From Capsulimonadaceae bacterium (GTDB taxonomy: Bacteria; Armatimonadota; Armatimonadia; Armatimonadales; Capsulimonadaceae), in contig OZ241338.1 of NCBI GenBank assembly GCA_965200075.1, positions 2,007,898 to 2,071,897 on the forward strand: 64,000 bases of DNA, read 5' to 3'. Below, in pieces: positions 1-64,000 of this stretch (positions within the stretch are counted from its first letter, which is position 1; the number at the start of each line of letters is the position of its first letter). Position numbers and translations under genes: made by a program. The notes beneath the pieces are model-generated. The model was not told where the DNA came from. It did not search any database and saw nothing but the letters and a program-made list of their open reading frames with translations.

Positions 1-1374
1 ATTGTCCCCGGCATTCTGTCAGCGCTGGCCGTCACCCTGTTCTTTTGGCTCCTTGCCGTCAGCGCACCGCCCGCACCTCTGCCGCCGCCCCACTCGATGC
101 CTGCGGTCAACGCCCGCGACTCCTATCTGGCTGCCGCGAACGCACTTATGGACAGCAGCAAAATAAACGACGCGGTTATGCCGAGCCAGACGCCGGTGAA
201 GCCTCCTTCGGGACAGCCGCCCCAGCCACATTCTCAGCCGGGCCGCTTCCCCGGTGGGTCATTTCCTGCTGCCCATGTCTATTCCCTGGGCGAAAAAGCC
301 AGTCTTGTCGCCGCTAACTCGCAGGCCATCTCGCTTCTGCATCAGGGCTTCCAGTATCCTTATCAGGAACTGCCCATAACGTCGTTTGATATGCCCACCT
401 CGCAGTATGCAAAATTCCGGCAGCTGGCCCGGCTTTTGTCCCTGTCGGCGCAGGTCAAAGCCGCGCAGGGCGATTGGAAGGAGGCCGTGAATGCTGATCT
501 CGACGCCGTGCAACTCGGTGAGACCCTGCCCCGTGGCGGGCCGCTGATTGGAATGCTGGTGGGCGCGGCGTGTCAGTCCATTGGCCGCAAACAAGTCTGG
601 CAGGCTATGCCTCATCTGTCTGCCGCCGAAGCACAGGCGGCAGCACGGCGACTGGAAGCCGTTCGTGCGGCTCATGTGTCGTTTGCAAACACAATGCAGG
701 AAGAAAAATGGGGAACTCAGACCAGCCTGCGGGAAGTGATGGCGAAACCGGATTGGTCCCGTGCCCTCTTCAACACATTCGAGGGAACTGATTACGACGC
801 TTTGGGGGAAGTAGAGACAGTCCCGCCCTCATGGTGGGCGCAGCAGGCAGGCTCGGCCTATTTTCAGCTCCTCGGCAAACGGCACATTCTGGCGAACAAC
901 GCACAGTGGATGGACAAAGTCATCGCACAAGCGCGTCAGCCTTACCCGTTACATCCCACGCCCCCGCCGCTGCCAAACGATCTGGTCAGCCAAATTTTGC
1001 TGCCTGCTTATCTGAAAATACGGATACGGGAAGTATCTGCGAACACGCAAAATGCCCTTTTGGTGACAACGCTGGCCCTGCAAGCCTACCATCAAGACCA
1101 CAAAGCCTACCCGCTGTCGCTGACGGCCCTTGTGCCGGGGTATTTAAAATCTGTGCCGACGGACCCGTTTGCGCTGTCCGGGCTATTACGCTATAAGCGT
1201 GTTGGCGCGAAGTATGTGCTGTACAGTGTGGGACCGGACGGCAAAGACGATGGCGGCAAGGCAATTTTTGACAGCACGAAACCTCCGCCTAGCCAAAGCA
1301 GTACGAGCGACCAACGGTATTGGACTCAACAGGACAGCACGGGAGATGTGGTGGCAGGGGTGAATACGCTATGA
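1..1374 (+). CDS. Membrane-anchored protein with pseudopilin (GspG-like) C-terminal motif, 5' partial
   Basis: The frame of ORF 97..1374 stays open to base 1 and encodes a hydrophobic helix (IVPGILSALAVTLFFWLLAV). The C-terminus KYVLYSVGPDGKDDGGKAI resembles the conserved C-terminal region of type II secretion pseudopilins. Confidence 0.6.
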   Translation: MVPGILSALAVTLFFWLLAVSAPPAPLPPPHSMPAVNARDSYLAAANALMDSSKINDAVMPSQTPVKPPSGQPPQPHSQPGRFPGGSFPAAHVYSLGEKASLVAANSQAISLLHQGFQYPYQELPITSFDMPTSQYAKFRQLARLLSLSAQVKAAQGDWKEAVNADLDAVQLGETLPRGGPLIGMLVGAACQSIGRKQVWQAMPHLSAAEAQAAARRLEAVRAAHVSFANTMQEEKWGTQTSLREVMAKPDWSRALFNTFEGTDYDALGEVETVPPSWWAQQAGSAYFQLLGKRHILANNAQWMDKVIAQARQPYPLHPTPPPLPNDLVSQILLPAYLKIRIREVSANTQNALLVTTLALQAYHQDHKAYPLSLTALVPGYLKSVPTDPFALSGLLRYKRVGAKYVLYSVGPDGKDDGGKAIFDSTKPPPSQSSTSDQRYWTQQDSTGDVVAGVNTL

Positions 1375-1381
1375 GTGGGGA

Positions 1382-1513
1382 AGAGGCCCCCCCGCCCCAA
1401 TTCTGGGGAGCCGAACACATACGGAGAGGATAATAGGGCAGGGAGACCCTGCCCCTACGGGCGTGGCTCTTAATCTTAATTCTGGCTCCCCAGAATTGGG
1501 GCGGGGGGCCTCT
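1382..1513. repeat. MITE-like palindromic element (about 30-bp terminal inverted repeats around an inner hairpin)
   Basis: Left arm 1382-1412 (agaggcccccccgccccaattctggggagcc) is the reverse complement of right arm 1484-1513. Inner hairpin agggcaggg-aga-ccctgccct. It sits exactly between two convergent stop codons (1372-1374 and 1514-1516). Related arms occur at 46752, 56390 and 58432. Confidence 0.85.
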
Positions 1514-1732
1514 CTACCCATTCCACGGATGGGCTTTGTTTTTGGCGGGTTCGGTCGGGTCGCCGCCCTGCCCCGTTTCATCGGCGGCGCGGGTTCCGTC
1601 GGGGTCGATGTCGCCCATCGGCAGCTCGTCCCCGGCGGTGGTGGTCTCGTCCGTGGTCGTGTTGGGGATAATGCCGTCGGCGGACGGGACGGTTTCCACG
1701 TCATTGAGCGGATTGGAATTACGCGGTTCCAT
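1514..1732 (-). CDS. Small acidic low-complexity protein (hypothetical, 72 aa)
   Basis: Internal ATG of listed ORF 1514..2014 (MEPRNSNPLNDVETVPSADG...). GGGAGA lies about 9 nt upstream. Codons are mostly G/C-ending, as in neighbouring real genes. No recognisable domain. Confidence 0.4.
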   Translation of the reverse strand: MEPRNSNPLNDVETVPSADGIIPNTTTDETTTAGDELPMGDIDPDGTRAADETGQGGDPTEPAKNKAHPWNG

Positions 1733-1934
1733 CAGGCTTTTCTCCCGTCTTGTCGCTTTCGCCGCCGGGGCGGGGGCCGGGGTATTCCTCCTGCCCATGC
1801 GACATCTCGTAGGCGCTTTGCGCGGGAGCATCTTTGCCGCCAGGGGCATCCGCGCCGCCGGTGGCGGTCTTGTTGGGGTCGGCGGGCTGCTGGTCCGCGT
1901 CCGGGGCGGTCGGGGTGTCTTTGGCGAGTTCCAT
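1719..1934 (-). CDS. Small acidic low-complexity protein (hypothetical, 71 aa)
   Basis: Internal ATG of listed ORF 1719..1985 (MELAKDTPTAPDADQQPADP...). AGGAAC lies upstream and third positions are G/C-rich. Its 3' end overlaps the start of the next small ORF by 14 nt. Confidence 0.4.
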   Translation of the reverse strand: MELAKDTPTAPDADQQPADPNKTATGGADAPGGKDAPAQSAYEMSHGQEEYPGPRPGGESDKTGEKPDGTA

Positions 1935-2014
1935 AAGTCTTGTTCCTGTCTGACAGCAGGATACCCGCAGGAAGGCGGCGGGCAAACGCGAGGCAGGTAG
2001 GAAGGGCGCAGCAA

Positions 2015-2039
2015 AGGAGGGCGGGAAGACCCCGCCCCT
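2015..2039 (-). terminator. GC-rich hairpin downstream of the polyprenyl synthase gene
   Basis: On the minus strand: aggggcggg-gtctt-cccgccctcct followed by TTTG, about 20 nt after the stop at 2060. Confidence 0.4.
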
Positions 2040-2059
2040 ACCCTACACGGCTGCCACGT

Positions 2060-3097
2060 TTACCGCTCGCGGGTCAGCGCATAGTCAGCAAGGGCATAGA
2101 GCGAGTCGCGGTACTCGGAGGGCGGCAAAGCGAGAAGCGCGTCCTGCGCCGAGGCGACGTAGCGGCGGGCGGCGGCGGCGGTGCGCTCAAAACCGTCGTG
2201 GCGCTCAATCGCGGTGCGGACGGCGGCAATTTCGGCGGCAGTCAGGGCTTCCGGTTCCTCTAAAATATGCAGCAGGTCATCGCGCTCGGCGGCGGCCATG
2301 TCGCGCAGGGCCACAATCAGCGGCAGGGTCATCTTGCCTTCGCGCAGATCGCCGCACAGGGGCTTGCCGGTTTTGGCGGGGTCGCCGGTGTAATCTAACA
2401 AATCGTCAGCAATCTGGAAGGCCAGCCCGCAGTTCAGGCCGTAGGAGGTCAGCGCGGCGACCGACGCGGGCGGCGCATCGGCCAGCATTCCGCCGACTTC
2501 GCAGCAGCCCGCGATAAAGCCTGCCGTCTTTTTGGCGATAATCGTCAGGTAGGTCTCTTCGGAGGTGTCCACATCGCCTTTGGCCGTGATTTGCAGCACT
2601 TCGCCTTCGCTCAGGCCCACAGTGACTTTGGAAAAGACGCGGATGACATCAATACGGCCTTCCCCGGCGGCCAGGTAAATGCTTTTTGCCAGCAGGTAGT
2701 CGCCCACTAAAACGCTGATCTGATTGCCGAACGTGGCATTCGCTGTGGGCTTGCCCCGGCGCTCGGCAGAGCCGTCTACCACGTCGTCGTGGATCAGCGA
2801 GGCCATGTGGATCAGCTCGGCGGCGGCCCCGGAAGCATGAACGGTATGCGCGGGGAACACCCCGCAGGCGGCGCGGGCGGCCAATGTCACTAGCGCCGGG
2901 CGGAGGCGCTTGCCGCCTGCCGAGAGCGTGTGGCCGGAAATGGCGTAGGCGGCGCGGACATCTGAGCGGATTTCGTCGCCCAAGAGGGCCTCAATCGCAG
3001 TCAGGTCGTCCGCGACGCAGTCCAAAAAATGCACCCGAGCAGGAGCGGCAGGCATCGTTGTCGTTGATTCAGCAGTGGCTCCCATAGTTTTTTCCAT
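2060..3097 (-). CDS. Long-chain trans-polyprenyl diphosphate synthase (hepta/octaprenyl type)
   Basis: Both aspartate-rich motifs are present (LIHDDVVD and FQIADDLLD). Adjacent to and co-oriented with the quinone methyltransferase. Confidence 0.9.
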   Translation of the reverse strand: MEKTMGATAESTTTMPAAPARVHFLDCVADDLTAIEALLGDEIRSDVRAAYAISGHTLSAGGKRLRPALVTLAARAACGVFPAHTVHASGAAAELIHMASLIHDDVVDGSAERRGKPTANATFGNQISVLVGDYLLAKSIYLAAGEGRIDVIRVFSKVTVGLSEGEVLQITAKGDVDTSEETYLTIIAKKTAGFIAGCCEVGGMLADAPPASVAALTSYGLNCGLAFQIADDLLDYTGDPAKTGKPLCGDLREGKMTLPLIVALRDMAAAERDDLLHILEEPEALTAAEIAAVRTAIERHDGFERTAAAARRYVASAQDALLALPPSEYRDSLYALADYALTRER

Positions 3098-3109
3098 TCT
3101 AATCCAGGG

Positions 3110-3862
3110 CTAATCGGCGGGTTTGACACCGACATGAACGCACACCAACCCGAACGTCAAATCTACCCAGCGGACATCGGTTAGCCCCGCGTCCCGCATT
3201 CGGGCGGCGAGGCGGGCGCGGGTATCAAAGCGTTTCATCGACTCGGGCAGATACGCATAGGCATCGGGCCGTCCGCTGATTGTCCCGCCCACGGTCGGCA
3301 TGATATATTTTGCGTGCAGCTCGTACAGCGTATTCAGCAGGCCGGGCGGCGGCTGCGAGAACTCCAAACAGACGACGCGCCCGCTGGGCTTCAGCACGCG
3401 GGTCATTTCCCGAAACGCCCGGTCCCGGTCAGCCACGTTGCGGATGCCAAACGCCACGGTCACGGCCTCAAACGAAGCGTCGGTGAACGGCAGCCGGGCC
3501 GCGTCCCCCTGCACTTCTTCCGAATGGGTGCGCTCAAAACGCCCCGCCCCGGAGCGCAGCATCGGCAGCGAAAAGTCTGCGCCGATGACCTGCCCCGTCG
3601 GTCCGACCGCTTCCCGCAGCGGCACGGTCCATTCGCCTGTCCCCGAACACAAATCCAGCACGGCGTCTCCGGCTTTGAGCAGCGTGCAGCGGGTCGCAAA
3701 CGTGCGCCAACTGCTGTGGATGCCCGCCGAGAGCAGCGCATTCAGCAAATCGTAGCGCGGGGCGATGTCATCAAACATCTGCCGCACGAACCGCGCTTTC
3801 TCGTCTTCGGTGACGGGCCGGTCTAATATGTCAACCCCGGACGGGGCGTGTGTAGTTCCCAT
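3110..3862 (-). CDS. ubiE: Demethylmenaquinone/ubiquinone C-methyltransferase (UbiE/MenG family)
   Basis: UbiE-like N-terminus (VRQMFDDIAPRYDLLNALLSAG) and SAM-binding motif VLDLCSGTG. Confidence 0.9.
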   Translation of the reverse strand: MGTTHAPSGVDILDRPVTEDEKARFVRQMFDDIAPRYDLLNALLSAGIHSSWRTFATRCTLLKAGDAVLDLCSGTGEWTVPLREAVGPTGQVIGADFSLPMLRSGAGRFERTHSEEVQGDAARLPFTDASFEAVTVAFGIRNVADRDRAFREMTRVLKPSGRVVCLEFSQPPPGLLNTLYELHAKYIMPTVGGTISGRPDAYAYLPESMKRFDTRARLAARMRDAGLTDVRWVDLTFGLVCVHVGVKPAD

Positions 3863-4023
3863 TTGGCTTCGTTTAGGCTTCTAAAAACGGACTTTGTGAA
3901 AAATCCCGCAAACTATCTGAAAATTATACCCCCAAGCAGGGGAACTGTCAACGCGGGCGGTTAAGTACCTGAATATGCTATCATACAGCAGACACAAACT
4001 ATCTTTCCCCGAGAACAAACTTT

Positions 4024-4560
4024 ATGAACATTACCATGCACGCCACGACCATTGTGGGCGTTAAACGAGACGGCAAGGTCGCCATCGCCGGTGACGGACA
4101 GGTGACGTTGGACAAAACCGTGATGAAGAACACGGCGAAGAAAATCCGGCGGCTCTATCAGGGCAAAGTGCTGGCGGGCTTCGCGGGAAGCGCTGCCGAT
4201 GCGATGGCTCTGGCGGACCGCTTCGAGGAGAAACTGGATGCGGCGAGCGGCAACCTGCCGCGTGCCGTGGTGGAGTTTGCCAAAGTATGGCGCTCCGACC
4301 GCGTTCTGCGCCGTTTCGAGGCGCTGATGATTGTGGGAAACCCCGAGTACCTGCTGGTCGTTTCCGGCGACGGCAACGTGCTGGACACCGACGACGGCAT
4401 CGCCGCTATCGGCAGCGGCGGCCCCTATGCTCAGGCGGCAGCCAAAGCGCTGCTTGAAAACACCGACCTGTCGGCCAAAGAGATTGCGGAACGCGCTTTG
4501 CATATCGCCGCTGACATTTGTATTTACACGAACAGCAACATTGTGGTGGACGAACTATGA
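4024..4560 (+). CDS. hslV: ATP-dependent protease subunit HslV
   Basis: [23 protein letters not shown], with the N-terminal Thr-Thr active site, and GSGGPYA. The start may be the ATG at 4036. Confidence 0.95.
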
Positions 4561-4562
4561 AG

Positions 4563-4699
4563 AACCTCACCCCAGCCCTCTCCTTCGGAAGGAGAGGGGG
4601 TAAGAACCAGAAAAGACCCGAGAGTCTTGATCCTAATTGTCTGGCTCCTAATTGCCTGGCTCCCTCTCCTTGCTTAAGGAGAGGGCGGGGGGTGAGGTT
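4563..4699. repeat. Inverted pair of palindromic repeat modules (ccctctcctt..aaggagaggg + ggggtgaggtt)
   Basis: Copy 4563-4598 (aacctcaccccagccctctccttcggaaggagaggg) and inverted copy 4662-4699 (ccctctccttgcttaaggagagggcggggggtgaggtt). They flank a 15-bp direct duplication, ctaattgYctggctc. The same module occurs at 56471-56507 and is truncated at 58358-58385. Confidence 0.85.
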
Positions 4700-5522
4700 C
4701 CTTTTGCTCCTCCTCGCCCTGCCGCTTGCCGCGCACGCCCGCGATAGCAAGCCGAAAGACGCCGTGCCCGCCGTGCCCCGCGTGCAGGCGCAGGCGTTCG
4801 CCCTGGGCTATGCCCTGCGGACGGCGGACACACGGGCGCTGGCCTTCACGCAGTCTGTCGAGCAGCTCAAATCGGTGGACGATGATGCGCTGGCCGGGGC
4901 CGAAGTGGCCCGTCTGAGCCGCAATTCTGTGGCCCTGCGGCTGTCCGAGAAGACCGCCTACGCCCAGGTCGCCGCGCAGCTCAAAACGATGGGCGCTCCC
5001 GAATCGCTGCAAACCTGGGCCACAACCACAGTGGCCGGGCTGAGTGCGCCGGTGGTGCTGACCAAAGACGCCAAAGAGCTGCAAAAGACCGAGCCGGACA
5101 CCGCGCAGGTGCTGTCTACCCTGGCCGAGCTGCAAGCGCTCAAAGCAGGCACGAACAGTCGGCAGCAGTCGCTCACCACCTGGCTGGCGCTGACCGGCGG
5201 CAAAGTGGCTGTCTGGTCCGCCGAAACGGGGGCCTACACTGCTGACCTGCACCGGGCGGCAACGGCAAACCGGGGCGCTCTGCCCTCCGGCGCGGCCCGC
5301 GCCCTGCTGGTTCATGCCCCCGCCAATGCGCCTGCGGCCACCCGACAGGCGGTGGCGGATTTGATCCCCACCGGCGGCGGCAACTTGCAGAGTTTAGCGA
5401 CTGTGCCGCCTGCGGACTTCACGCCGGAAAAGCTCACACGGGTCTGCCAAACACTGCTGGATTTGTACGGCGCGAATAGTCTGTCTGCCGCGCTCGATGA
5501 AGCCGCCAAAGACGGCGAATAA
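4692..5522 (+). CDS. Secreted Ala/Leu-rich hypothetical protein inserted between hslV and hslU
   Basis: Listed ORF 4518..5522 reads through the repeat element. An in-frame GTG at 4692 gives a signal peptide (RFLLLLLALPLAAHA), with AAGGAG about 11 nt upstream contributed by the repeat. Confidence 0.55.
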   Translation: MRFLLLLLALPLAAHARDSKPKDAVPAVPRVQAQAFALGYALRTADTRALAFTQSVEQLKSVDDDALAGAEVARLSRNSVALRLSEKTAYAQVAAQLKTMGAPESLQTWATTTVAGLSAPVVLTKDAKELQKTEPDTAQVLSTLAELQALKAGTNSRQQSLTTWLALTGGKVAVWSAETGAYTADLHRAATANRGALPSGAARALLVHAPANAPAATRQAVADLIPTGGGNLQSLATVPPADFTPEKLTRVCQTLLDLYGANSLSAALDEAAKDGE

Positions 5523-5550
5523 AAATCGTGAATAAGAGATTGGGTATACT

Positions 5551-7090
5551 GTGAATATGGCTGAGATGAAGACGGAAATGGAAGAAATGACCCCGCGCCA
5601 GATTGTTGCGGCGCTGGATAAATATATCGTTGGGCAGCAGGCCGCCAAGCGTGCCGTTGCCATTGCCCTCCGCAACCGCTACCGGCGGCGGCGGCTCGGG
5701 GATGACCTGCGGGACGAGGTCAACCCCAAGAACATTTTGATGATTGGACCCACGGGGGTCGGCAAAACTGAGATCGCCCGGCGGCTGGCGACGCTGGCCC
5801 ATGCACCGTTTGTCAAAGTGGAGGCCACCAAGTTTACCGAAGTCGGCTATGTCGGGCGCGATGTGGACTCGATGGTGCGCGACTTGGTGCAGGCGTCTCT
5901 GAGAATTGTGGAAGCGGAAAAGCTGGCCGAAGTCAAAGACGAAGCCGCCGAACGAGCCGTAGATCGCGTGGTGGACCAAATGCAGCCAAAGCGCGAGCCG
6001 AAGCCGGTGCGTTTAAAAATGCCCAAGTCCGGCGGCGGCGAAAACCCGATGGATATGCTGGCACAAATGTTTGGCGGCCCCGCGCAGACCAACCCCACTG
6101 CCCCGGAAGCCGACAGCGAGGCTGGCGAAGAAACCGAAGCCGCCGAAACCGACAGCGACAAGCGCAAGCGCGAGCAGGAAACCCGCGTCCGCGAGCGCCT
6201 GCGGACGCAGATCGCCTCGGGCGTCAAGGACGGCGACAGCATTGAGATTGAGATTGAAGAAAGCGGCCCGCCGCCGTTCATGCAGGTCATTTCCCCAATG
6301 GGCGGCGGCGGGGGTGGCATGGACGACGGCGGCGGGATGGATATGCAGGGCCTGTTCGGCTCGATGATGCCCAAAAAGCGCAAAAAGCGAACGATGACCA
6401 TCAAAGAAGCGCGGGAGTATTACGCCAATGAAGAAGCGCAGTCTTTGATTGACCACGATGCGCTGACCCGCGAGGCGGTGGCGCGGGCGGAGCAGTCCGG
6501 CATCATCTTTGTGGACGAAATGGACAAAATCGCCGGGCGCGGCGCGGGCGGCTCCTCCGGCGGGCCGGACGTGTCCCGCGAGGGCGTTCAGCGCGACATC
6601 CTGCCGATTATCGAAGGCAGCACGGTGCAGACCAAGTACGGCCCGGTCAAAACTGACTTCGTGCTGTTTATTGCGGCGGGTGCCTTTCACCTATCTAAGC
6701 CCTCCGATTTGATCCCCGAGCTTCAGGGCCGCCTGCCCATCCGTGTGGAGCTTGAAAGCCTGACCCGCAGCGACTTTCAGCGCATTCTGACCGAGCCGCG
6801 TAACGCTTTAATTAAGCAGTATAAGGCGTTGCTGGGAACCGAAGGCGTCGAACTGGAGTTCACCGACGACTCCATCGCCGAGCTTGCCCGCGTCGCCGCC
6901 GATGTCAACGCGCAGATGGAAAACATCGGTGCCCGCCGCCTGCACACGATCATGGAGCGGCTTTTGGATGACCTCTCGTTTGAGGCCCCGGACTTAGAGG
7001 ACAAATACAAAAAAAATCGACGCCGCCTACGTCCGCGAAAAGCTGGATGACATCGTCAAAGACGAAGACCTGAGCCGGTATATTTTGTGA
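5551..7090 (+). CDS. hslU: ATP-dependent protease ATPase subunit HslU, frameshifted in an A8 run near the 3' end
   Basis: Walker [25 protein letters not shown] and an I-domain insertion. The listed ORF ends at 7050 (…[16 protein letters not shown]). Removing one A from the run at 7009-7016 gives [26 protein letters not shown] with a stop at 7088-7090, which is the canonical HslU tail. Confidence 0.9.
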
Positions 7091-7102
7091 GAGGAAACCA
7101 TC

Positions 7103-7540
7103 ATGGCCCTTCTGGAAAAAGAATTAGCGTCCGCCCCGACCCCGGAAAACTGGCAGGAGGCTATCAACAAGCTCTACGGCGACGTGACACGCTGGGCGCG
7201 GGAGTGGCTGGGAGAGGGCGGGGAGGTCCGCCTGGACAGCGCCGCCAATGCTGGCCGAACTGGCCTCGGTGACACGCAGGTACTCGTGATAGACATTCCG
7301 CCCCATGAGGGGATGCTTGTGCCCAAAGAGGAGCTTGCTTTGGAGCCGAAAGGGCTGAACGCTCAAGCGGGAAATGGCTTCGTGGACTTCTTTGTTTGGC
7401 CTGCCCATCACCGTGTCCGCCTTGTCTATTCGTTCAACGGCCAAACCTGGTCAGTTAGAACGGACTCTGGGCTATTCTGGCCGCATTCATGGAGCCAGGA
7501 GACATTCGTAGAGATTGCAGAAGGCTTTTTGCGGGCATGA
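7103..7540 (+). CDS. Hypothetical protein (145 aa)
   Basis: Listed ORF with no recognisable motif. It starts 13 nt after the reconstructed hslU stop. Confidence 0.5.
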   Translation: MALLEKELASAPTPENWQEAINKLYGDVTRWAREWLGEGGEVRLDSAANAGRTGLGDTQVLVIDIPPHEGMLVPKEELALEPKGLNAQAGNGFVDFFVWPAHHRVRLVYSFNGQTWSVRTDSGLFWPHSWSQETFVEIAEGFLRA

Positions 7541-7568
7541 TTTTTTGCAGCACAGAAAGATCGCATCT

Positions 7569-8039
7569 ATGAAAACACTAGCTTTTGTAAGTTTTGTTGT
7601 CTTGGCTTGGCTGGTCACAATAGCACCGGTGCAGGCACAAACGTTGCGAATTACGGCGGGACAGTGGGATAGAAGCGCATCTGTCAAAAGCGGGGCTTTA
7701 ACCTACCATTGGATTACAGCCAAACCAAGCAAACTTTCGATAACAGCACAGTCTATGGCTGGTTATGATAGCCACGTTGCAAAGGTTGTGATGACACCCG
7801 CACAAATAGCTTGGGTCAGGCAATGGGAGCAGCAGTACAAAGTGTTTTCCCTGCCGCGACATTATGCAAAGCCGCACCGCCCCTGGAACTATGGAGCGGC
7901 TTTCGTCAACAGCCTCAGTATACAGGATGGAAGCCGATCTTTGGTAAGTACTTGGAACGGAATGGATCAGGCAAAAAGGGCGAATGCGGCATCAGAAGCA
8001 TTCTTCACTTGGGCGGAACATCAGACGACGGGGCATTAG
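7569..8039 (+). CDS. Secreted hypothetical protein
   Basis: An in-frame ATG at 7569 gives the signal peptide MKTLAFVSFVVLAWLVTIAPVQA. The region is visibly AT-richer than its flanks. Confidence 0.5.
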   Translation: MKTLAFVSFVVLAWLVTIAPVQAQTLRITAGQWDRSASVKSGALTYHWITAKPSKLSITAQSMAGYDSHVAKVVMTPAQIAWVRQWEQQYKVFSLPRHYAKPHRPWNYGAAFVNSLSIQDGSRSLVSTWNGMDQAKRANAASEAFFTWAEHQTTGH

Positions 8040-8060
8040 TTTTTCGGGTACTATATAGAT

Positions 8061-8318
8061 ATGATAACCGTGCGGATGCTGTTTTTTGCCCACTTGCAGG
8101 ACGTGGCGCGGGCGCAGGAGATAGCCGTGACGCTGCCAACAGGGGCGACGGTGCGAGAGGCCGCCGAAGTGCTGGCGGCACAGGCGGTGGGGTTTGAGAA
8201 TCTGATGGCGCACACACGGGTGGCGGTCAATGCTGAGTTTGCGGACGCGGACACCGCGCTGAAAGACGGCGATGAAGTGGCCTGGATGCCGCCGATGAGC
8301 GGAGGGCATGATGAGTGA
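8061..8318 (+). CDS. moaD: Molybdopterin synthase sulfur-carrier subunit MoaD (ubiquitin-like), with 3 residues after the GG
   Basis: MoaD pattern (FFAHLQD…DGDEVAWMPPMSGG-HDE). Overlaps moaE by 11 nt. Confidence 0.8.
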   Translation: MITVRMLFFAHLQDVARAQEIAVTLPTGATVREAAEVLAAQAVGFENLMAHTRVAVNAEFADADTALKDGDEVAWMPPMSGGHDE

Positions 8319-8775
8319 CACCGTGCCGCTACTGACGCGGGAAACGATTAATATAGAGGCTCTGAGCCGGGCCGTGGAAGGACCGGGAGCCGGGGCGGTG
8401 GTGACGTTTGCGGGCAATGTCCGGGACAATGCGCGGGGGCGGGACGTGCTGTACTTGGAGTACGAGGGCTACGAGCCGCTGGCGGAAAAAGAGCTGGCGG
8501 CGCTGGCCGCAGAGACCGAGCGGCGCTGGGACGTTAAATGCGCCGTGCAGCACCGGCTGGGGCGGCTGGAAATTGGCGAGTGCAGCGTCGGGGTTGCGGT
8601 GGCGTCTCCGCACCGGGGCGAGGCGTTTGAAGCGTGCCGGTGGCTGATGGACACGCTCAAAGAGACGGTCCCGATCTGGAAGCGGGAGTATTTTGTCGGC
8701 GGCGCCCACTGGGTCGAGGGCTACGGCACAGTTGCGATTGAACCCTCTGCGGAGAAGTTAGAAGCAGGACCATGA
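8308..8775 (+). CDS. moaE: Molybdopterin synthase catalytic subunit MoaE
   Basis: GAVVTFAGNVRDNARGRDVLYLEYEGYEPLAEKEL and ETVPIWKREYF. Confidence 0.9.
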   Translation: MMSDTVPLLTRETINIEALSRAVEGPGAGAVVTFAGNVRDNARGRDVLYLEYEGYEPLAEKELAALAAETERRWDVKCAVQHRLGRLEIGECSVGVAVASPHRGEAFEACRWLMDTLKETVPIWKREYFVGGAHWVEGYGTVAIEPSAEKLEAGP

Positions 8776-9341
8776 TCGACAGCACCACGGAGCGGCCCCT
8801 GTCCGAATTATCCGAAGAGGCCGCCCTCGAAGCAGCCCCGCCTGCCGTCCTTGTGCGCCGGATGCGGCTGGAAGACATTGAACACGTTTCGCGCCTGGAA
8901 CGCCGCTGCTATAGCCTGCCGTGGAGTTCAAGCGCCTACGTCACCGAAGTGGGCAACCCTTCGGCGTATTACATCGTGGCGACGCACACGAACAACACCG
9001 TGATTGGCTATGCCGGGATGTGGGTGGTCATGGACGAGCTGCATATCACGACCATTGCCGTGGACCCCAGCCAGCGCGGGCGGCGCGTCGGCGAGCGCCT
9101 GCTGCTGGATTTGACCGAGGAAGGCATCAAGCGCGGAGCCTCACGGGCAACCCTGGAAGTGCGCGAGCGCAACGCCGTGGCACGGCGGCTGTACGAAAAG
9201 TACGGCTTTGAGGATGTTGCCATCCGCAAGAATTATTACAGCGACAACGGCGAAAACGCAATTATTATGTGGGCCAATGACCTGACCCTGCCGCCCTATC
9301 AGGTCATGCTCGCAAACTTTAAATCTCAATTTGACACCTAA
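8772..9341 (+). CDS. rimI: GNAT N-acetyltransferase, RimI-like
   Basis: GNAT core (ITTIAVDPSQRGRRVGERLL, RRLYEKYGF). ATGA overlap with moaE. Confidence 0.75.
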   Translation: MIDSTTERPLSELSEEAALEAAPPAVLVRRMRLEDIEHVSRLERRCYSLPWSSSAYVTEVGNPSAYYIVATHTNNTVIGYAGMWVVMDELHITTIAVDPSQRGRRVGERLLLDLTEEGIKRGASRATLEVRERNAVARRLYEKYGFEDVAIRKNYYSDNGENAIIMWANDLTLPPYQVMLANFKSQFDT

Positions 9342-9367
9342 ACTTGGTTAGATAGCAGGACACGAAA

Positions 9368-9697
9368 ATGCCCCAGGGAATTGATCTTCTGCCCGCCGTT
9401 CGCCCCCAGGAACGGATTTATGACGCCCCCGATGAGACCACCGAGCGGACGCCGCCCGGACGGACCGGGCCGTACATGGTGATTTTGTACAACTGCGAGT
9501 GCCACACGTTTGAAGAGGTGGAAGAGCAGCTTCAAAAGGCGACCGGATGCACGCAGGAACGGGCCGAAGCGCACGCGCAGGAAGTCCATGAAAAAGGACG
9601 CTCCGTCGTGTTTTCCGGCTCGGAGGTGGAATGCGAGAAAGTCGCAAACATTCTGCGCCAAATCCGCCTGCAAGTGGAGACGGACCGCTCCGCGTGA
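9368..9697 (+). CDS. clpS: Clp protease adaptor ClpS family protein
   Basis: YMVILYNCECHTFEEVEEQL…AHAQEVHEKGRSVVFSGSEVECEKV fits the ClpS core fold pattern. Confidence 0.75.
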   Translation: MPQGIDLLPAVRPQERIYDAPDETTERTPPGRTGPYMVILYNCECHTFEEVEEQLQKATGCTQERAEAHAQEVHEKGRSVVFSGSEVECEKVANILRQIRLQVETDRSA

Positions 9698-10977
9698 ACC
9701 CGCTTCCCCCCACCCTGCCCGAACTCGTCACCGAAATCCCCGGCCCGCGCTCCCGCGCCCTGGCGAAAGACCTGCGCCGCGCCGAAAGCCCCAATGTCAC
9801 CTACCTGGCCCCGGATTTTCCGGTGTTCTGGGAGAGGGCTTCGGGCTGCCTCGTGTGGGATGCCGACGGCAACCGCTTCTTAGACGCCACATCTGCCTTT
9901 GGCGTCGCCTCGGTCGGCCACAGTCATCCCCGCGTTGTAGCCGCCGTTCACGCACAGGCGGACACGCTGCTGCACGGCATGGGCGATGTTCACCCGTCCG
10001 CCGTCAAAGTGCGCCTCTGCGAGCGTATCGCGTCTCTGGTTCCCCTGCCCGAAGCGCAGGTTATCTTAGGACTGAACGGCGGCGACGCCGTGGAAGCCGC
10101 GCTGAAAACCGCGATGCTGGCGACACATCGCCCCGGCGTGCTGGCCTTTGAAGGCGGCTACCACGGGCTGACTTACGGCGCTTTAGATGTAACTGCCCGC
10201 GCCGATTTCCGCACGCCGTTTCTGCCGCAGATGGGCGGCTTCACCACGCATCTGCCCTACGGCTGCCGTTTGGAGACGATTGAAGCGCACCTGCACGAAC
10301 ACAAGCCCGGCGCGGTGCTGGCCGAGCCGCTTCAGGGCCGGGGCGGCATTGTGGTTCCGCCGCCCGGCTGGCTGGCCGGGCTGCGTCAGCTTTGCACCGA
10401 GACCGAGACACTCCTGATATTGGACGAAATCTTCACCGGCTGGGGCCGCACAGGAACCCGGTTCGCGTGTGAGTTTGAGGGCGTTGTTCCCGATATTTTG
10501 TGCGTCGGCAAAGCGATGGGCGGCGGCCTGCCACTGTCGGCGTGCGTGGCCTCCAAACCGCTGATGGCCGCCTGGGGTGAATCCACCGGCGAGGCGCTGC
10601 ACACCAGCACATTTTTAGGCAGCCCGCTGTCCTGCGCGGCGGCACTGGCGGCGCTGGACGTCTTGGAAGAAGAGCATCTGGCCGCACGAGCCGCGCAAAT
10701 CGGGGCCATTTTTGCCGAAGGTCTGCGGGCCGTGCAGGCGGCGTTCCCGGACAAAATCGTAGAGGTGCGTGGGCGAGGCCTGATGCTGGGAATTGAGATG
10801 GCTTCGCCGGGCCTCGCTCTGCCGCTGGTCCCCGCCGCCCTGCGCCAGGGCCTGATTGTGCTGCCTGCGGGTGACGGGCGCGTGCTGGAGTTCGTGCCGC
10901 CGCTGGTGATTTCCAAAGAGCAGATAAACTGGTGCCTGGAGACGCTTTCGTTTCTGCTGGCAGAGCAAGATTTATGA
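9694..10977 (+). CDS. Class III PLP-dependent aminotransferase (acetylornithine/GABA-AT family)
   Basis: GGDAVEAALK, ILDEIFTGWGRTG and CVGKAMGGGLP (PLP lysine). The likely start is GTG 9694, overlapping the clpS stop (GTGA), rather than the listed 9631. Confidence 0.85.
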   Translation: MNPLPPTLPELVTEIPGPRSRALAKDLRRAESPNVTYLAPDFPVFWERASGCLVWDADGNRFLDATSAFGVASVGHSHPRVVAAVHAQADTLLHGMGDVHPSAVKVRLCERIASLVPLPEAQVILGLNGGDAVEAALKTAMLATHRPGVLAFEGGYHGLTYGALDVTARADFRTPFLPQMGGFTTHLPYGCRLETIEAHLHEHKPGAVLAEPLQGRGGIVVPPPGWLAGLRQLCTETETLLILDEIFTGWGRTGTRFACEFEGVVPDILCVGKAMGGGLPLSACVASKPLMAAWGESTGEALHTSTFLGSPLSCAAALAALDVLEEEHLAARAAQIGAIFAEGLRAVQAAFPDKIVEVRGRGLMLGIEMASPGLALPLVPAALRQGLIVLPAGDGRVLEFVPPLVISKEQINWCLETLSFLLAEQDL

Positions 10978-12020
10978 ATACGCCTCTCATTATCGACGGC
11001 TCGCACGGCGAAGGCGGCGGGCAGACCCTGCGGACAAGCCTGACGCTCTCTGCGCTCACGGGCCGCGCCGTCACGCTCACCCGCATCCGGGCAGGCCGTG
11101 ACAAGCCGGGGCTGAAAGCGCAGCACCTCGCCGCCGTCCGGGCGGCGGCGGCAGTCTGCGCGGCAGACACCGAAGGCGCAGAGCTTGGCTCGACGCAGCT
11201 CTCGTTTCTCCCAAATGCACCCGTGGCAAGCGGCGTGTACCACTTTGACATCGGGACAGCGGGCGCAGCCACGCTGGTGATGCAAACGCTTCTGCCCCTG
11301 CTCGCCCTCGCCGACGGCCCTTCCCGCATGACGGTCACGGGCGGCACGCACGTCTCGTTTGCGCCTCCGGCGGAGCATTTGACCGAAGTGTTTCTGCCGC
11401 TTGTCGCCGCGCACGGCTTGGACGCCGAGATAACACCCGCGACGGTCGGCTTCCTGCCACGCGGCGGCGGGACGCTCACGCTGACCACGCCGGGCGGGTC
11501 GTGCCTGCGGCCTTTCACGCTGACCGAGCGCGGGTCAATCCAAGCCGTTACTGCCCATATCTTAACATCCGGCCTGCCCGCCGAAGTTGGCAAACGCGGC
11601 GCGGCGGCAGTGGAAACGGCCCTGCGCGGCCTGCCGCTGACGGTGTCCGTGCGCGACGTCCCTTCGCCCGGCACAGGGGCAGCCGTTGTCATCATCGCCG
11701 AGTGCGAGGGCAGCCGGGCCGGGTTTTCGGCGCTGGGGCAGCGGGGCCGTCCGATGGAGGCCGTCGCCGGAGAAGCCTGCGGGGCGCTCAAAGAGTGGCA
11801 GACCACGGGGGCTGCCTGCGAGGAGCATCTGGCAGATCAGCTTGTCCTGCTCGCCGCCCTGACGCCGGGCACGAGCCGGTGGACTACGGCGCGGGTGACG
11901 GACCATCTGCGGACGGTGCTGTGGGTCGTGCCGCAATTTTTAGATGTGGAAATCGCGCTGAACGAACGCGGCGACGGCACGGGCGAAGTGACGGTCACGG
12001 GGATAGGACACGGCGTATGA
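10974..12020 (+). CDS. rtcA: RNA 3'-terminal phosphate cyclase RtcA
   Basis: IDGSHGEGGGQTLRTSLTLSALTGRAVTLTRIRAGRDKPGLKAQH. ATG 10974 overlaps the upstream stop (ATGA). Confidence 0.9.
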   Translation: MNTPLIIDGSHGEGGGQTLRTSLTLSALTGRAVTLTRIRAGRDKPGLKAQHLAAVRAAAAVCAADTEGAELGSTQLSFLPNAPVASGVYHFDIGTAGAATLVMQTLLPLLALADGPSRMTVTGGTHVSFAPPAEHLTEVFLPLVAAHGLDAEITPATVGFLPRGGGTLTLTTPGGSCLRPFTLTERGSIQAVTAHILTSGLPAEVGKRGAAAVETALRGLPLTVSVRDVPSPGTGAAVVIIAECEGSRAGFSALGQRGRPMEAVAGEACGALKEWQTTGAACEEHLADQLVLLAALTPGTSRWTTARVTDHLRTVLWVVPQFLDVEIALNERGDGTGEVTVTGIGHGV

Positions 12021-14104
12021 AACAGTGGGTAAGACTGGCCGCTCTGCTGGGAGCGGGCATTTTCGGGACGGCGGCAGGGGCACGGGCGGATGAGGGAATG
12101 TGGCTGTATAACGATTTGCCCACGGCTCAAATCCAGCAGAAGTATGGGGTGACGCTCACCCCCGCCTGGGCGGAGCATCTGCAAAAAGCCTCAGTGGAGT
12201 TTATCGGCATCGCCTCCGGCTCCTTCATCTCGGCGGATGGGCTGGTGATGACAAACCATCATGTCGGGCTGGACACTCTGCAAGCTCTGAGCGATGCCAA
12301 ACACAATTACGCACGGGACGGCTTTTATGCCCGCACCCGTGCCGAAGAGCGTCCCGCGCCTGACCTGGAGCTGGACACTTTGGACAGCATCGTGCCCGTG
12401 ACCGACCGCGTGCAGGCCGCAGTCACCCCCGCGATGACGCCCGCGCAGGCCCTGCTCGCCCGCCGCGCCGTGATTGCCGCGATTGAAAAAGAGGCGCAGG
12501 ACAAGACCGGCCTGCGGAGCCGGGTCGTGACGCTCTTCGGCGGCGCACGCTACGACCTGTACCGCTACAAACGCTACACCGATGTCCGGCTGGTCATGGC
12601 CCCCGAGCAGAACATGGCCTTTTTTGGCGGCGACCCGGACAACTTTGAGTATCCGCGCTATGATCTGGATATGTGCTTTTTCCGGGTCTACGAAAACGGC
12701 AAGCCCGCGAACATCAAAGACTATCTGCATTGGAGCCGCGAGGGCGTGCAGGCGGGAGAGCCGGTCTTCGTGTCCGGCCATCCCGGCCACACCGCCCGTC
12801 TGGACACCGTGGCCGATCTGGCGCTGGACCGGGACGTGCTTTTGCCCCAGGCGCTGAATTATCTGCGCCGCCGCGAAGTGCTGCTGTCGTCGTGGGGAGC
12901 GCGTCTGCCGGAAAACGCCCGCGTCTCCAAAGAGGCTCTGTTTGGCACGCAAAATGCCCGCAAGTCGCTGACGGGGGCGCTGCAAAGCTTGCAGGACCCA
13001 GCAGTGATTGCCGCAATACAGACCCGGCAGGACGCGCTGCAAGCAAAGGTTGCCGCCGACCCGGCGCTGCAAGCTGCCTACGGCACGGCCTGGGCACAAA
13101 TTGATTCTGCTGACACTGCCCAGAGAAGCCTGCAAAAACAGTATGGGATATTCGGCGGACGCGGCTTGCAGTCAGAGCTGTTTGGGATTGCCCTGACACT
13201 GGTGCGTCTGGCCGAGGAGCGCGGCAAGCCAAATGGGGAGCGTCTGCCAGGGTTCAGCGATGCCAACCGGGCGCTACTGGAACGCGGCCTGTTTTCGCCT
13301 GCGCCGATTTCGCCCGCGCTGGAGCGGGTCACACTGGCCGATTCGCTGGCGCAGATGGAGGAAACGCTGGGTGTCAACGAACCCCTCACCGCGTCCGCGC
13401 TGGCCGGGCAGTCTCCGCAGGCACGCGCTTTGGCGCTGGTCAGCGGTACCACACTGGCGAATGTCGCCGAGCGCCGCCGCCTCGCAGACGGCGGCCTGCC
13501 CGCCATTCAGGCATCCACGGACCCGATGATCCGCCTCGCGCTGGCACTGGACCCGACCCTGCGGCAAATACGCACGCAGCGCGAGCAAAGCGTGGACAGT
13601 GTGCAGGAAGAAGCCTATGCCAAAATTGCCCGTGCCCAGCTAGCCGCCGGTCTGCCGGGTCTGTATCCCGATGCGACCGGGACTCTGCGGCTGGCGTATG
13701 GGACCGTGAAAGGCTACACGCAGGACGGCGCGGCTATTGCGCCGATGACGACGATGGGCGGCATTTACCCTTATGCTGCCGCCCATGACAATGCCCCGCC
13801 CTATCAGCTTTCCCCGTCGTGGGTCGCGGCCAAAGCGAAGATTGCGCCGAACACGCCCTATGACTTTGTCTGCGATGCGGATATTGTCGGCGGCAATTCC
13901 GGCAGCCCGGTGGTCAACCGGAACAACGAAGTGGTGGGCCTGATCTTCGACGGCAATATCCAATCGCTGTCTGCGGACTACTATTTCGACGACGCGCAGA
14001 ACCGGGCCGTTGCCGTCTCCTCGCAGGCGATTGTGGAAGCCCTGCGCCATGTCTACGGCGACACCGCCCTCGCCGATGAGATCGTCACCGGCCACGCGAA
14101 ATAA
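12017..14104 (+). CDS. Secreted S46 family serine peptidase (DPP7/DPP11-like)
   Basis: Signal peptide then ADEGMWL. Catalytic His in MTNHHV and Ser in GGNSGSPVVN. The listed ORF from 11501 is an artefactual N-terminal extension. ATGA overlap with rtcA. Confidence 0.85.
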   Translation: MKQWVRLAALLGAGIFGTAAGARADEGMWLYNDLPTAQIQQKYGVTLTPAWAEHLQKASVEFIGIASGSFISADGLVMTNHHVGLDTLQALSDAKHNYARDGFYARTRAEERPAPDLELDTLDSIVPVTDRVQAAVTPAMTPAQALLARRAVIAAIEKEAQDKTGLRSRVVTLFGGARYDLYRYKRYTDVRLVMAPEQNMAFFGGDPDNFEYPRYDLDMCFFRVYENGKPANIKDYLHWSREGVQAGEPVFVSGHPGHTARLDTVADLALDRDVLLPQALNYLRRREVLLSSWGARLPENARVSKEALFGTQNARKSLTGALQSLQDPAVIAAIQTRQDALQAKVAADPALQAAYGTAWAQIDSADTAQRSLQKQYGIFGGRGLQSELFGIALTLVRLAEERGKPNGERLPGFSDANRALLERGLFSPAPISPALERVTLADSLAQMEETLGVNEPLTASALAGQSPQARALALVSGTTLANVAERRRLADGGLPAIQASTDPMIRLALALDPTLRQIRTQREQSVDSVQEEAYAKIARAQLAAGLPGLYPDATGTLRLAYGTVKGYTQDGAAIAPMTTMGGIYPYAAAHDNAPPYQLSPSWVAAKAKIAPNTPYDFVCDADIVGGNSGSPVVNRNNEVVGLIFDGNIQSLSADYYFDDAQNRAVAVSSQAIVEALRHVYGDTALADEIVTGHAK

Positions 14105-14121
14105 AAAGAAATCAGCAAAAA

Positions 14122-14150
14122 AGCCGCCGAAGATTTAATCTTCGGCGGCT
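14122..14150. terminator. Bidirectional rho-independent terminator
   Basis: agccgccgaaga-tttaa-tcttcggcggct, flanked by an A-run upstream and TTCGTTT downstream. It lies between the peptidase stop and the convergent tRNA-Lys. Confidence 0.7.
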
Positions 14151-14160
14151 TTCGTTTGCC

Positions 14161-14234
14161 TGCCCCCAGTAGGACTCGAACCTACGACACTCCACTTAAG
14201 AGGCGGATGCTCTAACCAACTGAGCTATGGAGGC
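14161..14234 (-). tRNA. tRNA-Lys (anticodon CTT)
   Basis: The reverse complement GCCTCCATAGCTCAGTTGGTTAGAGCATCCGCCTCTTAAGTGGAG…TTCGAGTCCTACTGGGGGCA folds as a cloverleaf with anticodon loop CT-CTT-AA. No encoded CCA. Confidence 0.95.
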
Positions 14235-14264
14235 ATTAGCATTAGTAACGCTGTGTGCGACGGT

Positions 14265-14293
14265 ATTATACCCGCTCCCGCTGTGTGATGCAA
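14265..14293 (-). promoter_or_regulatory. Sigma-70-type promoter for tRNA-Lys
   Basis: Minus strand TTGCAT (14288-14293), 17-nt spacer, TATAAT (14265-14270), about 30 nt upstream of the tRNA 5' end. Confidence 0.55.
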
Positions 14294-14351
14294 TCCCCCG
14301 CCGCACGAGTTCACAAAAAATATTCGTGGGCCGCTTTTTTGACCGCAAGGC

Positions 14352-14380
14352 TTGACTTTTTTCGGCTTTGCCCGTATAAT
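14352..14380 (+). promoter_or_regulatory. Sigma-70-type promoter for the tRNA-Gly/tRNA-Arg pair
   Basis: TTGACT (14352-14357), 17-nt spacer, TATAAT (14375-14380), 9 nt before the tRNA-Gly 5' end. Confidence 0.7.
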
Positions 14381-14389
14381 TGTTTTGTT

Positions 14390-14460
14390 GCGGGGCTAGT
14401 TTAGTGGTAAAACCCCAGTTTTCCAAACTGATGTTAGGAGTTCGATTCTCCTGCCCCGCT
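14390..14460 (+). tRNA. tRNA-Gly (anticodon TCC)
   Basis: GCGGGGCTAGTTTAGTGGTAAAACCCCAGTTTTCCAAACTGATGTTAGGAGTTCGATTCTCCTGCCCCGCT, with anticodon loop TT-TCC-AA. Confidence 0.9.
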
Positions 14461-14501
14461 CTTTTCTCTTTTCTCCTCCCACTCCTCCTTCCGAACCCCC
14501 T

Positions 14502-14575
14502 GCCCCTGTAGCTCAGCGGATCAGAGCATGGAGCTTCTACCTCCAGTGTCGGGAGTTCGATTCTCTCCAGGGGCG
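14502..14575 (+). tRNA. tRNA-Arg (anticodon TCT)
   Basis: GCCCCTGTAGCTCAGCGGATCAGAGCATGGAGCTTCTACCTCCAGTGTCGGGAGTTCGATTCTCTCCAGGGGCG, with anticodon loop CT-TCT-AC. A T-run follows. Confidence 0.95.
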
Positions 14576-14660
14576 TTTTTTCTTTACTTATTTCTTTACT
14601 TCTGATAATCCCTGTTTTATTGCGTGTTTTGGCATACATTGTGCAAGAGAGTGACAGCAA

Positions 14661-15242
14661 ATGTCACAGGAATTATTCTCACATTGGCCTGACGACCCCG
14701 CCCTGCCCCCAACCCCTGCCGAGGAGCGCGAACGGATGGAGGCTTTGCGCCGGTACGGAGCCTTTGGCCTCATCCGGTCAGCGGCGTTTGACGACATTGC
14801 TCGTCTCGCCGCCTTTATCTGCGAAACCCCCATCGCCCTCATCAGTTTGATTGACAGCAACCGGCAGTGGTTCCTGTCCAAAACCGGCATTGACGCCTGC
14901 GAAACCTCCCGCGATGCGTCATTCTGCGCCCATGCCCTCGTTGGAACCGATATGCTGATTGTTGAAGATGCGCTTCAGGATGCCCGCTTTGCTCACAATG
15001 CGATGGTGGTCGGTGAGCCGTTCGTGCGCTTCTACACGGGCGCTCCGCTGCTGACGCAGGACGGCTACGCCCTCGGAACGCTCTGCGTGATTGACCGCGT
15101 TCCGCGTACCCTCACCCCGACCCAGCAAAAGGCACTGCTGTCCCTCAGCCGCCTCGCCGTCAGTCAGCTTGAATCCACACGCATGAAACGCGAGCTTCGC
15201 ACCCTCAAACAGTCGTTTGGCCCGCGCCCTGCCCCGCGCTGA
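14661..15242 (+). CDS. GAF domain-containing protein
   Basis: Typical stand-alone GAF pattern (ERERMEALRRYG…FDDIARLAAFICETPIALISLID…QWFLSKTG…FCAHAL…FYTGAPLLTQDGYALGTLCVID). Confidence 0.8.
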   Translation: MSQELFSHWPDDPALPPTPAEERERMEALRRYGAFGLIRSAAFDDIARLAAFICETPIALISLIDSNRQWFLSKTGIDACETSRDASFCAHALVGTDMLIVEDALQDARFAHNAMVVGEPFVRFYTGAPLLTQDGYALGTLCVIDRVPRTLTPTQQKALLSLSRLAVSQLESTRMKRELRTLKQSFGPRPAPR

Positions 15243-15282
15243 ACGAAAAAGAACGAAAAAAGAAAGTTTTACAGAAAGTTTA

Positions 15283-15600
15283 ATGACACCCACCACGCTG
15301 CACCACGCCGTCTATTTCTGGCTTCAAAATGGCGGCACGCCGGACGATACTCAAACAATCATTCATGCCTGTCAGACGTATCTGCCGGAAATCCCTGGCA
15401 TCCTGCGCCTTGTCGTCGGCACCCCTGCGGGCACCGATGGACCACCGGTGGAAAAGACTTACGCCGTGGCGCTCTTGATTGACTTTGTCGACAAAGCCGC
15501 CCATGATGCCTACGATGTCCATCCCAATCATCAGCGGTTCGTCGCCGAGTGCGGCCCATTGTTTGGCCGCGTTCAAGTGTTTGATGTCGTCGGTGTCTGA
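15283..15600 (+). CDS. Dabb (stress-responsive alpha/beta-barrel) family protein
   Basis: In-frame ATG at 15283. LHHAVYFWLQ…VVGTPAG…YAVALLIDFVDKAAHDAYDVHPNHQRF fits the Dabb domain. Confidence 0.7.
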   Translation: MTPTTLHHAVYFWLQNGGTPDDTQTIIHACQTYLPEIPGILRLVVGTPAGTDGPPVEKTYAVALLIDFVDKAAHDAYDVHPNHQRFVAECGPLFGRVQVFDVVGV

Positions 15601-15649
15601 ATATAACCGCCCCGGCTGCCACGAGAGCAGCAGGGCAGTTTTTTGAACA

Positions 15650-15681
15650 ACAACTGACAAATGTTATATTTTGTCAGTTGT
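15650..15681. promoter_or_regulatory. Perfect 12-bp inverted repeat, candidate TetR operator
   Basis: acaactgacaaa-tgttatat-tttgtcagttgt, ending 18 nt upstream of the TetR ATG. Confidence 0.6.
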
Positions 15682-15698
15682 CCGGGTATAGTGGGTCT

Positions 15699-16316
15699 AT
15701 GAGCGAACCGCTGACACGCGACAGGATACTGGAGGCAGCGGAAGACGTCCTGCGTCGCTACGGGCCAGGCAAGGCGACCGTGCTGGACGTAGCGCGGGCG
15801 CTGAACGTCAGCCACGGCAGCGTCTACCGGCATTTTGCCGACAAAGCCGCCCTGCGCGATGCCGTCGTGCAGCGGTGGCTGGCGGGAATAGACGGGCCGC
15901 TGGAAGCGATTGCCGCCGAAGATGGCCCCGCCCCCGAGCGCCTAGGCCGCTGGCTGCGCGAGCTGTCGCTGATGAAGCGCCAGCGCCTGCGCGACGACCC
16001 GGAGTTTTTCGCCGCCTATGTCGTCCTGGCCGCCGATGCCCGTGCCGTCACGGAGCGGCACGTCGCTCGTCTGCTCGCTCTGGTGACAGCGATGATCCGC
16101 GACGGCATGGCACGCGGCGAGTTTGATGCTCCTGACGCAGAAGCTGCGGCACGGGGCGTCCTGCTGGCAATGGCTCACTTCCACCACCCCGCCCACGCCG
16201 CCGAATGGACACGCATGGACAAAGACATCGACGCCTATTTTGACGATGTCTGGACGATTGTCCGGCGCGGCCTCAGCCCTTCCCCGACACAGAAAGCACA
16301 CGGAGCCACACAATGA
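15699..16316 (+). CDS. TetR/AcrR family transcriptional regulator
   Basis: N-terminal HTH (RILEAAEDVLRRYGPGKATVLDVARALNVSHGSVYRHFADK). An ATG at 15699 is preferred over the listed TTG at 15678. Confidence 0.85.
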   Translation: MSEPLTRDRILEAAEDVLRRYGPGKATVLDVARALNVSHGSVYRHFADKAALRDAVVQRWLAGIDGPLEAIAAEDGPAPERLGRWLRELSLMKRQRLRDDPEFFAAYVVLAADARAVTERHVARLLALVTAMIRDGMARGEFDAPDAEAAARGVLLAMAHFHHPAHAAEWTRMDKDIDAYFDDVWTIVRRGLSPSPTQKAHGATQ

Positions 16317-17110
16317 AACTGACCGACAACACTCTTTTAATCACTGGCGGCAATTCCGGCATTGGCCGGGCGATGGCCGAAGCGTTTCACAAGCGCGGCA
16401 ATAAAGTCATCATTGCCGGGCGCACCCAGAAAACGCTGGACGAAGTGACCGAAGCAAACCCCGGCATCGAATCGCTGCGCCTGGACATTGGCGATGCGGG
16501 CAGCATCAAAGCGTTCGCTGCCACGCTGACCGAGAAATACCCCGCGCTGAATGCCGTTATCCATATGGCAGGCATCATGCAGAACGAGTACCTGCAAAAC
16601 CCGACAGCCGCGCTGGAAGTCGCCGAAGCCACGGTTGCCACCAATCTGCTTGGCCCAATCCGCCTGACGGAAGCCTTGCTCCCCGCGCTGCTGAAACAGC
16701 CTGCCGCCGCCATTTTGACCGTCTCCTCGGGCCTGGCCTACGTGCCGCTGTTTATGACGCCCACGTATTGCGCCACCAAAGCCGCCGTCCATTCCTACAC
16801 CCAGTCCCTGCGCTTCCAGCTCAAAGACACTTCGGTCCAGGTGATTGAGCTGATCCCGCCCTATGTCCAGACTTCGCTGATGGGTGAGCGCCAATCTGAA
16901 GACCCCAACGCCATGCCGCTGGCCGACTACGTCTCCGAAACCATGCACCTTTTGGAAACCCAGCCCGACGCCGCCGAAATTTTAGTGGAGCGCGTCAAGA
17001 TGCAGCGGTTCGCCGAGCGCGAAGGCAAGTACGATGCTTTCTACAGCCAGTTCAATAGCACAATGGCAAAAGCGCGGCACGAAGAGTGGGAGAGGCTGGC
17101 GAAGAAGTAA
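16313..17110 (+). CDS. SDR family oxidoreductase
   Basis: LITGGNSGIGRAMA (TGxxxGxG) and YCATKAA (YxxxK). ATGA overlap with the TetR gene. Confidence 0.9.
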   Translation: MKLTDNTLLITGGNSGIGRAMAEAFHKRGNKVIIAGRTQKTLDEVTEANPGIESLRLDIGDAGSIKAFAATLTEKYPALNAVIHMAGIMQNEYLQNPTAALEVAEATVATNLLGPIRLTEALLPALLKQPAAAILTVSSGLAYVPLFMTPTYCATKAAVHSYTQSLRFQLKDTSVQVIELIPPYVQTSLMGERQSEDPNAMPLADYVSETMHLLETQPDAAEILVERVKMQRFAEREGKYDAFYSQFNSTMAKARHEEWERLAKK

Positions 17111-17143
17111 GTGGAACAAAAACCTGCCTGCAACATCAAATTT

Positions 17144-17884
17144 CTATTGCTCGTCTCTTTCAAGTTTACACAAAGGGCATAGTGTTTTGTCGGTTTGGGA
17201 TGACCGCAAGCGAGATGCGGGTCTGCGGAAAGAATGACCGCATTCCAATGAAATCTGGACAGCAGAGCCAAAGTGTCTTGTTGCTTTGGCTTTCTCTACG
17301 GAAACAATTTGTCGCCACATTAAATCGACGACTTGAATAGCTTTCCATTTATAAGAAAGGGCTTCAACGGGGCAGGGGCCGACATAATCTAGGAAGTGCT
17401 GTACACGACCGCCTCGCAGATACAATGAATTATTTTGTTTGAGGCGAAACTGTAGGTTTTGCTCTTGAAGTTTTGACACAAATCCTGATAACGCTTCCCG
17501 GTCAAATCCATATGTTCCAAATTCAATATGCTGGACTTGTTTTTCTGGATTCGCCATTAAAAACCCGTCTCCAAGATATTCATTTAGGAGCAGGGATGGA
17601 GTGACTTGCAAGTCTGAAGGTAGAAGTTTTTTGCCCTGCGGATACCAGTATTGATACGCTGAGACATAAATAGGGCTTGTTCGAGTACTTAACAGCCAGT
17701 ATTGGTATTTGCCAGAGGGATGAGGGCCGCTGATGCGCGATTCTGTAGGCAGCCATGAAGCGACCCATTCCAAAAAAGTCGGCTCCTTGCACGTTTGCTG
17801 GTAGCGGGGGTAGTGGCATTGACCGGGAACAGTCAGGTTGCCATCCGACATTAGGATACCGTCTAGCAGTTCAATCCATGACAT
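17144..17884 (-). CDS. Free-standing LAGLIDADG-type homing-endonuclease-like protein
   Basis: Two LAGLIDADG-like motifs (WIELLDGILMSDGNL and LLNEYLGDGFL) with the usual spacing. C-terminal C..H…CxxC cluster (ECGHSF…CPLC). AT-richer patch. ATG 17884 is preferred over the listed TTG 17911, which lies inside the terminator stem. Confidence 0.6.
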   Translation of the reverse strand: MSWIELLDGILMSDGNLTVPGQCHYPRYQQTCKEPTFLEWVASWLPTESRISGPHPSGKYQYWLLSTRTSPIYVSAYQYWYPQGKKLLPSDLQVTPSLLLNEYLGDGFLMANPEKQVQHIEFGTYGFDREALSGFVSKLQEQNLQFRLKQNNSLYLRGGRVQHFLDYVGPCPVEALSYKWKAIQVVDLMWRQIVSVEKAKATRHFGSAVQISLECGHSFRRPASRLRSSQTDKTLCPLCKLERDEQ

Positions 17885-17909
17885 TGGAATACCGTCCGTG
17901 AAAAGATAC

Positions 17910-17939
17910 AAGCCGGAAGCGAGAAATCGCTTCCGGCTT
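17910..17939 (-). terminator. Hairpin terminator after nrdJ
   Basis: 12-bp stem aagccggaagcg-agaaat-cgcttccggctt, 13 nt after the nrdJ stop. Confidence 0.65.
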
Positions 17940-17951
17940 TTGTCGTCAAGG

Positions 17952-20900
17952 CTACGAGCAGCCTAGAGAAGTCCCGCAGGAAACACAGCGGTAGCAGGCT
18001 CCGTTGCGAATGGTAATCGCGCCGCATTCAGGGCACGGCGGGGCATCGGACTGGGCGCGGTAGATTTCGCGCTCGTGTTCGCTCAGCGTCGCCGTCCGGG
18101 TGTCGGCGAGGTGGGACAAGTCCCCTGTGCCGTTCCCATTTTTGATCCCGCTTCCGTTGCTGCCGTTGCTCAGTGTGCCGCTGCGGGCATCGTGCGCCGG
18201 GTAGGCATCGTCTGCGGGCTGGTCGGCGAGGAGGCCGACATTGTGGCGGTCTTCGGCTTGCAGGAAGCGCAGGGCCAGATAGCGGAAGATATAGTCCATG
18301 ACGGACTTTGCCATCGGTATCTCTTTGTTGCCGGTGAAGCCCGACGGCTCAAAGCGCGAGTGGATGAACTTGTCTACCAGCGTTTGCAGCGGGACGCCAT
18401 ATTGCAAAGCCAGCGAGATCGCGGTAGCGAAGCTGTCCATCAGGCCCGAAATGGAAGAGCCTTCTTTGGACATCCGAATGAAGATTTCCCCTGGCTGGCG
18501 CGTGTCCGGGTACAGCCCCACCGTCAGGTAGCCCTCATGGCCGCCGATGCTGAACTTGTGCGTTACGCCGTCCCGCTCATTGGGCAGGCGGCGGCGGACA
18601 GCCTTCGGAACCGCCGGGATGAGCGTCGCCGAGGATGTTTCCACTTCGTCGGTCTGTACGGCTGCCTTGTCTGCGGCAGGGGTTTCCTTGCCCATGTTCA
18701 GCGGCTGCGTGCGTTTGGAGCCGTCCCGGTAGACAGCGACCGCCTTGATGCCCAGCTTCCACGCCTCCATATAAGTCTCGGCAATGTCGTCGGGCGTCGC
18801 GCTGTTCGGCAGGTTGACCGTATTATGGTTGACGATGCCGTTGCCCACAAAGGCATGAGTGACGGGCACAGACACATCGTAGACCGTCTGCACCCCGGCC
18901 TCGTTGACTTCGGTGACGGGGCTGAAGCGCAGGTTGTCCCGCAGGACGCTTTGCAGCCATTCCGGCAGGACGACGCCCGGACGGGCAGCAACACGCTCCA
19001 GGGTGCGCCGACTGACCTGCTTCGTGCGCGGGTCGGCCAGGAAATAGAACTCGGCCCGTGCGCGGCCCGCCGGGATCAGGGCTTGCAGCGCACGGCCTGT
19101 GAGACCCGGCACGACATCCGCCGTGCTTTGCGCGAACGTGCGGGTCAGCAAACGCGCCGCCGAGGCGGCTTTGTCCGGCTCCATGAAGGGAACCAGACGC
19201 GCAAACTGCTGCGCCCATTCCCCGGCCAGATACACCTCGTCATACGTCTTGCCGTTGGTGTTGTTCTTTTTGGAGATGCGGCTGTGAACCAGACCCAGGT
19301 TAGTGAGAATGGCCTGCAAGTCGTCGAGCAGCAGGGGCGCGTCGAGGCAGAGTGCCACGCGGGCCAGTGTTCCCTCTGGCACGGCATAGCCATCCAGCAT
19401 CAGGCCGGACAGGAACGACAGCACCATCGGGCGGGGCGACTGCAAAATCGCATCGGGAATGCGCTTGGCCGAGGCCCGCGCCCCGCAGCCCAGGGCTTCC
19501 ATCCACAGCACAATGCGCTTGGAGGACACTTTAACCCCCGGACATTTGCCTGGCTGACGCTCGATCACGGCCTTGACACCGAACTCGGACTGCCAGGCGC
19601 TAACCGCCCGCTCCAGAACGGCGTCTACTGAGTTAGTCAGCGTCACAGTCCAGTTGGAGCGCGTCGTGTGCCCTTCGGCGGCATAGGCTCCCAGCAGCCA
19701 GGCTAGCTCTTCGGTCATGGTTTCGGGCAGCGCGACGCGCTTTTCAGACCCGTGCAGCGGCGTGGTCAGAACCGGCAGACGCGGCGGGGTTTCGGCCCAC
19801 AAATCCGTGCCGTACTGCGTCGCCACGGCTTCGCCCGACTCGATTTCGTCCAGCCGCACCCAGTCCAGCCGCCCGGCGCGGGCCACCAGCAGGCGATGGT
19901 TGGGTGTGCCGGTGATGCGATGCCCGGAGCGCAGGGTCACGCCCAGGGTCGGCTTGCCGCCGCCGTAATAGAAGGCATCCGTCTCCCGCGTACCGCCCAG
20001 GGAGGCCAGCGGCAGGCGGGCCGGGCGGAACGTGTCCGGCTTTTCGTTTTGGTAGAGGCTGCCGATCCGCACCAGACCCCGACCCGTCGCCAGCAGCGTG
20101 TCGCCGGTAACGCATTTGCTGATCGCTCCCGAAATGAACGGCTGGGCCGCCGCCATCATTTTGATGTGGCCCCGGTAGTGGATCGAGCGGGTTCCGTTCA
20201 TGGGCCGGAAAGCGCAGTCAAAGATGGGCAGATGCTCGGGCTTCAAATCAGTCGCGCCCTCGATGGTGTCATGCTCATCAATGAAGCCGATGATACTCTG
20301 CCGCTCGGCTTCCGAGTAGCCCAGACGTTCCAGAGCTTCAGGGACGGTCTGGTTGACAATCTTCATCATGCCGCCGCCGACCAGCGACTTGTACTTGACA
20401 ATGGCGATGTCCGGCTCAATCCCCGTCGTGTCACAATCCATCAAAAAACCAATGGTGTTATGGGACACAAAACCCTGCGCGATATAAGTCACGTTGGCCG
20501 GGACCGACAGGTCATAGGTCAGCTGTTCGCCGCCGTCTTCATTGGACGCGATTACATCATAGAAGAAGCGCAGGGCATGACCGACCCGCGCCTCCTGCGT
20601 CGCCGCATACAGCGCCTCGGCAGACCGGCGCGTGATCGCCCCAGGATGGCGCTTTTGCGACAGCGTAATCGCGTTGTAAAGCGGACTGTTTTTGGGCACA
20701 AGCTCGGCAATCACTTCGGGGGCCAGATAGATATAATCGTGCCGGGCCGCCTGTTCGCTCTGGCTTTTGGAAACCAGCCCTGCCTTGCGGGCGCTCATAA
20801 AGCCAACAGCTTCACGGTAGCGGGCCGTGTACGACGTATTCCGCAGGCGCAGCACCCAGAGCGGCGACTGTCCCCAGCCGGTCGTGTCCTGCTTAGTGGA

Positions 20901-23900
20901 GGTCGGGATGCCCAGCGCCAGCAGCAGGGTTTTGACTTCTTCGGAGAAGGGCCGATGCACCGTACTCCAGCAGGGCACGCCGCCCGTCACCGTACCGTCG
21001 GCTTCGTACAGGCCACGCAGGAACGCGCCATAAACCGCCGGGTCGTTTGTCGCCAGCACAGCGTCAGGAATGCGCGGCAGGTAGCCTTTGCCCGAATGCT
21101 CCGGGCCGGGCGACAGCTTCGCAAAGCCGCACGCCTCCCACCACAGTGTCAGCGGCACGGAATGCACCGCGACCTCGCAGTAGCCCTGCTGCGGCGTCAA
21201 ATGCGCGTCCAGATTGAACAGCGATTTGACTAGGAATTGCACACGCTCCGCCACATCCAGATCAGTGTTTGCTACGCAGAAGCGCGGGCCTTTGGCGTGC
21301 ATCGAGCCGTCGCCCATGAAGTAGCCAATTAGCTCCGCCAGGTCCGCCGTCATCGTCCGAGGAACCCGCGTGGTGTAGTCACCGGTCCAATACTCCTCGC
21401 CCAGCGGCGGCAGCGTGACGGCCTGCGGCTCGCCGAGCATCTGTCCCATTGAGAGCGCCACTACATCGCCCGGCGCGATGTCGCCGAACCGTTTCCAGTC
21501 CCAGTGCCCCGTGGCGGCGTCCACCACTTTGATTCGGTGCTTGGGCGTGCCCTGAATGGCATAGCCCGTTCGCGTGGTAATGCGCCGCGTGGCGTCTCGC
21601 CCGTTGACATAGAACTTGGTCGCCTGCTGCTGGCCTGTGTCGGTCAAAACGCCAAAGTTGACATCCTGCCACTGCGAACCGTGCACGTCACCCAGCCGGT
21701 TCAGCCGCACTACGCCCCGGTCGGTGATGACCAGTGACCCAGCCACTAGGCAGCCCGTCGGTGCGAGTACCGTGGCCTGTGCGTTGCGGTAGCCGTGTAA
21801 TTCCCCTAACGCGACCGTCTCGTCCCAGGCGGTCCGGGCGGCTTGGAGCAGCGTTTCGGGGATGAGGGCGGCGTCGATGTCGTCCACGGCGGCGCGGTGC
21901 TTGCCCATGACCCGCAGCATCGGCTCGCGGTTGTGGGCATAGCCTGCGAACGGTCCGCCGCAGTCGCGGGCGACCTGTGCGGATTGATGATACGCCCGCC
22001 CCGTCATCAGCGAAGTCACGGCCCCGGCGTAGGCCCGGCCCGCGTCGCTGTCATAGGGCAGCCCCGCCGCCATTAGCAGTGCCCCGAGGTTCGCGTAGCC
22101 CAGCCCCAGAGGCCGGTACTCATGCGAGCGCGATGTGATTTTCTCCGTCGGATAGTGCGCGAACCCGACCATCATCTCCTGCGCCGTGATCATGATTTTG
22201 ACCGCGTGTTCAAACGACGCCGTATCAAACGCCCCGCTCCCCGCCTCCCGGAACTTCATCAGGTTCAGCGATGACAGATTGCAGGCCGTGGAGTTCAGGA
22301 AGAAGAACTCGCTGTTGGAGACGACGATTGAGAGCAGCCCTGCCGAATGACCATCCGTGATAGCAAAATTGTGTGTGCCTTCCACTTCCATATCATAGAC
22401 GGCTACGTCATCTTCCAGCGTCAGCGGCGTCACCGACAGCAAAACATCGGCGGCCTCGGCCAGCGTTGCCACCAGGGCTTCCGAGTTCTCCGGCAGGTCT
22501 TTCGCCGCGCAGCGCAGAGAGCAAAGCGCCGTGCCGACAGCAAGATGACGCGCTTCTACAAACTCACCACCTTGCGTCAGGAACCGATGCTCCGGCGTAC
22601 AGCGGAAGGTCAAGCCCCGCTCCGTCTTGACTTCTACCAGCTCCCGCGTGTGGCCCGCAATCCAGACTTTGTTGATCGCTTGCAGTGCAGGCTGCCGATT
22701 GTGCCGATCAAAGGAGAAGACCGTCGGCAGGTCCTCGCCCGCTTCGTGCCGCGCATAGAGCGAGGCAAACGGGATTTGCCCTTCGGCGGTTTCAATCAGC
22801 GTTTCCCCCACAAAGCAGCAGGGATTACTGGCGTAGATGCGGTCGGTGTTGGCGCAGGTGTGCCAGTCGTTCGAGATGGTGTCGAACTGCATTCCGGGGT
22901 CACCGCACGTCCACGTTCCTTCGGCGATGGAGTGGAGCAGGTCTTTGGCCCGCAGGGTTTCGGCGGTCTCGCCGGTGGTGCGGAACTTGGTGTCCCAGGG
23001 GCCGTCGGCCTCCGCCGCCTGCATAAACTGGTCAGTAACGCGCACGCTGTGGTTGGCATTCTGGAAGGGCACGGTGTCATACGCACCATTCGCCACATTG
23101 AACGCCCCCGAATAGCCTGCGTCAATCAGCGCGTGGGCTTTCAGCTCGGCGTCTTTCTTGCAGTCCACAAACTCCTGAATATCGGGGTGGTCGGCATCCA
23201 GAATCACCATCTTGGCCGCCCGGCGCGTGGAACCGCCGCTTTTGATGCTGCCCGCCGAAGCGTCCAGCCCCTTCATAAACGCTATCGGCCCGCTGGACCG
23301 CCCGCCCGCTGCCAGCGGCTCTTTGGACGAGCGCAGGGAAGACAGATTCTGGCCGCTACCACTGCCGTCTTTAAAGAGCATTCCCTCAGTCTTGTAGAGG
23401 TCTAATATGCTCTCCATTGTGTCATTCACTTCCGTGATATAACAGTTGTGCAGGAGGATGCCTTCAGCCCAAAATGTCTCACTTTCGGTCTGAATGTCAT
23501 AGACGTATTCGGAGCCGCCCTGCGTTTTGCTGACTAGCAGCACGTCCGAGGCCCGCAGCGAAGACGCTATCGCAAGCTGCCGCTCGGTCATCCGAGCCTG
23601 CTTTTCCGCATGGGTGAAGCCGACATGCACTTCAAACTGCTCCACAGACAGATTGTCGTGAATACCCAGCGAGTAAGAAGTCTTACGGGCGTAATCGTCG
23701 CGGGAGTCTGTGTAAGCCGTCAGCGCGGCATAGATACCCAGCGAGCGAAGCAGGGTTTGCGCGGCCTGTACCAGCGGCAGGCTGGTGTTGGAAAAGACGG
23801 GCAGGCGGCGGTTTTCGTTTTGCGACACATGACCATCGGCGTCAAACAGACCGCCCAGGAATGCGCCGATATTTTTCGCGCTGGTCCGGTAAATCCATTC

Positions 23901-25697
23901 GGGAACCTGTTTGTCACCGACGCGGCCCCATAGGCCAAGTGCCGACCAAAAGGCGCGGCTGACTGCGCCATGTCCGCGCAGGCAGAAGCCCCAGGATTTG
24001 ATATGAGTGCGGAACGGGACGCCGTACTTGGTCAAGACAGCTTCGGCCCGGTCCTTCTCCGGTACAGTATTAATTTTCAGGTCCCAAGTGTCGCTGGTCA
24101 GTGATTGAGAGCGCCCGCAGTAGCCATCACCAACCATCAGGCCGGTCAGCCAGGCGAGGTCTGTGTCGGGCGTCAGCGAGTGCAGGTCTTGAACGGTCGT
24201 TTTCGGCAGCAGCACCGAGCGGCTCAGGATAAGCCGATCTACGCCAGCCACCAAATTTCCCGCTTCTTTTTCCACAATCTCGCCCTTGTAGCCGCGCACA
24301 AAAACGCGGTGGTTGGACGTGCAGCGCAGGGTCGATCCGTCGGCCAGGTGGTAGCGGAACACGCGCTTGCGGCCATTGCACACAGCAGCCACAATCCGCG
24401 ACGGGGAGCCATCGGGCGCGAAGGTGAAGATTTGGGCTTGGGGGTTGGCCCCGAACAGCCGCACAATCTCACCAATCGGCAGCAGGCCCCGGTCAGTGTT
24501 GACACGCACGTCATAGGGCAGGCACGCACTGACCGCCTGGCGGCGGCCTGCCCAGCCCAGGTTGAACCAGACGGGGGAGTTGAAGGCAGCGTACTGGTGC
24601 AGCAGAATGTAGCGCAGCTCGTCGTGGAACACTTCGGCGTCGGCGTCGGAGGCGAAGTAGCTGCCCTCACGGCCCCATTCAACGATGCGGTCAGCGACGC
24701 GGCCAATGAGCTGCTTGACGCTGTATTCGCGCTCTAACGTGCCAATCTGGCCCCGGAAGTATTTGGACACCACAACGTTGGTAGCAAGCTGAGACCAGGC
24801 TTTGGGGATTTCGACGCCGCTCTGCTCAAAGACGACTTTGCCGTCGCTGCCGACGATGCTGGCGGTTCGCAGCTCCCAGTCGGTAGTTGCCCAGACGTCC
24901 TGGCCAGCTTCGGTGTAACGGCGCTCAAACGTCAGGCCCGGCGCGGGCGTGTCGACGGGTGCGGCTTTGGCCTTTTTGGCGGGCGCGGGAGGCGGCTCCG
25001 GTGCGGCCAGCAGCTCAGGCTCAAGCAGGGCTTCGGCGGCGGCTTCGGGCAGGGCTTCGGCAAGAGGCGGCTCAATCTCCTGCTCGACTTCGGGCGCGGC
25101 CACAGGGTCCGCAAAGGCGTCCAGGTCTGGGCCTGCCTCGGTCATCGGCTCCGCCTCTATTTCGCCCACTGGCTCCGGCTCAGCCAGCAATTCGGGTTCG
25201 GCTAATTCGGGTTCGGCTAATTCGGGTTCGGCTAATTCGGGTTCGGCCAATTCGGGTTCGGCTAATTCAGGTTCGGCCAATTCGGGTTCGGCCACTGGCT
25301 CCGGCTCGGACATTGGGGCGGCCTCGGCGGGGGCTTGAAAATCTTCGCGGGCGGCCCGCAGGGGGCTGGCTATCGGGGCAGGCTCATCGGCCAGCATTCG
25401 GGCCATGACGCTGTCCTCAAAGGGGTCTTCCTCGCCGAAGGGGTCCGACTCGGCGGCCTGCGCGATTTGCGACGGTGCGGGGAAGCTGCCGACGGGGACG
25501 TCCGCCGGATGCCTGGCGGTCAGGTCGACGTCTTCGCCACCAAATAGCGCCCCAGCCGGTTCCGTATCAGGCGCGGTGAGAGGGGCGAGCGTCGGGGCAG
25601 GCTTGCGGGCGGCGCGGGGCTTCATCGGCTCTTCGTCGCCGAGCAAATCGAGCGTAGTTCCTGTGGTGTTTTTCTTGCCATTGCTTCGTTCGGGCAT
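17952..25697 (-). CDS. nrdJ: Adenosylcobalamin-dependent (class II) ribonucleotide reductase NrdJ precursor with four inteins
   Basis: Extein motifs: GLTFERRYT…, SNPC|SEFFFLNSTACNL (thiyl-radical loop), APTG|TIGFLMDCDTTGIEPD, ISK|TVNLPNS, and a C-terminal CPECG…CYRCVSCG zinc ribbon. It is downstream of nrdR, with AGGAAA 6 nt before the ATG. Confidence 0.95.
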   Translation of the reverse strand: MPERSNGKKNTTGTTLDLLGDEEPMKPRAARKPAPTLAPLTAPDTEPAGALFGGEDVDLTARHPADVPVGSFPAPSQIAQAAESDPFGEEDPFEDSVMARMLADEPAPIASPLRAAREDFQAPAEAAPMSEPEPVAEPELAEPELAEPELAEPELAEPELAEPELAEPELLAEPEPVGEIEAEPMTEAGPDLDAFADPVAAPEVEQEIEPPLAEALPEAAAEALLEPELLAAPEPPPAPAKKAKAAPVDTPAPGLTFERRYTEAGQDVWATTDWELRTASIVGSDGKVVFEQSGVEIPKAWSQLATNVVVSKYFRGQIGTLEREYSVKQLIGRVADRIVEWGREGSYFASDADAEVFHDELRYILLHQYAAFNSPVWFNLGWAGRRQAVSACLPYDVRVNTDRGLLPIGEIVRLFGANPQAQIFTFAPDGSPSRIVAAVCNGRKRVFRYHLADGSTLRCTSNHRVFVRGYKGEIVEKEAGNLVAGVDRLILSRSVLLPKTTVQDLHSLTPDTDLAWLTGLMVGDGYCGRSQSLTSDTWDLKINTVPEKDRAEAVLTKYGVPFRTHIKSWGFCLRGHGAVSRAFWSALGLWGRVGDKQVPEWIYRTSAKNIGAFLGGLFDADGHVSQNENRRLPVFSNTSLPLVQAAQTLLRSLGIYAALTAYTDSRDDYARKTSYSLGIHDNLSVEQFEVHVGFTHAEKQARMTERQLAIASSLRASDVLLVSKTQGGSEYVYDIQTESETFWAEGILLHNCYITEVNDTMESILDLYKTEGMLFKDGSGSGQNLSSLRSSKEPLAAGGRSSGPIAFMKGLDASAGSIKSGGSTRRAAKMVILDADHPDIQEFVDCKKDAELKAHALIDAGYSGAFNVANGAYDTVPFQNANHSVRVTDQFMQAAEADGPWDTKFRTTGETAETLRAKDLLHSIAEGTWTCGDPGMQFDTISNDWHTCANTDRIYASNPCCFVGETLIETAEGQIPFASLYARHEAGEDLPTVFSFDRHNRQPALQAINKVWIAGHTRELVEVKTERGLTFRCTPEHRFLTQGGEFVEARHLAVGTALCSLRCAAKDLPENSEALVATLAEAADVLLSVTPLTLEDDVAVYDMEVEGTHNFAITDGHSAGLLSIVVSNSEFFFLNSTACNLSSLNLMKFREAGSGAFDTASFEHAVKIMITAQEMMVGFAHYPTEKITSRSHEYRPLGLGYANLGALLMAAGLPYDSDAGRAYAGAVTSLMTGRAYHQSAQVARDCGGPFAGYAHNREPMLRVMGKHRAAVDDIDAALIPETLLQAARTAWDETVALGELHGYRNAQATVLAPTGCLVAGSLVITDRGVVRLNRLGDVHGSQWQDVNFGVLTDTGQQQATKFYVNGRDATRRITTRTGYAIQGTPKHRIKVVDAATGHWDWKRFGDIAPGDVVALSMGQMLGEPQAVTLPPLGEEYWTGDYTTRVPRTMTADLAELIGYFMGDGSMHAKGPRFCVANTDLDVAERVQFLVKSLFNLDAHLTPQQGYCEVAVHSVPLTLWWEACGFAKLSPGPEHSGKGYLPRIPDAVLATNDPAVYGAFLRGLYEADGTVTGGVPCWSTVHRPFSEEVKTLLLALGIPTSTKQDTTGWGQSPLWVLRLRNTSYTARYREAVGFMSARKAGLVSKSQSEQAARHDYIYLAPEVIAELVPKNSPLYNAITLSQKRHPGAITRRSAEALYAATQEARVGHALRFFYDVIASNEDGGEQLTYDLSVPANVTYIAQGFVSHNTIGFLMDCDTTGIEPDIAIVKYKSLVGGGMMKIVNQTVPEALERLGYSEAERQSIIGFIDEHDTIEGATDLKPEHLPIFDCAFRPMNGTRSIHYRGHIKMMAAAQPFISGAISKCVTGDTLLATGRGLVRIGSLYQNEKPDTFRPARLPLASLGGTRETDAFYYGGGKPTLGVTLRSGHRITGTPNHRLLVARAGRLDWVRLDEIESGEAVATQYGTDLWAETPPRLPVLTTPLHGSEKRVALPETMTEELAWLLGAYAAEGHTTRSNWTVTLTNSVDAVLERAVSAWQSEFGVKAVIERQPGKCPGVKVSSKRIVLWMEALGCGARASAKRIPDAILQSPRPMVLSFLSGLMLDGYAVPEGTLARVALCLDAPLLLDDLQAILTNLGLVHSRISKKNNTNGKTYDEVYLAGEWAQQFARLVPFMEPDKAASAARLLTRTFAQSTADVVPGLTGRALQALIPAGRARAEFYFLADPRTKQVSRRTLERVAARPGVVLPEWLQSVLRDNLRFSPVTEVNEAGVQTVYDVSVPVTHAFVGNGIVNHNTVNLPNSATPDDIAETYMEAWKLGIKAVAVYRDGSKRTQPLNMGKETPAADKAAVQTDEVETSSATLIPAVPKAVRRRLPNERDGVTHKFSIGGHEGYLTVGLYPDTRQPGEIFIRMSKEGSSISGLMDSFATAISLALQYGVPLQTLVDKFIHSRFEPSGFTGNKEIPMAKSVMDYIFRYLALRFLQAEDRHNVGLLADQPADDAYPAHDARSGTLSNGSNGSGIKNGNGTGDLSHLADTRTATLSEHEREIYRAQSDAPPCPECGAITIRNGACYRCVSCGTSLGCS
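18822..20114 (-). mobile_element. Intein 4 (431 aa, LAGLIDADG endonuclease domain)
   Basis: Starts CVTGDTLLATGRG after GAISK. Block B is GTPNHRL. LAGLIDADG pair LLGAYAAEGH / FLSGLMLDGY. Ends …GNGIVNHN followed by Thr. Confidence 0.85.
20457..21752 (-). mobile_element. Intein 3 (432 aa, LAGLIDADG endonuclease domain)
   Basis: Starts CLVAGSLVITDRG after VLAPTG. Block B is GTPKHRI. LAGLIDADG pair LIGYFMGDGS / FLRGLYEADGT. Ends …QGFVSHN followed by Thr. Confidence 0.85.
22314..22817 (-). mobile_element. Intein 2 (168-aa mini-intein, no endonuclease domain)
   Basis: Starts CFVGETLIETAEG directly after SNPC. Block B is CTPEHRF and block F is VYDMEVEGTHNFAI. Ends …LSIVVSN followed by Ser, so the penultimate residue is Ser rather than His. 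Confidence 0.75.
23445..24524 (-). mobile_element. Intein 1 (360 aa, LAGLIDADG endonuclease domain)
   Basis: Starts CLPYDVRVNTDRG after …RRQAVSA. Block B is LRCTSNHRV. LAGLIDADG pair LTGLMVGDGY / LGGLFDADGH. Ends …WAEGILLHN followed by Cys. Confidence 0.85.
25189..25293 (-). repeat. 15-bp in-frame tandem repeat x7 inside the nrdJ 5' region
   Basis: Plus-strand unit aattcgggttcggcY repeated 7 times (one G>A variant), encoding (AEPEL)7. Flanked by near-identical cactggctccggctc segments. Confidence 0.95.
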
Positions 25698-25740
25698 GAT
25701 GTTTCCTATCGTTTATAAGTGAATAAATTAATTTTTGGGG

Positions 25741-26229
25741 TCAATCTTTTCGCAGACGACTGCCCTGTTTTTTGAGCAGGTTCACAATGTCGCGGAACTG
25801 GGTGGCGTCTTCAAACTGGCGATACACGGAAGCAAAGCGGACATAGGCGACATGGTCCAATCGGCGCAGGTGGTCCATGACCAGCTCGCCGATTTCCGCC
25901 GAGGGCACTTCTTTGTCCAGGCGGTTGGTCAGGGTTCGCTCAATGTCATCCGTAATGTCTTGCAGCGTTTCTTCCGAGATGGGCCGCTTCTGGCAGGCCA
26001 CGCGCAGGGAGCGCAGGAGCTTGTTGCGGTCAAACGGCTCCCGGCGCTGATGGCCGTCGCGGTCGGGCTTTTTGACCACCGTGAGCTGCATTTCTTCAAT
26101 GGTCTCAAATGTGGTGAAGCGCCGTTCGCAGTGCTTGCATTCCCGGCGGCGTTTGATTGCCTCCCCATCGCGCAGGGGCCGGGAATCCAAAACCGCATCG
26201 TCGTCATGGCCACAGTAGGGGCACTTCAT
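25741..26229 (-). CDS. nrdR: Transcriptional repressor NrdR
   Basis: MKCPYCGHDDDAVLDSRP zinc ribbon (second pair CKHCERRFTTFE) followed by an ATP-cone. Confidence 0.95.
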   Translation of the reverse strand: MKCPYCGHDDDAVLDSRPLRDGEAIKRRRECKHCERRFTTFETIEEMQLTVVKKPDRDGHQRREPFDRNKLLRSLRVACQKRPISEETLQDITDDIERTLTNRLDKEVPSAEIGELVMDHLRRLDHVAYVRFASVYRQFEDATQFRDIVNLLKKQGSRLRKD

Positions 26230-26267
26230 GGAACCTGCTTTGTTGAGACCTTCATTTGGGACGGCGC

Positions 26268-26315
26268 TTCCTATATCTTGTGCAGAATTCTAGTATAACA
26301 TACTAAATATAGGCT
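26268..26315 (-). promoter_or_regulatory. Two candidate NrdR boxes, centres 32 bp apart
   Basis: 26268-26283 TTCCTATATCTTGTGC (11/16) and 26300-26315 ATACTAAATATAGGCT (12/16), scored against the NrdR-box palindrome acaCwAtATaTwGtgt (consensus quoted from memory). The second box lies in the promoter spacer. Confidence 0.45.
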
Positions 26316-26320
26316 GTCAA
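26292..26320 (-). promoter_or_regulatory. Sigma-70-type promoter of the nrdR-nrdJ operon
   Basis: Minus strand TTGACA (26315-26320), 17-nt spacer, TATACT (26292-26297), about 60 nt upstream of the nrdR ATG. Confidence 0.55.
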
Positions 26321-26514
26321 GGAAGACTGGGGAAAGCCATGAGATTCTTTTTTCGGCGGCTCACAAAAACGGCGGTAGAACAATTGGTGTTTGCCCGGTC
26401 ATATTTTCTCTTCTTCTGATTAGACTACTCATAAACCGGGTACTGGATTTCAAACTGGAGAGGGTAACCCGTAAAGCAGCCTCAAAAACTGGAACCAAAA
26501 AATAAGGTATTGCC

Positions 26515-28365
26515 ATGAGCATTATTCATCCCCGCGACACCGTCAGCGACTTCGTAATTGACCGCCTCCTCGAATGGGGCGTTGACCACATCTTCGGCTT
26601 TCCCGGCGATGGCATCGGCGCCTTTGATGGCGCTCTGGGCCGCGCCGATAGTGCTGACTTGCCGCTGAAATACATTCGGCCCACGCACGAAGAAATCTGC
26701 GCTTTGATGGCGACTTCCTACGCCAAATGGACAGGCAAGCTTGGCGTGTGCGCCGCGACTTCCAGCCCTGGCGCCTTCCATATGCTCAACGGTCTCTACG
26801 ACGCGCAGATGGACAATCAGCCCGTCGTAGCTATCGTCGGGCAGCAGGCGCTGGAAACGCTGGGCAGCGGCTATCAGCAGGAAAACAACCTGGAACGCAC
26901 CTTTGCCGATGTCGCCGCCTATGTGCAAACCATTGTAACACCAGGGCAGGCTCAGGTCGTGATTGACCGTGCCTGTCGTATCGCTCTCACGCACCGGCAG
27001 CCCTGCGTCGTCGTGATCCCACACGACGTGCAAAAGATGAAACGTCAGGAGGCGCCCGACAAGATGGATGTTTCGCGCTCTTCGCCAGCGCCGACCTCGA
27101 TCAAAATCACGCCGCCTTTGGATGAACTGATGCGTGCCGCCGATATTCTCAAATCCGGCAAACGCATCGCTCTCCTGGTAGGCGCCGGAGCGCTGGGCGC
27201 GACCGACGAAGTGCTGGAACTTGCGAACAAAACCGGCGCGGGCATCATTACGGCGCTGCGCGGCAAAGACGTAATTCCCGGTGACGTTGATTTCAACTGT
27301 GAGCAGCTGGGGCTTTTGGGCAGTTTGCCTTCGCTTAAAATGATGCAGGAATGCGACACCTTTGTGATGATCGGCTCCAATTACCCGTATGGCGGCTATT
27401 TGCCCAAAACCGGTCAGGCGCACGGAATTCAGATCGATTTGCGACCCGGACAGTTGGGCGTGCGCTATCCAATGGAAGTTAATTTGTGGGGCGACGCCAA
27501 AGCGACTTTGCAGGCGCTTTTGCCGCTCGTCATACAGACCGAAGACCTGAGTTTTCAACAGAAAGTCTCTGAGGGCAGGCGTGCCTGGGACGGCATAATG
27601 CACGATTTAGCCTACGACCAAGCCGATCCGATCAACCCGCGCCGCGTGTTTTATGAGATGAATGAGCGTTTGCCCGATGGTGCGGTTGTGACCTGCGACG
27701 CCGGTTCAACCGCCGATTGGTACGGGCATCATGTCCACTTGAAAAAGGGGATGCGCGGCGATTTGTCGGGTCGCCTGGCGACGATGCTGGCAGCGATGCC
27801 CTACGCGGTGGCGGCGAAGTTCGCGTTTCCTGATAAGCCCGTTGTCTGCACGATTGGCGACGGCGCGTTTCAGATGCTGGGCATGAACGAACTCATCACG
27901 GTCAAAAAGTACCAGCATCTGTGGCCCAACAAACAGTTGGTCGTGATGGTCTTGCACAACGACGATTTAACGCAAGTCTCGTGGGAAATGCGAACCGAAG
28001 ATGGCAATCCGCGCTGGGAAGGCTCGCAGGCTATACAGACCGTGGATTATGCGGCCTACGCCGAAATGCTGGGGTTCAAGGGGATCACAGTCACCGACCC
28101 GAACAAAATCGGCGAAGCGTGGGACGCGGCGTTCGCGCACGACGGTTTGACTTTGCTCGATGTTCATACCGACAAAAACGTGCCGCCGCTGCCCCCGCAT
28201 ATTTCGTTCGAGTTTGCACGCAACACCGGCGAGGCTCTGCTCAAGGGCGACCCCGATGAGAAAGGCGTCATCGTGGATTCGGTCAAGGCGCTGGTTACAG
28301 AGAAAGTCTCCGAAGTCAAAGAAGCGCTGCATTTGGGACACCGCACACACGAAGACGAGAATTAA
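26515..28365 (+). CDS. Thiamine-diphosphate-dependent pyruvate oxidase/dehydrogenase (PoxB-like)
   Basis: N-terminal TPP-enzyme domain (VIDRLLEWGVDHIFGFPGDGI…) and TPP-binding motif GDGAFQMLGMNELITV…VLHNDDL. Confidence 0.85.
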   Translation: MSIIHPRDTVSDFVIDRLLEWGVDHIFGFPGDGIGAFDGALGRADSADLPLKYIRPTHEEICALMATSYAKWTGKLGVCAATSSPGAFHMLNGLYDAQMDNQPVVAIVGQQALETLGSGYQQENNLERTFADVAAYVQTIVTPGQAQVVIDRACRIALTHRQPCVVVIPHDVQKMKRQEAPDKMDVSRSSPAPTSIKITPPLDELMRAADILKSGKRIALLVGAGALGATDEVLELANKTGAGIITALRGKDVIPGDVDFNCEQLGLLGSLPSLKMMQECDTFVMIGSNYPYGGYLPKTGQAHGIQIDLRPGQLGVRYPMEVNLWGDAKATLQALLPLVIQTEDLSFQQKVSEGRRAWDGIMHDLAYDQADPINPRRVFYEMNERLPDGAVVTCDAGSTADWYGHHVHLKKGMRGDLSGRLATMLAAMPYAVAAKFAFPDKPVVCTIGDGAFQMLGMNELITVKKYQHLWPNKQLVVMVLHNDDLTQVSWEMRTEDGNPRWEGSQAIQTVDYAAYAEMLGFKGITVTDPNKIGEAWDAAFAHDGLTLLDVHTDKNVPPLPPHISFEFARNTGEALLKGDPDEKGVIVDSVKALVTEKVSEVKEALHLGHRTHEDEN

Positions 28366-28366
28366 A

Positions 28367-28765
28367 ATGGTGTCGCTTTCCGATTCGCAGTGCCGTGTGC
28401 TGCACGACGCACGGCAGCTTCTCGCGGAACAAATTGAGCTGGCGAGCGCGGCGCCTTCGACGGGACCACTCGCCGAAGTCGCTGCGACGCCGTTTGGCTG
28501 CGGTTATTTGATAGGGGTGGTGGATGCGCTTTGCCAAATTCACGGCGCTCCGTTCGATGCGGTCGCGCTGGGGATATTCGGCGTGCTTTTGGATGAAACG
28601 TGCGGGCGCGATGCTGCCGCCGAGCGCGACTCGGCGATTGATGCGCTCACGGCACCGACCGAATATTTTGATAACGGTTATCGCTACGGCGGCAACGAAG
28701 CCCTGGGGCGGAGTCGCCGCAAGTGCGTGCCTTCGGCGCTGGTTCTGATGGCACGCAAAAAGTAG
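28367..28765 (+). CDS. Hypothetical protein (132 aa) translationally coupled to the PoxB-like gene
   Basis: In-frame ATG at 28367, 1 nt after the upstream TAA. No recognisable motif. Confidence 0.45.
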   Translation: MVSLSDSQCRVLHDARQLLAEQIELASAAPSTGPLAEVAATPFGCGYLIGVVDALCQIHGAPFDAVALGIFGVLLDETCGRDAAAERDSAIDALTAPTEYFDNGYRYGGNEALGRSRRKCVPSALVLMARKK

Positions 28766-28777
28766 AAGATGGAAAAA

Positions 28778-29147
28778 TTAAGTGTCCAGCCGCCGCAAGT
28801 GGCGCAGCACAGTGACCAGCGATGTGGCATCCTGCACTTGACTGATGACCGGCAGTTCAACGGCCACCCAAAGACAGTGTGCCGGGTCGTACTCATATAT
28901 CTCCTCCCCCCAGCATCACCTGCTTGCGGCCCTGCGCGATGAGGCACAATCTCGGCTTGTAAACGCCGTGGATGGACTTAATTGGGGCTGTGGAGCGGTA
29001 CAAGTTTAGCGCCCTGATCGCTGTCGGAAATGCCCATCTTGCCCTGTCAGCCGCTCTAGTGCAGCCGCAATCTCCGGCGACGGCAAAGCCTTCGGCATGG
29101 TTTTTCTCCTTTAACTGTTTTGTCAATTTGCCCCAGACAACATCCAT
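28778..29147 (-). pseudogene. Remnant of an AraC-family regulator (N-terminal AraC_N-type domain only; frameshifted and truncated)
   Basis: MDVVWGKL…FPTAIRALNLYRSTAPIKSIHGVYKPRLCLIAQGRKQVMLGG then a stop. Deleting one base in the C6 run at 28906-28911 continues as EEIYEYDPAHCLWVAVELPVISQV…LRRLDT*. No HTH domain follows. Confidence 0.6.
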
Positions 29148-29195
29148 TTTGTGCGTGCGCCGTAGGATGAGGCAAGGACAGACGAATTTCGGGGA

Positions 29196-30242
29196 TTGAA
29201 ATACAGCGCACACGGACATAATTGCTGCACTGCGATACAAGAAAGTGAGTTACCGGCTTTGATAGACACCCGACATCTTGTCGATCCCGAACTTCTTCCG
29301 CTCGTTGACCAATATGCCAGTCAGGCAGTGAACACGCAGACATTGGACGCCCTGCGCCAGTCCATGACTGAAGCCGCGCCGGCTGATGACGGTGCAGGCG
29401 ACGGCCTCACCGTCCAAGTCGAGCGACGCTCAGTGCCTCGGCGCAACGAGTCCGGCTCCGTCCCGGTTGTGATCGTCAGGCCGTGTACCGCAAAACAAAA
29501 TCGTGGCGGCATTCTGCATCTGCACGGCGGCGGTATGGTTATGGGAAGCCCCGATGCGTGGCTTTCGCTGCTGCGCCAGGAAGCCTTTCAGCTTGACTGT
29601 GTGATCGTGTCGGTAGATTACCGCCTCGCCCCGGAAGCTGTCTTTCCGGCAGCGATTGAAGACTGCTACTCGGCTCTCTGCTGGATGGCCGAGGAGGCCG
29701 CTGCGCTCGGCGTTGACCCGGCGCGGATTGGAGTCGCCGGGGAAAGCGCCGGCGGTGGCCTTGCTGCCGCTCTGGCGCTGATGGCCCGCGACCGCAGCGG
29801 CCCGCCTCTTGCATTCCAGAACCTGCTTTACCCAATGCTGGACGACCGCACGGGCAGTGTCGGCGACAGCAACCCCGTGACCGGCCAGTTTATGTGGAAG
29901 CGCGAAGACAACCGCTTTGGGTGGGCCTCCCTGCTCGGCACCTCTCCCGGAAGCAGCAATGTCTCTCCCTATGCCGCGCCTGCCCGTGCGGATAACCTTG
30001 CTGGCCTGCCGCCAGCCTTTATCGCGGTCGGTTCGCTTGACCTCTTTGTTGACGAGGACGTCGCTTATGCCATGCGCCTCTTACGTGCTGGAGTGCCGGT
30101 CGAGCTGACCGTGCATCCCGGCGCAGTTCACGGCTTTGATTACGCCGCCGATGCCGCCGTGTCCAAACGCGTTGCCATGCAGCGGATGGACGCTTTCTTA
30201 CGGGCGCTCACAGCACCGGCCACGCATTTACAAAATCCATAA
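29196..30242 (+). CDS. Alpha/beta hydrolase, hormone-sensitive-lipase-type esterase
   Basis: HLHGGGMVMGS oxyanion motif and GESAGGGLAA nucleophile elbow. The start codon is uncertain (TTG at 29196). Confidence 0.85.
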   Translation: MKYSAHGHNCCTAIQESELPALIDTRHLVDPELLPLVDQYASQAVNTQTLDALRQSMTEAAPADDGAGDGLTVQVERRSVPRRNESGSVPVVIVRPCTAKQNRGGILHLHGGGMVMGSPDAWLSLLRQEAFQLDCVIVSVDYRLAPEAVFPAAIEDCYSALCWMAEEAAALGVDPARIGVAGESAGGGLAAALALMARDRSGPPLAFQNLLYPMLDDRTGSVGDSNPVTGQFMWKREDNRFGWASLLGTSPGSSNVSPYAAPARADNLAGLPPAFIAVGSLDLFVDEDVAYAMRLLRAGVPVELTVHPGAVHGFDYAADAAVSKRVAMQRMDAFLRALTAPATHLQNP

Positions 30243-30290
30243 GACAAAACCTATAAGACAAAACCCATAAGACAAAATCTATGAGCAATA
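30238..30290. repeat. 14-bp tandem repeat (about 3.5 copies) spanning a stop codon and the next start codon
   Basis: cataagacaaaacc / tataagacaaaacc / cataagacaaaatc / tatgagcaata. It contains the esterase TAA (30240-30242) and the ATG at 30281. Confidence 0.8.
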
Positions 30291-30817
30291 AGGAGAAAAT
30301 GATGACAGCCACCATACTGCCGGATATCAATTTTACCGATGCCGAGCGCCAAATTGCACAGTACCGTCCTACTGATCTCGCGGCACTGAACCATAATGAC
30401 CTGCGCTCATTTGTCCACGCCTGGTTCGCTGCCTTTGATCACGCCGATCCTGCCGACTTCTTTTTAGCCCATCTCGACGATACGGACATGACGTTCAGCA
30501 TGGACGGCCAAGCGCTGGCCCATGACCATGCTTCGTTTCGTGAATGGTATGCAGACGCGCTCAGGCATATTCCGTGGGATTTTCACGACATCCTCGGCAT
30601 CACCATCACCGGAAATTATGAGACCGGCTGGGGCGTCGAGTTCTTCTTCCGGCACGTCGGCGAATGGGTTGATACGCCGCAAGATGGCGCGGCTGAAGGC
30701 AAGCGGCGCGGCTTCAACCGCATCCTGCACGCCAACTGGCAGGTCGAGCATAAAGGGCACAAATACATTATTCGCCGCTACACGCTTGCCATCGCGCAGA
30801 ACATCATCCCAATCTAA
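30281..30817 (+). CDS. Hypothetical protein, possibly NTF2/SnoaL-like fold
   Basis: LRSFVHAWFAAFDHADPADFFLAHLDD…, a weak resemblance only. Confidence 0.4.
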   Translation: MSNKEKMMTATILPDINFTDAERQIAQYRPTDLAALNHNDLRSFVHAWFAAFDHADPADFFLAHLDDTDMTFSMDGQALAHDHASFREWYADALRHIPWDFHDILGITITGNYETGWGVEFFFRHVGEWVDTPQDGAAEGKRRGFNRILHANWQVEHKGHKYIIRRYTLAIAQNIIPI

Positions 30818-30828
30818 AAACAAAGAAA

Positions 30829-30862
30829 CCTGTAATGACACAATAAACTTTGTTCATTACAG
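30829..30862. other. Imperfect 14-bp hairpin after the gene ending at 30817
   Basis: cctgtaatgacacaa-taaac-tttgttcattacagg. An A-run precedes it and no T-run follows on the plus strand, so terminator function is uncertain. Confidence 0.3.
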
Positions 30863-31089
30863 GCGTCACCTGGCTCGGTTCAGATAATTCGTGCTGTCCT
30901 GCCTTTTTAAACTTCAGCCTTTATCACACAACCAACGGAGGCATTGAGTTGCCGCTGGCGGAACCTGGTCTGCCCCACACCAGCATCGGAGGCGGATCGG
31001 TCAAACTGCCACTGTGACGCTCCGGCGCCGATAGACACGCGAAAAACGGGTACAACAACGGTATCAGCAGAGGCATTGGAGGTAACTGT

Positions 31090-32094
31090 ATGCGCGTTTT
31101 ATTTATCGGCGGGACGGGTCTGATTTCCACCAGCATTAGTCGGCAGCTATTGGCGGCGGGGCACAGCGTCACGCTGTTCAATCGGGGCAAATCGGAAAAC
31201 CGTCTGCCGAACGGCAGTGGGGCCGAGATTATCACCGGCGACCGCAAAGATTACGCTGCGTTTGAGCAGACGTTCGCGGATAAGCACTATGATGTGGTGG
31301 TAGACATGGTGGCCTTTCACCCCGACGACGCCGCCTCGGCGATCCGGGCGTTCAAAGGCCGCTGCGGGCAGTTTATTCACTGCTCCACCGTCTGTGTCTA
31401 CTCCGGCCCCGTGGCCCAAATCCCGACTACGGAGACCGAGCCGTACCATTCTATCGGCGGCTACGGGCAGAACAAGATCGCCTGCGAGAAGCTGCTGTTT
31501 GAAGCCGCCGCGAACGGCTTCCCTATGACGATCATGCGCCCGTCGCACTCCTACGGCGAAGGCGGAGACATCCTCCGGGCGTTCGGGCCGGGCAATACTT
31601 TTGTAGATCGTCTGCGGAAGAAAAAACCGATTGTGGTGATGGGCGACGGCAACTCGCTGTGGGCCGCCTGCCATGTCGACGATGTGGCCGTGGGCTTTAT
31701 CGCCGCAATGGGCACGCAGAAATGCCTCGGCGAAGCCTACAACATCACCGCCGATGAATGGTTTACGTGGAACCAGTACCATGAGCAAGTCGCCGAAGTC
31801 TGCGGCGGCACGTTCGCCCCTGTCCATATCCCCGCCGACACGCTCTTTGAAGCCGCCCCGTCGTGGTCCGGCACCACCTACGAGATTCTGCAATGGCCGT
31901 CGGTCTTTGACAATGCCAAGCTCAAGCGCGATACGACGTATCCCGGCCAGACCATCAACTTCCGCGAAGGCACACGCCGGACGCTCAACTGGCTGGAAGA
32001 AAACGGCAAGCTCAAAGACAGCGACACCGCCGACTACGAGGACAGATTAGTTGCCGCGTGGCAGGCGAAAACGGGCGAGCTGCCGAAGCAGTAA
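31090..32094 (+). CDS. NAD-dependent epimerase/dehydratase (extended SDR)
   Basis: MRVLFIGGTGLISTSISRQLL Rossmann motif and YGQNK (YxxxK). Confidence 0.85.
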   Translation: MRVLFIGGTGLISTSISRQLLAAGHSVTLFNRGKSENRLPNGSGAEIITGDRKDYAAFEQTFADKHYDVVVDMVAFHPDDAASAIRAFKGRCGQFIHCSTVCVYSGPVAQIPTTETEPYHSIGGYGQNKIACEKLLFEAAANGFPMTIMRPSHSYGEGGDILRAFGPGNTFVDRLRKKKPIVVMGDGNSLWAACHVDDVAVGFIAAMGTQKCLGEAYNITADEWFTWNQYHEQVAEVCGGTFAPVHIPADTLFEAAPSWSGTTYEILQWPSVFDNAKLKRDTTYPGQTINFREGTRRTLNWLEENGKLKDSDTADYEDRLVAAWQAKTGELPKQ

Positions 32095-32100
32095 GACCAG

Positions 32101-33153
32101 ATGACCGAGCAAATCCAAAAGCGCCTGCGGGCCAAACAGACACCCGAGCGCATCAGCGCCGTCCGGCAGGCCGCCGCGCTGGATAGCCCCGACCGGCAGG
32201 CGCTCCTGCTGACGGCGCTGGCCGACAAGTCCCATTACGTCGCCGCCCTCGCGGCGGAGGCGCTGGGACAACACGCCGACGACACCGCCGCCGCTGCGAT
32301 GACCGACCGGCTCACCTACCTCAGTGAAGATGGCCCCGCCCAGGACCCCGGCTGTCATATCCGAAGCAATTTGGCGTTTGCCCTGGGTCGCCTGCACTAT
32401 TCCCCCGCCGCCACCGCGCTGAAAATCGGCCTCCGCACCACACAGATTGAGGCCGTCGGCGGCGTCCCTTTTGACACCGCCGCGCACCTGCGCGGCAACT
32501 GCGCCCTCGCGCTGGCCCAGCTTCGGGAAGGGGACAGCATCCGCGACATCGCCCTGCTGCTGTTCGACCGCAGCGGCAACCTGCCCGGTCACCTGGAGCC
32601 GAAAGTCAAGATGGAGCCGCGTAAAGCCGCCGCACGGGCTTTGTCCCTGACCGGCAGCGCCTCGGCCCGCCTGCCGCTGACCCTGCGGCTGGTCCACCCG
32701 GAAAATGAGGAGCCGGAAGTCTTGCAGGAGTGTATGCAGGCATTGGTGGATTTAGAAGACCCCCACGCTCCCGAGGTGCTGGCCCTCTACCTGAAGCACC
32801 GCGACTTGAACCTCGCCGCCTTCGCCGCCCTCTCGCTGGCCCGCATGCAGTCTCCCGAAGCGGCGGCTCTCATCGGCGATGCCCTCCCCCGCTTCACCGG
32901 CGACCCTTTGAAGGCCGTCGTCCTGGCCCTGACCACTCTACGCACTCCCGAAGCCACGGAGCTTCTTTATGGCCTCGTCCGATCAAACCGCGAAGCCGTC
33001 CGCCTTGCCGCCGTGGACGCCCTGCCCCCGAACTCTGCCACCCGGACTGTGCTGCAAGCCCTCGCCGCCCACGACCCCTCCCCCCACGTCAGGCAGGCCG
33101 CGCAAGCGGCGCTGGATACAAGTTCGGTTATTTTATCAAGTTTTTCAGGATGA
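32101..33153 (+). CDS. HEAT-repeat protein
   Basis: Recurrent ~30-aa helical repeats ending in …VR.AAA.AL (e.g. DPSPHVRQAAQAAL, NREAVRLAAVDAL). Confidence 0.7.
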   Translation: MTEQIQKRLRAKQTPERISAVRQAAALDSPDRQALLLTALADKSHYVAALAAEALGQHADDTAAAAMTDRLTYLSEDGPAQDPGCHIRSNLAFALGRLHYSPAATALKIGLRTTQIEAVGGVPFDTAAHLRGNCALALAQLREGDSIRDIALLLFDRSGNLPGHLEPKVKMEPRKAAARALSLTGSASARLPLTLRLVHPENEEPEVLQECMQALVDLEDPHAPEVLALYLKHRDLNLAAFAALSLARMQSPEAAALIGDALPRFTGDPLKAVVLALTTLRTPEATELLYGLVRSNREAVRLAAVDALPPNSATRTVLQALAAHDPSPHVRQAAQAALDTSSVILSSFSG

Positions 33154-34051
33154 ATGCGACATTCGCGGGCCGCTCTGCCAGACGGCGCATGAAGTACGGA
33201 TACCACGCGCCGCCAAACGGGACATAGGCACGGACGTTGTACCCTTCCGCCGCCAGACCTTCCTGCAAATCGCGCCGGATACCCAGCAGCATTTGAAACT
33301 CGAAGCCCTGGCTGGAAAGCTTTTGCTCCCGCAGGAACTGTTTGGCCTTGTGGATAATCGCTTCGTCCTGCGTGGCGATGGCGGGGTAATCGCCGTCCAG
33401 CAGCAGCGCCTGCATTTGACGAATGTACGCGGCATCCACATCCGCTTTGTCGGAGTAGGCCACGGAGGCCGGTTCGGCATACGCGCCTTTCACCAGACGA
33501 ACCCGGATGCCCTCGGCAATCAGCAGCTTCAGGTCGGCGTCCGTGCGGTACAGATACGATTGCAGCACCGTTCCCACTGCGGCAAACTCGGCATGAGCCG
33601 CCCGCACAATGTCCAGCGTTCGCTGCGTGTAAACCGCGCCCTCCATATCGACGCGCACAAAAACATCGCCTGCGGCCTGCGCCGCCGTTAATAGGCGTCG
33701 CAGATGTCCGGCGGCCAGAGCGTCGCCGAGGTCAAGACCCAGGGCGGTCAGCTTGATACTGATATAGGGCGACGGCAGGCCACTGCCGGCCAGCGCCTCC
33801 AGCACGGCGATATAGGCGGAGGCAGCCGCTTCCGCTTCCGCCTCCGTGGCAACGTTCTCTCCCAGCAAATCCAAAGCCGTATTGATCTGATGCGCTTGCA
33901 GCCCTTTTGCGGCGGTCAACGCTTCGGACAGCGTCTCTCCGGCGACAAATCGCTGGATCAGCCCTTTGGAGAGGCCGTTCTGAGAAATTGTCTGCCGAAC
34001 AGTTGAATTATCGGCGAGTGATAAAAGAAGGCGGCGGGCACTTAAAGGCAT
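33128..34051 (-). CDS. Proline dehydrogenase (monofunctional)
   Basis: FVAGETLSEALTAAKGLQ…NTALDLLGENV…, TIM-barrel PRODH pattern ending …GGAWYPYFMRRLAERPANV. Confidence 0.85.
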   Translation of the reverse strand: MPLSARRLLLSLADNSTVRQTISQNGLSKGLIQRFVAGETLSEALTAAKGLQAHQINTALDLLGENVATEAEAEAAASAYIAVLEALAGSGLPSPYISIKLTALGLDLGDALAAGHLRRLLTAAQAAGDVFVRVDMEGAVYTQRTLDIVRAAHAEFAAVGTVLQSYLYRTDADLKLLIAEGIRVRLVKGAYAEPASVAYSDKADVDAAYIRQMQALLLDGDYPAIATQDEAIIHKAKQFLREQKLSSQGFEFQMLLGIRRDLQEGLAAEGYNVRAYVPFGGAWYPYFMRRLAERPANVAFILKNLIK

Positions 34052-34084
34052 GGCAGGTAATTCCTATCCGCATCAGGGAGCGAG

Positions 34085-35647
34085 CTAGATTCCTGCGTCA
34101 TCGTCCGCAGGTTCGGCGAAGGGCTTGTAGGCGCGGTAAATGGTTTTCCACAGAACGTAGCCCAGGACCATGTTTTCATCAAGGGCCGGGTTGCCGGAGC
34201 CTGCGCCCCGGTCGCCGCCAAAGCGGGTGGCCCAGAAGGCCCCCGTGCCATGCCGCCCGTCGTCGACGCGGGTGCGGAGGACGCTCTGGATGAAGTGTTC
34301 GGTGGCGTCTTTGTTTTCGCTGTCGATGCAGGCCACGATGCCGATTTTGGCGTTGATGATTGTGATGGCTTCGGCGACGTTTTTGACTTTCGTGAGGACG
34401 CCGACGGGGCCGAACAGCTCGGTGGCATACAAAATGTTGCCGGGGGCGACGTTCTCTATCAGCGTGAAGGGAACATAGCAGCCTTCGGCAGAGAGCACCT
34501 CGGGGACGGGGACTTGATGGGCGATGCCCGCGCCTTCACGGACGGACTGCTCAATCAAACCTACGATGCGGGCCTGCTGCTCGCCCGATACGACCGGCGG
34601 GAGCGAGTACTGGCCGGGGGCAGCGTCGGCGGCAGCCAGTTCGGCAGAAGTGCCGTCGCCCATGACGATGCCTTTGGCTTCTTTTATCGCGGCGGCAACG
34701 AAGGCGTCATAGACAGAGGCGTCGCAAAGGACTTCCTGGATCGACGTACACCGCTGACCTGCCGTGATGGTCTTGCCGTAGACAAAGTTTTTGGCGGCGC
34801 GGGCGATGTCGGCATCTTTGTGAACGTAAAAGATGTTGATGCCCCCGACTTCCTTCATCACGCGCTTGCCGAGGCCACTGGCGGTGGCATCCACGGCGTC
34901 GCCCACGGCCTTGCTGCCCGTAAACGACAGGCACTTGACCAGCGGGTGCTTGATAAGGGCCTGCCCCGGCCCGACATCGCCGCTCACAAGGCTGAACGTG
35001 CCGGGGGGAACGCTGACGCCCAGTTTCTCTTTGGCCCAGTGGAAGCACTCGTCTAAAGCCGCCGCCACCGCCTGCGAGGATTCGGGAATGAGGTGCGAGG
35101 GCTTCCAGACAACGGTGTTGCCGGTGACCAATGCCGACATAATCTGGGCAATCGGGATCGCCACGGGGAAGTTGAAGGGAGTAATAATCGCCGCCACGCC
35201 GCGAGGCTCCAGGCGCGACTCCATCACGACGCCGTCAATGTTTTTGGCGTAAGTCTCGCCTTTCAGCGACAGGCCCTGCGGGGCGACGCACTCAATGACG
35301 CCGATAGCCTCGTCCAAATCCAGCTTGCAGTCAAAGAGAGTTTTGCCCATTTCCCGGCTCATGGTCTGCTGGAAATCGTCAAACCGGGCATACATCACCT
35401 GTGCCAGATGCAGAAAGAGTTTCGTCTTCATGTTGCCGCTGACCGCCCGCCAGGCCGGGAATGCGGCTTCAGCGGCCTCCACGGCGGCGTTCACTTCGCC
35501 GTCGGGGCATTCGGCGACCTGCCCTAAAACGTGCGCGGTGTGCGCGGGGACGACGTTGGGCAAGAAGTCAGCGGCTTCTGAGTCCTGCCACTGTCCGGCG
35601 AAGTATATCTGATACTGCCCGGCGGCGTTGAGCTTCGATGAGAACAT
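34085..35647 (-). CDS. Aldehyde dehydrogenase, probably 1-pyrroline-5-carboxylate (glutamate semialdehyde) dehydrogenase
   Basis: ALDH motifs (VVWKPS, FTGSKAVG, MKEVGGIN, catalytic Cys in GQRCTS). The specific function is inferred from the adjacent proline dehydrogenase. Confidence 0.8.
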   Translation of the reverse strand: MFSSKLNAAGQYQIYFAGQWQDSEAADFLPNVVPAHTAHVLGQVAECPDGEVNAAVEAAEAAFPAWRAVSGNMKTKLFLHLAQVMYARFDDFQQTMSREMGKTLFDCKLDLDEAIGVIECVAPQGLSLKGETYAKNIDGVVMESRLEPRGVAAIITPFNFPVAIPIAQIMSALVTGNTVVWKPSHLIPESSQAVAAALDECFHWAKEKLGVSVPPGTFSLVSGDVGPGQALIKHPLVKCLSFTGSKAVGDAVDATASGLGKRVMKEVGGINIFYVHKDADIARAAKNFVYGKTITAGQRCTSIQEVLCDASVYDAFVAAAIKEAKGIVMGDGTSAELAAADAAPGQYSLPPVVSGEQQARIVGLIEQSVREGAGIAHQVPVPEVLSAEGCYVPFTLIENVAPGNILYATELFGPVGVLTKVKNVAEAITIINAKIGIVACIDSENKDATEHFIQSVLRTRVDDGRHGTGAFWATRFGGDRGAGSGNPALDENMVLGYVLWKTIYRAYKPFAEPADDDAGI

Positions 35648-35768
35648 AGAAAAAAGGGCCTTTCAGAGAATTATATACAAAGGGTCAAACAGATTAGTGC
35701 GCCAATTTTGGCAGTCGCGCCAAGCGCGGCGCACTTGGAACGCAGTGCGTTCTGAATCCAGCGGGCTG

Positions 35769-35996
35769 TCAAGCGGGAGTCGTCAGCTCATCCTCATCTA
35801 ACACCATGTCAAACGCCCGGCCCTCGGCGTCTTGAAACGTCGCATCATAGGCGGGCGGCGTTGTGCTGTAAGAAACCCAAATCACGCCGATGTTACCCGC
35901 CGACAGTCCGAGGCTGGGGTAATTCTCTTTAAGGGCAACCGTATCGCCTTCACTGAAAAGAAATGATGTCAGCGGCTTTTCGCTAAGGGTTATCAT
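35769..35996 (-). CDS. DUF4926-like small protein (75 aa)
   Basis: Internal ATG at 35996. F.EGDTVALKE…GLSAGNIGVIW…YDATFQDAEGRAFDMVLDEDEL matches the DUF4926 pattern as I recall it. Confidence 0.55.
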   Translation of the reverse strand: MITLSEKPLTSFLFSEGDTVALKENYPSLGLSAGNIGVIWVSYSTTPPAYDATFQDAEGRAFDMVLDEDELTTPA

Positions 35997-36237
35997 TTTG
36001 GTATCCAATCTCGCTGGCAAAATCCGGTGCGGAAGGTGCAAGGTGGCTAACCTGTCCGCGCAAGAACCTGGCTCGCTCCAAATTGTATCGCCAGGCCAGT
36101 TCCGCCTGCACACCGACCATTTGAGCTGCAAGCTGTTTGTACTGTTGCGCTGCCGTAGCGGCTTCTTTTCCCCAATCAGTGTCCTCTATTCCCTGCCGGA
36201 ACAGGCGGGTCGAGGGACTGGAAGTAGCGGCGGACAT
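35983..36237 (-). CDS. Hypothetical small protein overlapping the DUF4926 start by 14 nt
   Basis: Listed ORF only. The start is uncertain because it overlaps the upstream gene end at 36176. Confidence 0.25.
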   Translation of the reverse strand: MSAATSSPSTRLFRQGIEDTDWGKEAATAAQQYKQLAAQMVGVQAELAWRYNLERARFLRGQVSHLAPSAPDFASEIGYQNDNP

Positions 36238-38059
36238 CGCTGCGGTAGGCGGGCGGGATGTCTTCTTTGTCCATTGTGGTCTCGGCGCTTTTTTTGGCCG
36301 GGGCGACGTAGTCGTAGTACGGCACGCTGCTTGGCGCGGCCCCGCCGGGGTCGTGCCCGCCGCCGACTTTGCGAGTGGGGCCGGTTTTGCTGGGACCCGC
36401 GTTCAGCGCCTTGCCGAAGTAGACTTTGGCCGTGCCTTTGCCTGCGGGGGCATGGCCGAGGTGCTTAATAGGGCTGCTGCCCTGACCCGTATCGGAGGGC
36501 TTGCCGCCCGCTTTGCCGCCGCCGCCGGAGCCGCCGTTGCCTTTGCCGCTGCCCATCTTCCCGTTCGCCTGCTGGCCCTGACCGATGCCGTCGCCAAAGC
36601 CCTGTCCGGCTCCCTGGCCCTGACCGCTTCCCTGTCCTTTGCCTGGATTTTTGCCGCTCCCATCGCCGGGCTGGCCGGAGTCGTTCTGGATGTCGCCCGC
36701 GCTGCTGGCCCCGGCCATCTGGCTCTGGGCGTCTTCAGCGGCGCTCTGGGCATCCTGCATGGCCTGCTGGTCGGCCTGGGCGCGGGCCTCACGCTCGGCG
36801 GCCTCGGCGGCTTTTCGCATCTCCGACGCGGCCCCTTGCTTGTCGCCGCGCTTTAAGGCATCGGCGGCGGCCTGCGTGTGCTTCTGCGTTTCCGGCATCG
36901 GCGTGTCTTTGAGCGCCCCCGACAGCTTCTGCAAATCAGCGGCGGCCTGCTGCTGCTCTGGGGGGGACAGCTTGCCCGAGGCGGCTTTGTCGGCGAGCTG
37001 GCGGAGCTGCTCACTCAGCGCCTTCGTGTCGTTCTGGCGCATGGCCTGCGCGGCCTTCTGGACTTCGGGAGTTGGGGACGAGTGCGTGTTTGCCGGGGCG
37101 CTGCTTTTCCCGCCGTTCGTCGGCACATTGAAGCCCTGCTTGGGGTCGCCCGGCTTGGGAGCGCCCTGCCCGCCCGCGCTTTTTGCGCCAGCGGCCAGCG
37201 ACTGCGAGAGCTGCTGCCCGGCCTGGGCCAGACTCTTTTCCCCCGCTCCGGGCGTTCCCAGCGCGGCTTTCTGCTGGGCCTGACGCATCTGCTGGGTGAG
37301 CTTGGACATCTGCACCATCGCCTGCTTTTTGTCCAGCTTGCCCGTTGCCAGCTTGTGTCCCAAACGCTTCATGTCGGCGGCAGCTTTGCGGGTGCCTTCC
37401 AGATGCTTCTGGTCGGCCAGCTTCTGAATGACGGCGGCTTTCTTCTCTAAATTGTCCCCGGTTTTTTGCACAATCTGCCGCTCCACACGAAGCTGGGGCG
37501 GCACGAGCGCGGGCAGATTTGGCACCCAGAGAGCCAGTGCAAGCAGGAGCAGACCGCCCGCCGCCGCTTTGGCCTCCCAGGGCCAGCGCCAGGGCACGGC
37601 CTCGGCGGCATTCAAGCGGCGGGCATGCGCGGCGGCGTCTTCGGATTGCAGGCGCAGAAGCAGCGCGGCTTCAGGGTCAGGGATGGCACGAGGGGAACGC
37701 TCAAACTCTAACGCCGACGACAGCCGCTCTTTCAGCCCCAGCCGCGACTCCGCCAGCCGGGCAGCCTCCATCAGCGGAATAGGCCGCAAAAGAGCCGTCA
37801 CGGTCTCCACCCCGATGCCGACGACAAGCAGCGCGGGCAAAAGGATTTCCAGCGGCAGCCTGTCGGGGAGCCAGTCGAAGTGAGCCAGCCCAACGGCAAC
37901 GAGCGCCAGACCGATACTCACAAGCGCCCCCCGCGAGGCGTGGCGCACCCAGCGCAGACGCCGCAGGCGAGCCGAGACGGCAGCCAGCGCCTGTGTGACG
38001 GTGCGCTCGGTGGGAGAAGGAGGGCCGGGCTGCGGCCCGCGTGTGGTTGTGGTCGCCAT
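36176..38059 (-). CDS. Membrane-anchored coiled-coil / Gly-Gln-rich low-complexity protein
   Basis: ATG at 38059 (MATTTTRGPQ). Two or three TM helices (ALVSIGLALVAVGLA, LLPALLVVGIGV, GGLLLLALALWV), then long K/Q/A-rich helices, a GQG-rich tract, and a conserved-looking tail (DIPPAYRSDVRRYFQSL). Confidence 0.6.
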   Translation of the reverse strand: MATTTTRGPQPGPPSPTERTVTQALAAVSARLRRLRWVRHASRGALVSIGLALVAVGLAHFDWLPDRLPLEILLPALLVVGIGVETVTALLRPIPLMEAARLAESRLGLKERLSSALEFERSPRAIPDPEAALLLRLQSEDAAAHARRLNAAEAVPWRWPWEAKAAAGGLLLLALALWVPNLPALVPPQLRVERQIVQKTGDNLEKKAAVIQKLADQKHLEGTRKAAADMKRLGHKLATGKLDKKQAMVQMSKLTQQMRQAQQKAALGTPGAGEKSLAQAGQQLSQSLAAGAKSAGGQGAPKPGDPKQGFNVPTNGGKSSAPANTHSSPTPEVQKAAQAMRQNDTKALSEQLRQLADKAASGKLSPPEQQQAAADLQKLSGALKDTPMPETQKHTQAAADALKRGDKQGAASEMRKAAEAAEREARAQADQQAMQDAQSAAEDAQSQMAGASSAGDIQNDSGQPGDGSGKNPGKGQGSGQGQGAGQGFGDGIGQGQQANGKMGSGKGNGGSGGGGKAGGKPSDTGQGSSPIKHLGHAPAGKGTAKVYFGKALNAGPSKTGPTRKVGGGHDPGGAAPSSVPYYDYVAPAKKSAETTMDKEDIPPAYRSDVRRYFQSLDPPVPAGNRGH

Positions 38060-38115
38060 GAATCTATTATACGCGATTGGGGGCGAAAACGAGACGCAAG
38101 CCTTACACAAGCCTT

Positions 38116-40101
38116 TTACTGCGTGGTCGGGTTTCGCAGGTGGGGCGGGATTTCTGGCGGCGGGGCGGCAGGGAGGGGCACTTTCTGCTCTAAATGGGCC
38201 TGCGACGCAAGATCAATCTGCCATGTTTTCGGCAGCACTCCCTGCCCGTCAGCGGGCTGAAAGATGACCTCGTGGCGGCCCGCCGAAAGCTGCGCCCACT
38301 GGCCCTGTGCCAGCGCGGGCTGCGGCACGCCGTCCACTTTCACCCACAGCGCGGCGGCACGCGACGGCACAGTCGCTGGAATCCAGCAGGAAACGGAGTA
38401 CCAGCCAATTTTTTGCGGCGGCGCAGGCACGGCAGCCACTTGGGGAGCAGGGGCAGAGGGCAGAACAATGTGCGCGGTCGCGTACTGACCGGGCCGGAGT
38501 GTTACCAGGACGTCTTTTTTCGGCGCGAAGCCGCTGCCGGGCTTGGGGACGAACGAGACCGTGTGCCGCCCCGCCGAAAGCGCCATCCAGCCAGTGTGGG
38601 CCAGCTTGCCATCCACCCACAGAGACTGCGGCGGAACCGGCACAGGCCGGGCACCCGCAGAAGTCATCGTCAGGCGCAGGATGTTTCGGTCAGCGACAAC
38701 GCGCAGGAAGCCCTGCGCGGGAGCCGATGGACGGGGCGGCGGCACGCCCGCTTTTGCCACGCGGCGCGGCGGCAGGGGGTTCACCCGTTTTTGAGGCGGC
38801 AGAGAAGCCACGACGGGGTTAGGCTTGACGGAGGCTTTTTGGGGCCGCGCCGGGCGGCGGGCCGTGCGAACCGGAGGCACAGCGGTTTTGGGCATGGGTT
38901 TAGACACAGGCTTGGCAGCGACTACAGGCGCAGGCTTCGGCGCAGGCGGGGCAGTGAGAGCGGGCGGCGCGGGTTTCACAGGGGCGGGACTTGGGACAAC
39001 CGGGCGGCTTGCTTCCGGGGCTGGGGCAAGCACGGCAGGGGAGCGCCCTGGCGCAGACTGCCCCGCCGGAGAATGCCCCGCCGGAGAATGCCCGCTGGTC
39101 AGCCAGTAGCCGAGCGCAGCCAAAGCCACTACGAGAGGAACGGCGACGGCTCCGGCAATGGCTCCCCGACGCCTCTGGGTCACGAACACGGCAGCAGGGA
39201 CGGCGGCTAAAGACGTGCTGCCCACGGCGGCGCGAAGGCTGGCCGCAAACTGGCCCGCCGAAGGGTAACGGGCCTCGGGCGATTTTGCCAGGCCGCGCAG
39301 GACCACCTGCTCCACGTCCGGGGACAGGTCCTCGCGGTGAAAGCGCAGCGGCGGCGGCTCGGCAAAGACCTGCCGGTGCATGACCGAAAGCTGGGCCTGC
39401 GTGCTCGTGTCGGCGGCGCGGAACGGCGGCGTGCCGCACAGCGCAAAATACGCTACGGCGGCCAGCGAATACACATCGCTGCGGGCGTCCGGTGCCCCCT
39501 TGCCGTGAACCTGCTCCGGGCTGGCGTACTCAATCGTGCCCAGAATATCGCCCATAACCGTCAGCGGAGGCACTTCGGGCGACTGGTCATCAATATGGGC
39601 CACGCCGAAATCCGTCAGCCGGGCCGGAGCCTGCGGCGGCAGCAGGATGTTGGAGGGCTTGATGTCCCGGTGAATCACCCCGACAGCGTGGGCGCTGTCA
39701 AGCGCGGCGGCGACATCTTCAATCATGCCTGCCGCCCGCAGCGGAGCGAGCCAGCCCTCCGCCTCGACCTCCTGGGCCAGCGTTCCCCCCGGCACATATT
39801 CCATGACCAGAGCCGCCGGATCGCCGTCAATGAACTGGTACAGGGCGACAAGATGCGGATGCCGCAGACGTTCCATCACGGCGGCTTCGCGGCGAAACCG
39901 CTCGGCGGCGACCGTGTCCCCGGTGGCCCGCTGCACTTTGGCAATCACGTCCCGGCGGTTCACCCGGTCCCAGCCCCGGTAGACCGCCGAGACCGGGCCG
40001 CGATGAATGGGCGTCGGCGTCAGCGTAATGTCGGGCAGTTCCGGCGGCGGAGCGTCCTGGTTTTTGCTGTCATAATTGCGAATGAGAAGCCTGCTTTCCA
40101 C
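38116..40101 (-). CDS. Hanks-type Ser/Thr protein kinase with TM, Pro-rich linker and two PEGA-like C-terminal repeats
   Basis: VIAKV (VAIK-like Lys), HRDIKPSNILL, TDFGVA, and EYASPEQ in the activation/P+1 loop. TM segment AIAGAVAVPLVVALAALGYW. Repeats …LWVDGKL…LSAGRHTVSF and …LWVKVDGVP…LSAGRHEVIF. Confidence 0.9.
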   Translation of the reverse strand: MESRLLIRNYDSKNQDAPPPELPDITLTPTPIHRGPVSAVYRGWDRVNRRDVIAKVQRATGDTVAAERFRREAAVMERLRHPHLVALYQFIDGDPAALVMEYVPGGTLAQEVEAEGWLAPLRAAGMIEDVAAALDSAHAVGVIHRDIKPSNILLPPQAPARLTDFGVAHIDDQSPEVPPLTVMGDILGTIEYASPEQVHGKGAPDARSDVYSLAAVAYFALCGTPPFRAADTSTQAQLSVMHRQVFAEPPPLRFHREDLSPDVEQVVLRGLAKSPEARYPSAGQFAASLRAAVGSTSLAAVPAAVFVTQRRRGAIAGAVAVPLVVALAALGYWLTSGHSPAGHSPAGQSAPGRSPAVLAPAPEASRPVVPSPAPVKPAPPALTAPPAPKPAPVVAAKPVSKPMPKTAVPPVRTARRPARPQKASVKPNPVVASLPPQKRVNPLPPRRVAKAGVPPPRPSAPAQGFLRVVADRNILRLTMTSAGARPVPVPPQSLWVDGKLAHTGWMALSAGRHTVSFVPKPGSGFAPKKDVLVTLRPGQYATAHIVLPSAPAPQVAAVPAPPQKIGWYSVSCWIPATVPSRAAALWVKVDGVPQPALAQGQWAQLSAGRHEVIFQPADGQGVLPKTWQIDLASQAHLEQKVPLPAAPPPEIPPHLRNPTTQ

Positions 40102-40873
40102 GACGGCTCATCACAGTGCGCCCGGCCATTTTCACAAAAAACGGCAGGTCACGCACAAAATAACGGTCCCAGAGCCGGGTCGGCTCCTGAAGGAAGCGAT
40201 ACGCCCATTCCAGCCCCGAATCCTGCATCCAGGCCGGGGCGCGGCGCACGACGCCGCCCGCCATTTCAAACGAGCCGCCGACACCGATAGAAACGGGAAC
40301 GCTTAACAGGTCTTTATTCGCGGCGATCCATTTTTCCTGCTTGGGAGCGCCAAAACCAACCAAAAGAATATCCGGCTGGGCCGCACGGACGGCGGCGCGG
40401 ATTTCCGCCTGAGTCTCTGCCGTACCAAATGTCTCCGAGGCCGGGCAGTGCGTCCCGCAAATCTGAGCGCCAGGGTAACGCGCCAGAACGGCGTCGCGGG
40501 CCAGGTCGGCGGCGCAGGGGCGGCCCCCCAGATAAAACAATCGCAAACCCGTGGCTTCTGACGCCCGTGCCAGCTCCCAGAACAAATCACTGCCGGTCAC
40601 CCGCTGCTTCAGTGGGGGCTGTCCGGCACGGGCGGCCAGATGCGACAGCAGAACAACCGGCTTGCCATCGGCCAGCGTCAGGTCCGACCCGGCATAGATT
40701 TCCCGGAACTCGGCATCGTGAGAGAGCATCACCAGATGATCCAGATTGCCGGTGCAGACATAGCGCGGCTTTTCCGTCTTCTGCGCCATCTGAACGATGC
40801 GGGCGACGGCTTCTTCCATCGAGACATTATGAAACGCGGTATCCGCGACGATTATTTTGCTCAAAACATCCAT
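40070..40873 (-). CDS. WecG/TagA/CpsF family glycosyltransferase (GT26)
   Basis: TGNLDHLV…ADGKPVV…LLVGFGAPKQEKWI…IGVGGSFE…GLEWAYR. Its 3' end overlaps the kinase start by 32 nt. Confidence 0.85.
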   Translation of the reverse strand: MDVLSKIIVADTAFHNVSMEEAVARIVQMAQKTEKPRYVCTGNLDHLVMLSHDAEFREIYAGSDLTLADGKPVVLLSHLAARAGQPPLKQRVTGSDLFWELARASEATGLRLFYLGGRPCAADLARDAVLARYPGAQICGTHCPASETFGTAETQAEIRAAVRAAQPDILLVGFGAPKQEKWIAANKDLLSVPVSIGVGGSFEMAGGVVRRAPAWMQDSGLEWAYRFLQEPTRLWDRYFVRDLPFFVKMAGRTVMSRRGKQASHSQL

Positions 40874-41549
40874 GCTTTCTGGTAATTTCTATGGAGGCCA
40901 GCAGCCTCGGGCGCAGCCGCATCCACATTGCCGTGGCAAATTGTTGTAACCGGGCGTGCCCCAGTGCATCCGCCCTGGCGTCCGTGTCAATCGGGCGCTC
41001 AAAGCGCAGGAAGTATACGGGCTTGCCCTGCTGCCCCAGCAGGGCGCTCCACAGCATGGCGGCGCGTATCTGGGTGGCCTGATTGATAATTTTGCCGTCA
41101 ACGACGTATAAATAAAGAAGGTCCGAGCCGCCGGTTCCGCTGTCGGCAGCGGCATGACAAGAACGCGCCGTCACCGATGTGCCGGGCAGTGATTCAAGAT
41201 GGTCGTTTTCCAGCCGCATGCCTGCCCCAATCAGGCAGGAGCGCGGGTCGTGCAAAGCGGAGCGGTCGGTGCCCCCAATCAAGACAAAGTTGATCGGCTC
41301 GCCGCTTGCCTCGGCGGCCTCCGATGTATAAGTGCGAGACAGCAGGCTGGCCGATGCCAGCGCGGCCTGGACATCCGCAGGCACGGGATCATTCCCGGCA
41401 GACGTGTATCCGTGCAGCGTGCGGGGCACATCTGCGCCCGCAATGCCCACAAAGGGCCTGGGCGGGGCGGGATGCCACGCCAGGGCCGTTGCCAGTGCTG
41501 CGCCGATGATTAAAATTAAAAGATAGCCCATCCGGCGAATGTGCGGCAT
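40827..41549 (-). CDS. Exosortase-associated EpsI family protein
   Basis: N-terminal TM, then …YTS…INFVLIGGTDRSALHDPRSCL…LLYLYVVDGKI…, typical of EpsI. Overlaps the exosortase 3' end. The start may be the ATG at 41531. Confidence 0.7.
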   Translation of the reverse strand: MPHIRRMGYLLILIIGAALATALAWHPAPPRPFVGIAGADVPRTLHGYTSAGNDPVPADVQAALASASLLSRTYTSEAAEASGEPINFVLIGGTDRSALHDPRSCLIGAGMRLENDHLESLPGTSVTARSCHAAADSGTGGSDLLYLYVVDGKIINQATQIRAAMLWSALLGQQGKPVYFLRFERPIDTDARADALGHARLQQFATAMWMRLRPRLLASIEITRKHGCFEQNNRRGYRVS

Positions 41550-42445
41550 CCTACTCCTTTGGCAAGCCCAAACAGGGCGGCAAATCCGAGGGTCAGCGTG
41601 ATCAGCCCGCTCCAGTCATGGAAGACATGGGCCGAGGCCGGGCTGATACACTCGCCGACGACGCCGATCAGGGCAATTCGCACCGAGTTGACCAGCAGGG
41701 CCAGCGGCAGACTGAACAAAAACAATCCGAAGCGTTTGGCGGCGCTGCCGTCGACCAGAAACGCAAACGCCGCGCTGAACGTCAGCAGCGCCAGCAGCAG
41801 CTTGAAGCCCGAACACGGCACGTCCACGAATAGCGAATAGTTGTCCATGTGGATGACGTTGCCGGTCAGCGTCGTGCCGAAGCTCATCAGGTGCAGCAGC
41901 TTGTCGGCCAGCACGGTGGACAGCATCTGTACGCGCAGCGTGGAGTCGTTTAAGACCGGCCCCGGCAGCGGAGCCATCAGCCACACAAAGGCCAGCGGCA
42001 GGAATGCCGCCCGCACAAACCGCGTCCCCAGCGCCAGCCACACTGCCGCCGACAGCGTCAGCAGCAGCCCCGTAGATTCCAGCGCCTCCGCCCGCACTTT
42101 GATGGCAAAGATCAGCAAAGCAAGCGCGGGCAGCAGCACGGCCAGCGCTTGAAACGCGGGTTTTTTAGGCGTCGCCCGCAGAGTCTCCCGTTTGTGCCAG
42201 AGCATCAGAGCGGCGATCAGCGGGATCGCGGGGGCGTGCCCGTAATAGGATTCCGGCTTGCTATATTCGTAGCCCCAAAATGTCAGCACCGGCCAGGCGA
42301 GAATGCCCAGCAGGCCCAGGGCCAGCCCAAACGGTAGCAGTGTCCGCCAGTCCGGTGCTGACTTCTGCGGCGCAAGCGGCGCATGGTCTTCGGCAGTTGC
42401 GTGTTCGGCAGTCGCGGGTTCGGGTTGTGTAAAAATAGCAGCCAT
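41516..42445 (-). CDS. Exosortase (EpsH/Xrt family transpeptidase)
   Basis: Polytopic membrane protein with the signature VDVPCSGFK (Cys), LLVNSVRIALIG (Arg) and HVFHDWSG (His). Confidence 0.85.
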   Translation of the reverse strand: MAAIFTQPEPATAEHATAEDHAPLAPQKSAPDWRTLLPFGLALGLLGILAWPVLTFWGYEYSKPESYYGHAPAIPLIAALMLWHKRETLRATPKKPAFQALAVLLPALALLIFAIKVRAEALESTGLLLTLSAAVWLALGTRFVRAAFLPLAFVWLMAPLPGPVLNDSTLRVQMLSTVLADKLLHLMSFGTTLTGNVIHMDNYSLFVDVPCSGFKLLLALLTFSAAFAFLVDGSAAKRFGLFLFSLPLALLVNSVRIALIGVVGECISPASAHVFHDWSGLITLTLGFAALFGLAKGVGCRTFAGWAIF

Positions 42446-42652
42446 AGCAGAGGACGCGCCGGAGTTGATACTGGTATCGTTGACTGGTTTTATTTTCGGC
42501 AGAAGTGCCGCAGAACCGTTACCGGGTTTTTGAGAAATATCCGAGCAAAAGAAAAATCAGAGCAAAAGAAAAAGGGCGGCGGGTTGCTTCCGCAACACCG
42601 CCGCCCCACGCAAGCCGCTTCCGCAGGCGGGCGTTTTCAGGAAACGGGTTCC

Positions 42653-43342
42653 CTAGACAGCCGCGCCGGAGGTCCGGCGGGACTTGCGGACGACGAGGCC
42701 CAGAAGGCCCAGACCGCCCAGAACAAATGGAACCACCGTAGCCGGTTCCGGGACAACAGACGATGCAGGGGAGGCACTGAACACGCCGCTTCCCGTAGAC
42801 GTAAAGTCATTAAAATGACCGTTCACCACACTGAGAGTGGGTTTTGCGCCAACCAGCGAGAACGAGAAAGACCCCGGATTAACCAGGCCGGAAGCGGTGA
42901 AGTAGGAACCGCCGGTATAGACAACATTGACGAGGGAATTACGAAGAACGCCTGCGTCGCTGCCAACCGTCCCGGAAAGCAGGTTGCCGCCGTCGAAAGT
43001 GCCAGAAAGCAGCGTGCTGCCACTATTAGACTTCAACAGAAACGTACCTCCAGTAAGGCTCTGCTCATAGCTGTCGCCCCCTTTGCTGACCAAAAGGCCA
43101 TCGTTCGCCAGACCCGTGAAGGTGAGCGTCGAAAGGTTGTCTGTGCTGAAAGCATCCTGAGCCGTGAAGGTTGCTCCCGGCGTGGTGCTGAAGCCGGTTG
43201 CGCCGCTGTAAGAAAAGACTTGGCCGAACCCATTCAGAACCCCGGAAAAGCCAGTCGGTGTCTGTGCGGAGGCCGCGCCGACGCCGACGCCTGCCAGAAT
43301 GGCGATGCTGAGAAGACTTGTAATTGCTTTTTTGATATTCAT
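42653..43342 (-). CDS. PEP-CTERM sorting-domain protein (Gly/Ser/Thr-rich, secreted)
   Basis: Signal peptide MNIKKAITSLLSIAILAGVGVGAASA. C-terminal VVPEPATVVPFVLGGLGLLGLVVRKSRR is a PEP motif, TM helix and basic tail. Confidence 0.85.
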   Translation of the reverse strand: MNIKKAITSLLSIAILAGVGVGAASAQTPTGFSGVLNGFGQVFSYSGATGFSTTPGATFTAQDAFSTDNLSTLTFTGLANDGLLVSKGGDSYEQSLTGGTFLLKSNSGSTLLSGTFDGGNLLSGTVGSDAGVLRNSLVNVVYTGGSYFTASGLVNPGSFSFSLVGAKPTLSVVNGHFNDFTSTGSGVFSASPASSVVPEPATVVPFVLGGLGLLGLVVRKSRRTSGAAV

Positions 43343-43450
43343 TGTGTATTCACCCCCTCTCTTTTCTAAAGTAGATGTGTAAAGTGGATAAAACTCAGTA
43401 TAACCCGAGTTTTGCTAAAAAAAAGCACGCTTGCTTACAATTTGCTATTT

Positions 43451-44392
43451 TTATGGTGCGCTGCTGGCAGTTTTTTTGCCCGTGTCCCCGACCGGAAACT
43501 GCTGGACCGAGGCGAAGTACGCGGCGTATTTGTCCGAGGTAAACGTGGGGTGCGCGGCCTGATACAGCGTTGCCAGCTCCGCATCCTGCGAGGGGGCCTG
43601 TGCCAGACGGGCGGCACGCTCGACCTGGGCTTTGATCTGCGGCAGCGGCGGGACGGTGCCCGCCGACCTTTGTGTCAGACGCAGAATAACGGAATAAGCT
43701 CCCGCCGGGAAAATCTTCACATCTCCTACTTTGGCCGCCTTGAGAAAATCGTTCATCTGCTGGTACACAGCGGGCGAAACGGCGGTCTGAATGTTCGGGT
43801 TGTAGCCACCGACGCCGACCACACGCAGACGCGGCTGGCGGGCAACCACATCGGGCGGGCTGCCCTGCCGCAGCGCATCAGCGGCGGTCTGGGCATCCAC
43901 GGGATTTTCGGCGACGACCGTGGCGGTTTTCCACTGCGCGGGCAGGCCGAAGTCGGCTTTGTGCGCGGCGTAATACGCAGACAGGGCGGCAGGGGAAACG
44001 GTGACGCCCTGCATTCGCAGGTTTTCCAAAGCGAGAGACGTGCCGAGGTCGTGCCGGAACTGCGCCATCTTCACCGGGTCCGCGCCATAGGGCGTCAGCA
44101 CCTGTGGGGCGCGGCGCTGAATGGCATCAATGCGGCCCTGAATATCCTGCGCCGTCGGCGTCAGACCCGCCTTTGCGGCGGCCTGCGTGACCAGGCTTTC
44201 AAAGACCAGCTTGCTGAGAACCGGCTGCCCGGCCTGGCTTTCCAGCACGTCCTGAAACTGCTTGCGGGAGATGGCCTGCCCCCCCAGCGTCACCACCGGG
44301 CGACTCGTGGAATAGCGGAAATACAAAAGCACGTTGGCGGCCAAAGACAGCACCGCGATCACAGCCAATAGTCGAACAGTCAAAAATTTCAT
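43451..44392 (-). CDS. Membrane-anchored chaperone-like protein (SurA-N/parvulin-like, possibly EpsD-type)
   Basis: ATG at 44392 (MKFLTVRLLAVIAVLSLAANVLLYF). SurA-N-like helical region and a degenerate parvulin-like C-terminus (KVGDVKIFPAGAYSVILRL). Weak. Confidence 0.4.
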   Translation of the reverse strand: MKFLTVRLLAVIAVLSLAANVLLYFRYSTSRPVVTLGGQAISRKQFQDVLESQAGQPVLSKLVFESLVTQAAAKAGLTPTAQDIQGRIDAIQRRAPQVLTPYGADPVKMAQFRHDLGTSLALENLRMQGVTVSPAALSAYYAAHKADFGLPAQWKTATVVAENPVDAQTAADALRQGSPPDVVARQPRLRVVGVGGYNPNIQTAVSPAVYQQMNDFLKAAKVGDVKIFPAGAYSVILRLTQRSAGTVPPLPQIKAQVERAARLAQAPSQDAELATLYQAAHPTFTSDKYAAYFASVQQFPVGDTGKKTASSAP

Positions 44393-44510
44393 AAAGCAAA
44401 AGCAGCCTTTACTGACACCGGCGTCTGCATAATCAGGCAGCCCGGTCATTTAATGTGCATAAATCATGCCAAGCGGGGAAGCGGCCCCTATTTTTTACGA
44501 AAACATAGTT

Positions 44511-45641
44511 TCAGGGTGCGGCAGCGGCATCGCGGCGGCGTATCGCCCGGTCTGCCGGGCCGGACGCTGGACGCGACGCCGCGTGGACAGCCTCCGCCAG
44601 CCGCCCCGCCCAGCGGTCCAGCGTGGCATTTTCCTCTACCCAGCGCCGGGCGGCGCGGCCCAGCCGCTCCCGCAGGGCGGCGTCGGTCCGCAGGCGCGTG
44701 ATTGCCGCCCGCCAGCCGTCCACATCGCCCGGCGCAACAGTCAGCCCGGTGACACCGTCTTCAATGACATCGGTTTGGCCGGTGGTGCGAGTGGCAATCA
44801 CCGCCTTGCCCATCGCCATCGCTTCCAGAATGGTGGTAACACCCGCCTGAAAGTCCGTCTCATACAGCGGCACGACCACAAACAACGACCGGGCGTACAG
44901 GTCGCGCAGGCCCGCGTAATCGTAGCGCCGGGCATCGACGTTCGGCGGCAGGGCGCGGTTCTCGGTCTCGTTGCGGCCTTTAGACCAGGGCGAGGCGGCG
45001 GCGAGTTTTACCGACAGGTCCGGCATCCCCGCCACGGCGTCAATCAGCGTGGGATAATCGCGCCATTCCAGCCCCGCCGCACATATCTGGTTCGGGGCGG
45101 GCATCAAAGGCAGGGGGCGATAAAAATGGTCGTCCGCATGAAAGGGAATCAGCGCGACTTTTTCCGGCGCGATGCCCAGCGTGTCGGTGGCCCAGTCGCT
45201 TTGTGCCTGCGCGTAGACAAAGATCGTCCGCAGCTGCTTTTGCGCTTTGAGGGTCTGGAAAAACAGCCGCTTTTTGCCTGCCGACAGCCGGTGTCCAATC
45301 GTCACATGGCCCGGCCCGCCGCCGGTCAGCCCCAGCAGCAGGGCCAGCGGAATGCCGACGTTTTCGCCGTTGGAGAAAATGGCGTCATACTGCCGCCGCC
45401 GGGTCCAGCCCAGCATCGCCAGCGCCGCATCCGGCCCGCCCGCTTTATGGGCCAGCCGCACGGCAGGCGCGGGGTCCGCGTCGGCGGCGGCGTGGTCGGC
45501 AATCTCCACGGTCATGCCGTGCTGCGTTCGGAGGGCATCCGCAAGGGCGTAATAGTCCATTGTCGGATGCCGGTCTTCGGCCACAGCAGCGGTTATGTCA
45601 GTTTTGAGGACACTGGGAATGAGGAGCAGTGCGTTTGTCAT
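44511..45641 (-). CDS. Glycosyltransferase family 4 (GT-B)
   Basis: …VVPLYETDFQAGVTTILEAMAMGKAVIATRTTGQTDVIEDGVTGLTVAPGD (EX7E region). Confidence 0.85.
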   Translation of the reverse strand: MTNALLLIPSVLKTDITAAVAEDRHPTMDYYALADALRTQHGMTVEIADHAAADADPAPAVRLAHKAGGPDAALAMLGWTRRRQYDAIFSNGENVGIPLALLLGLTGGGPGHVTIGHRLSAGKKRLFFQTLKAQKQLRTIFVYAQAQSDWATDTLGIAPEKVALIPFHADDHFYRPLPLMPAPNQICAAGLEWRDYPTLIDAVAGMPDLSVKLAAASPWSKGRNETENRALPPNVDARRYDYAGLRDLYARSLFVVVPLYETDFQAGVTTILEAMAMGKAVIATRTTGQTDVIEDGVTGLTVAPGDVDGWRAAITRLRTDAALRERLGRAARRWVEENATLDRWAGRLAEAVHAASRPASGPADRAIRRRDAAAAP

Positions 45642-45648
45642 AGGGGTA

Positions 45649-46734
45649 TCATCCGTGCGCTACAGCTTGAACCGCTTCAATCAAACGGCCATAATTCGTC
45701 GCGGCATTAAAGCGGGCGGCTCCGGCGGCCTCGGCGTTTCGGGAAAGCCTGCGGCGCAGGGCCGGGTCCGCAATCAGCAGCGTCAGGGCCGAGGTCAGCG
45801 CGGGCGCATCATCGGGGGGGACAATCCACCCCGTTTCGCCGTGCGTGACGGCTTCGGGCAGTGCGCCGACGCGGGTGGTGACCACGGGCAGGCCCGCCGT
45901 CAGCGCCTCCATCACGGCCAGCGGCAGGCAGTCGCCGCGTGTGGGAAAAACAAACACATCGGCCTCGGCAAACAATCGCCGCAGGGTTTCCGAGTTCGGC
46001 TGAACGTCGCGCCAGACCGTGACATTCGGCAGACCCTCCCCCACCCCCGGCGTTTTGGTGACAATGTGCAGGTGCGCCCCCGCCGACGCGGGCAGGCTTT
46101 CGAACGCCTTCAGCAGCGTGTCCCCGCCCTTGCGGGGAAAGTCGCCGCCCACAAACAGCAAATTGACCGGGCCAGACTTCGGCGCGGGCCGCGTCACACG
46201 CCACAAGTCGGTGTCGATGCCGGGCGGGATGACGCTGATTTTGTCTGCCGCCACCCCGTAATCGGCGACGAGCGAATCTTTGGCCCACTGCGACCACGCG
46301 ACAAGATGCTTTGACGCGCCAAACGCCCGGCGGTTCATTCGGGCTTTCAGGGCTTCCAAGCGGGCATTGCCGCTTGGCGTGTGCCCGTAGAACGCCCCCA
46401 GGGCGTCGTACTGCACCGGCGTCGCATCCAGCGAGATCACCGACGGCATCTGCCGCATCAGCCCCGGTGACAGCAGCGACGTGACCTGCGTGTGAAACAG
46501 CGCGGCGTCCAGCGTGCGTGCCCGCCCGCGCAGGGCCAGATACGCCCCGAGCGACGCCCGCAGCGACCAGTTGGAGCGCACCCCCGGCAGGCGTGTCCAC
46601 GCCCCGGCAAGGCCGTCATACGGCAGGTCCACATACGCCGGCGTTATCTCAGGCCGCGCCGCCAGCACCCGTTTGAGGTTCTGCGCGTGCGTCGTATGTC
46701 CAAGCGAGTATTCCAGGGCGAAGCCTAAGTTCAT
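45649..46734 (-). CDS. Glycosyltransferase family 4 (GT-B)
   Basis: FVFPTRGDCLPLAVMEALTAGLPVVTTRVGALPEAVTHGETGWIVPPDD. ATG 46734 (MNLGFALEYS) is preferred because the listed 46770 start lies in the repeat element. Confidence 0.85.
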   Translation of the reverse strand: MNLGFALEYSLGHTTHAQNLKRVLAARPEITPAYVDLPYDGLAGAWTRLPGVRSNWSLRASLGAYLALRGRARTLDAALFHTQVTSLLSPGLMRQMPSVISLDATPVQYDALGAFYGHTPSGNARLEALKARMNRRAFGASKHLVAWSQWAKDSLVADYGVAADKISVIPPGIDTDLWRVTRPAPKSGPVNLLFVGGDFPRKGGDTLLKAFESLPASAGAHLHIVTKTPGVGEGLPNVTVWRDVQPNSETLRRLFAEADVFVFPTRGDCLPLAVMEALTAGLPVVTTRVGALPEAVTHGETGWIVPPDDAPALTSALTLLIADPALRRRLSRNAEAAGAARFNAATNYGRLIEAVQAVAHG

Positions 46735-46751
46735 AGTGTTAAACGAGCCAG

Positions 46752-46846
46752 AGAGGCCCCCTGCCCCCAATAATGGGGGAGCCAGAAGTTAGGAGGGGTC
46801 TCTTATAATTATCCGGTTCCCCCATTATTGGTGGCTAGGGGGTCTT
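46752..46846. repeat. MITE-like palindromic element (same family as 1382-1513)
   Basis: Left arm agaggccccctgcccccaataatgggggagcc (46752-46783) and imperfect inverted right arm ggttcccccattattggtggctagggggtct (46816-46846). The right arm contains the stop codon of the upstream GT4 gene (46835-46837). Confidence 0.8.
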
Positions 46847-47914
46847 CATCACATCCAGAATGCGGCCCAGATTGACCCGGCAGTCGAAGTGCGTCCGGGC
46901 ACGCCCAAGCGCCGCCGTGCCCATCGCCTCGCGCCGGGCGGCATCCGTGACCAGCGCGTCTAAATGCGCGGCCAATGCCTCGTAATCGCCTGGCGCAATC
47001 AAAAACCCCGTCTCGCCGTCCATGACAATCTCCGGGATGCCGCCGAGGCTGGAAATCACCACCGGCAGGCCGCAGGCCATCGCTTCCATCGCCACCAGCG
47101 AGTAGCAGTCCGCCCGCGTTGGCAATACGAAGAGATCAGACGTTTGGTACAGTGACACCAATTCGGGGCTGTTGTTAGAGACACCGTGATACACCTGCAC
47201 GCCCGGCGTCTTCGGCACAGCATCGCGGGTGACCAGATGCAGCTCCCAGGCGACTTCCACCCGCGTTTCGCGTGCCCAGCGTAAAAGTAAATCGCCGCCT
47301 TTGCGCTGAAAATCGCCGCCCACAAACAGCAGGCGCACCGGGCGGTCCCCGGCCCTGCCCGCAAGCGGCGCAGGCTGAAACAGAGTCAAATCGACGCCGG
47401 GCGAAATTGGCGTGATCTTTTCAGCGGGCACGCCCCAGTCGTCTTGCAGACTTTGACCGACCCAGGCATTCCACGGGAAAAAATGCGCGGCTTCGGCGTA
47501 AATCTTTTGCGTCGCCCGCCGCTTCCAGCCTGCGCCGAGCTTGGCGCGGGCCGTGCCGTAGCCATACAGCGCCCCCATTGCCTCCATCTGTGTCGGGGTC
47601 ATGTCCATCACAAAGTAGGCCGGAGCGGCGGCGACCAGGTTTGGCACAGATTTAGCGGCCCAGGTCGCCCACAAAACGGCCTCACGCGGCCCGGCGGCCT
47701 GCCAGCCGTCCCGGATTTCCTGCACGCCGCGCAGTGTGCCTTTGATGCCCGAGGGCACCCCCGGCAGGCGCGAGAGCAGCCCGCCGCCGCCCGCGTAACA
47801 GACGGAAATGAGGGCCGCGTCCATGCCCGGCGTTTCGCGGACCACACGCTCCCAGTTCAGCGCCTGCGTTTTGAGGCCAACCTGCTGGTCCATAATCAGT
47901 GAAAATCGGTGCAT
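46835..47914 (-). CDS. Glycosyltransferase family 4 (GT-B)
   Basis: FVLPTRADCYSLVAMEAMACGLPVVISSLGGIPEIVMDGETGFLIAPGD. Confidence 0.85.
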   Translation of the reverse strand: MHRFSLIMDQQVGLKTQALNWERVVRETPGMDAALISVCYAGGGGLLSRLPGVPSGIKGTLRGVQEIRDGWQAAGPREAVLWATWAAKSVPNLVAAAPAYFVMDMTPTQMEAMGALYGYGTARAKLGAGWKRRATQKIYAEAAHFFPWNAWVGQSLQDDWGVPAEKITPISPGVDLTLFQPAPLAGRAGDRPVRLLFVGGDFQRKGGDLLLRWARETRVEVAWELHLVTRDAVPKTPGVQVYHGVSNNSPELVSLYQTSDLFVLPTRADCYSLVAMEAMACGLPVVISSLGGIPEIVMDGETGFLIAPGDYEALAAHLDALVTDAARREAMGTAALGRARTHFDCRVNLGRILDVMKTP

Positions 47915-47924
47915 ACGTTCGTTG

Positions 47925-48485
47925 TCACTGCCCCAGCACGCGGTCGCGCAGGGCCGAGTAAATCAGGTGTCCGATGACCAGATGCGCGTCTTCCACCATC
48001 TGCATATTGTAGGACGGCACGACGACTTTGTGCTGCGCTCGTTCGGCCAGCGCCCCGCCGCCGAAGCCGCTCCAGCCAAGCGTCACCGCGCCAACTTCGT
48101 GCGCGGCTTCCACGGCGGCCAGCACATTGGGCGAATTGCCGCTGCCGCTGATTGCCACCAGCAGGTCGCCGGGCCGCAGCCAGGTCCGGGCCTGCCCGGC
48201 GAAAATCTGGGCAAACTCGGTGTCGTTGCCCCAGGCCGTCAAGAGCGGAACCGAATCGGTCAGCGACAGGCATTCCCAGGGGCGACTGGCGTGCAGAAAC
48301 ATACTTTTCTGGAAGTCGGCAGGCAGGTGGCTCGCGGTGGAAGCCGAGCCGCCGTTGCCGCAAAACACGGCCCGCCGGCCTTCGGCGTAGTTGTCCCAGA
48401 GCAGCGCGGCGGCGGCGGCAATGTCGTCTTCCGGCAGGGCTTGCAAAAGCGCCGTCATCTGGCGCAGATAAGTTCGGGTGTCCAT
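47925..48485 (-). CDS. SIS-domain sugar-phosphate isomerase (GmhA/phosphoheptose isomerase-like)
   Basis: VFCGNGGSASTASHLPADF and LLVAISGSGNSPNVLAA. Confidence 0.8.
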   Translation of the reverse strand: MDTRTYLRQMTALLQALPEDDIAAAAALLWDNYAEGRRAVFCGNGGSASTASHLPADFQKSMFLHASRPWECLSLTDSVPLLTAWGNDTEFAQIFAGQARTWLRPGDLLVAISGSGNSPNVLAAVEAAHEVGAVTLGWSGFGGGALAERAQHKVVVPSYNMQMVEDAHLVIGHLIYSALRDRVLGQ

Positions 48486-48552
48486 TGCCCGCTATTATAC
48501 ATGAATTGTCAAAGGAATTGTCGGCAGGGCGCGGCGAAATCAGCAGGTATTC

Positions 48553-49449
48553 CTAGTTCAGCAGTTTCCAGAAGGCCGCACTTTTGGCGGCGTGCAGGGG
48601 GGAAGTTTTCCAGGCATACCGAAGCGCGGCGCGTGTTTCGGTACGGTCGCCTCGTGCGGCGGCCTCCTGAGCGCGGGTCAGGAACAGATGAACATACCAG
48701 CCGGAAGTCTTTAAAAGAAGCCGCTGACGCTGCCGGGGGCCGGGCCGGTGCGCGTCCCGAATGCCCAGATGATGTGCCATCACCCGCGCCTGATCTGCCC
48801 GGCGCTCCCAGATGCGGGCGGCGGTGTTGGAATACGAAGGATGCAGGCGGGTCTGCGCCAGAGGGCGGGACACCGCTGCACAGGGGCAGCGGCGGGCCAG
48901 GCGCAAAGCCAGGTCGACATCTTCCGCTCCGTACAGGGATTCGTCGAGCAGGCCGACTTCGTCCAGCGCGGCCCGGCGGACCAAAACCGCATCCAGACTG
49001 AAAATAGTTTCCAGAAACGCGGCGACGGGATGCCCCGAGGCCAGCGGCAGCGGCGGATAGGGCGGCAGCAGCGGGGCCAGGTCCATGTCCACCGGCACTG
49101 TCTGTCCATAAGAGTATCCCAGGTCGCGGTCGGCTTCCAGCGGGGCCAGCAGCGCGGCCAGCGCCCCCGGCAGGCGCACATCGTCGTCATCCAGAAACGC
49201 GAGGTACTTGCCCCGCGCCTCCCGGATGCCCGCATTGCGGGTTCCCGACGGCTTGCCGCATTGCACGCGCAGATAGCGCACGGGGTAGCGAGCGGCGACG
49301 GCGGCAGTGCCGTCTTCCGAATTGTCATCGACGACAATGACTTCCTGCGAGACGCCCTCCTGGGACAGGGTCGACTCAATCGCAGCAGGCAGCAGGTCGG
49401 CGCGGTTGTGCGTGGGAATAATCGTCGAAATCAGAGGCGCATCGGACAT
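48553..49449 (-). CDS. Glycosyltransferase family 2
   Basis: ATG at 49449. ISTIIPTHNRADLLPAAIESTLSQ…VIVVDDNSEDGT…LAFLDDDD (DxD). Confidence 0.85.
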   Translation of the reverse strand: MSDAPLISTIIPTHNRADLLPAAIESTLSQEGVSQEVIVVDDNSEDGTAAVAARYPVRYLRVQCGKPSGTRNAGIREARGKYLAFLDDDDVRLPGALAALLAPLEADRDLGYSYGQTVPVDMDLAPLLPPYPPLPLASGHPVAAFLETIFSLDAVLVRRAALDEVGLLDESLYGAEDVDLALRLARRCPCAAVSRPLAQTRLHPSYSNTAARIWERRADQARVMAHHLGIRDAHRPGPRQRQRLLLKTSGWYVHLFLTRAQEAAARGDRTETRAALRYAWKTSPLHAAKSAAFWKLLN

Positions 49450-49450
49450 A

Positions 49451-50638
49451 TCAAGCCTTTCTTGCCGGTGAAACCGCCTGCCGCACGGCAGCCTCAAAAC
49501 ACCGGCCTGCCTGCTCCGGCCTGAACTCAGCCCCCATCCGCTCCCGGCCCGCCTGCCCCAGTGCGGCAGCCCAGGCAGGGGCGGCCAGCAGGCGGCACAG
49601 GGAGTCGCTCAGGCCCGGCACGGACCCCGGCGCGGACAGCAGACCCGTGCGGCCATCGGCAACCAGCTCCGTGGTGCCTCCTTCCGCGTAGGCCACGGCG
49701 GGCAGACCCGCCGCCGCCGCTTCCAGCAGGGCCAGCCCGAACGGCTCCTGTCGGCTCGGGTGAACGAAAATATCCAGCGCGGCCAGCAGGCGCGGCACAT
49801 CGGCGCGGCGGCCCAGAAACAAAACGCTGTTGCCAAGACCCAGCGCCCGAGCCTCGGCTTTGAGCGTTTCGGCGTAGCCGGGATGCCACGGCGTTTCATC
49901 GCCGACGACCAGCAGACGCGCCGCCGGGAAGTGGGCGCGGGCCTGAGCAAATGCCCGCAGCGTATCAGACTGGCCTTTGCCGGGGTCCAAACGGGCAACA
50001 ATGCCGAGCAGGGGGGCATCGGGCGCGATGCCAAGCTCGCGCCGCACGACGCCGCGCACGGCGGGGTCCACCGGGGCGGGCATAGTCATGGCGTTGCGGA
50101 GTGTGACTACACGCTCCGGGAGTGTGCCATGCCGGAGGGCTTCGGCGCGGATAAAGCCGCTGACAGTGAGGACCTCGGCACACGTTCGCAGCCGGTGCAG
50201 CACGGGCCGATGCAGCCAGGGGCCGACCACATAATGCAGATGAATAATCTGCGGAACCCCCAGCCGCCGCGCCACATAGGTAGCCGCCTGACAGTCCCAA
50301 AGCTGCTGACAGGAATAAATGACGTCCGGCTGAAATCGGCGGGCCTGAGCCAGAGCGCGGGGCAGAGCAGCCAGAAAGCGCAGCCGGGACAGCGACTTGT
50401 GCCGCAGCGTGCGGTTTGCGGCAGTGGAGCGCCAGCCGAAGTCCAGCGCCCGCACGTCCGCCCCGGAAGTGGCCGCGAAAGTGGGCAGACTTTGCTCGTC
50501 GCCAGACCAGCGGTGGTGCAGCACCTGCGCTTTGACTGCTTCAGGGTTTGTGTGCGCCAGCAGGCCCGCAAACACGCGGGCCTCCGGGGAATAGCCGTTG
50601 GCGATTTGTAGGCCGAGCAGTCGAAGTGTCATGAACAA
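49451..50638 (-). CDS. Glycosyltransferase family 4 (GT-B)
   Basis: FVHPSRQEPFGLALLEAAAAGLPAVAYAEGGTTELVADGRTGLL. Its stop abuts the GT2 start codon. Confidence 0.85.
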   Translation of the reverse strand: MFMTLRLLGLQIANGYSPEARVFAGLLAHTNPEAVKAQVLHHRWSGDEQSLPTFAATSGADVRALDFGWRSTAANRTLRHKSLSRLRFLAALPRALAQARRFQPDVIYSCQQLWDCQAATYVARRLGVPQIIHLHYVVGPWLHRPVLHRLRTCAEVLTVSGFIRAEALRHGTLPERVVTLRNAMTMPAPVDPAVRGVVRRELGIAPDAPLLGIVARLDPGKGQSDTLRAFAQARAHFPAARLLVVGDETPWHPGYAETLKAEARALGLGNSVLFLGRRADVPRLLAALDIFVHPSRQEPFGLALLEAAAAGLPAVAYAEGGTTELVADGRTGLLSAPGSVPGLSDSLCRLLAAPAWAAALGQAGRERMGAEFRPEQAGRCFEAAVRQAVSPARKA

Positions 50639-50687
50639 TTATCTCGCAAGCAAGGAGCAGGCACAGTATACCATGCCTTCTCCCTGC

Positions 50688-53600
50688 TTAGGGCAGCATG
50701 GGAAAAGCGTTCAGAACACTGAAGCCCATGTTGTCCCAGTGCCGCTCATCGCTCCACGGACGGTTGTTGATCCAGTACGTGTCCTGCGGGCTGTAATCCA
50801 GCAGCTCGGCCCGGTCATTGGAGCTGTGATAGAGCTGATGCACCCAGTAGACCTGACAGAGCGTAAACGGCAGGGGCGCTGAAAAATCCGCGTCTTTGAT
50901 GACCACACCGCTTTCTAAAATGCGGCAGTGAGTCCGCGACAGATACAGGTCAAATGTATGCCGTTTGTCCAAATCCTGCATCGTGCCGTTTGCCAGCGGC
51001 ACGCCGTCCCAGCGGGTCCGGGCGGCGGGGCCGAAGCGGTCCGTGGCTCCGGTGGCCCAGTCAATGTTCAGCAAATCTTCTTCCTGCATCACGGGGGCGG
51101 CGGGCGTGCCGGTGTTGTGATAGACCATAAGCTGATGCAGGTCGCCTTTGATTTCCCAGCGCAGCGATTCGCCGGACGTCGTCGCGGGCTGCAAGGGGCG
51201 GTCGCCGGGCGTGACCTTGCCGGGCCGGATCAGCAAATCTCCGGCGGCGGCGATCTGCACATCGCACCAGCGGCGGCTGTCCATGTGGGCATCCACTTCA
51301 AACGTGACGTGCAGGACGCGCCCGCCCGAAATATCCGCCGTGGCATTGGGCATCATCACAAGCGATGCATTGGTGTTGTGCATGGGGTCGCCAAACCCCG
51401 GCGTGCCGCCGTCATAAAGCGTGTCCATGAAGTGATTATTCATAAAGAACACGCGGCTGTTTTGTAAATCGGCCCCGTACTCGCGCACCGTCCATTTGTC
51501 GTTGGCGCTTTCGGCAAACTGCCCCGAGCGGCCATAATACTCCTCGCCCTGCGGCGCGGGCAGCGGATGGGCCAGCAGCGGCGCTTCGTCGCGGAACGTG
51601 TCAAAGAACACCTGCGAGCCGCCGAGCGTCAGGGGCTGAAGGGTCACCGGAACCGGCGCGGAGGCGGCCAGCACGTTTGGAACGTTTGAGGGGTCCCCCT
51701 GCCCGTTCGTCGCCGTGTGCATGCCGTCCATCTGCATCGCACCGGGTCCGAGGCTGCCGTCCATGCGCTGAAATGGCCCCAGCTTGTCTACGGCTTCCAC
51801 CACCAGATCGGCTCCGCGTGCCGGGTCCAGCCCGTTCATCTCAATGCTCAGGCCGCCGCCGCTGTACTTGACAGCATTGGGACGCTCGATGTCATAGGCA
51901 CGGTAGTCCACCGCGCCGGGCACGGGGGCAAACGACACCACGGCGCTGTCATCACTCACGCGCACATCCGTCACCTGCACCGGCGCGGCGGACGCAGCGG
52001 GCGGGCCAAGCGGGGCGGCCAGCAGGACCGGACCAAACGCCGCGCTTTCCGAGGCCAGCCGCCAGGGCACATTGACACCGCTGACGCGGTACGAATGCCG
52101 CTCGCCGGGGCGCACATCGCTGTCAAAATAGTTCAGGCCCCACACGCCGGACGCAAGCGTTTGGCCGTCCCGGTAGACCGTATAGGTGTAGTCCGTGGAG
52201 TGCCCGCGCCACGACAGCGCGATGCGCGGGCGGCCCGCGTTCCATTCGGCCCGTGCGGACAGGCTCTCGGGCACGTCCGGCGCGGCGGGCATCCAGGAAG
52301 GAGTGCGAGTCGGGTCCAGTGCCCCCTGCGCCGTGGCCGGAGCCGAGGGCAGGGTTTCGGTTCCCCGTGCATCGGTGGCCGTGACCGTGTAGGTCAGGTC
52401 GGGCAGGAAGTCGCCCGGCGCAAGCGTGTACGACGGCTGCGAGAGGCCCCGTGCCAGCACGGTGTCATACTGATACACGGTATACGAGACGGCTCCCGGC
52501 ACCGGGGTCCAGGCCAGCACATCCGAGGCCGAGCCGCGCCACAGGCCGGTGACGCTCAGATTGGCTGGAGCCGTCAGGATCGCCGTGCTGACCGGAGGGG
52601 TCGGCGCGGCGACAGTCACCGGCGGGCACAGCGCCCCTTCTCCGCCGCCGTTTTCCGCAGACACGGCGTAGGTGTAGGTCGTGCCGCAGGCCACATCGCC
52701 ATCGGTCCAGGCTGTACCCATAACACCGCTTTGGAATTTCACGCCATTTCGGTAAATATCATACGACGTCGCACCGGGAACGGCATTCCACGCCAGCGCG
52801 ATCTGCGGCATCGTCATGTCCGGGCAGTCCGGGCCGCTTTTCCAGCCGGGAGTCGCCGTCAGCCCGGCGGGGGCGGCAGGGGGCGCGGGGGCAGGCGTCA
52901 GCGCCATCTCGTCCAGAAAGAACGCGGGCTGTCCCGTGCCCGCCGCGTCGCTAATCCACAGGCCGTCAAAATCCGGGACCTGCGCGACGCCGAGCGTCGC
53001 CAGCGGCAGGCTCACCTGCCGCCACTGCCCCGCGACCGGCGCGGCCAGCGTCACCGGAGCCAGCGGCGCTCCGGCTCGCAGAGCGCGAATGCTCAGCCGC
53101 TGCCCCCCTGCCGCGCCGCCGTGTATCCAGAACGTCAGCGCGGCCCAGCGGCGCGTGTCCACGTCGGCATGGTGCAGGTAAAGCGCCTGCCACGGGCCGG
53201 GGGCGACCCGGATCGCCCGACCCGCCCGCGCCGGGGACGCGCAACTCAAATCCAAATCGGCCCAGCCCCACGCCTGCCAGCCGTTGCGGAGACTGTCGGC
53301 ATAGATGACGTCCGGCAAACCGGCAGGCACGCGCACGGAAATTGGCGCCCCTGCGGGGCCAGCCCCACGCGGGCCAGTGGCGGTGATCTGATAGGTGTGG
53401 GTTTCGCCGCTGAGAACATCAAAATCAGTGGCGGTCAGTCCTGCCGAGCGCAGCACCGGCACGCCGTCCCGGCTGACGGAGTACGCGTTTGCCAGAAGCG
53501 CCGGGGACCAGGCCAGCCGCACCTGTGCGCCCACCGGGCTGCCCACCGCACGGGCGGACAGCCGGGGCGCAGGCGGGGACACAGAAACGGGCGCAGCAGA

Positions 53601-53696
53601 AATCGGCAAGGAAACGGCCAGCAGCAAAGCCGCGCTGAGGGAGCTGATGGAAAGGGGGTAGTGCAAAGCGTTCTCCCGGAAAAGAGTAAAAGACAC
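50688..53696 (-). CDS. Large secreted protein with about five FN3-like modules and an uncharacterised ~400-aa C-terminal domain
   Basis: Signal peptide …LLLAVSLPISAAP. Recurrent FN3-type signatures (AYSVSRDGVPV, YDIYRNGVKF, YTVYQYD, YTVYRDGQTL, YRAYDIERP). The C-terminal region has no motif I recognise. Confidence 0.6.
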   Translation of the reverse strand: MSFTLFRENALHYPLSISSLSAALLLAVSLPISAAPVSVSPPAPRLSARAVGSPVGAQVRLAWSPALLANAYSVSRDGVPVLRSAGLTATDFDVLSGETHTYQITATGPRGAGPAGAPISVRVPAGLPDVIYADSLRNGWQAWGWADLDLSCASPARAGRAIRVAPGPWQALYLHHADVDTRRWAALTFWIHGGAAGGQRLSIRALRAGAPLAPVTLAAPVAGQWRQVSLPLATLGVAQVPDFDGLWISDAAGTGQPAFFLDEMALTPAPAPPAAPAGLTATPGWKSGPDCPDMTMPQIALAWNAVPGATSYDIYRNGVKFQSGVMGTAWTDGDVACGTTYTYAVSAENGGGEGALCPPVTVAAPTPPVSTAILTAPANLSVTGLWRGSASDVLAWTPVPGAVSYTVYQYDTVLARGLSQPSYTLAPGDFLPDLTYTVTATDARGTETLPSAPATAQGALDPTRTPSWMPAAPDVPESLSARAEWNAGRPRIALSWRGHSTDYTYTVYRDGQTLASGVWGLNYFDSDVRPGERHSYRVSGVNVPWRLASESAAFGPVLLAAPLGPPAASAAPVQVTDVRVSDDSAVVSFAPVPGAVDYRAYDIERPNAVKYSGGGLSIEMNGLDPARGADLVVEAVDKLGPFQRMDGSLGPGAMQMDGMHTATNGQGDPSNVPNVLAASAPVPVTLQPLTLGGSQVFFDTFRDEAPLLAHPLPAPQGEEYYGRSGQFAESANDKWTVREYGADLQNSRVFFMNNHFMDTLYDGGTPGFGDPMHNTNASLVMMPNATADISGGRVLHVTFEVDAHMDSRRWCDVQIAAAGDLLIRPGKVTPGDRPLQPATTSGESLRWEIKGDLHQLMVYHNTGTPAAPVMQEEDLLNIDWATGATDRFGPAARTRWDGVPLANGTMQDLDKRHTFDLYLSRTHCRILESGVVIKDADFSAPLPFTLCQVYWVHQLYHSSNDRAELLDYSPQDTYWINNRPWSDERHWDNMGFSVLNAFPMLP

Positions 53697-53776
53697 TTTT
53701 ATCTTCGGGTCAGCGCAGGTGCGGCAGGAGAAGACCGGGCAAAAACAGGTATGTTTGCGGGGAGGTGCTACCCCTC

Positions 53777-54199
53777 TCAGCCCAGCGCCTGCCGCACCCA
53801 GGCTTCAATCGCGGGGGCGGGGCGTGCGCCGGACGTTCGGGCGGCTTCTTTGCCGCCGCGAAACACCGCCATTGTCGGAAGGGACTGGATTTGGAAGCGT
53901 GCGCCAAGCGTGGGCAGGGCCTCCGTGTTGATTTTCACCACCAGCCAGCGGCCCGCGCTCGACTGAGCGACTTTGGCGACCTCGGGCGCGACCATCCGGC
54001 ACGGGCCGCACCAGGGTGCCCAGAAGTCCACCACCACCGGCAGGGGCGACGCAGAAAGCGCGTCCCACTGCGCCGCCGACGCCACATCCAGCGGCACGCC
54101 GGGCATAGTCAGCGCGGCGTGACACTGCCCGCAGGTGGCCGGGTCGGTGAGCTTCGCATACGGCAGGCGGTTCTTCTGCCCGCACTGAGCGCAGGCCAT
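53777..54199 (-). CDS. trxC: Thioredoxin with N-terminal zinc finger (Trx2 type)
   Basis: ATG at 54199 with AAGGA upstream. CAQCGQKN…CGQCH, then WAPWCGPCR. Confidence 0.85.
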   Translation of the reverse strand: MACAQCGQKNRLPYAKLTDPATCGQCHAALTMPGVPLDVASAAQWDALSASPLPVVVDFWAPWCGPCRMVAPEVAKVAQSSAGRWLVVKINTEALPTLGARFQIQSLPTMAVFRGGKEAARTSGARPAPAIEAWVRQALG

Positions 54200-54209
54200 C
54201 ACTATTCCT

Positions 54210-54737
54210 TTACCGTCGAGTGCTGGCATTGTCTTGTGCTTTCTCGCTCCAAAAGCGGGCGGCAGTTTCCGTGTGCGTCGAAAACGCCAGCGGCTGCGGG
54301 CCGCGTGCAATTACCATTTCAGACGTTTCATTGGAAGGCCGGAAGGGCGGCAGTGCGCCTTCGGCCACAGGAGCGGCCCGGCCAAAAACCAGCACCGTGC
54401 CATCGGGGGCGCTGTGAACATCAAAGAGCGTGATGCCATCGGGGTCAATCACAATCCCCGTTTCTTCCTCCACTTCGCGTGCCCCGGCCTGTCGCCAGCT
54501 TTCGCCCAGCTCCATATAGCCGCCCGGCAGGGACAGATGCCCCGCCTGCGGCTCCTGCGTGCGCCGCACCAGCAGGAGGCCGTTCGCGCCAATCGGCAGC
54601 AGCACGACCGAGACAGGCAGCGGATTTCGATACGTCGTGTTTTCACACACAGGGCAGCGGCGCGGCCAGGGCTGCTCGGGGGCAAAGGCCGCGCCGCAGA
54701 ATGAGCAATGCGAGTCTTTGGAAAAGGCGGGTGTCAT
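54210..54737 (-). CDS. NUDIX hydrolase with N-terminal zinc ribbon
   Basis: CSFCGA…CPVCEN, then Nudix box GGYMELGESWRQAGAREVEEETG. Confidence 0.85.
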   Translation of the reverse strand: MTPAFSKDSHCSFCGAAFAPEQPWPRRCPVCENTTYRNPLPVSVVLLPIGANGLLLVRRTQEPQAGHLSLPGGYMELGESWRQAGAREVEEETGIVIDPDGITLFDVHSAPDGTVLVFGRAAPVAEGALPPFRPSNETSEMVIARGPQPLAFSTHTETAARFWSEKAQDNASTRR

Positions 54738-54816
54738 GTTAATTTAAAGACCGGGAACGTGGATTAAGTTCCACTCAGCGTCCAAATTTGGCGCAAAACA
54801 TGGTAAAAATAAGGGG

Positions 54817-56367
54817 ATGAATACGTTTTTGGTGGCAGGGTTGAAAACAAGCGGCTTTTCAGGGCGGGATGCTCCGGCACTCATGGCGGGCCTGCTGTCG
54901 GCGCTGCTGGGGCTGACCGTACTGGCCGGCTGGTACACGCACAACGAGACGCTGCTGCATGTTATGCCGTCGTTTGTGGCGATGGCCTACAACACGTCGC
55001 TGGGCTTCTTTTTGTGCGGCCTGAGCCTGACGGCGTCCTCGCTTTCTGGCGCCCGCCTCGCCCGCATCGCGGCCCTCACTGCCGCCCTGGTCGTTTCGGC
55101 GCTGAGCCTGCTGACGCTGGCCGAATATGCGTTTGAGCTGAACTTGGGCATTGACCAGCTTCTCATGCACAGCTACACGCGAGCAAGTGTCACCCATCCG
55201 GGGCGCATGGCGCTGTCCACGGCTCTGTGTTTTGCCCTGACCGCGCTGCCTCTGGCGGCCCGCCAGTTCCAGCGCACTTCCAGGCCGACGCTGATGGCTC
55301 TGGCGGGGTCTCTGGTGTTTACCCTGGGAATGATCGCGCTGTCGGGATATTTCACAGGCATCGTTCGCTCGTATGCCTGGGGCGAACTCACACGCATGGC
55401 GGTTCACACCGCGTCCGGGTTTCTGGTGCTGGGCGTCGGGCTGATTTTGCTGGCCTGGCGCGACGAAGTGGCCGCAGGCCGGACAGGGCGGCGCTGGCTG
55501 CCGCTGTTTGTGGGGGTTGGGGCCGCCGCCGCCGCGCTGTGCCTGTGGCAGGCATTGGCAGTGGAGCAGGGAGCGCAGGTGGCCGCCCTGCGCCGCCTGG
55601 AAGCACAGGATGCCGGGCTGCCACTACCCGCACTGAACGCGATTCAGGAGGCACTGCCGAAAGTGGCCCTGCTTGGTGGCCTGCTTCTCTCAGCCCTGTT
55701 GGCCTGGTCGGTCTTTCTCGCACAGGTGGCCCGCCGTCAGGCCGCCGCCCTGGAGGCCGCGCAGGACAGCCTCGAAGCGCGGGTCGCCGCCCGTACCGGC
55801 GAGCTGGCGGAAGCCAACAAAGCCCTGCACCGACTGGCAGGCTGGCAGCGCGGCTTTCTGCGGGACGTGTTAGCCTCGGTTACCGAAGGCAAACTGCGCC
55901 TGTGCGACACCGCGAGCGACCTGCCTGCCCGGCACGGCTCGCTGTGGGGTACGCCGCTGCACCTGCACGCGGGCACGGGCCTTGCGGACCTACGCCGCCG
56001 TGCTACCGAAGCCGCTGAAGCGGCTCAGTTCTCCCCGGAACGTCTCGCCGACTTGATTACTGCCGTCAACGAAGCAGGCATGAACGCCGTGGTCCACGCC
56101 GGAGCAGGCACGGTCCATGTCGCCCTCGACGCCGACGCGGGCCTCGTTCAAGTCTGGGTCGAAGACACAGGCTCCGGCATCACGATGGAAAACCTGCCCC
56201 GCGCCACGCTGGCACGCGGCTTCACCACGGCGGGTACATTGGGCCACGGCCTGAAACTGATGCTGCAAACCACCGACCGCCTTTGGCTGCTGACCGGCCC
56301 CACCGGAACCGTCGTGGTTTTAGAGCAGGACCGCACCCCGCCCCCACCTCTTTGGGCCGCCCCGTGA
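54817..56367 (+). CDS. Polytopic membrane sensor with C-terminal GHKL ATPase (RsbW/SpoIIAB-like) domain
   Basis: About 8 TM helices (…LAGWYTHNETLLHVMPSFVAMAYNTSLGFFLCG…), a coiled coil, then LITAVNEAGMNAVVHAGAGTVHV…VWVEDTGSGI…GHGLKLM. No DHp His box recognised. Confidence 0.6.
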   Translation: MNTFLVAGLKTSGFSGRDAPALMAGLLSALLGLTVLAGWYTHNETLLHVMPSFVAMAYNTSLGFFLCGLSLTASSLSGARLARIAALTAALVVSALSLLTLAEYAFELNLGIDQLLMHSYTRASVTHPGRMALSTALCFALTALPLAARQFQRTSRPTLMALAGSLVFTLGMIALSGYFTGIVRSYAWGELTRMAVHTASGFLVLGVGLILLAWRDEVAAGRTGRRWLPLFVGVGAAAAALCLWQALAVEQGAQVAALRRLEAQDAGLPLPALNAIQEALPKVALLGGLLLSALLAWSVFLAQVARRQAAALEAAQDSLEARVAARTGELAEANKALHRLAGWQRGFLRDVLASVTEGKLRLCDTASDLPARHGSLWGTPLHLHAGTGLADLRRRATEAAEAAQFSPERLADLITAVNEAGMNAVVHAGAGTVHVALDADAGLVQVWVEDTGSGITMENLPRATLARGFTTAGTLGHGLKLMLQTTDRLWLLTGPTGTVVVLEQDRTPPPPLWAAP

Positions 56368-56389
56368 GACCGCAAAAGAAGCCCTGAAC

Positions 56390-56507
56390 GGCCCCCCCGC
56401 CCCCAATAATGGGGGAGCCAGATTAGGACAAGAGTAGGAGGGCGCAGCGCCCCTACACATTTATCTGGCTCCCTCTCCTTTCGTAAGGAGAGGGCTGGGG
56501 TGAGGTT
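56390..56507. repeat. Composite palindromic repeat (three modules of the family)
   Basis: ggcccccccgcccccaataatgggggagcc + agattaggac + gtaggagggcgc/gcgcccctac hairpin + ctggctc + ccctctcctttcgtaaggagagggctggggtgaggtt. Confidence 0.8.
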
Positions 56508-56741
56508 ATCTTGGGCCTTTCGGCAAAGTTTCTGAACTGCCATTGTGTTCGTTTGAAAGTGGCAGGATAGGTGGCCTTCAGGCGGCGAAACACAGGCTCT
56601 CGAATCTCGGCAGGCGGGGCCGAAGGCTGTTTTTTGGAGGCGGATTGGAAAGCTCATAGCGGACGCCGAGCGCGTCCGGTGACTCCAGTGTCTGGCGTGC
56701 TGTCTGTGATCAGGGCAGTCATGGGTTTTTCTTTTGCCTTT

Positions 56742-57449
56742 TTATGATACCAGCAAGCGCGGCAGAACTTCTTCGGCGCGGCCTAAAACTACCTCGTCAA
56801 ACTCCCCCGCCCCCTCGCCTGCGTCCAGATTGACCAGCACCGTTTTTGCCCCCGCCTGAGCGGCCAGTCCCACAAACGCGGCGGCGGGCCAGACGGTCCC
56901 GGACGTGCCGACGGCCAGGAACAAGTCGCAGGCGACGAGGGCCGAATTGGCGCGGCGCAGGGCAAGTTCGGGCAGGGTCTCGCCGAACAGGACGACATCC
57001 GGGCGCAGGCCGTGGCCGCAATTCGGGCATTCGGGGACGGCATGGTAGGAGCGCGTGTCGGCAAACGGCGGCAAGTCGCAATGGGGGTTGGTGCAGCGGG
57101 TCCGAAACGCCGAGCCGTGCAGCTCTATGGTTTCCGGGCTGCTTGCGCGGGCGTGGAGGCCGTCGACGTTCTGCGTGAACAGAGTCACGGCGTCAGGGCG
57201 GGCGTTCTGGAAAGAAGCAATGGCAAAGTGCGCGGGGTTAGGACCGGACGCGAGGGCAAGGGCGCGGCGCTCGCTGTAAAGCCGCCACAGGCCCGGCAGG
57301 CTGCCGGGCAGGTTCCGGGCATCTACCAGCGGCGCGAGGTCGTCCTGCTCCCACAACCCGCCCGGCCCCCGATAGGTCGGCAGGCCCGAGGCGACGGACA
57401 CGCCCGCGCCGGTGAGAATAACAATGCGGCGATATTCAGAAAGCGTCAT
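56742..57449 (-). CDS. cobB: NAD-dependent protein deacylase (Sir2/CobB)
   Basis: ILTGAGVSVASGLPTYRG, the QNVDGLH motif, and Zn site CTNPHC…CPNC. Confidence 0.9.
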   Translation of the reverse strand: MTLSEYRRIVILTGAGVSVASGLPTYRGPGGLWEQDDLAPLVDARNLPGSLPGLWRLYSERRALALASGPNPAHFAIASFQNARPDAVTLFTQNVDGLHARASSPETIELHGSAFRTRCTNPHCDLPPFADTRSYHAVPECPNCGHGLRPDVVLFGETLPELALRRANSALVACDLFLAVGTSGTVWPAAAFVGLAAQAGAKTVLVNLDAGEGAGEFDEVVLGRAEEVLPRLLVS

Positions 57450-58099
57450 GGGGCGGGAAACAGCGGGGCGTAGATCGTTTTGATCGTGTTCACATCGCGG
57501 GGAGACAGCAGCACGTCCTGATTGGGGTCGTGCAGGGCGAACATCTCATCGGTGGCGACGGGGCTGTGCCCGCCGACGCCGAGGGCGTGGCCGAACTCAT
57601 GCGTGGCCGTGGCAAGCTGCCCCTGTGTCAGCTCGGTCGGGGTGATGTCGGGCCAGACGAAAATCTGCATGGCGGCGGCGGTCAGCACCGACCCGGTGTG
57701 GGCCACGGTCGTGATGCCGGTTTCCGCCTGCCCCTGCGGGTCCGGGACGGTGACGGCGGAAACCGTAATCTGCGCCAACGCGGGGTCGGTGACGACCTGA
57801 TACGAGACAACGCCATTGGTAGCCGCAGGCCAGCGATCAAAACCCGACTGGAACAGCATGTTCAGCCGGGTCGCCGTGCCGCCTTTGGGGGTGATCGTCA
57901 AGTCGTTGGCAAAATAAACGCGCACCGGCAGCGCGGGCCAGTGGTACGGGGTGATGGAGGCGACATAATTAGGCGTAAATGACGCGGCAGCGGGCGCGGG
58001 CGCACTGCTGCCGCCACCCCCGCCGCCGCAGCCGGTGAGAGCAAAGGGGAGGCCGAAGGCGGAGAGGGTCAAAGCGAGGGCGGCGTATGTTTTGTTCAT
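57446..58099 (-). CDS. Matrixin-type zinc metalloprotease lipoprotein
   Basis: ATG at 58099. Lipobox LTGC followed by a Gly run, and HEFGHALGVGGHS (HExxHxxGxxH). ATGA overlap with cobB. Confidence 0.75.
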   Translation of the reverse strand: MNKTYAALALTLSAFGLPFALTGCGGGGGGSSAPAPAAASFTPNYVASITPYHWPALPVRVYFANDLTITPKGGTATRLNMLFQSGFDRWPAATNGVVSYQVVTDPALAQITVSAVTVPDPQGQAETGITTVAHTGSVLTAAAMQIFVWPDITPTELTQGQLATATHEFGHALGVGGHSPVATDEMFALHDPNQDVLLSPRDVNTIKTIYAPLFPAP

Positions 58100-58152
58100 G
58101 GGTTTGTCTTGCTTGTGCCGGAAAAATGGAACGGCCACAGGAACGAGGGCAT

Positions 58153-58463
58153 GAGGACGAGGACGCAGGACGAGGGGTTAAAACCCCTCGCTGGCAGGCG
58201 CTTCGCGCCGAGCGGCCCAAGATTAGGACAGGGCGGCCTACTGTCTGCATCTTAATTCTTTGGCTTTCCGGCGTCCGCGCCTCCGAGCGAGGGGTTTTAA
58301 CCCCTCGAAAAAGAGCATGGGGGTTCAGCCCCGTGGTCCTAAACGCGGAAGCCGAAAGAACCTTACCCCAGCCCTCTCCTTCGGACTAGATCGGACAGGA
58401 GGGCGCGATAAATCACGCCCCTACTCCTAATCCGGTTCCCCCAGAATTGGGAGCTAGGGGCCT
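58153..58463. repeat. Array of at least six different palindromic repeat modules (about 310 bp, non-coding)
   Basis: cgaggggtt(t)taacccctcg x2 (58171-58190, 58289-58308). agattaggac. catgggggttcagccccgtg (also at 60652). A truncated ccctctcc module. A ggagggcgcg..cacgcccct hairpin. Terminal ggttcccccagaattgggagctaggggcc arm. Confidence 0.8.
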
Positions 58464-58464
58464 T

Positions 58465-60591
58465 CTACTCCCCCGTAATCTTCAGCACCAATGCCCCATA
58501 TTTGTCTAGCTTGCCCGGCCCGACGCCGCTGACGGCCAGCAGGTCGTCCTCGGACTGCGGGCGGTGGCGGGCAATCTCCATCAGCGTTTTGTCGCTGAAC
58601 ACGCAGTAGGGCGGGACGGCCTCGCGGGATGCCTGCTGGGTGCGCCACAGCTTCAGCTCGGTCAGAACGTCGTCGCTGCCTGCATCGTTCGCGTTCCACT
58701 GACTTGGGTTGCGGGGCAGAGAGACGGGCACGGCGGCCTCGTTCTGCCAGGCCGTGCGGCCTTTGGCGGTGACGGTGCAGACAAAGTAGGCGTCTTCGTC
58801 GCCCTGATGCAGCAGGCCCGCCGACACTAACGCTTCTAAAAAGTCGTTGACACCCGCCTGAGTCGAGCCGCGAAACAGACCAAACAGCGGATGGCTTTCC
58901 GGGGCCGGGCCGCGCCCTTCTTTAGCGGCAACCCCGCGCAGCAGCTTGTTCAAGCGCGTTTTGCCCACGGCGGGCTTCATGGCGTCGAGGGCGTGCAGGA
59001 CGGAATGGATGTCGGCGGGGTCGACTTCCACGGGCATCGGCACGGACGGCAGGCGGGGCTGTTCCCGCGCCGACACTTCGGCCTCGGATTTGGGGGCGTC
59101 GCAGTTGTCGCAGCAGAACGCCGTCGTCGGCGGCTCCTGCCGGTCCCCGAAGTAGTCCAAAACGGTGCGGCGGCGGCAGTACGGCGTTTTGCAGTAGTCG
59201 ATGATTTCGTCGAGGCGGCGCAGACGATTGGCCCGCTGCTTCGCTAAATCGGCGGCGATCCCCTGCCGCGCCGACACTGGGAAGTCGCGCCGGGTAAGCG
59301 TCAGCGTCGTGCCATCGCCGGTCTGCGCCACGCGGGTCACGAGTTCCGCCCGCTCCAGCTCGCCGAGGGCGAGGCGCGACTTGATATCGCTCCAATCCAG
59401 CGCCATCCCCCACCCTTTCGGCAGGCGGGCGGTATTCTCTTTGTCGGTGTGGGCGCGGATAATGCCGAATGCCTGCTCAGTCGCGCCGACGGTCAGGGCC
59501 TCGTTGTCGATAAACCATTCGCGGGTGCGCCGGTCCGCGAAGTGGTACAAAATGACGCAGCGGCTCTTTTCGCCGTCGCGCCCGGCCCGGCCCGCCTCTT
59601 GGTAATAACTCTCTAAGCTGTCCGGGCAGGCGCAGTGGATCACAAAGCGGACATCGGGCTTGTCGATGCCCATGCCAAAGGCGTTGGTGGCGACTAAGAC
59701 CTGCCGCTCGCCGTCCAGCCAGTCTCGCTGCATCTGCGTTCGCACATCGGCGTCCAGCCCGGCGTGGTACATTCCGGCCCGCTGCCCGATCTTCGCCAGC
59801 GCCCGGTCGGCCTCTTCAAAGACCTGCTCGCACTGCTTGCGGGTCGCCACATAAATCAAGCCGGAGCCGCCCCGCGCCGACAGCTTGGGCAGGGCACGCA
59901 GGAGCTTGTCTTCCCGGTCCTGCTCGCTTTTGCACCGATGCACCGAAAAATGCAGATTGGGCCGGTTGAAGCCGCCGACCAAAATTAAAGGGTCCCGCAT
60001 CCCCAAATTGGCGACTATCGACTCCTGCACCCGCTTGGTGGCCGTGGCCGTCGCGGCAAACAGCGGCGGATTGCCGAGCGTTTCCACCACTTCGCGCAGA
60101 CTGAGATAGTCGGGCCGGAAGTCGTGCCCCCACTCGGAGATGCAGTGCGCTTCGTCCACCACGAACCGGGCGACAGTAACGGCTTGGAGGGCGTCCATAA
60201 ACGCCCCCGACCGAAACCGCTCCGGGGCCACATAAATCAGCTTGACCCGCCCCCCGCGAATGTCTCTGAGCAGCGCCGATTGCTCCTCCGACGACTGCAA
60301 CGACGTCAGCGCCGCACAGCCAATTTTCTCAAACTCAGGCCGGTTGTTGAGCGCATCCACCTGATCGCGCATCAGGGCAATCAGCGGCGACACTACCACC
60401 GTCACGCCTTCCGACAGCGCGGCAGGAAGCTGAAACGTCAGCGACTTCCCCGCCCCCGTCGGCATGACGACCAGCACATCCCGCCCTGCCAGCGTCCCTT
60501 CGACGGCCTCCCGCTGCAAGGGCCGGAACTCGCCGTAGCCATAATAAGTTTGCAGGGATTGTTCTAAGTTTGGGATAGTCACAGGCCACAT
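58465..60591 (-). CDS. recQ: ATP-dependent DNA helicase RecQ
   Basis: ATG at 60591. YGYGEFRPLQREA, PTGAGKSLTFQLPA, DEAHCISEWGHDFRPDY, RQC zinc cluster (CRRR…CCDNC), and C-terminal HRDC (PPYCVFSDKTLMEIA). Confidence 0.9.
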   Translation of the reverse strand: MWPVTIPNLEQSLQTYYGYGEFRPLQREAVEGTLAGRDVLVVMPTGAGKSLTFQLPAALSEGVTVVVSPLIALMRDQVDALNNRPEFEKIGCAALTSLQSSEEQSALLRDIRGGRVKLIYVAPERFRSGAFMDALQAVTVARFVVDEAHCISEWGHDFRPDYLSLREVVETLGNPPLFAATATATKRVQESIVANLGMRDPLILVGGFNRPNLHFSVHRCKSEQDREDKLLRALPKLSARGGSGLIYVATRKQCEQVFEEADRALAKIGQRAGMYHAGLDADVRTQMQRDWLDGERQVLVATNAFGMGIDKPDVRFVIHCACPDSLESYYQEAGRAGRDGEKSRCVILYHFADRRTREWFIDNEALTVGATEQAFGIIRAHTDKENTARLPKGWGMALDWSDIKSRLALGELERAELVTRVAQTGDGTTLTLTRRDFPVSARQGIAADLAKQRANRLRRLDEIIDYCKTPYCRRRTVLDYFGDRQEPPTTAFCCDNCDAPKSEAEVSAREQPRLPSVPMPVEVDPADIHSVLHALDAMKPAVGKTRLNKLLRGVAAKEGRGPAPESHPLFGLFRGSTQAGVNDFLEALVSAGLLHQGDEDAYFVCTVTAKGRTAWQNEAAVPVSLPRNPSQWNANDAGSDDVLTELKLWRTQQASREAVPPYCVFSDKTLMEIARHRPQSEDDLLAVSGVGPGKLDKYGALVLKITGE

Positions 60592-60651
60592 CTTTCGCAG
60601 GGACAAAAACAAAGACCGAACAGATGTATTATACCTGATAAAGAACAAAGC

Positions 60652-60671
60652 CATGGGGGTTCAGCCCCATG
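60652..60671 (-). terminator. Hairpin (repeat module) immediately after a stop codon
   Basis: catgggg-gttcag-ccccatg, 1 nt after the stop at 60673. T-rich on the minus strand afterwards. Same module as 58316-58335. Confidence 0.45.
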
Positions 60672-60672
60672 T

Positions 60673-61128
60673 TCAGTGGCCTGCCTCTTTGTCTCCATGC
60701 TCTTTTTCTTCATGCTCCTGCGCTTCGGCGCGGGCTTCTTTGGCGGCGTTTGTATTAAGGGCAAACTGATGACCGGCAGCGTCGGCGTCGTGCTTTTGCT
60801 GTTCGGTGGCGGCTTTTTCTTCGGGGGAGAGCTTGTCCCAGGCTTCTTTCGGCAGGTAGCGGTGCATTCCGTCGGCCTGCGCGGCGGGCTGGCCGTCCTG
60901 CGTGGTCCACTTCTCTTCGGTCCACTCGTGCAGGTGTTCCTGCGCTTCGGTCGGCTTCTCGGAGAGGTAGCCGCCGCCCGCTTTTTCGTACTCATGGACC
61001 AGAAGCTGCGATTTGCGGGCGCTCCACTGGCCGGAACGACCGCCTTTGTCGACCTCCATGATCTCGTCTTTGAGCCGCTGACGCAAAGCGGGGTCGGTGT
61101 AAGTCTGTTCGGGGGATTTCGCGGCCAT
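60673..61128 (-). CDS. Conserved-looking hypothetical protein, charged
   Basis: YTDPALRQRLKDEIMEVDKGGRSGQWSARKSQLLVHEYEKAGGGY. I believe this N-terminal block recurs in other bacteria, but I cannot name the family with certainty. Confidence 0.5.
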   Translation of the reverse strand: MAAKSPEQTYTDPALRQRLKDEIMEVDKGGRSGQWSARKSQLLVHEYEKAGGGYLSEKPTEAQEHLHEWTEEKWTTQDGQPAAQADGMHRYLPKEAWDKLSPEEKAATEQQKHDADAAGHQFALNTNAAKEARAEAQEHEEKEHGDKEAGH

Positions 61129-61207
61129 TGGGATGCCTCGGTTCTAAGCCGCCTGCGGGCGACAGGGCCGTTGTACCCGGTGGCCGCCGCGAGAAAACAC
61201 CAAAAAG

Positions 61208-61492
61208 TCAGTGCCAGGTATGAGTGAAACTGACCAGCACGAACAGCAGGAGCGCCCCGGCCAGCAGGCCCAGCACCACGGCCAGCAGCAGCGGGCGGTG
61301 GCTGGCTCCCGTCGGCGCAGGCGGCGGTTCCTCGGACAGCAGCTCACCGGGGGCAAGACGGATAAACTGGGTAGTGTCGATTTCTTTCTGCTGGGTAAAG
61401 GCAGACTTCGGAGGGGCGGGGCGGCCACAATTCGGGCAGGAAGACGTGCCCGGCGTTAGGGCGGTGAGACACTTAATGCAGCGTGGGGGCAT
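61208..61492 (-). CDS. Zinc-ribbon membrane protein
   Basis: CIKC…CPNCG, followed by a C-terminal TM helix LLLAVVLGLLAGALLLFVLV. Confidence 0.5.
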   Translation of the reverse strand: MPPRCIKCLTALTPGTSSCPNCGRPAPPKSAFTQQKEIDTTQFIRLAPGELLSEEPPPAPTGASHRPLLLAVVLGLLAGALLLFVLVSFTHTWH

Positions 61493-61516
61493 TGGTACTT
61501 GAACTTTCTGCGGTTT

Positions 61517-62440
61517 CTATCCGTAGATTTTCGTCATCATCTGGTCAAACGAGAGTGGGTCCACGCCGAAGACTTCTTTGACCGCCTGCGAGGTGGTGAT
61601 ATTGTCGCGCTCCAGATTTCGGAGCTGATCGCGGGTCACCGGGGGCTTGGACAGGATTTTTTCCATGACGCTCGCCGCAACAAACAGCAGGGGGATGGGG
61701 GCGTGGAGCAAACGCTTTTTGGGGACGCCCAGGCCCCGCGCAAAGCCTTTCAGCAGCTCATTGAACGAAAGCTGCGTCGCCCCGCCGACTTCGTAAAGCT
61801 GATTGATGGTTGTCCCCGTGGTCAGCGATTTGACCACGCACGACGCCAAGTCGTCGGCCCAGATCGGCTGGAACAAATTGAAGCCCGGTCCCGGCACCGG
61901 GATCACCGGGAACGGCCCGGAAGGCAGGCCGCCGTGCAGCACTAAATCTTTCATCTGCGCCACAAACTCGCCATCGGCCCCCAGGACCAGCGAAGGCCGA
62001 AAAATGGTGTATGGCAGGCCGCTTCCGATGACAATTCGCTCGGCCTGATACTTCGTGCGGGAGTATTCCGCAGGAGCAGTCTGCGAAGCGCCAATCGCGC
62101 TCATATAGATAAAGCGCCCGTCAAAGCCATTACGCTTGGCCTCGTCGACCACCGTGCGGGTGCCTCCGACATGAATACGCTGAAACGTCTGCCCTTTTTT
62201 CTTGTTTTCCTGAATGATCCCCACCAGATGTATCAGCGCATCGGCGTCCTTGAACATTTCCGGGGTGAACGTGACGGCGTCGGCAATGTCCACGCCGCGC
62301 ACGTACTCGACGCCGTCCACCTGATTCTTGCGGACGGGAATCTGGCGCACCAAGCCGCGCACGGGCAAGCCGACTTTCACCAGGGCGGCGCAAATGTGCC
62401 GCCCGACAAACCCGGATGCTCCGGTGACTACCACTGTCAT
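61517..62440 (-). CDS. NAD(P)H-binding atypical SDR (NmrA/NDUFA9-like)
   Basis: MTVVVTGASGFVGRHICAAL Rossmann motif and YSRTK. Confidence 0.8.
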   Translation of the reverse strand: MTVVVTGASGFVGRHICAALVKVGLPVRGLVRQIPVRKNQVDGVEYVRGVDIADAVTFTPEMFKDADALIHLVGIIQENKKKGQTFQRIHVGGTRTVVDEAKRNGFDGRFIYMSAIGASQTAPAEYSRTKYQAERIVIGSGLPYTIFRPSLVLGADGEFVAQMKDLVLHGGLPSGPFPVIPVPGPGFNLFQPIWADDLASCVVKSLTTGTTINQLYEVGGATQLSFNELLKGFARGLGVPKKRLLHAPIPLLFVAASVMEKILSKPPVTRDQLRNLERDNITTSQAVKEVFGVDPLSFDQMMTKIYG

Positions 62441-62587
62441 AACTGCTGTCCTGCCTTTTGGGAATGTTTAGGAAAAAGAGTCCTACGCTGAAAACCTGCC
62501 TTTATGATACCCGAAGATGCCGGAGAAATAAAATCGGCAGGACATTGGGCGGGCGCAGCAGGAAAACTGAAGGAGACATAAACTAGA

Positions 62588-62616
62588 AAAGACAGCCCGT
62601 TACAGGGGCTGTCTTT
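62588..62616. other. 11-bp-stem hairpin in an AT-richer intergenic region
   Basis: aaagacagccc-gttacag-gggctgtcttt. T-rich after the stem on the minus strand, and 30 nt upstream of the small ORF on the plus strand. Confidence 0.5.
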
Positions 62617-62646
62617 CCCAATTTGGGCAGAAGGGAGGTGATCCTT

Positions 62647-62742
62647 ATGTCCAGGAAACTGCGGCGGGTCTTTGTCAAAATACGCCCCGTCGCCCAAACC
62701 ATCGCAACGATTGTGCGGATACTTAAAAGCCTCAGCTTCTAA
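62647..62742 (+). CDS. Unlisted 31-codon ORF with near-perfect Shine-Dalgarno
   Basis: aagggaggtgatcctt-ATG; MSRKLRRVFVKIRPVAQTIATIVRILKSLSF*; a terminator follows 13 nt after the stop. Confidence 0.45.
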   Translation: MSRKLRRVFVKIRPVAQTIATIVRILKSLSF

Positions 62743-62754
62743 AATTCGCTCAAG

Positions 62755-62791
62755 AAGAAGGGGGCCGCCGCCAAGCGGTTCCCTTCTTTTT
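62755..62791 (+). terminator. Rho-independent terminator
   Basis: aagaaggg-gg-ccgc-cgccaa-gcgg-tt-cccttctt, followed by a T-run. Confidence 0.6.
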
Positions 62792-63175
62792 GCCGCCCTG
62801 CGGCAGCAAATCGTACACCTGCATTCCTATCTTGACATATCGGCACGGCCTTGTCAAGACTTCATTTGTATGCCGCGCCATCGGAGCCGTATCTCACGCC
62901 AAAGATCGCCCGCGCAGCCTGCCGAAGTAAACCCCTACCGTTCGCCTTGCGCTGCATACTCTGAAGCACCCGCGCACTTCAAATCGTTTGCCCGCCCGAG
63001 CGCGGCTGACCTTTTCTTAGCGATTTTATATAAAAGGTTGAAGTTGGAGTGTAGATGTGGCACAATAAGGATACATTTTCATTACGCCACAGTTTTTGAT
63101 GCGCTTCCAAGCACATTTCACCGGTCCGCGCAGCCGAAGACTCCCAGAAGACATAGAATTTCAGGAGACAATCCC

Positions 63176-64000
63176 ATGCCCGCCGCCGACTTAACATCCG
63201 CCCCGAAAACCAGACGACGTATTAAACTTCCCTATCTGCGCCCCCCGCGTAAGCGCGATTCGCTGGCCGAGCGGCGCATGCAGCTTGCCGACGAGACCGT
63301 CCGCGATGCCCGCAAAGAGCGGCAGGCGATGCTGCGCTTTCTGGCCTATCTGAAGCCCTACCTGCCCCTGTTCGGGTTCGCCACGCTTTGCGGCGTCGCC
63401 AACTACGCCCTCGGCGCGGTCGTGCCGAGCGTCACCGGCTATGTGATTGACCGCATTATCGGACGCACCGCCCCGGCGGCGCATCCGGGGCACACCAACC
63501 GGCTGTACCCGGTGCTGGACCGGTTCGTGCATCACTTTGAGCCGCACGCCGGGCCGGTCGGGCAGGCGAACTTCCTGCTGGGGGCGGTCATCGCCGCCCT
63601 GCTGCTGGTCGGCGGGGTGGTGTTCCTGCGCGGGTTTTTAGTCGGCATCGGCGGGCAGCTTGTCATCTTCAAGCTCCGCAACGATCTTTATGAGCATATT
63701 CAGGGCTTGTCGCTGTCGTTCTTCCAGCAGAACCGTTCGGGCAGCATTGTCTCGCGCCTGACATCAGATATTGCGCTGGCGCAGAACTTTATCGGCAATG
63801 CCTGCACGCTTTTGTGGATGGATTCGCTGTCGGTCATCGGCATTGCGATCTGGCTGTTTCTGCTGTCGCCGCGTATGGCATTGGTGTCTCTGGCCGTGCT
63901 GCCGATCTGGGTGTGCAGCGTGCGCTTCTTCGGGCAGCGTATCCGCAAGGCATCCCACGCCGTGCAGGAAGGGCTGTCGGAGATGTCCGGGCAGGTGCAG
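63176..64000 (+). CDS. ABC exporter, fused permease/ATPase type (MsbA-like), 3' partial
   Basis: caggagacaatccc-ATG. TMD motifs LRFLAYLKPYLPLFGFA… and LSFFQQNRSGSIVSRLTSDI. The frame is open to the window end, and also upstream to 62642. Confidence 0.85.
   Translation, partial: MPAADLTSAPKTRRRIKLPYLRPPRKRDSLAERRMQLADETVRDARKERQAMLRFLAYLKPYLPLFGFATLCGVANYALGAVVPSVTGYVIDRIIGRTAPAAHPGHTNRLYPVLDRFVHHFEPHAGPVGQANFLLGAVIAALLLVGGVVFLRGFLVGIGGQLVIFKLRNDLYEHIQGLSLSFFQQNRSGSIVSRLTSDIALAQNFIGNACTLLWMDSLSVIGIAIWLFLLSPRMALVSLAVLPIWVCSVRFFGQRIRKASHAVQEGLSEMSGQVQ

Follow-up and report, generated by a model that had tools for sequence, protein, structure and literature searches.

The closest described counterpart is the ribonucleotide reductase (RNR) gene of the cyanobacterium Trichodesmium erythraeum, which, as later papers cite it, carries four inteins (Liu, Yang and Meng 2003, J Biol Chem 278:46826; cited in PMC2874743, PMC1635734, PMC10710043), and four inteins in one protein stayed the quoted maximum for two decades, until five were reported in eukaryotic Prp8 in 2023 (PMC10710043). 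Researchers have also found that haloarchaeal MCM genes, which are replication-related, have up to four nearby intein sites occupied patchily by independent LAGLIDADG inteins, whose homing is ongoing and was demonstrated in vivo (Turgeman-Grott et al. 2023, PMC10643990). Phage RNR genes hold endonuclease-bearing selfish elements as well and, as outlined in PMC2790892, adjoin free-standing homing endonuclease genes such as T4 mobE, of the HNH type.

The gene described here lies in a stretch of 64,000 nucleotides (64 kb, the window) from a Capsulimonadaceae bacterium of the phylum Armatimonadota, a placement with which the related loci agree (Capsulimonadaceae-like). Like the Trichodesmium gene, it codes for the catalytic subunit of a bacterial RNR and has four inteins in one frame. 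It differs in host phylum, and also in that the Trichodesmium gene, according to the papers that cite it, contains three group II introns besides, whereas in the window the ORF is continuous and an Rfam search of 16000-27000 for introns and riboswitches at permissive thresholds gave one sub-threshold match only. This match, Chloroflexus-1 (21 bits, gathering score 181), was dismissed as chance. The locus resembles haloarchaeal MCM in its nearby sites, independent LAGLIDADG inteins, patchy occupancy and signs of ongoing homing; it differs in host protein and domain of life, and homing is here deduced from a trough of divergence. Our reading, which we hold to be very probable, is that this nrdJ contains four canonical inteins, that each must excise itself to give an enzyme of 1190 aa, and that inteins 1, 3 and 4 are capable of homing.

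An earlier note on this DNA had placed a nrdJ ORF of 2581 codons at 17952-25697, downstream of nrdR, with four inteins of 360, 168, 432 and 431 aa. We confirmed the ORF as a single uninterrupted frame of 7.7 kb on the minus strand, the inteins were in frame and of exactly these lengths (1391 of 2581 codons, or 53.9% of the ORF), the catalytic motifs quoted at the junctions read as stated, and nrdR was located 43 nt upstream (Table 1). Removal of the inteins leaves a product of 1190 aa. The precursor protein is identical to a public NCBI/ENA entry (P0001), and Pfam found in it four Intein_splicing stretches, the RNR barrel, the class II N-domain (PF08471, 1.6e-21) and a TSCPD domain (PF12637, 1.7e-10). 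By these domains the gene is nrdJ, and its product is predicted to act as a class II adenosylcobalamin (B12)-dependent RNR of the long form, with TSCPD and a Cys-rich tail (CPECG...CYRCVSCG). Because the first ~25 residues of the N-terminal extension are kept in relatives (MPEKSNGKK..GTTLDLMGDEE), the ATG at 25697 is the true start of nrdJ. The extension also contains a 15-bp tandem repeat (6.9 copies, 25189-25292) that codes for AEPEL repeats. Long antisense ORFs within nrdJ, e.g. one of 518 aa at 18075-19631 on the plus strand, were taken as a common by-product of GC-rich coding DNA.

Table 1 Features of the nrdR-nrdJ locus (positions in the window; an oblique stroke marks a splice junction)
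Feature	Position	Strand	Details
nrdJ precursor ORF	17952..25697	-	2581 aa; five extein segments and four inteins
N-terminal extension, ~242 aa	24972..25697	-	low complexity; outside the NrdJ profile, whose match begins at residue 243
Extein segment 1, aa 1-391	24525..25697	-	last residues ...RRQAVSA
Intein 1, 360 aa	23445..24524	-	AVSA/CLPYD...ILLHN/CYIT; Cys1; block B TSNH; LAGLIDADG motifs MVGDG and FDADG; ends HN; +1 Cys
Extein segment 2, aa 752-960	22818..23444	-	CYITEV...IYASNPC; final residue is the thiyl-radical Cys, aligned with T. maritima C322
Intein 2, 168 aa, mini-intein without endonuclease	22314..22817	-	SNPC/CFVGE...IVVSN/SEFF; Cys1; block B TPEH; ends Ser-Asn; +1 Ser
Extein segment 3, aa 1129-1315	21753..22313	-	SEFFFLNSTACN...VLAPTG
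Intein 3, 432 aa	20457..21752	-	APTG/CLVAG...FVSHN/TIGF; Cys1; block B TPKH; LAGLIDADG motifs FMGDG and YEADG; ends HN; +1 Thr
Extein segment 4, aa 1748-1861	20115..20456	-	TIGFLMDCDTTG...SGAISK
Intein 4, 431 aa	18822..20114	-	AISK/CVTGD...IVNHN/TVNL; Cys1; block B TPNH; LAGLIDADG motifs YAAEG and LMLDG; ends HN; +1 Thr
Extein segment 5, aa 2293-2581 and stop	17952..18821	-	TVNLPNS...; TSCPD domain; C-terminal CxxC...CxxC tail
Near-identity tract to relative L081	23359..24557	-	intein 1 with 33 nt of 5' extein and 86 nt of 3' extein; suggests recent homing/co-conversion
nrdR, 162 aa, repressor of RNR genes	25741..26229	-	Zn_ribbon_NrdR 1.5e-21; ATP-cone 5.7e-23
Predicted sigma-70-type promoter of the nrdR-nrdJ operon	26292..26320	-	TTGACA, 17 nt, TATACT; TG ahead of the -10 hexamer
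Predicted NrdR box 1 core	26303..26312	-	CTATATTTAG; within the promoter spacer
Predicted NrdR box 2 core	26271..26280	-	CAAGATATAG; just 3' of the -10 hexamer
Intrinsic-terminator-like hairpin	17910..17939	-	13-bp stem with 8 GC pairs; T-rich tail; 13 nt past the nrdJ stop
Free-standing LAGLIDADG_2 homing-endonuclease gene, 246 aa	17144..17884	-	PF03161, 8.5e-12

The 1190-aa spliced product aligns as one intact NrdJ. It matches the NF005122 profile in a single stretch (residues 243-1190 against positions 12-960 of 960) with 1369.5 bits (cutoff 859), and TIGR02504 with 544.8 (cutoff 399.95); the NrdJ structures 7b9q and 1xje match it too. Aligned with intein-free NrdJ, a check that the earlier note had proposed, it is 81-85% identical to five orthologues from related Armatimonadota (L008, L010, L011, L012 and L014), collinear throughout and with zero gaps at the four junctions, on which the intein boundaries fall exactly. 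Such agreement, judged from the alignments, is far above chance. In the alignment with T. maritima NrdJ (1xje), C134, N320, C322, E324 and C333 all have counterparts (N-P-C-S-E at 320-324). In the T. maritima enzyme, C134 and C333 are the redox-active Cys pair and C322 is the thiyl-radical Cys. All four inteins sit at active-site positions: intein 1 lies just before a redox Cys, its +1 Cys aligning with C134; intein 2 follows directly behind the C322 equivalent, whose Cys at -1 forms a Cys-Cys pair with Cys1 of the intein; intein 3 is in the APTG/T loop and intein 4 in the AISK/T motif.

On their residues, all four inserts are canonical (class 1) inteins that should splice autocatalytically. 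The earlier note had ascribed full intein signatures to them, and Cys1, block B, the terminal Asn and a +1 Cys, Ser or Thr are indeed found in each of them, without variation among alleles. For inteins 1, 3 and 4, which also match the PF14890, TIGR01445 and TIGR01443 profiles, multiple alignments of 20, 92 and 22 alleles, respectively, show no change in Cys1, the Thr and His of block B, the block F Asp, the penultimate His or the terminal Asn. The penultimate residue of intein 2 is Ser, which is kept in 12 close alleles, and distant alleles have HN at this place. A missing penultimate His slows Asn cyclisation in some inteins, but DnaE inteins ending in Ala/Ser-Asn splice well, and known inteins do not absolutely depend on the His. 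An AlphaFold2 model of intein 2 (pLDDT 93.5, pTM 0.88) confidently predicts a HINT fold: its top Foldseek matches were DnaB, RecA, DnaE and NrdJ-1 inteins (TM up to 0.86), and among the 50 PDB matches listed, nearly all were inteins, with a few related BIL/hedgehog HINT domains. The insertion point of intein 2 is that reported for the NrdJ-1 split intein (Dassa et al. 2009, PMC2677866), and NrdJ-1 itself (structure 8ubs, rmsd 2.2 A) ranks among the structures most like the model, with marginal sequence similarity (E = 0.1). Unlike the split NrdJ-1, intein 2 is contiguous, its host gene is not fractured by an endonuclease gene, and it ends in Ser-Asn.

The proposed maturation would run as follows. 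The 2581-aa precursor would be inactive until every intein has excised, each by an N-S acyl shift at Cys1, trans-esterification to the +1 Cys, Ser or Thr and cyclisation of the terminal Asn, and the four excisions together would yield the 1190-aa NrdJ. With their LAGLIDADG endonucleases, inteins 1, 3 and 4 would be able to home, as DNA, into alleles that lack them, and mini-intein 2 may persist because nothing short of an exact deletion would eliminate it. The earlier note had spoken of four sequential splicing events; four events are required, but we saw no sign of an order among them, as the inteins are mutually unrelated and each is in principle autonomous. A recent duplication of one intein was ruled out, since the four are mutually 24-27% identical or without detectable similarity.

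The predicted promoter ahead of nrdR is a strong one, with 11 of 12 consensus matches, and is the sole promoter-like site in 16900-26600, and the two 10-nt NrdR box cores are 32 bp apart centre to centre, a pair that is kept upstream of nrdR in 13 related loci. The consensus used for NrdR boxes is reportedly that of Rodionov and Gelfand from 2005, and the boxes are said to be tandem palindromes about three helical turns apart. The nrdR/nrdJ order is identical in L081 and L082. By this arrangement nrdR and nrdJ form one transcription unit under a single promoter controlled by NrdR boxes, at which NrdR is predicted to bind. Directly 3' of nrdJ, the free-standing LAGLIDADG_2 gene occupies an AT-rich island (GC 0.44-0.49 against ~0.6), and homologues with 64-69% identity follow nrdJ directly in L007, L012 and L082 as well; the gene is tied to the nrdJ locus and separate from the NrdJ protein. 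This neighbourhood recalls the phage RNR genes, with the difference that the endonuclease here is of the LAGLIDADG_2 family and on a bacterial chromosome, whereas the mobE type of T4, as described in PMC2790892, is an HNH enzyme of a phage.

It could be argued that this nrdJ is a decaying or non-functional copy in which at least one intein no longer splices, with dNTPs supplied by another RNR elsewhere in the genome. The missing penultimate His of intein 2 would fit this, the DNA inspected amounts to 64 kb of the genome, and for some phages it has been proposed that intein-laden RNR genes are inactive (PMC3653736). However, the frame is unbroken over its whole length, the catalytic residues are complete and the exteins evolve with a dN/dS of 0.04-0.13, while the splice residues do not vary across alleles; the promoter, the NrdR boxes and nrdR itself are intact and conserved; and tblastn found neither a second RNR nor further inteins in the 64-kb window. 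We therefore regard decay as very improbable and treat the gene as a working nrdJ whose product would depend on splicing.

The endonuclease parts of the inteins seem to be maintained too. Pfam LAGLIDADG_3 (PF14528) was detected in inteins 1, 3 and 4; the earlier note had likewise counted three inteins with paired LAGLIDADG motifs. Their acidic residues are D or D/E across 20, 92 and 22 alleles, respectively, with one Q among the 20 alleles of intein 1. The key residues of intein 1 are each invariant or conservatively replaced in these 20 alleles, and those of intein 3 are invariant in all 92 but for a single Ser in place of Gly in its second LAGLIDADG motif. Weakest among the motifs is the second one of intein 4, where Pfam matched the first motif only and 5 of 22 alleles have another residue instead of the Gly. 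For the endonuclease and splicing parts, dN/dS was 0.05-0.13 against relatives at dS ~1, compared with ~0.12 for the exteins. These values indicate purifying selection on the endonuclease domains of inteins 1, 3 and 4, from which, together with the motifs, we infer cleavage activity.

Traces of movement were found in the comparison with L081, and the near-identity tract around intein 1 is what is new here. Intein 1 differs from that of L081 at 5 of 1080 nt (0.46%), whereas the exteins differ at 229 of 2823 (8.1%; Fisher p ~1e-26); dS is ~0 to 0.009 for intein 1, 0.37 for the exteins and 0.13-0.47 for the neighbouring genes. On its 5' side the tract ends sharply, 33 nt beyond the intein, and on its 3' side it fades gradually. 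Because of this difference in divergence, and because the identity reaches into both exteins, intein 1 probably homed or was converted very recently, with co-conversion of its flanks, either in the lineage of the window or in its closest relative, which carries a five-intein allele. The tract is known from a single pair of metagenome-assembled sequences, for which a cross-assembly artefact is formally possible, and all related loci that were retrieved come from metagenome-assembled genomes. Chimeric contigs, collapsed strains or faulty binning might on this ground be blamed for the near-identity of intein 1 or for the whole architecture. We find this hardly credible: inteins at the same codons recur across numerous assemblies that are independent of one another (inteins 1-4 have 20, 12, 92 and 22 distinct alleles, respectively), the precursor lies on a contig of 4.14 Mb, and a tract with one sharp and one graded edge fits gene conversion and not a chimera of read length.

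Besides the recent homing or conversion of intein 1, intein 3 shows a partial mobility signal. Divergence from L081 is 1.6% of bases in its C-terminal 307 codons, compared with 9.1% in its first 125 codons, and its alleles in distant hosts are 72-75% alike compared with 63-66% for the host exteins, which points to horizontal spread. Intein 4 gave no clear mobility signal. Phages as vectors found no support in a collection of 50,697 phage records, where tblastn with inteins 1 and 3 returned distant inteins only (~25% identity; terminase, portal and helicase genes).

The distribution among relatives was mapped by global alignment with cheap gap extension in the best 120 relatives (clusters). In this sample nrdJ has nine insertion sites and 36 occupancy patterns; 13 clusters, including that of the window protein, have four inteins and 3 have five. 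Close relatives include intein-free, two-, three- and five-intein alleles, and in some relatives two inteins lie four residues apart. The window pattern, a+f+h+i, was found in no other of the 120. Multi-intein proteins such as P0002, P0037, P0050, P0012 and P0024, from other Armatimonadota and environmental bacteria related to them, belong to the same NrdJ subfamily, with nrdR and nrdJ likewise in one operon and inteins at the same insertion sites. P0002 has exteins 97% identical to those of the window protein and all four of its inteins, and a fifth intein at GTWT/CGDP, where the window gene has no insert. The five-intein nrdJ alleles equal the published record for any protein. Four inteins in one gene, called rare at the outset, are so in the literature, but not among the sequences of this clade: multi-intein nrdJ was known already and is common in the Armatimonadota group, and the window allele is not unique.

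The same distribution bears on the idea of domestication, in which the inteins would serve as switches (responsive to redox state or stress, for instance) whose conditional splicing regulates RNR maturation post-translationally, and would not be purely selfish. Catalytic Cys residues at two junctions (the C134 equivalent at +1 of intein 1 and the C322 equivalent at -1 of intein 2) would suit such a role, purifying selection on the inteins equals that on the exteins, and regulatory roles of inteins in replication-related proteins have been discussed (PMC4760082, PMC10643990). Nevertheless, presence is patchy, with so many occupancy patterns and with intein-free close relatives that are otherwise 81-85% identical, and a fixed beneficial role is therefore disfavoured. 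Conserved endonuclease residues and a co-conversion tract are, moreover, what a selfish homing element predicts. We consider domestication improbable, though less so than decay of the gene, and favour self-splicing inteins of which three would be able to home.

By itself, the window nrdJ is another four-intein RNR after the example of 2003, with a sequence that was already public. It is also an unusually clean example, in which four unrelated inteins each sit at a catalytic motif of one essential enzyme and a footprint of recent homing is preserved. The four inteins with their native junctions (+1 Cys, Ser, Thr and Thr) are candidate orthogonal splicing parts for protein engineering. For intein biology, the clade offers a natural test bed of intein coexistence, adjacent-site exclusion, hitch-hiking of mini-inteins and the role of nearby free-standing endonucleases. 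We tentatively suggest, as a possibility short of an even chance, that nrdJ of Armatimonadota (Capsulimonadaceae and relatives) may have been invaded by inteins more heavily and more actively than any other host gene yet seen in bacteria, with at least nine sites, 36 occupancy patterns, alleles with as many as five inteins, at least one intein still homing between lineages and a conserved 3' LAGLIDADG gene that possibly mobilises nrdJ segments and inteins in trans. If so, the four-intein allele of the window would be one snapshot of a natural system in which inteins compete and cooperate within a single gene.

The 2581-codon open reading frame is a real four-intein nrdJ that appears to be functional. 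Its four inserts, whose coordinates, frame and lengths proved exactly as the earlier note had claimed, occupy 1391 codons (53.9%; 54% in that note). Pfam detects four Intein_splicing stretches, LAGLIDADG_3, the RNR barrel, the class II N-terminal domain and TSCPD in the precursor; among the isolated inserts, LAGLIDADG_3 is present in inteins 1, 3 and 4 and absent from intein 2, and NCBIfam finds N- and C-terminal intein splicing regions and resemblance to GyrA, DnaB and other intein-bearing proteins in their intein parts. The spliced product (the precursor minus the four inserts, 1190 aa) matches the NrdJ equivalog NF005122 in one stretch (residues 243-1190 on profile positions 12-960 of 960; 1369 bits, cutoff 859) and also the solved NrdJ structures 7b9q and 1xje. 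The closest relatives, sought in species-representative genomes, were metagenome-assembled Armatimonadota, mostly Capsulimonadaceae, and several of them have an intein-free nrdJ; five such orthologues (L008, L010, L011, L012, L014) are 81-85% identical to the spliced product, and their alignments to it have no gaps at any of the four junctions. The extein is thus collinear with NrdJ, the point on which the earlier note had let its claim stand or fall.

Features of the nrdJ locus and of related loci (positions in the window unless a locus is named; a slash marks a splice junction)
Feature	Position	Strand	Details
nrdJ	17952-25697	-	single open frame
Intein 1	23445-24524	-	360 aa, in frame; AVSA/CLPYD...ILLHN/CYIT
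Intein 2	22314-22817	-	168 aa, in frame; SNPC/CFVGE...IVVSN/SEFF
Intein 3	20457-21752	-	432 aa, in frame; APTG/CLVAG...FVSHN/TIGF
Intein 4	18822-20114	-	431 aa, in frame; AISK/CVTGD...IVNHN/TVNL
NrdJ extension	24972-25697	-	residues 1-242
Tandem repeat	25189-25292		15 bp x 6.9, encodes (AEPEL)x7
NrdR-box-like cores	26271-26312	-	CTATATTTAG and CAAGATATAG
LAGLIDADG_2 gene (PF03161)	17144-17884	-	246 aa
LAGLIDADG_2 homologue, L007	8586-9317
LAGLIDADG_2 homologue, L012	7630-8364
LAGLIDADG_2 homologue, L082	9001-9774
Antisense frame	18075-19631	+	518 aa
Antisense frame	19752-21233	+	493 aa
Antisense frame	22347-23405	+	352 aa
Dehydrogenase gene	16313-17110
TetR gene	15678-16316
nrdJ, L081 (P0002)	6001-14703		2900 aa
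DDE transposase genes, L081	4186-5085, 16539-18428

When inserts were mapped in the 120 best-scoring database relatives of the precursor and aligned site by site, Cys1, the block B Thr and His, the block F Asp, the penultimate His and the terminal Asn were invariant in 20 intein 1, 92 intein 3 and 22 intein 4 alleles, and each LAGLIDADG motif had a conserved acidic residue, in keeping with the three LAGLIDADG inteins first proposed. Intein 2, a mini-intein, ends in Ser-Asn, with the Ser kept in 12 close alleles and His-Asn found in more distant ones. Its AlphaFold2 model is confident (pLDDT 93.5, pTM 0.88), and the best PDB matches are nearly all inteins (DnaB, RecA, DnaE and, at rmsd 2.2 A, NrdJ-1), with a minority of related BIL or hedgehog HINT domains. 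Compared with relatives at ~85% protein identity, dN/dS is 0.05-0.13 in the endonuclease and splicing parts and ~0.12, in the same range, in the exteins, which indicates that the endonuclease domains are being maintained. Splicing, endonuclease cleavage and enzyme activity are what we infer for this gene; nothing in the sequence supports the "sequential" order of splicing proposed earlier.

Aligned to the T. maritima enzyme, inteins 1 and 2 lie directly before C134 and directly after C322 (in the N-P-C-x-E motif), and inteins 3 and 4 lie between G492 and S493 and between K597 and T598. We take C322 to be the thiyl-radical cysteine and C134/C333 the redox pair; with these roles and positions, all four inserts split catalytic motifs, as had been claimed. 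The most frequent RNR intein site is the position before the radical Cys, and the NrdJ-1 split intein sits one residue after that position (Dassa et al., PMC2677866), at the same site as intein 2. In the 120 relatives, the sites flanking this cysteine, SNP/C (extein 599) and SNPC/S (600), are filled in 34 and 37 proteins and never together. Two unrelated inteins use site 600, each in different hosts: a ~168-aa mini-intein and a ~446-aa intein with HNH/NUMOD domains.

Pairwise identity among the four inteins is 24-27% or undetectable, which makes them independent arrivals rather than duplications. The closest relative, L081, has exteins 97% identical and five inteins, and its extein core differs at 229 of 2823 nt (8.1%, dS 0.37), whereas intein 1 differs at only 5 of 1080 (0.46%, dS 0 to 0.009; Fisher p ~1e-26 against the exteins). 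The identity tract starts 33 nt before intein 1 and fades from 86 nt after it, divergence climbing gradually over the next 300 nt. A genome-wide trough is not what the flanking genes show, since their dS is 0.13 (TPP enzyme) and 0.47 (nrdR); the intein 1 tract matches what recent homing or gene conversion, with the flanks co-converted, should leave behind. Intein 3 has a partial tract with its breakpoint inside the intein (34 of 375 nt, 9.1%, in the first 125 codons; 15 of 921, 1.6%, in the last 307), and intein 2, without endonuclease, diverges more than the exteins (81 of 504, 16%). Intein 3 alleles from distant hosts are 72-75% like that of the window, whereas the host exteins are 63-66% alike, a further indication of horizontal movement. 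A tblastn search with inteins 1 and 3 found no close alleles in the phage collection. In L081, DDE transposase genes flank the nrdR-nrdJ operon on both sides and break the short-chain dehydrogenase gene downstream; the window instead has an intact dehydrogenase gene and a TetR gene.

Within an AT-rich island (GC 0.44-0.49 versus ~0.6), a free-standing LAGLIDADG_2 homing-endonuclease gene starts 26 nt past the nrdJ terminator. Three other genomes carry homologues of 64-69% identity directly 3' of nrdJ, and in one of these nrdJ is free of inteins; L081 lacks the gene at this position. This endonuclease may favour co-conversion of the 3' end of nrdJ.

As had been noted, nrdJ lies downstream of nrdR (Zn ribbon and ATP-cone), at a gap of 43 nt. 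Across 16900-26600 a single strong promoter-like site is predicted, upstream of nrdR (TTGACA, 17 nt, TATACT; 11 of 12 matches). Beyond the nrdJ stop comes a hairpin of 13 bp with a T-rich tail, and an Rfam search of 16000-27000 detected no riboswitch or intron. Two palindromic cores, identified by what we take to be the NrdR box consensus and with centres 32 bp apart, overlap the promoter at its -35/-10 spacer and around the transcription start; the conservation of this pair in 13 related loci implies that nrdR would be autoregulated together with nrdJ. Conservation of the first ~25 residues among relatives marks the ATG at 25697 as the true start. The low-complexity N-terminal extension, which lies beyond the family profile and includes the AEPEL repeats, has 30 aa fewer in L081. 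Within it, Capsulimonadaceae conserve two short peptides, GTTLDL[ML]G[DE][DE]E and GGALFGG[DE]D, which loosely resemble what we take to be bacterial sliding-clamp-binding motifs (QL[SD]LF). The long frames antisense to nrdJ most likely arise, as is usual, as a by-product of GC-rich coding DNA.

NCBI/ENA already lists the exact precursor. Among bacterial intein hosts RNR ranks second in frequency, and it was on record in Armatimonadetes (PMC4760082); PMC2874743 and PMC1635734 name the Trichodesmium RNR gene (Liu et al. 2003) as the case of a gene with four inteins, and a 2023 paper gave four as the previous maximum per protein and termed five in eukaryotic Prp8 remarkable (PMC10710043). Among the 120 best relatives, a sample that the choice of query tilts towards intein-rich proteins, 36, 48, 20, 13 and 3 cluster representatives carry one to five inteins, the window's own (P0001) being among the 13. 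The rarity claimed earlier therefore stands for the published record but not for this clade. The five-intein precursors P0002, P0037 (3016 aa) and P0050 (2940 aa) equal Prp8, the highest reported number; P0002, the nearest relative, shares all four inteins of the window and adds a fifth at GTWT/CGDP, and P0037 and P0050 have two inteins just four extein residues apart (HN/SGGT/C). Nine insertion sites occur in 36 combinations, and within this set a+f+h+i is found in the window's protein alone. The four-intein nrdJ belongs to a well-known kind of gene, and the additions of most interest are the footprint of apparently recent homing at intein 1, the density of intein sites across the clade and the conserved free-standing LAGLIDADG endonuclease gene directly downstream of nrdJ.
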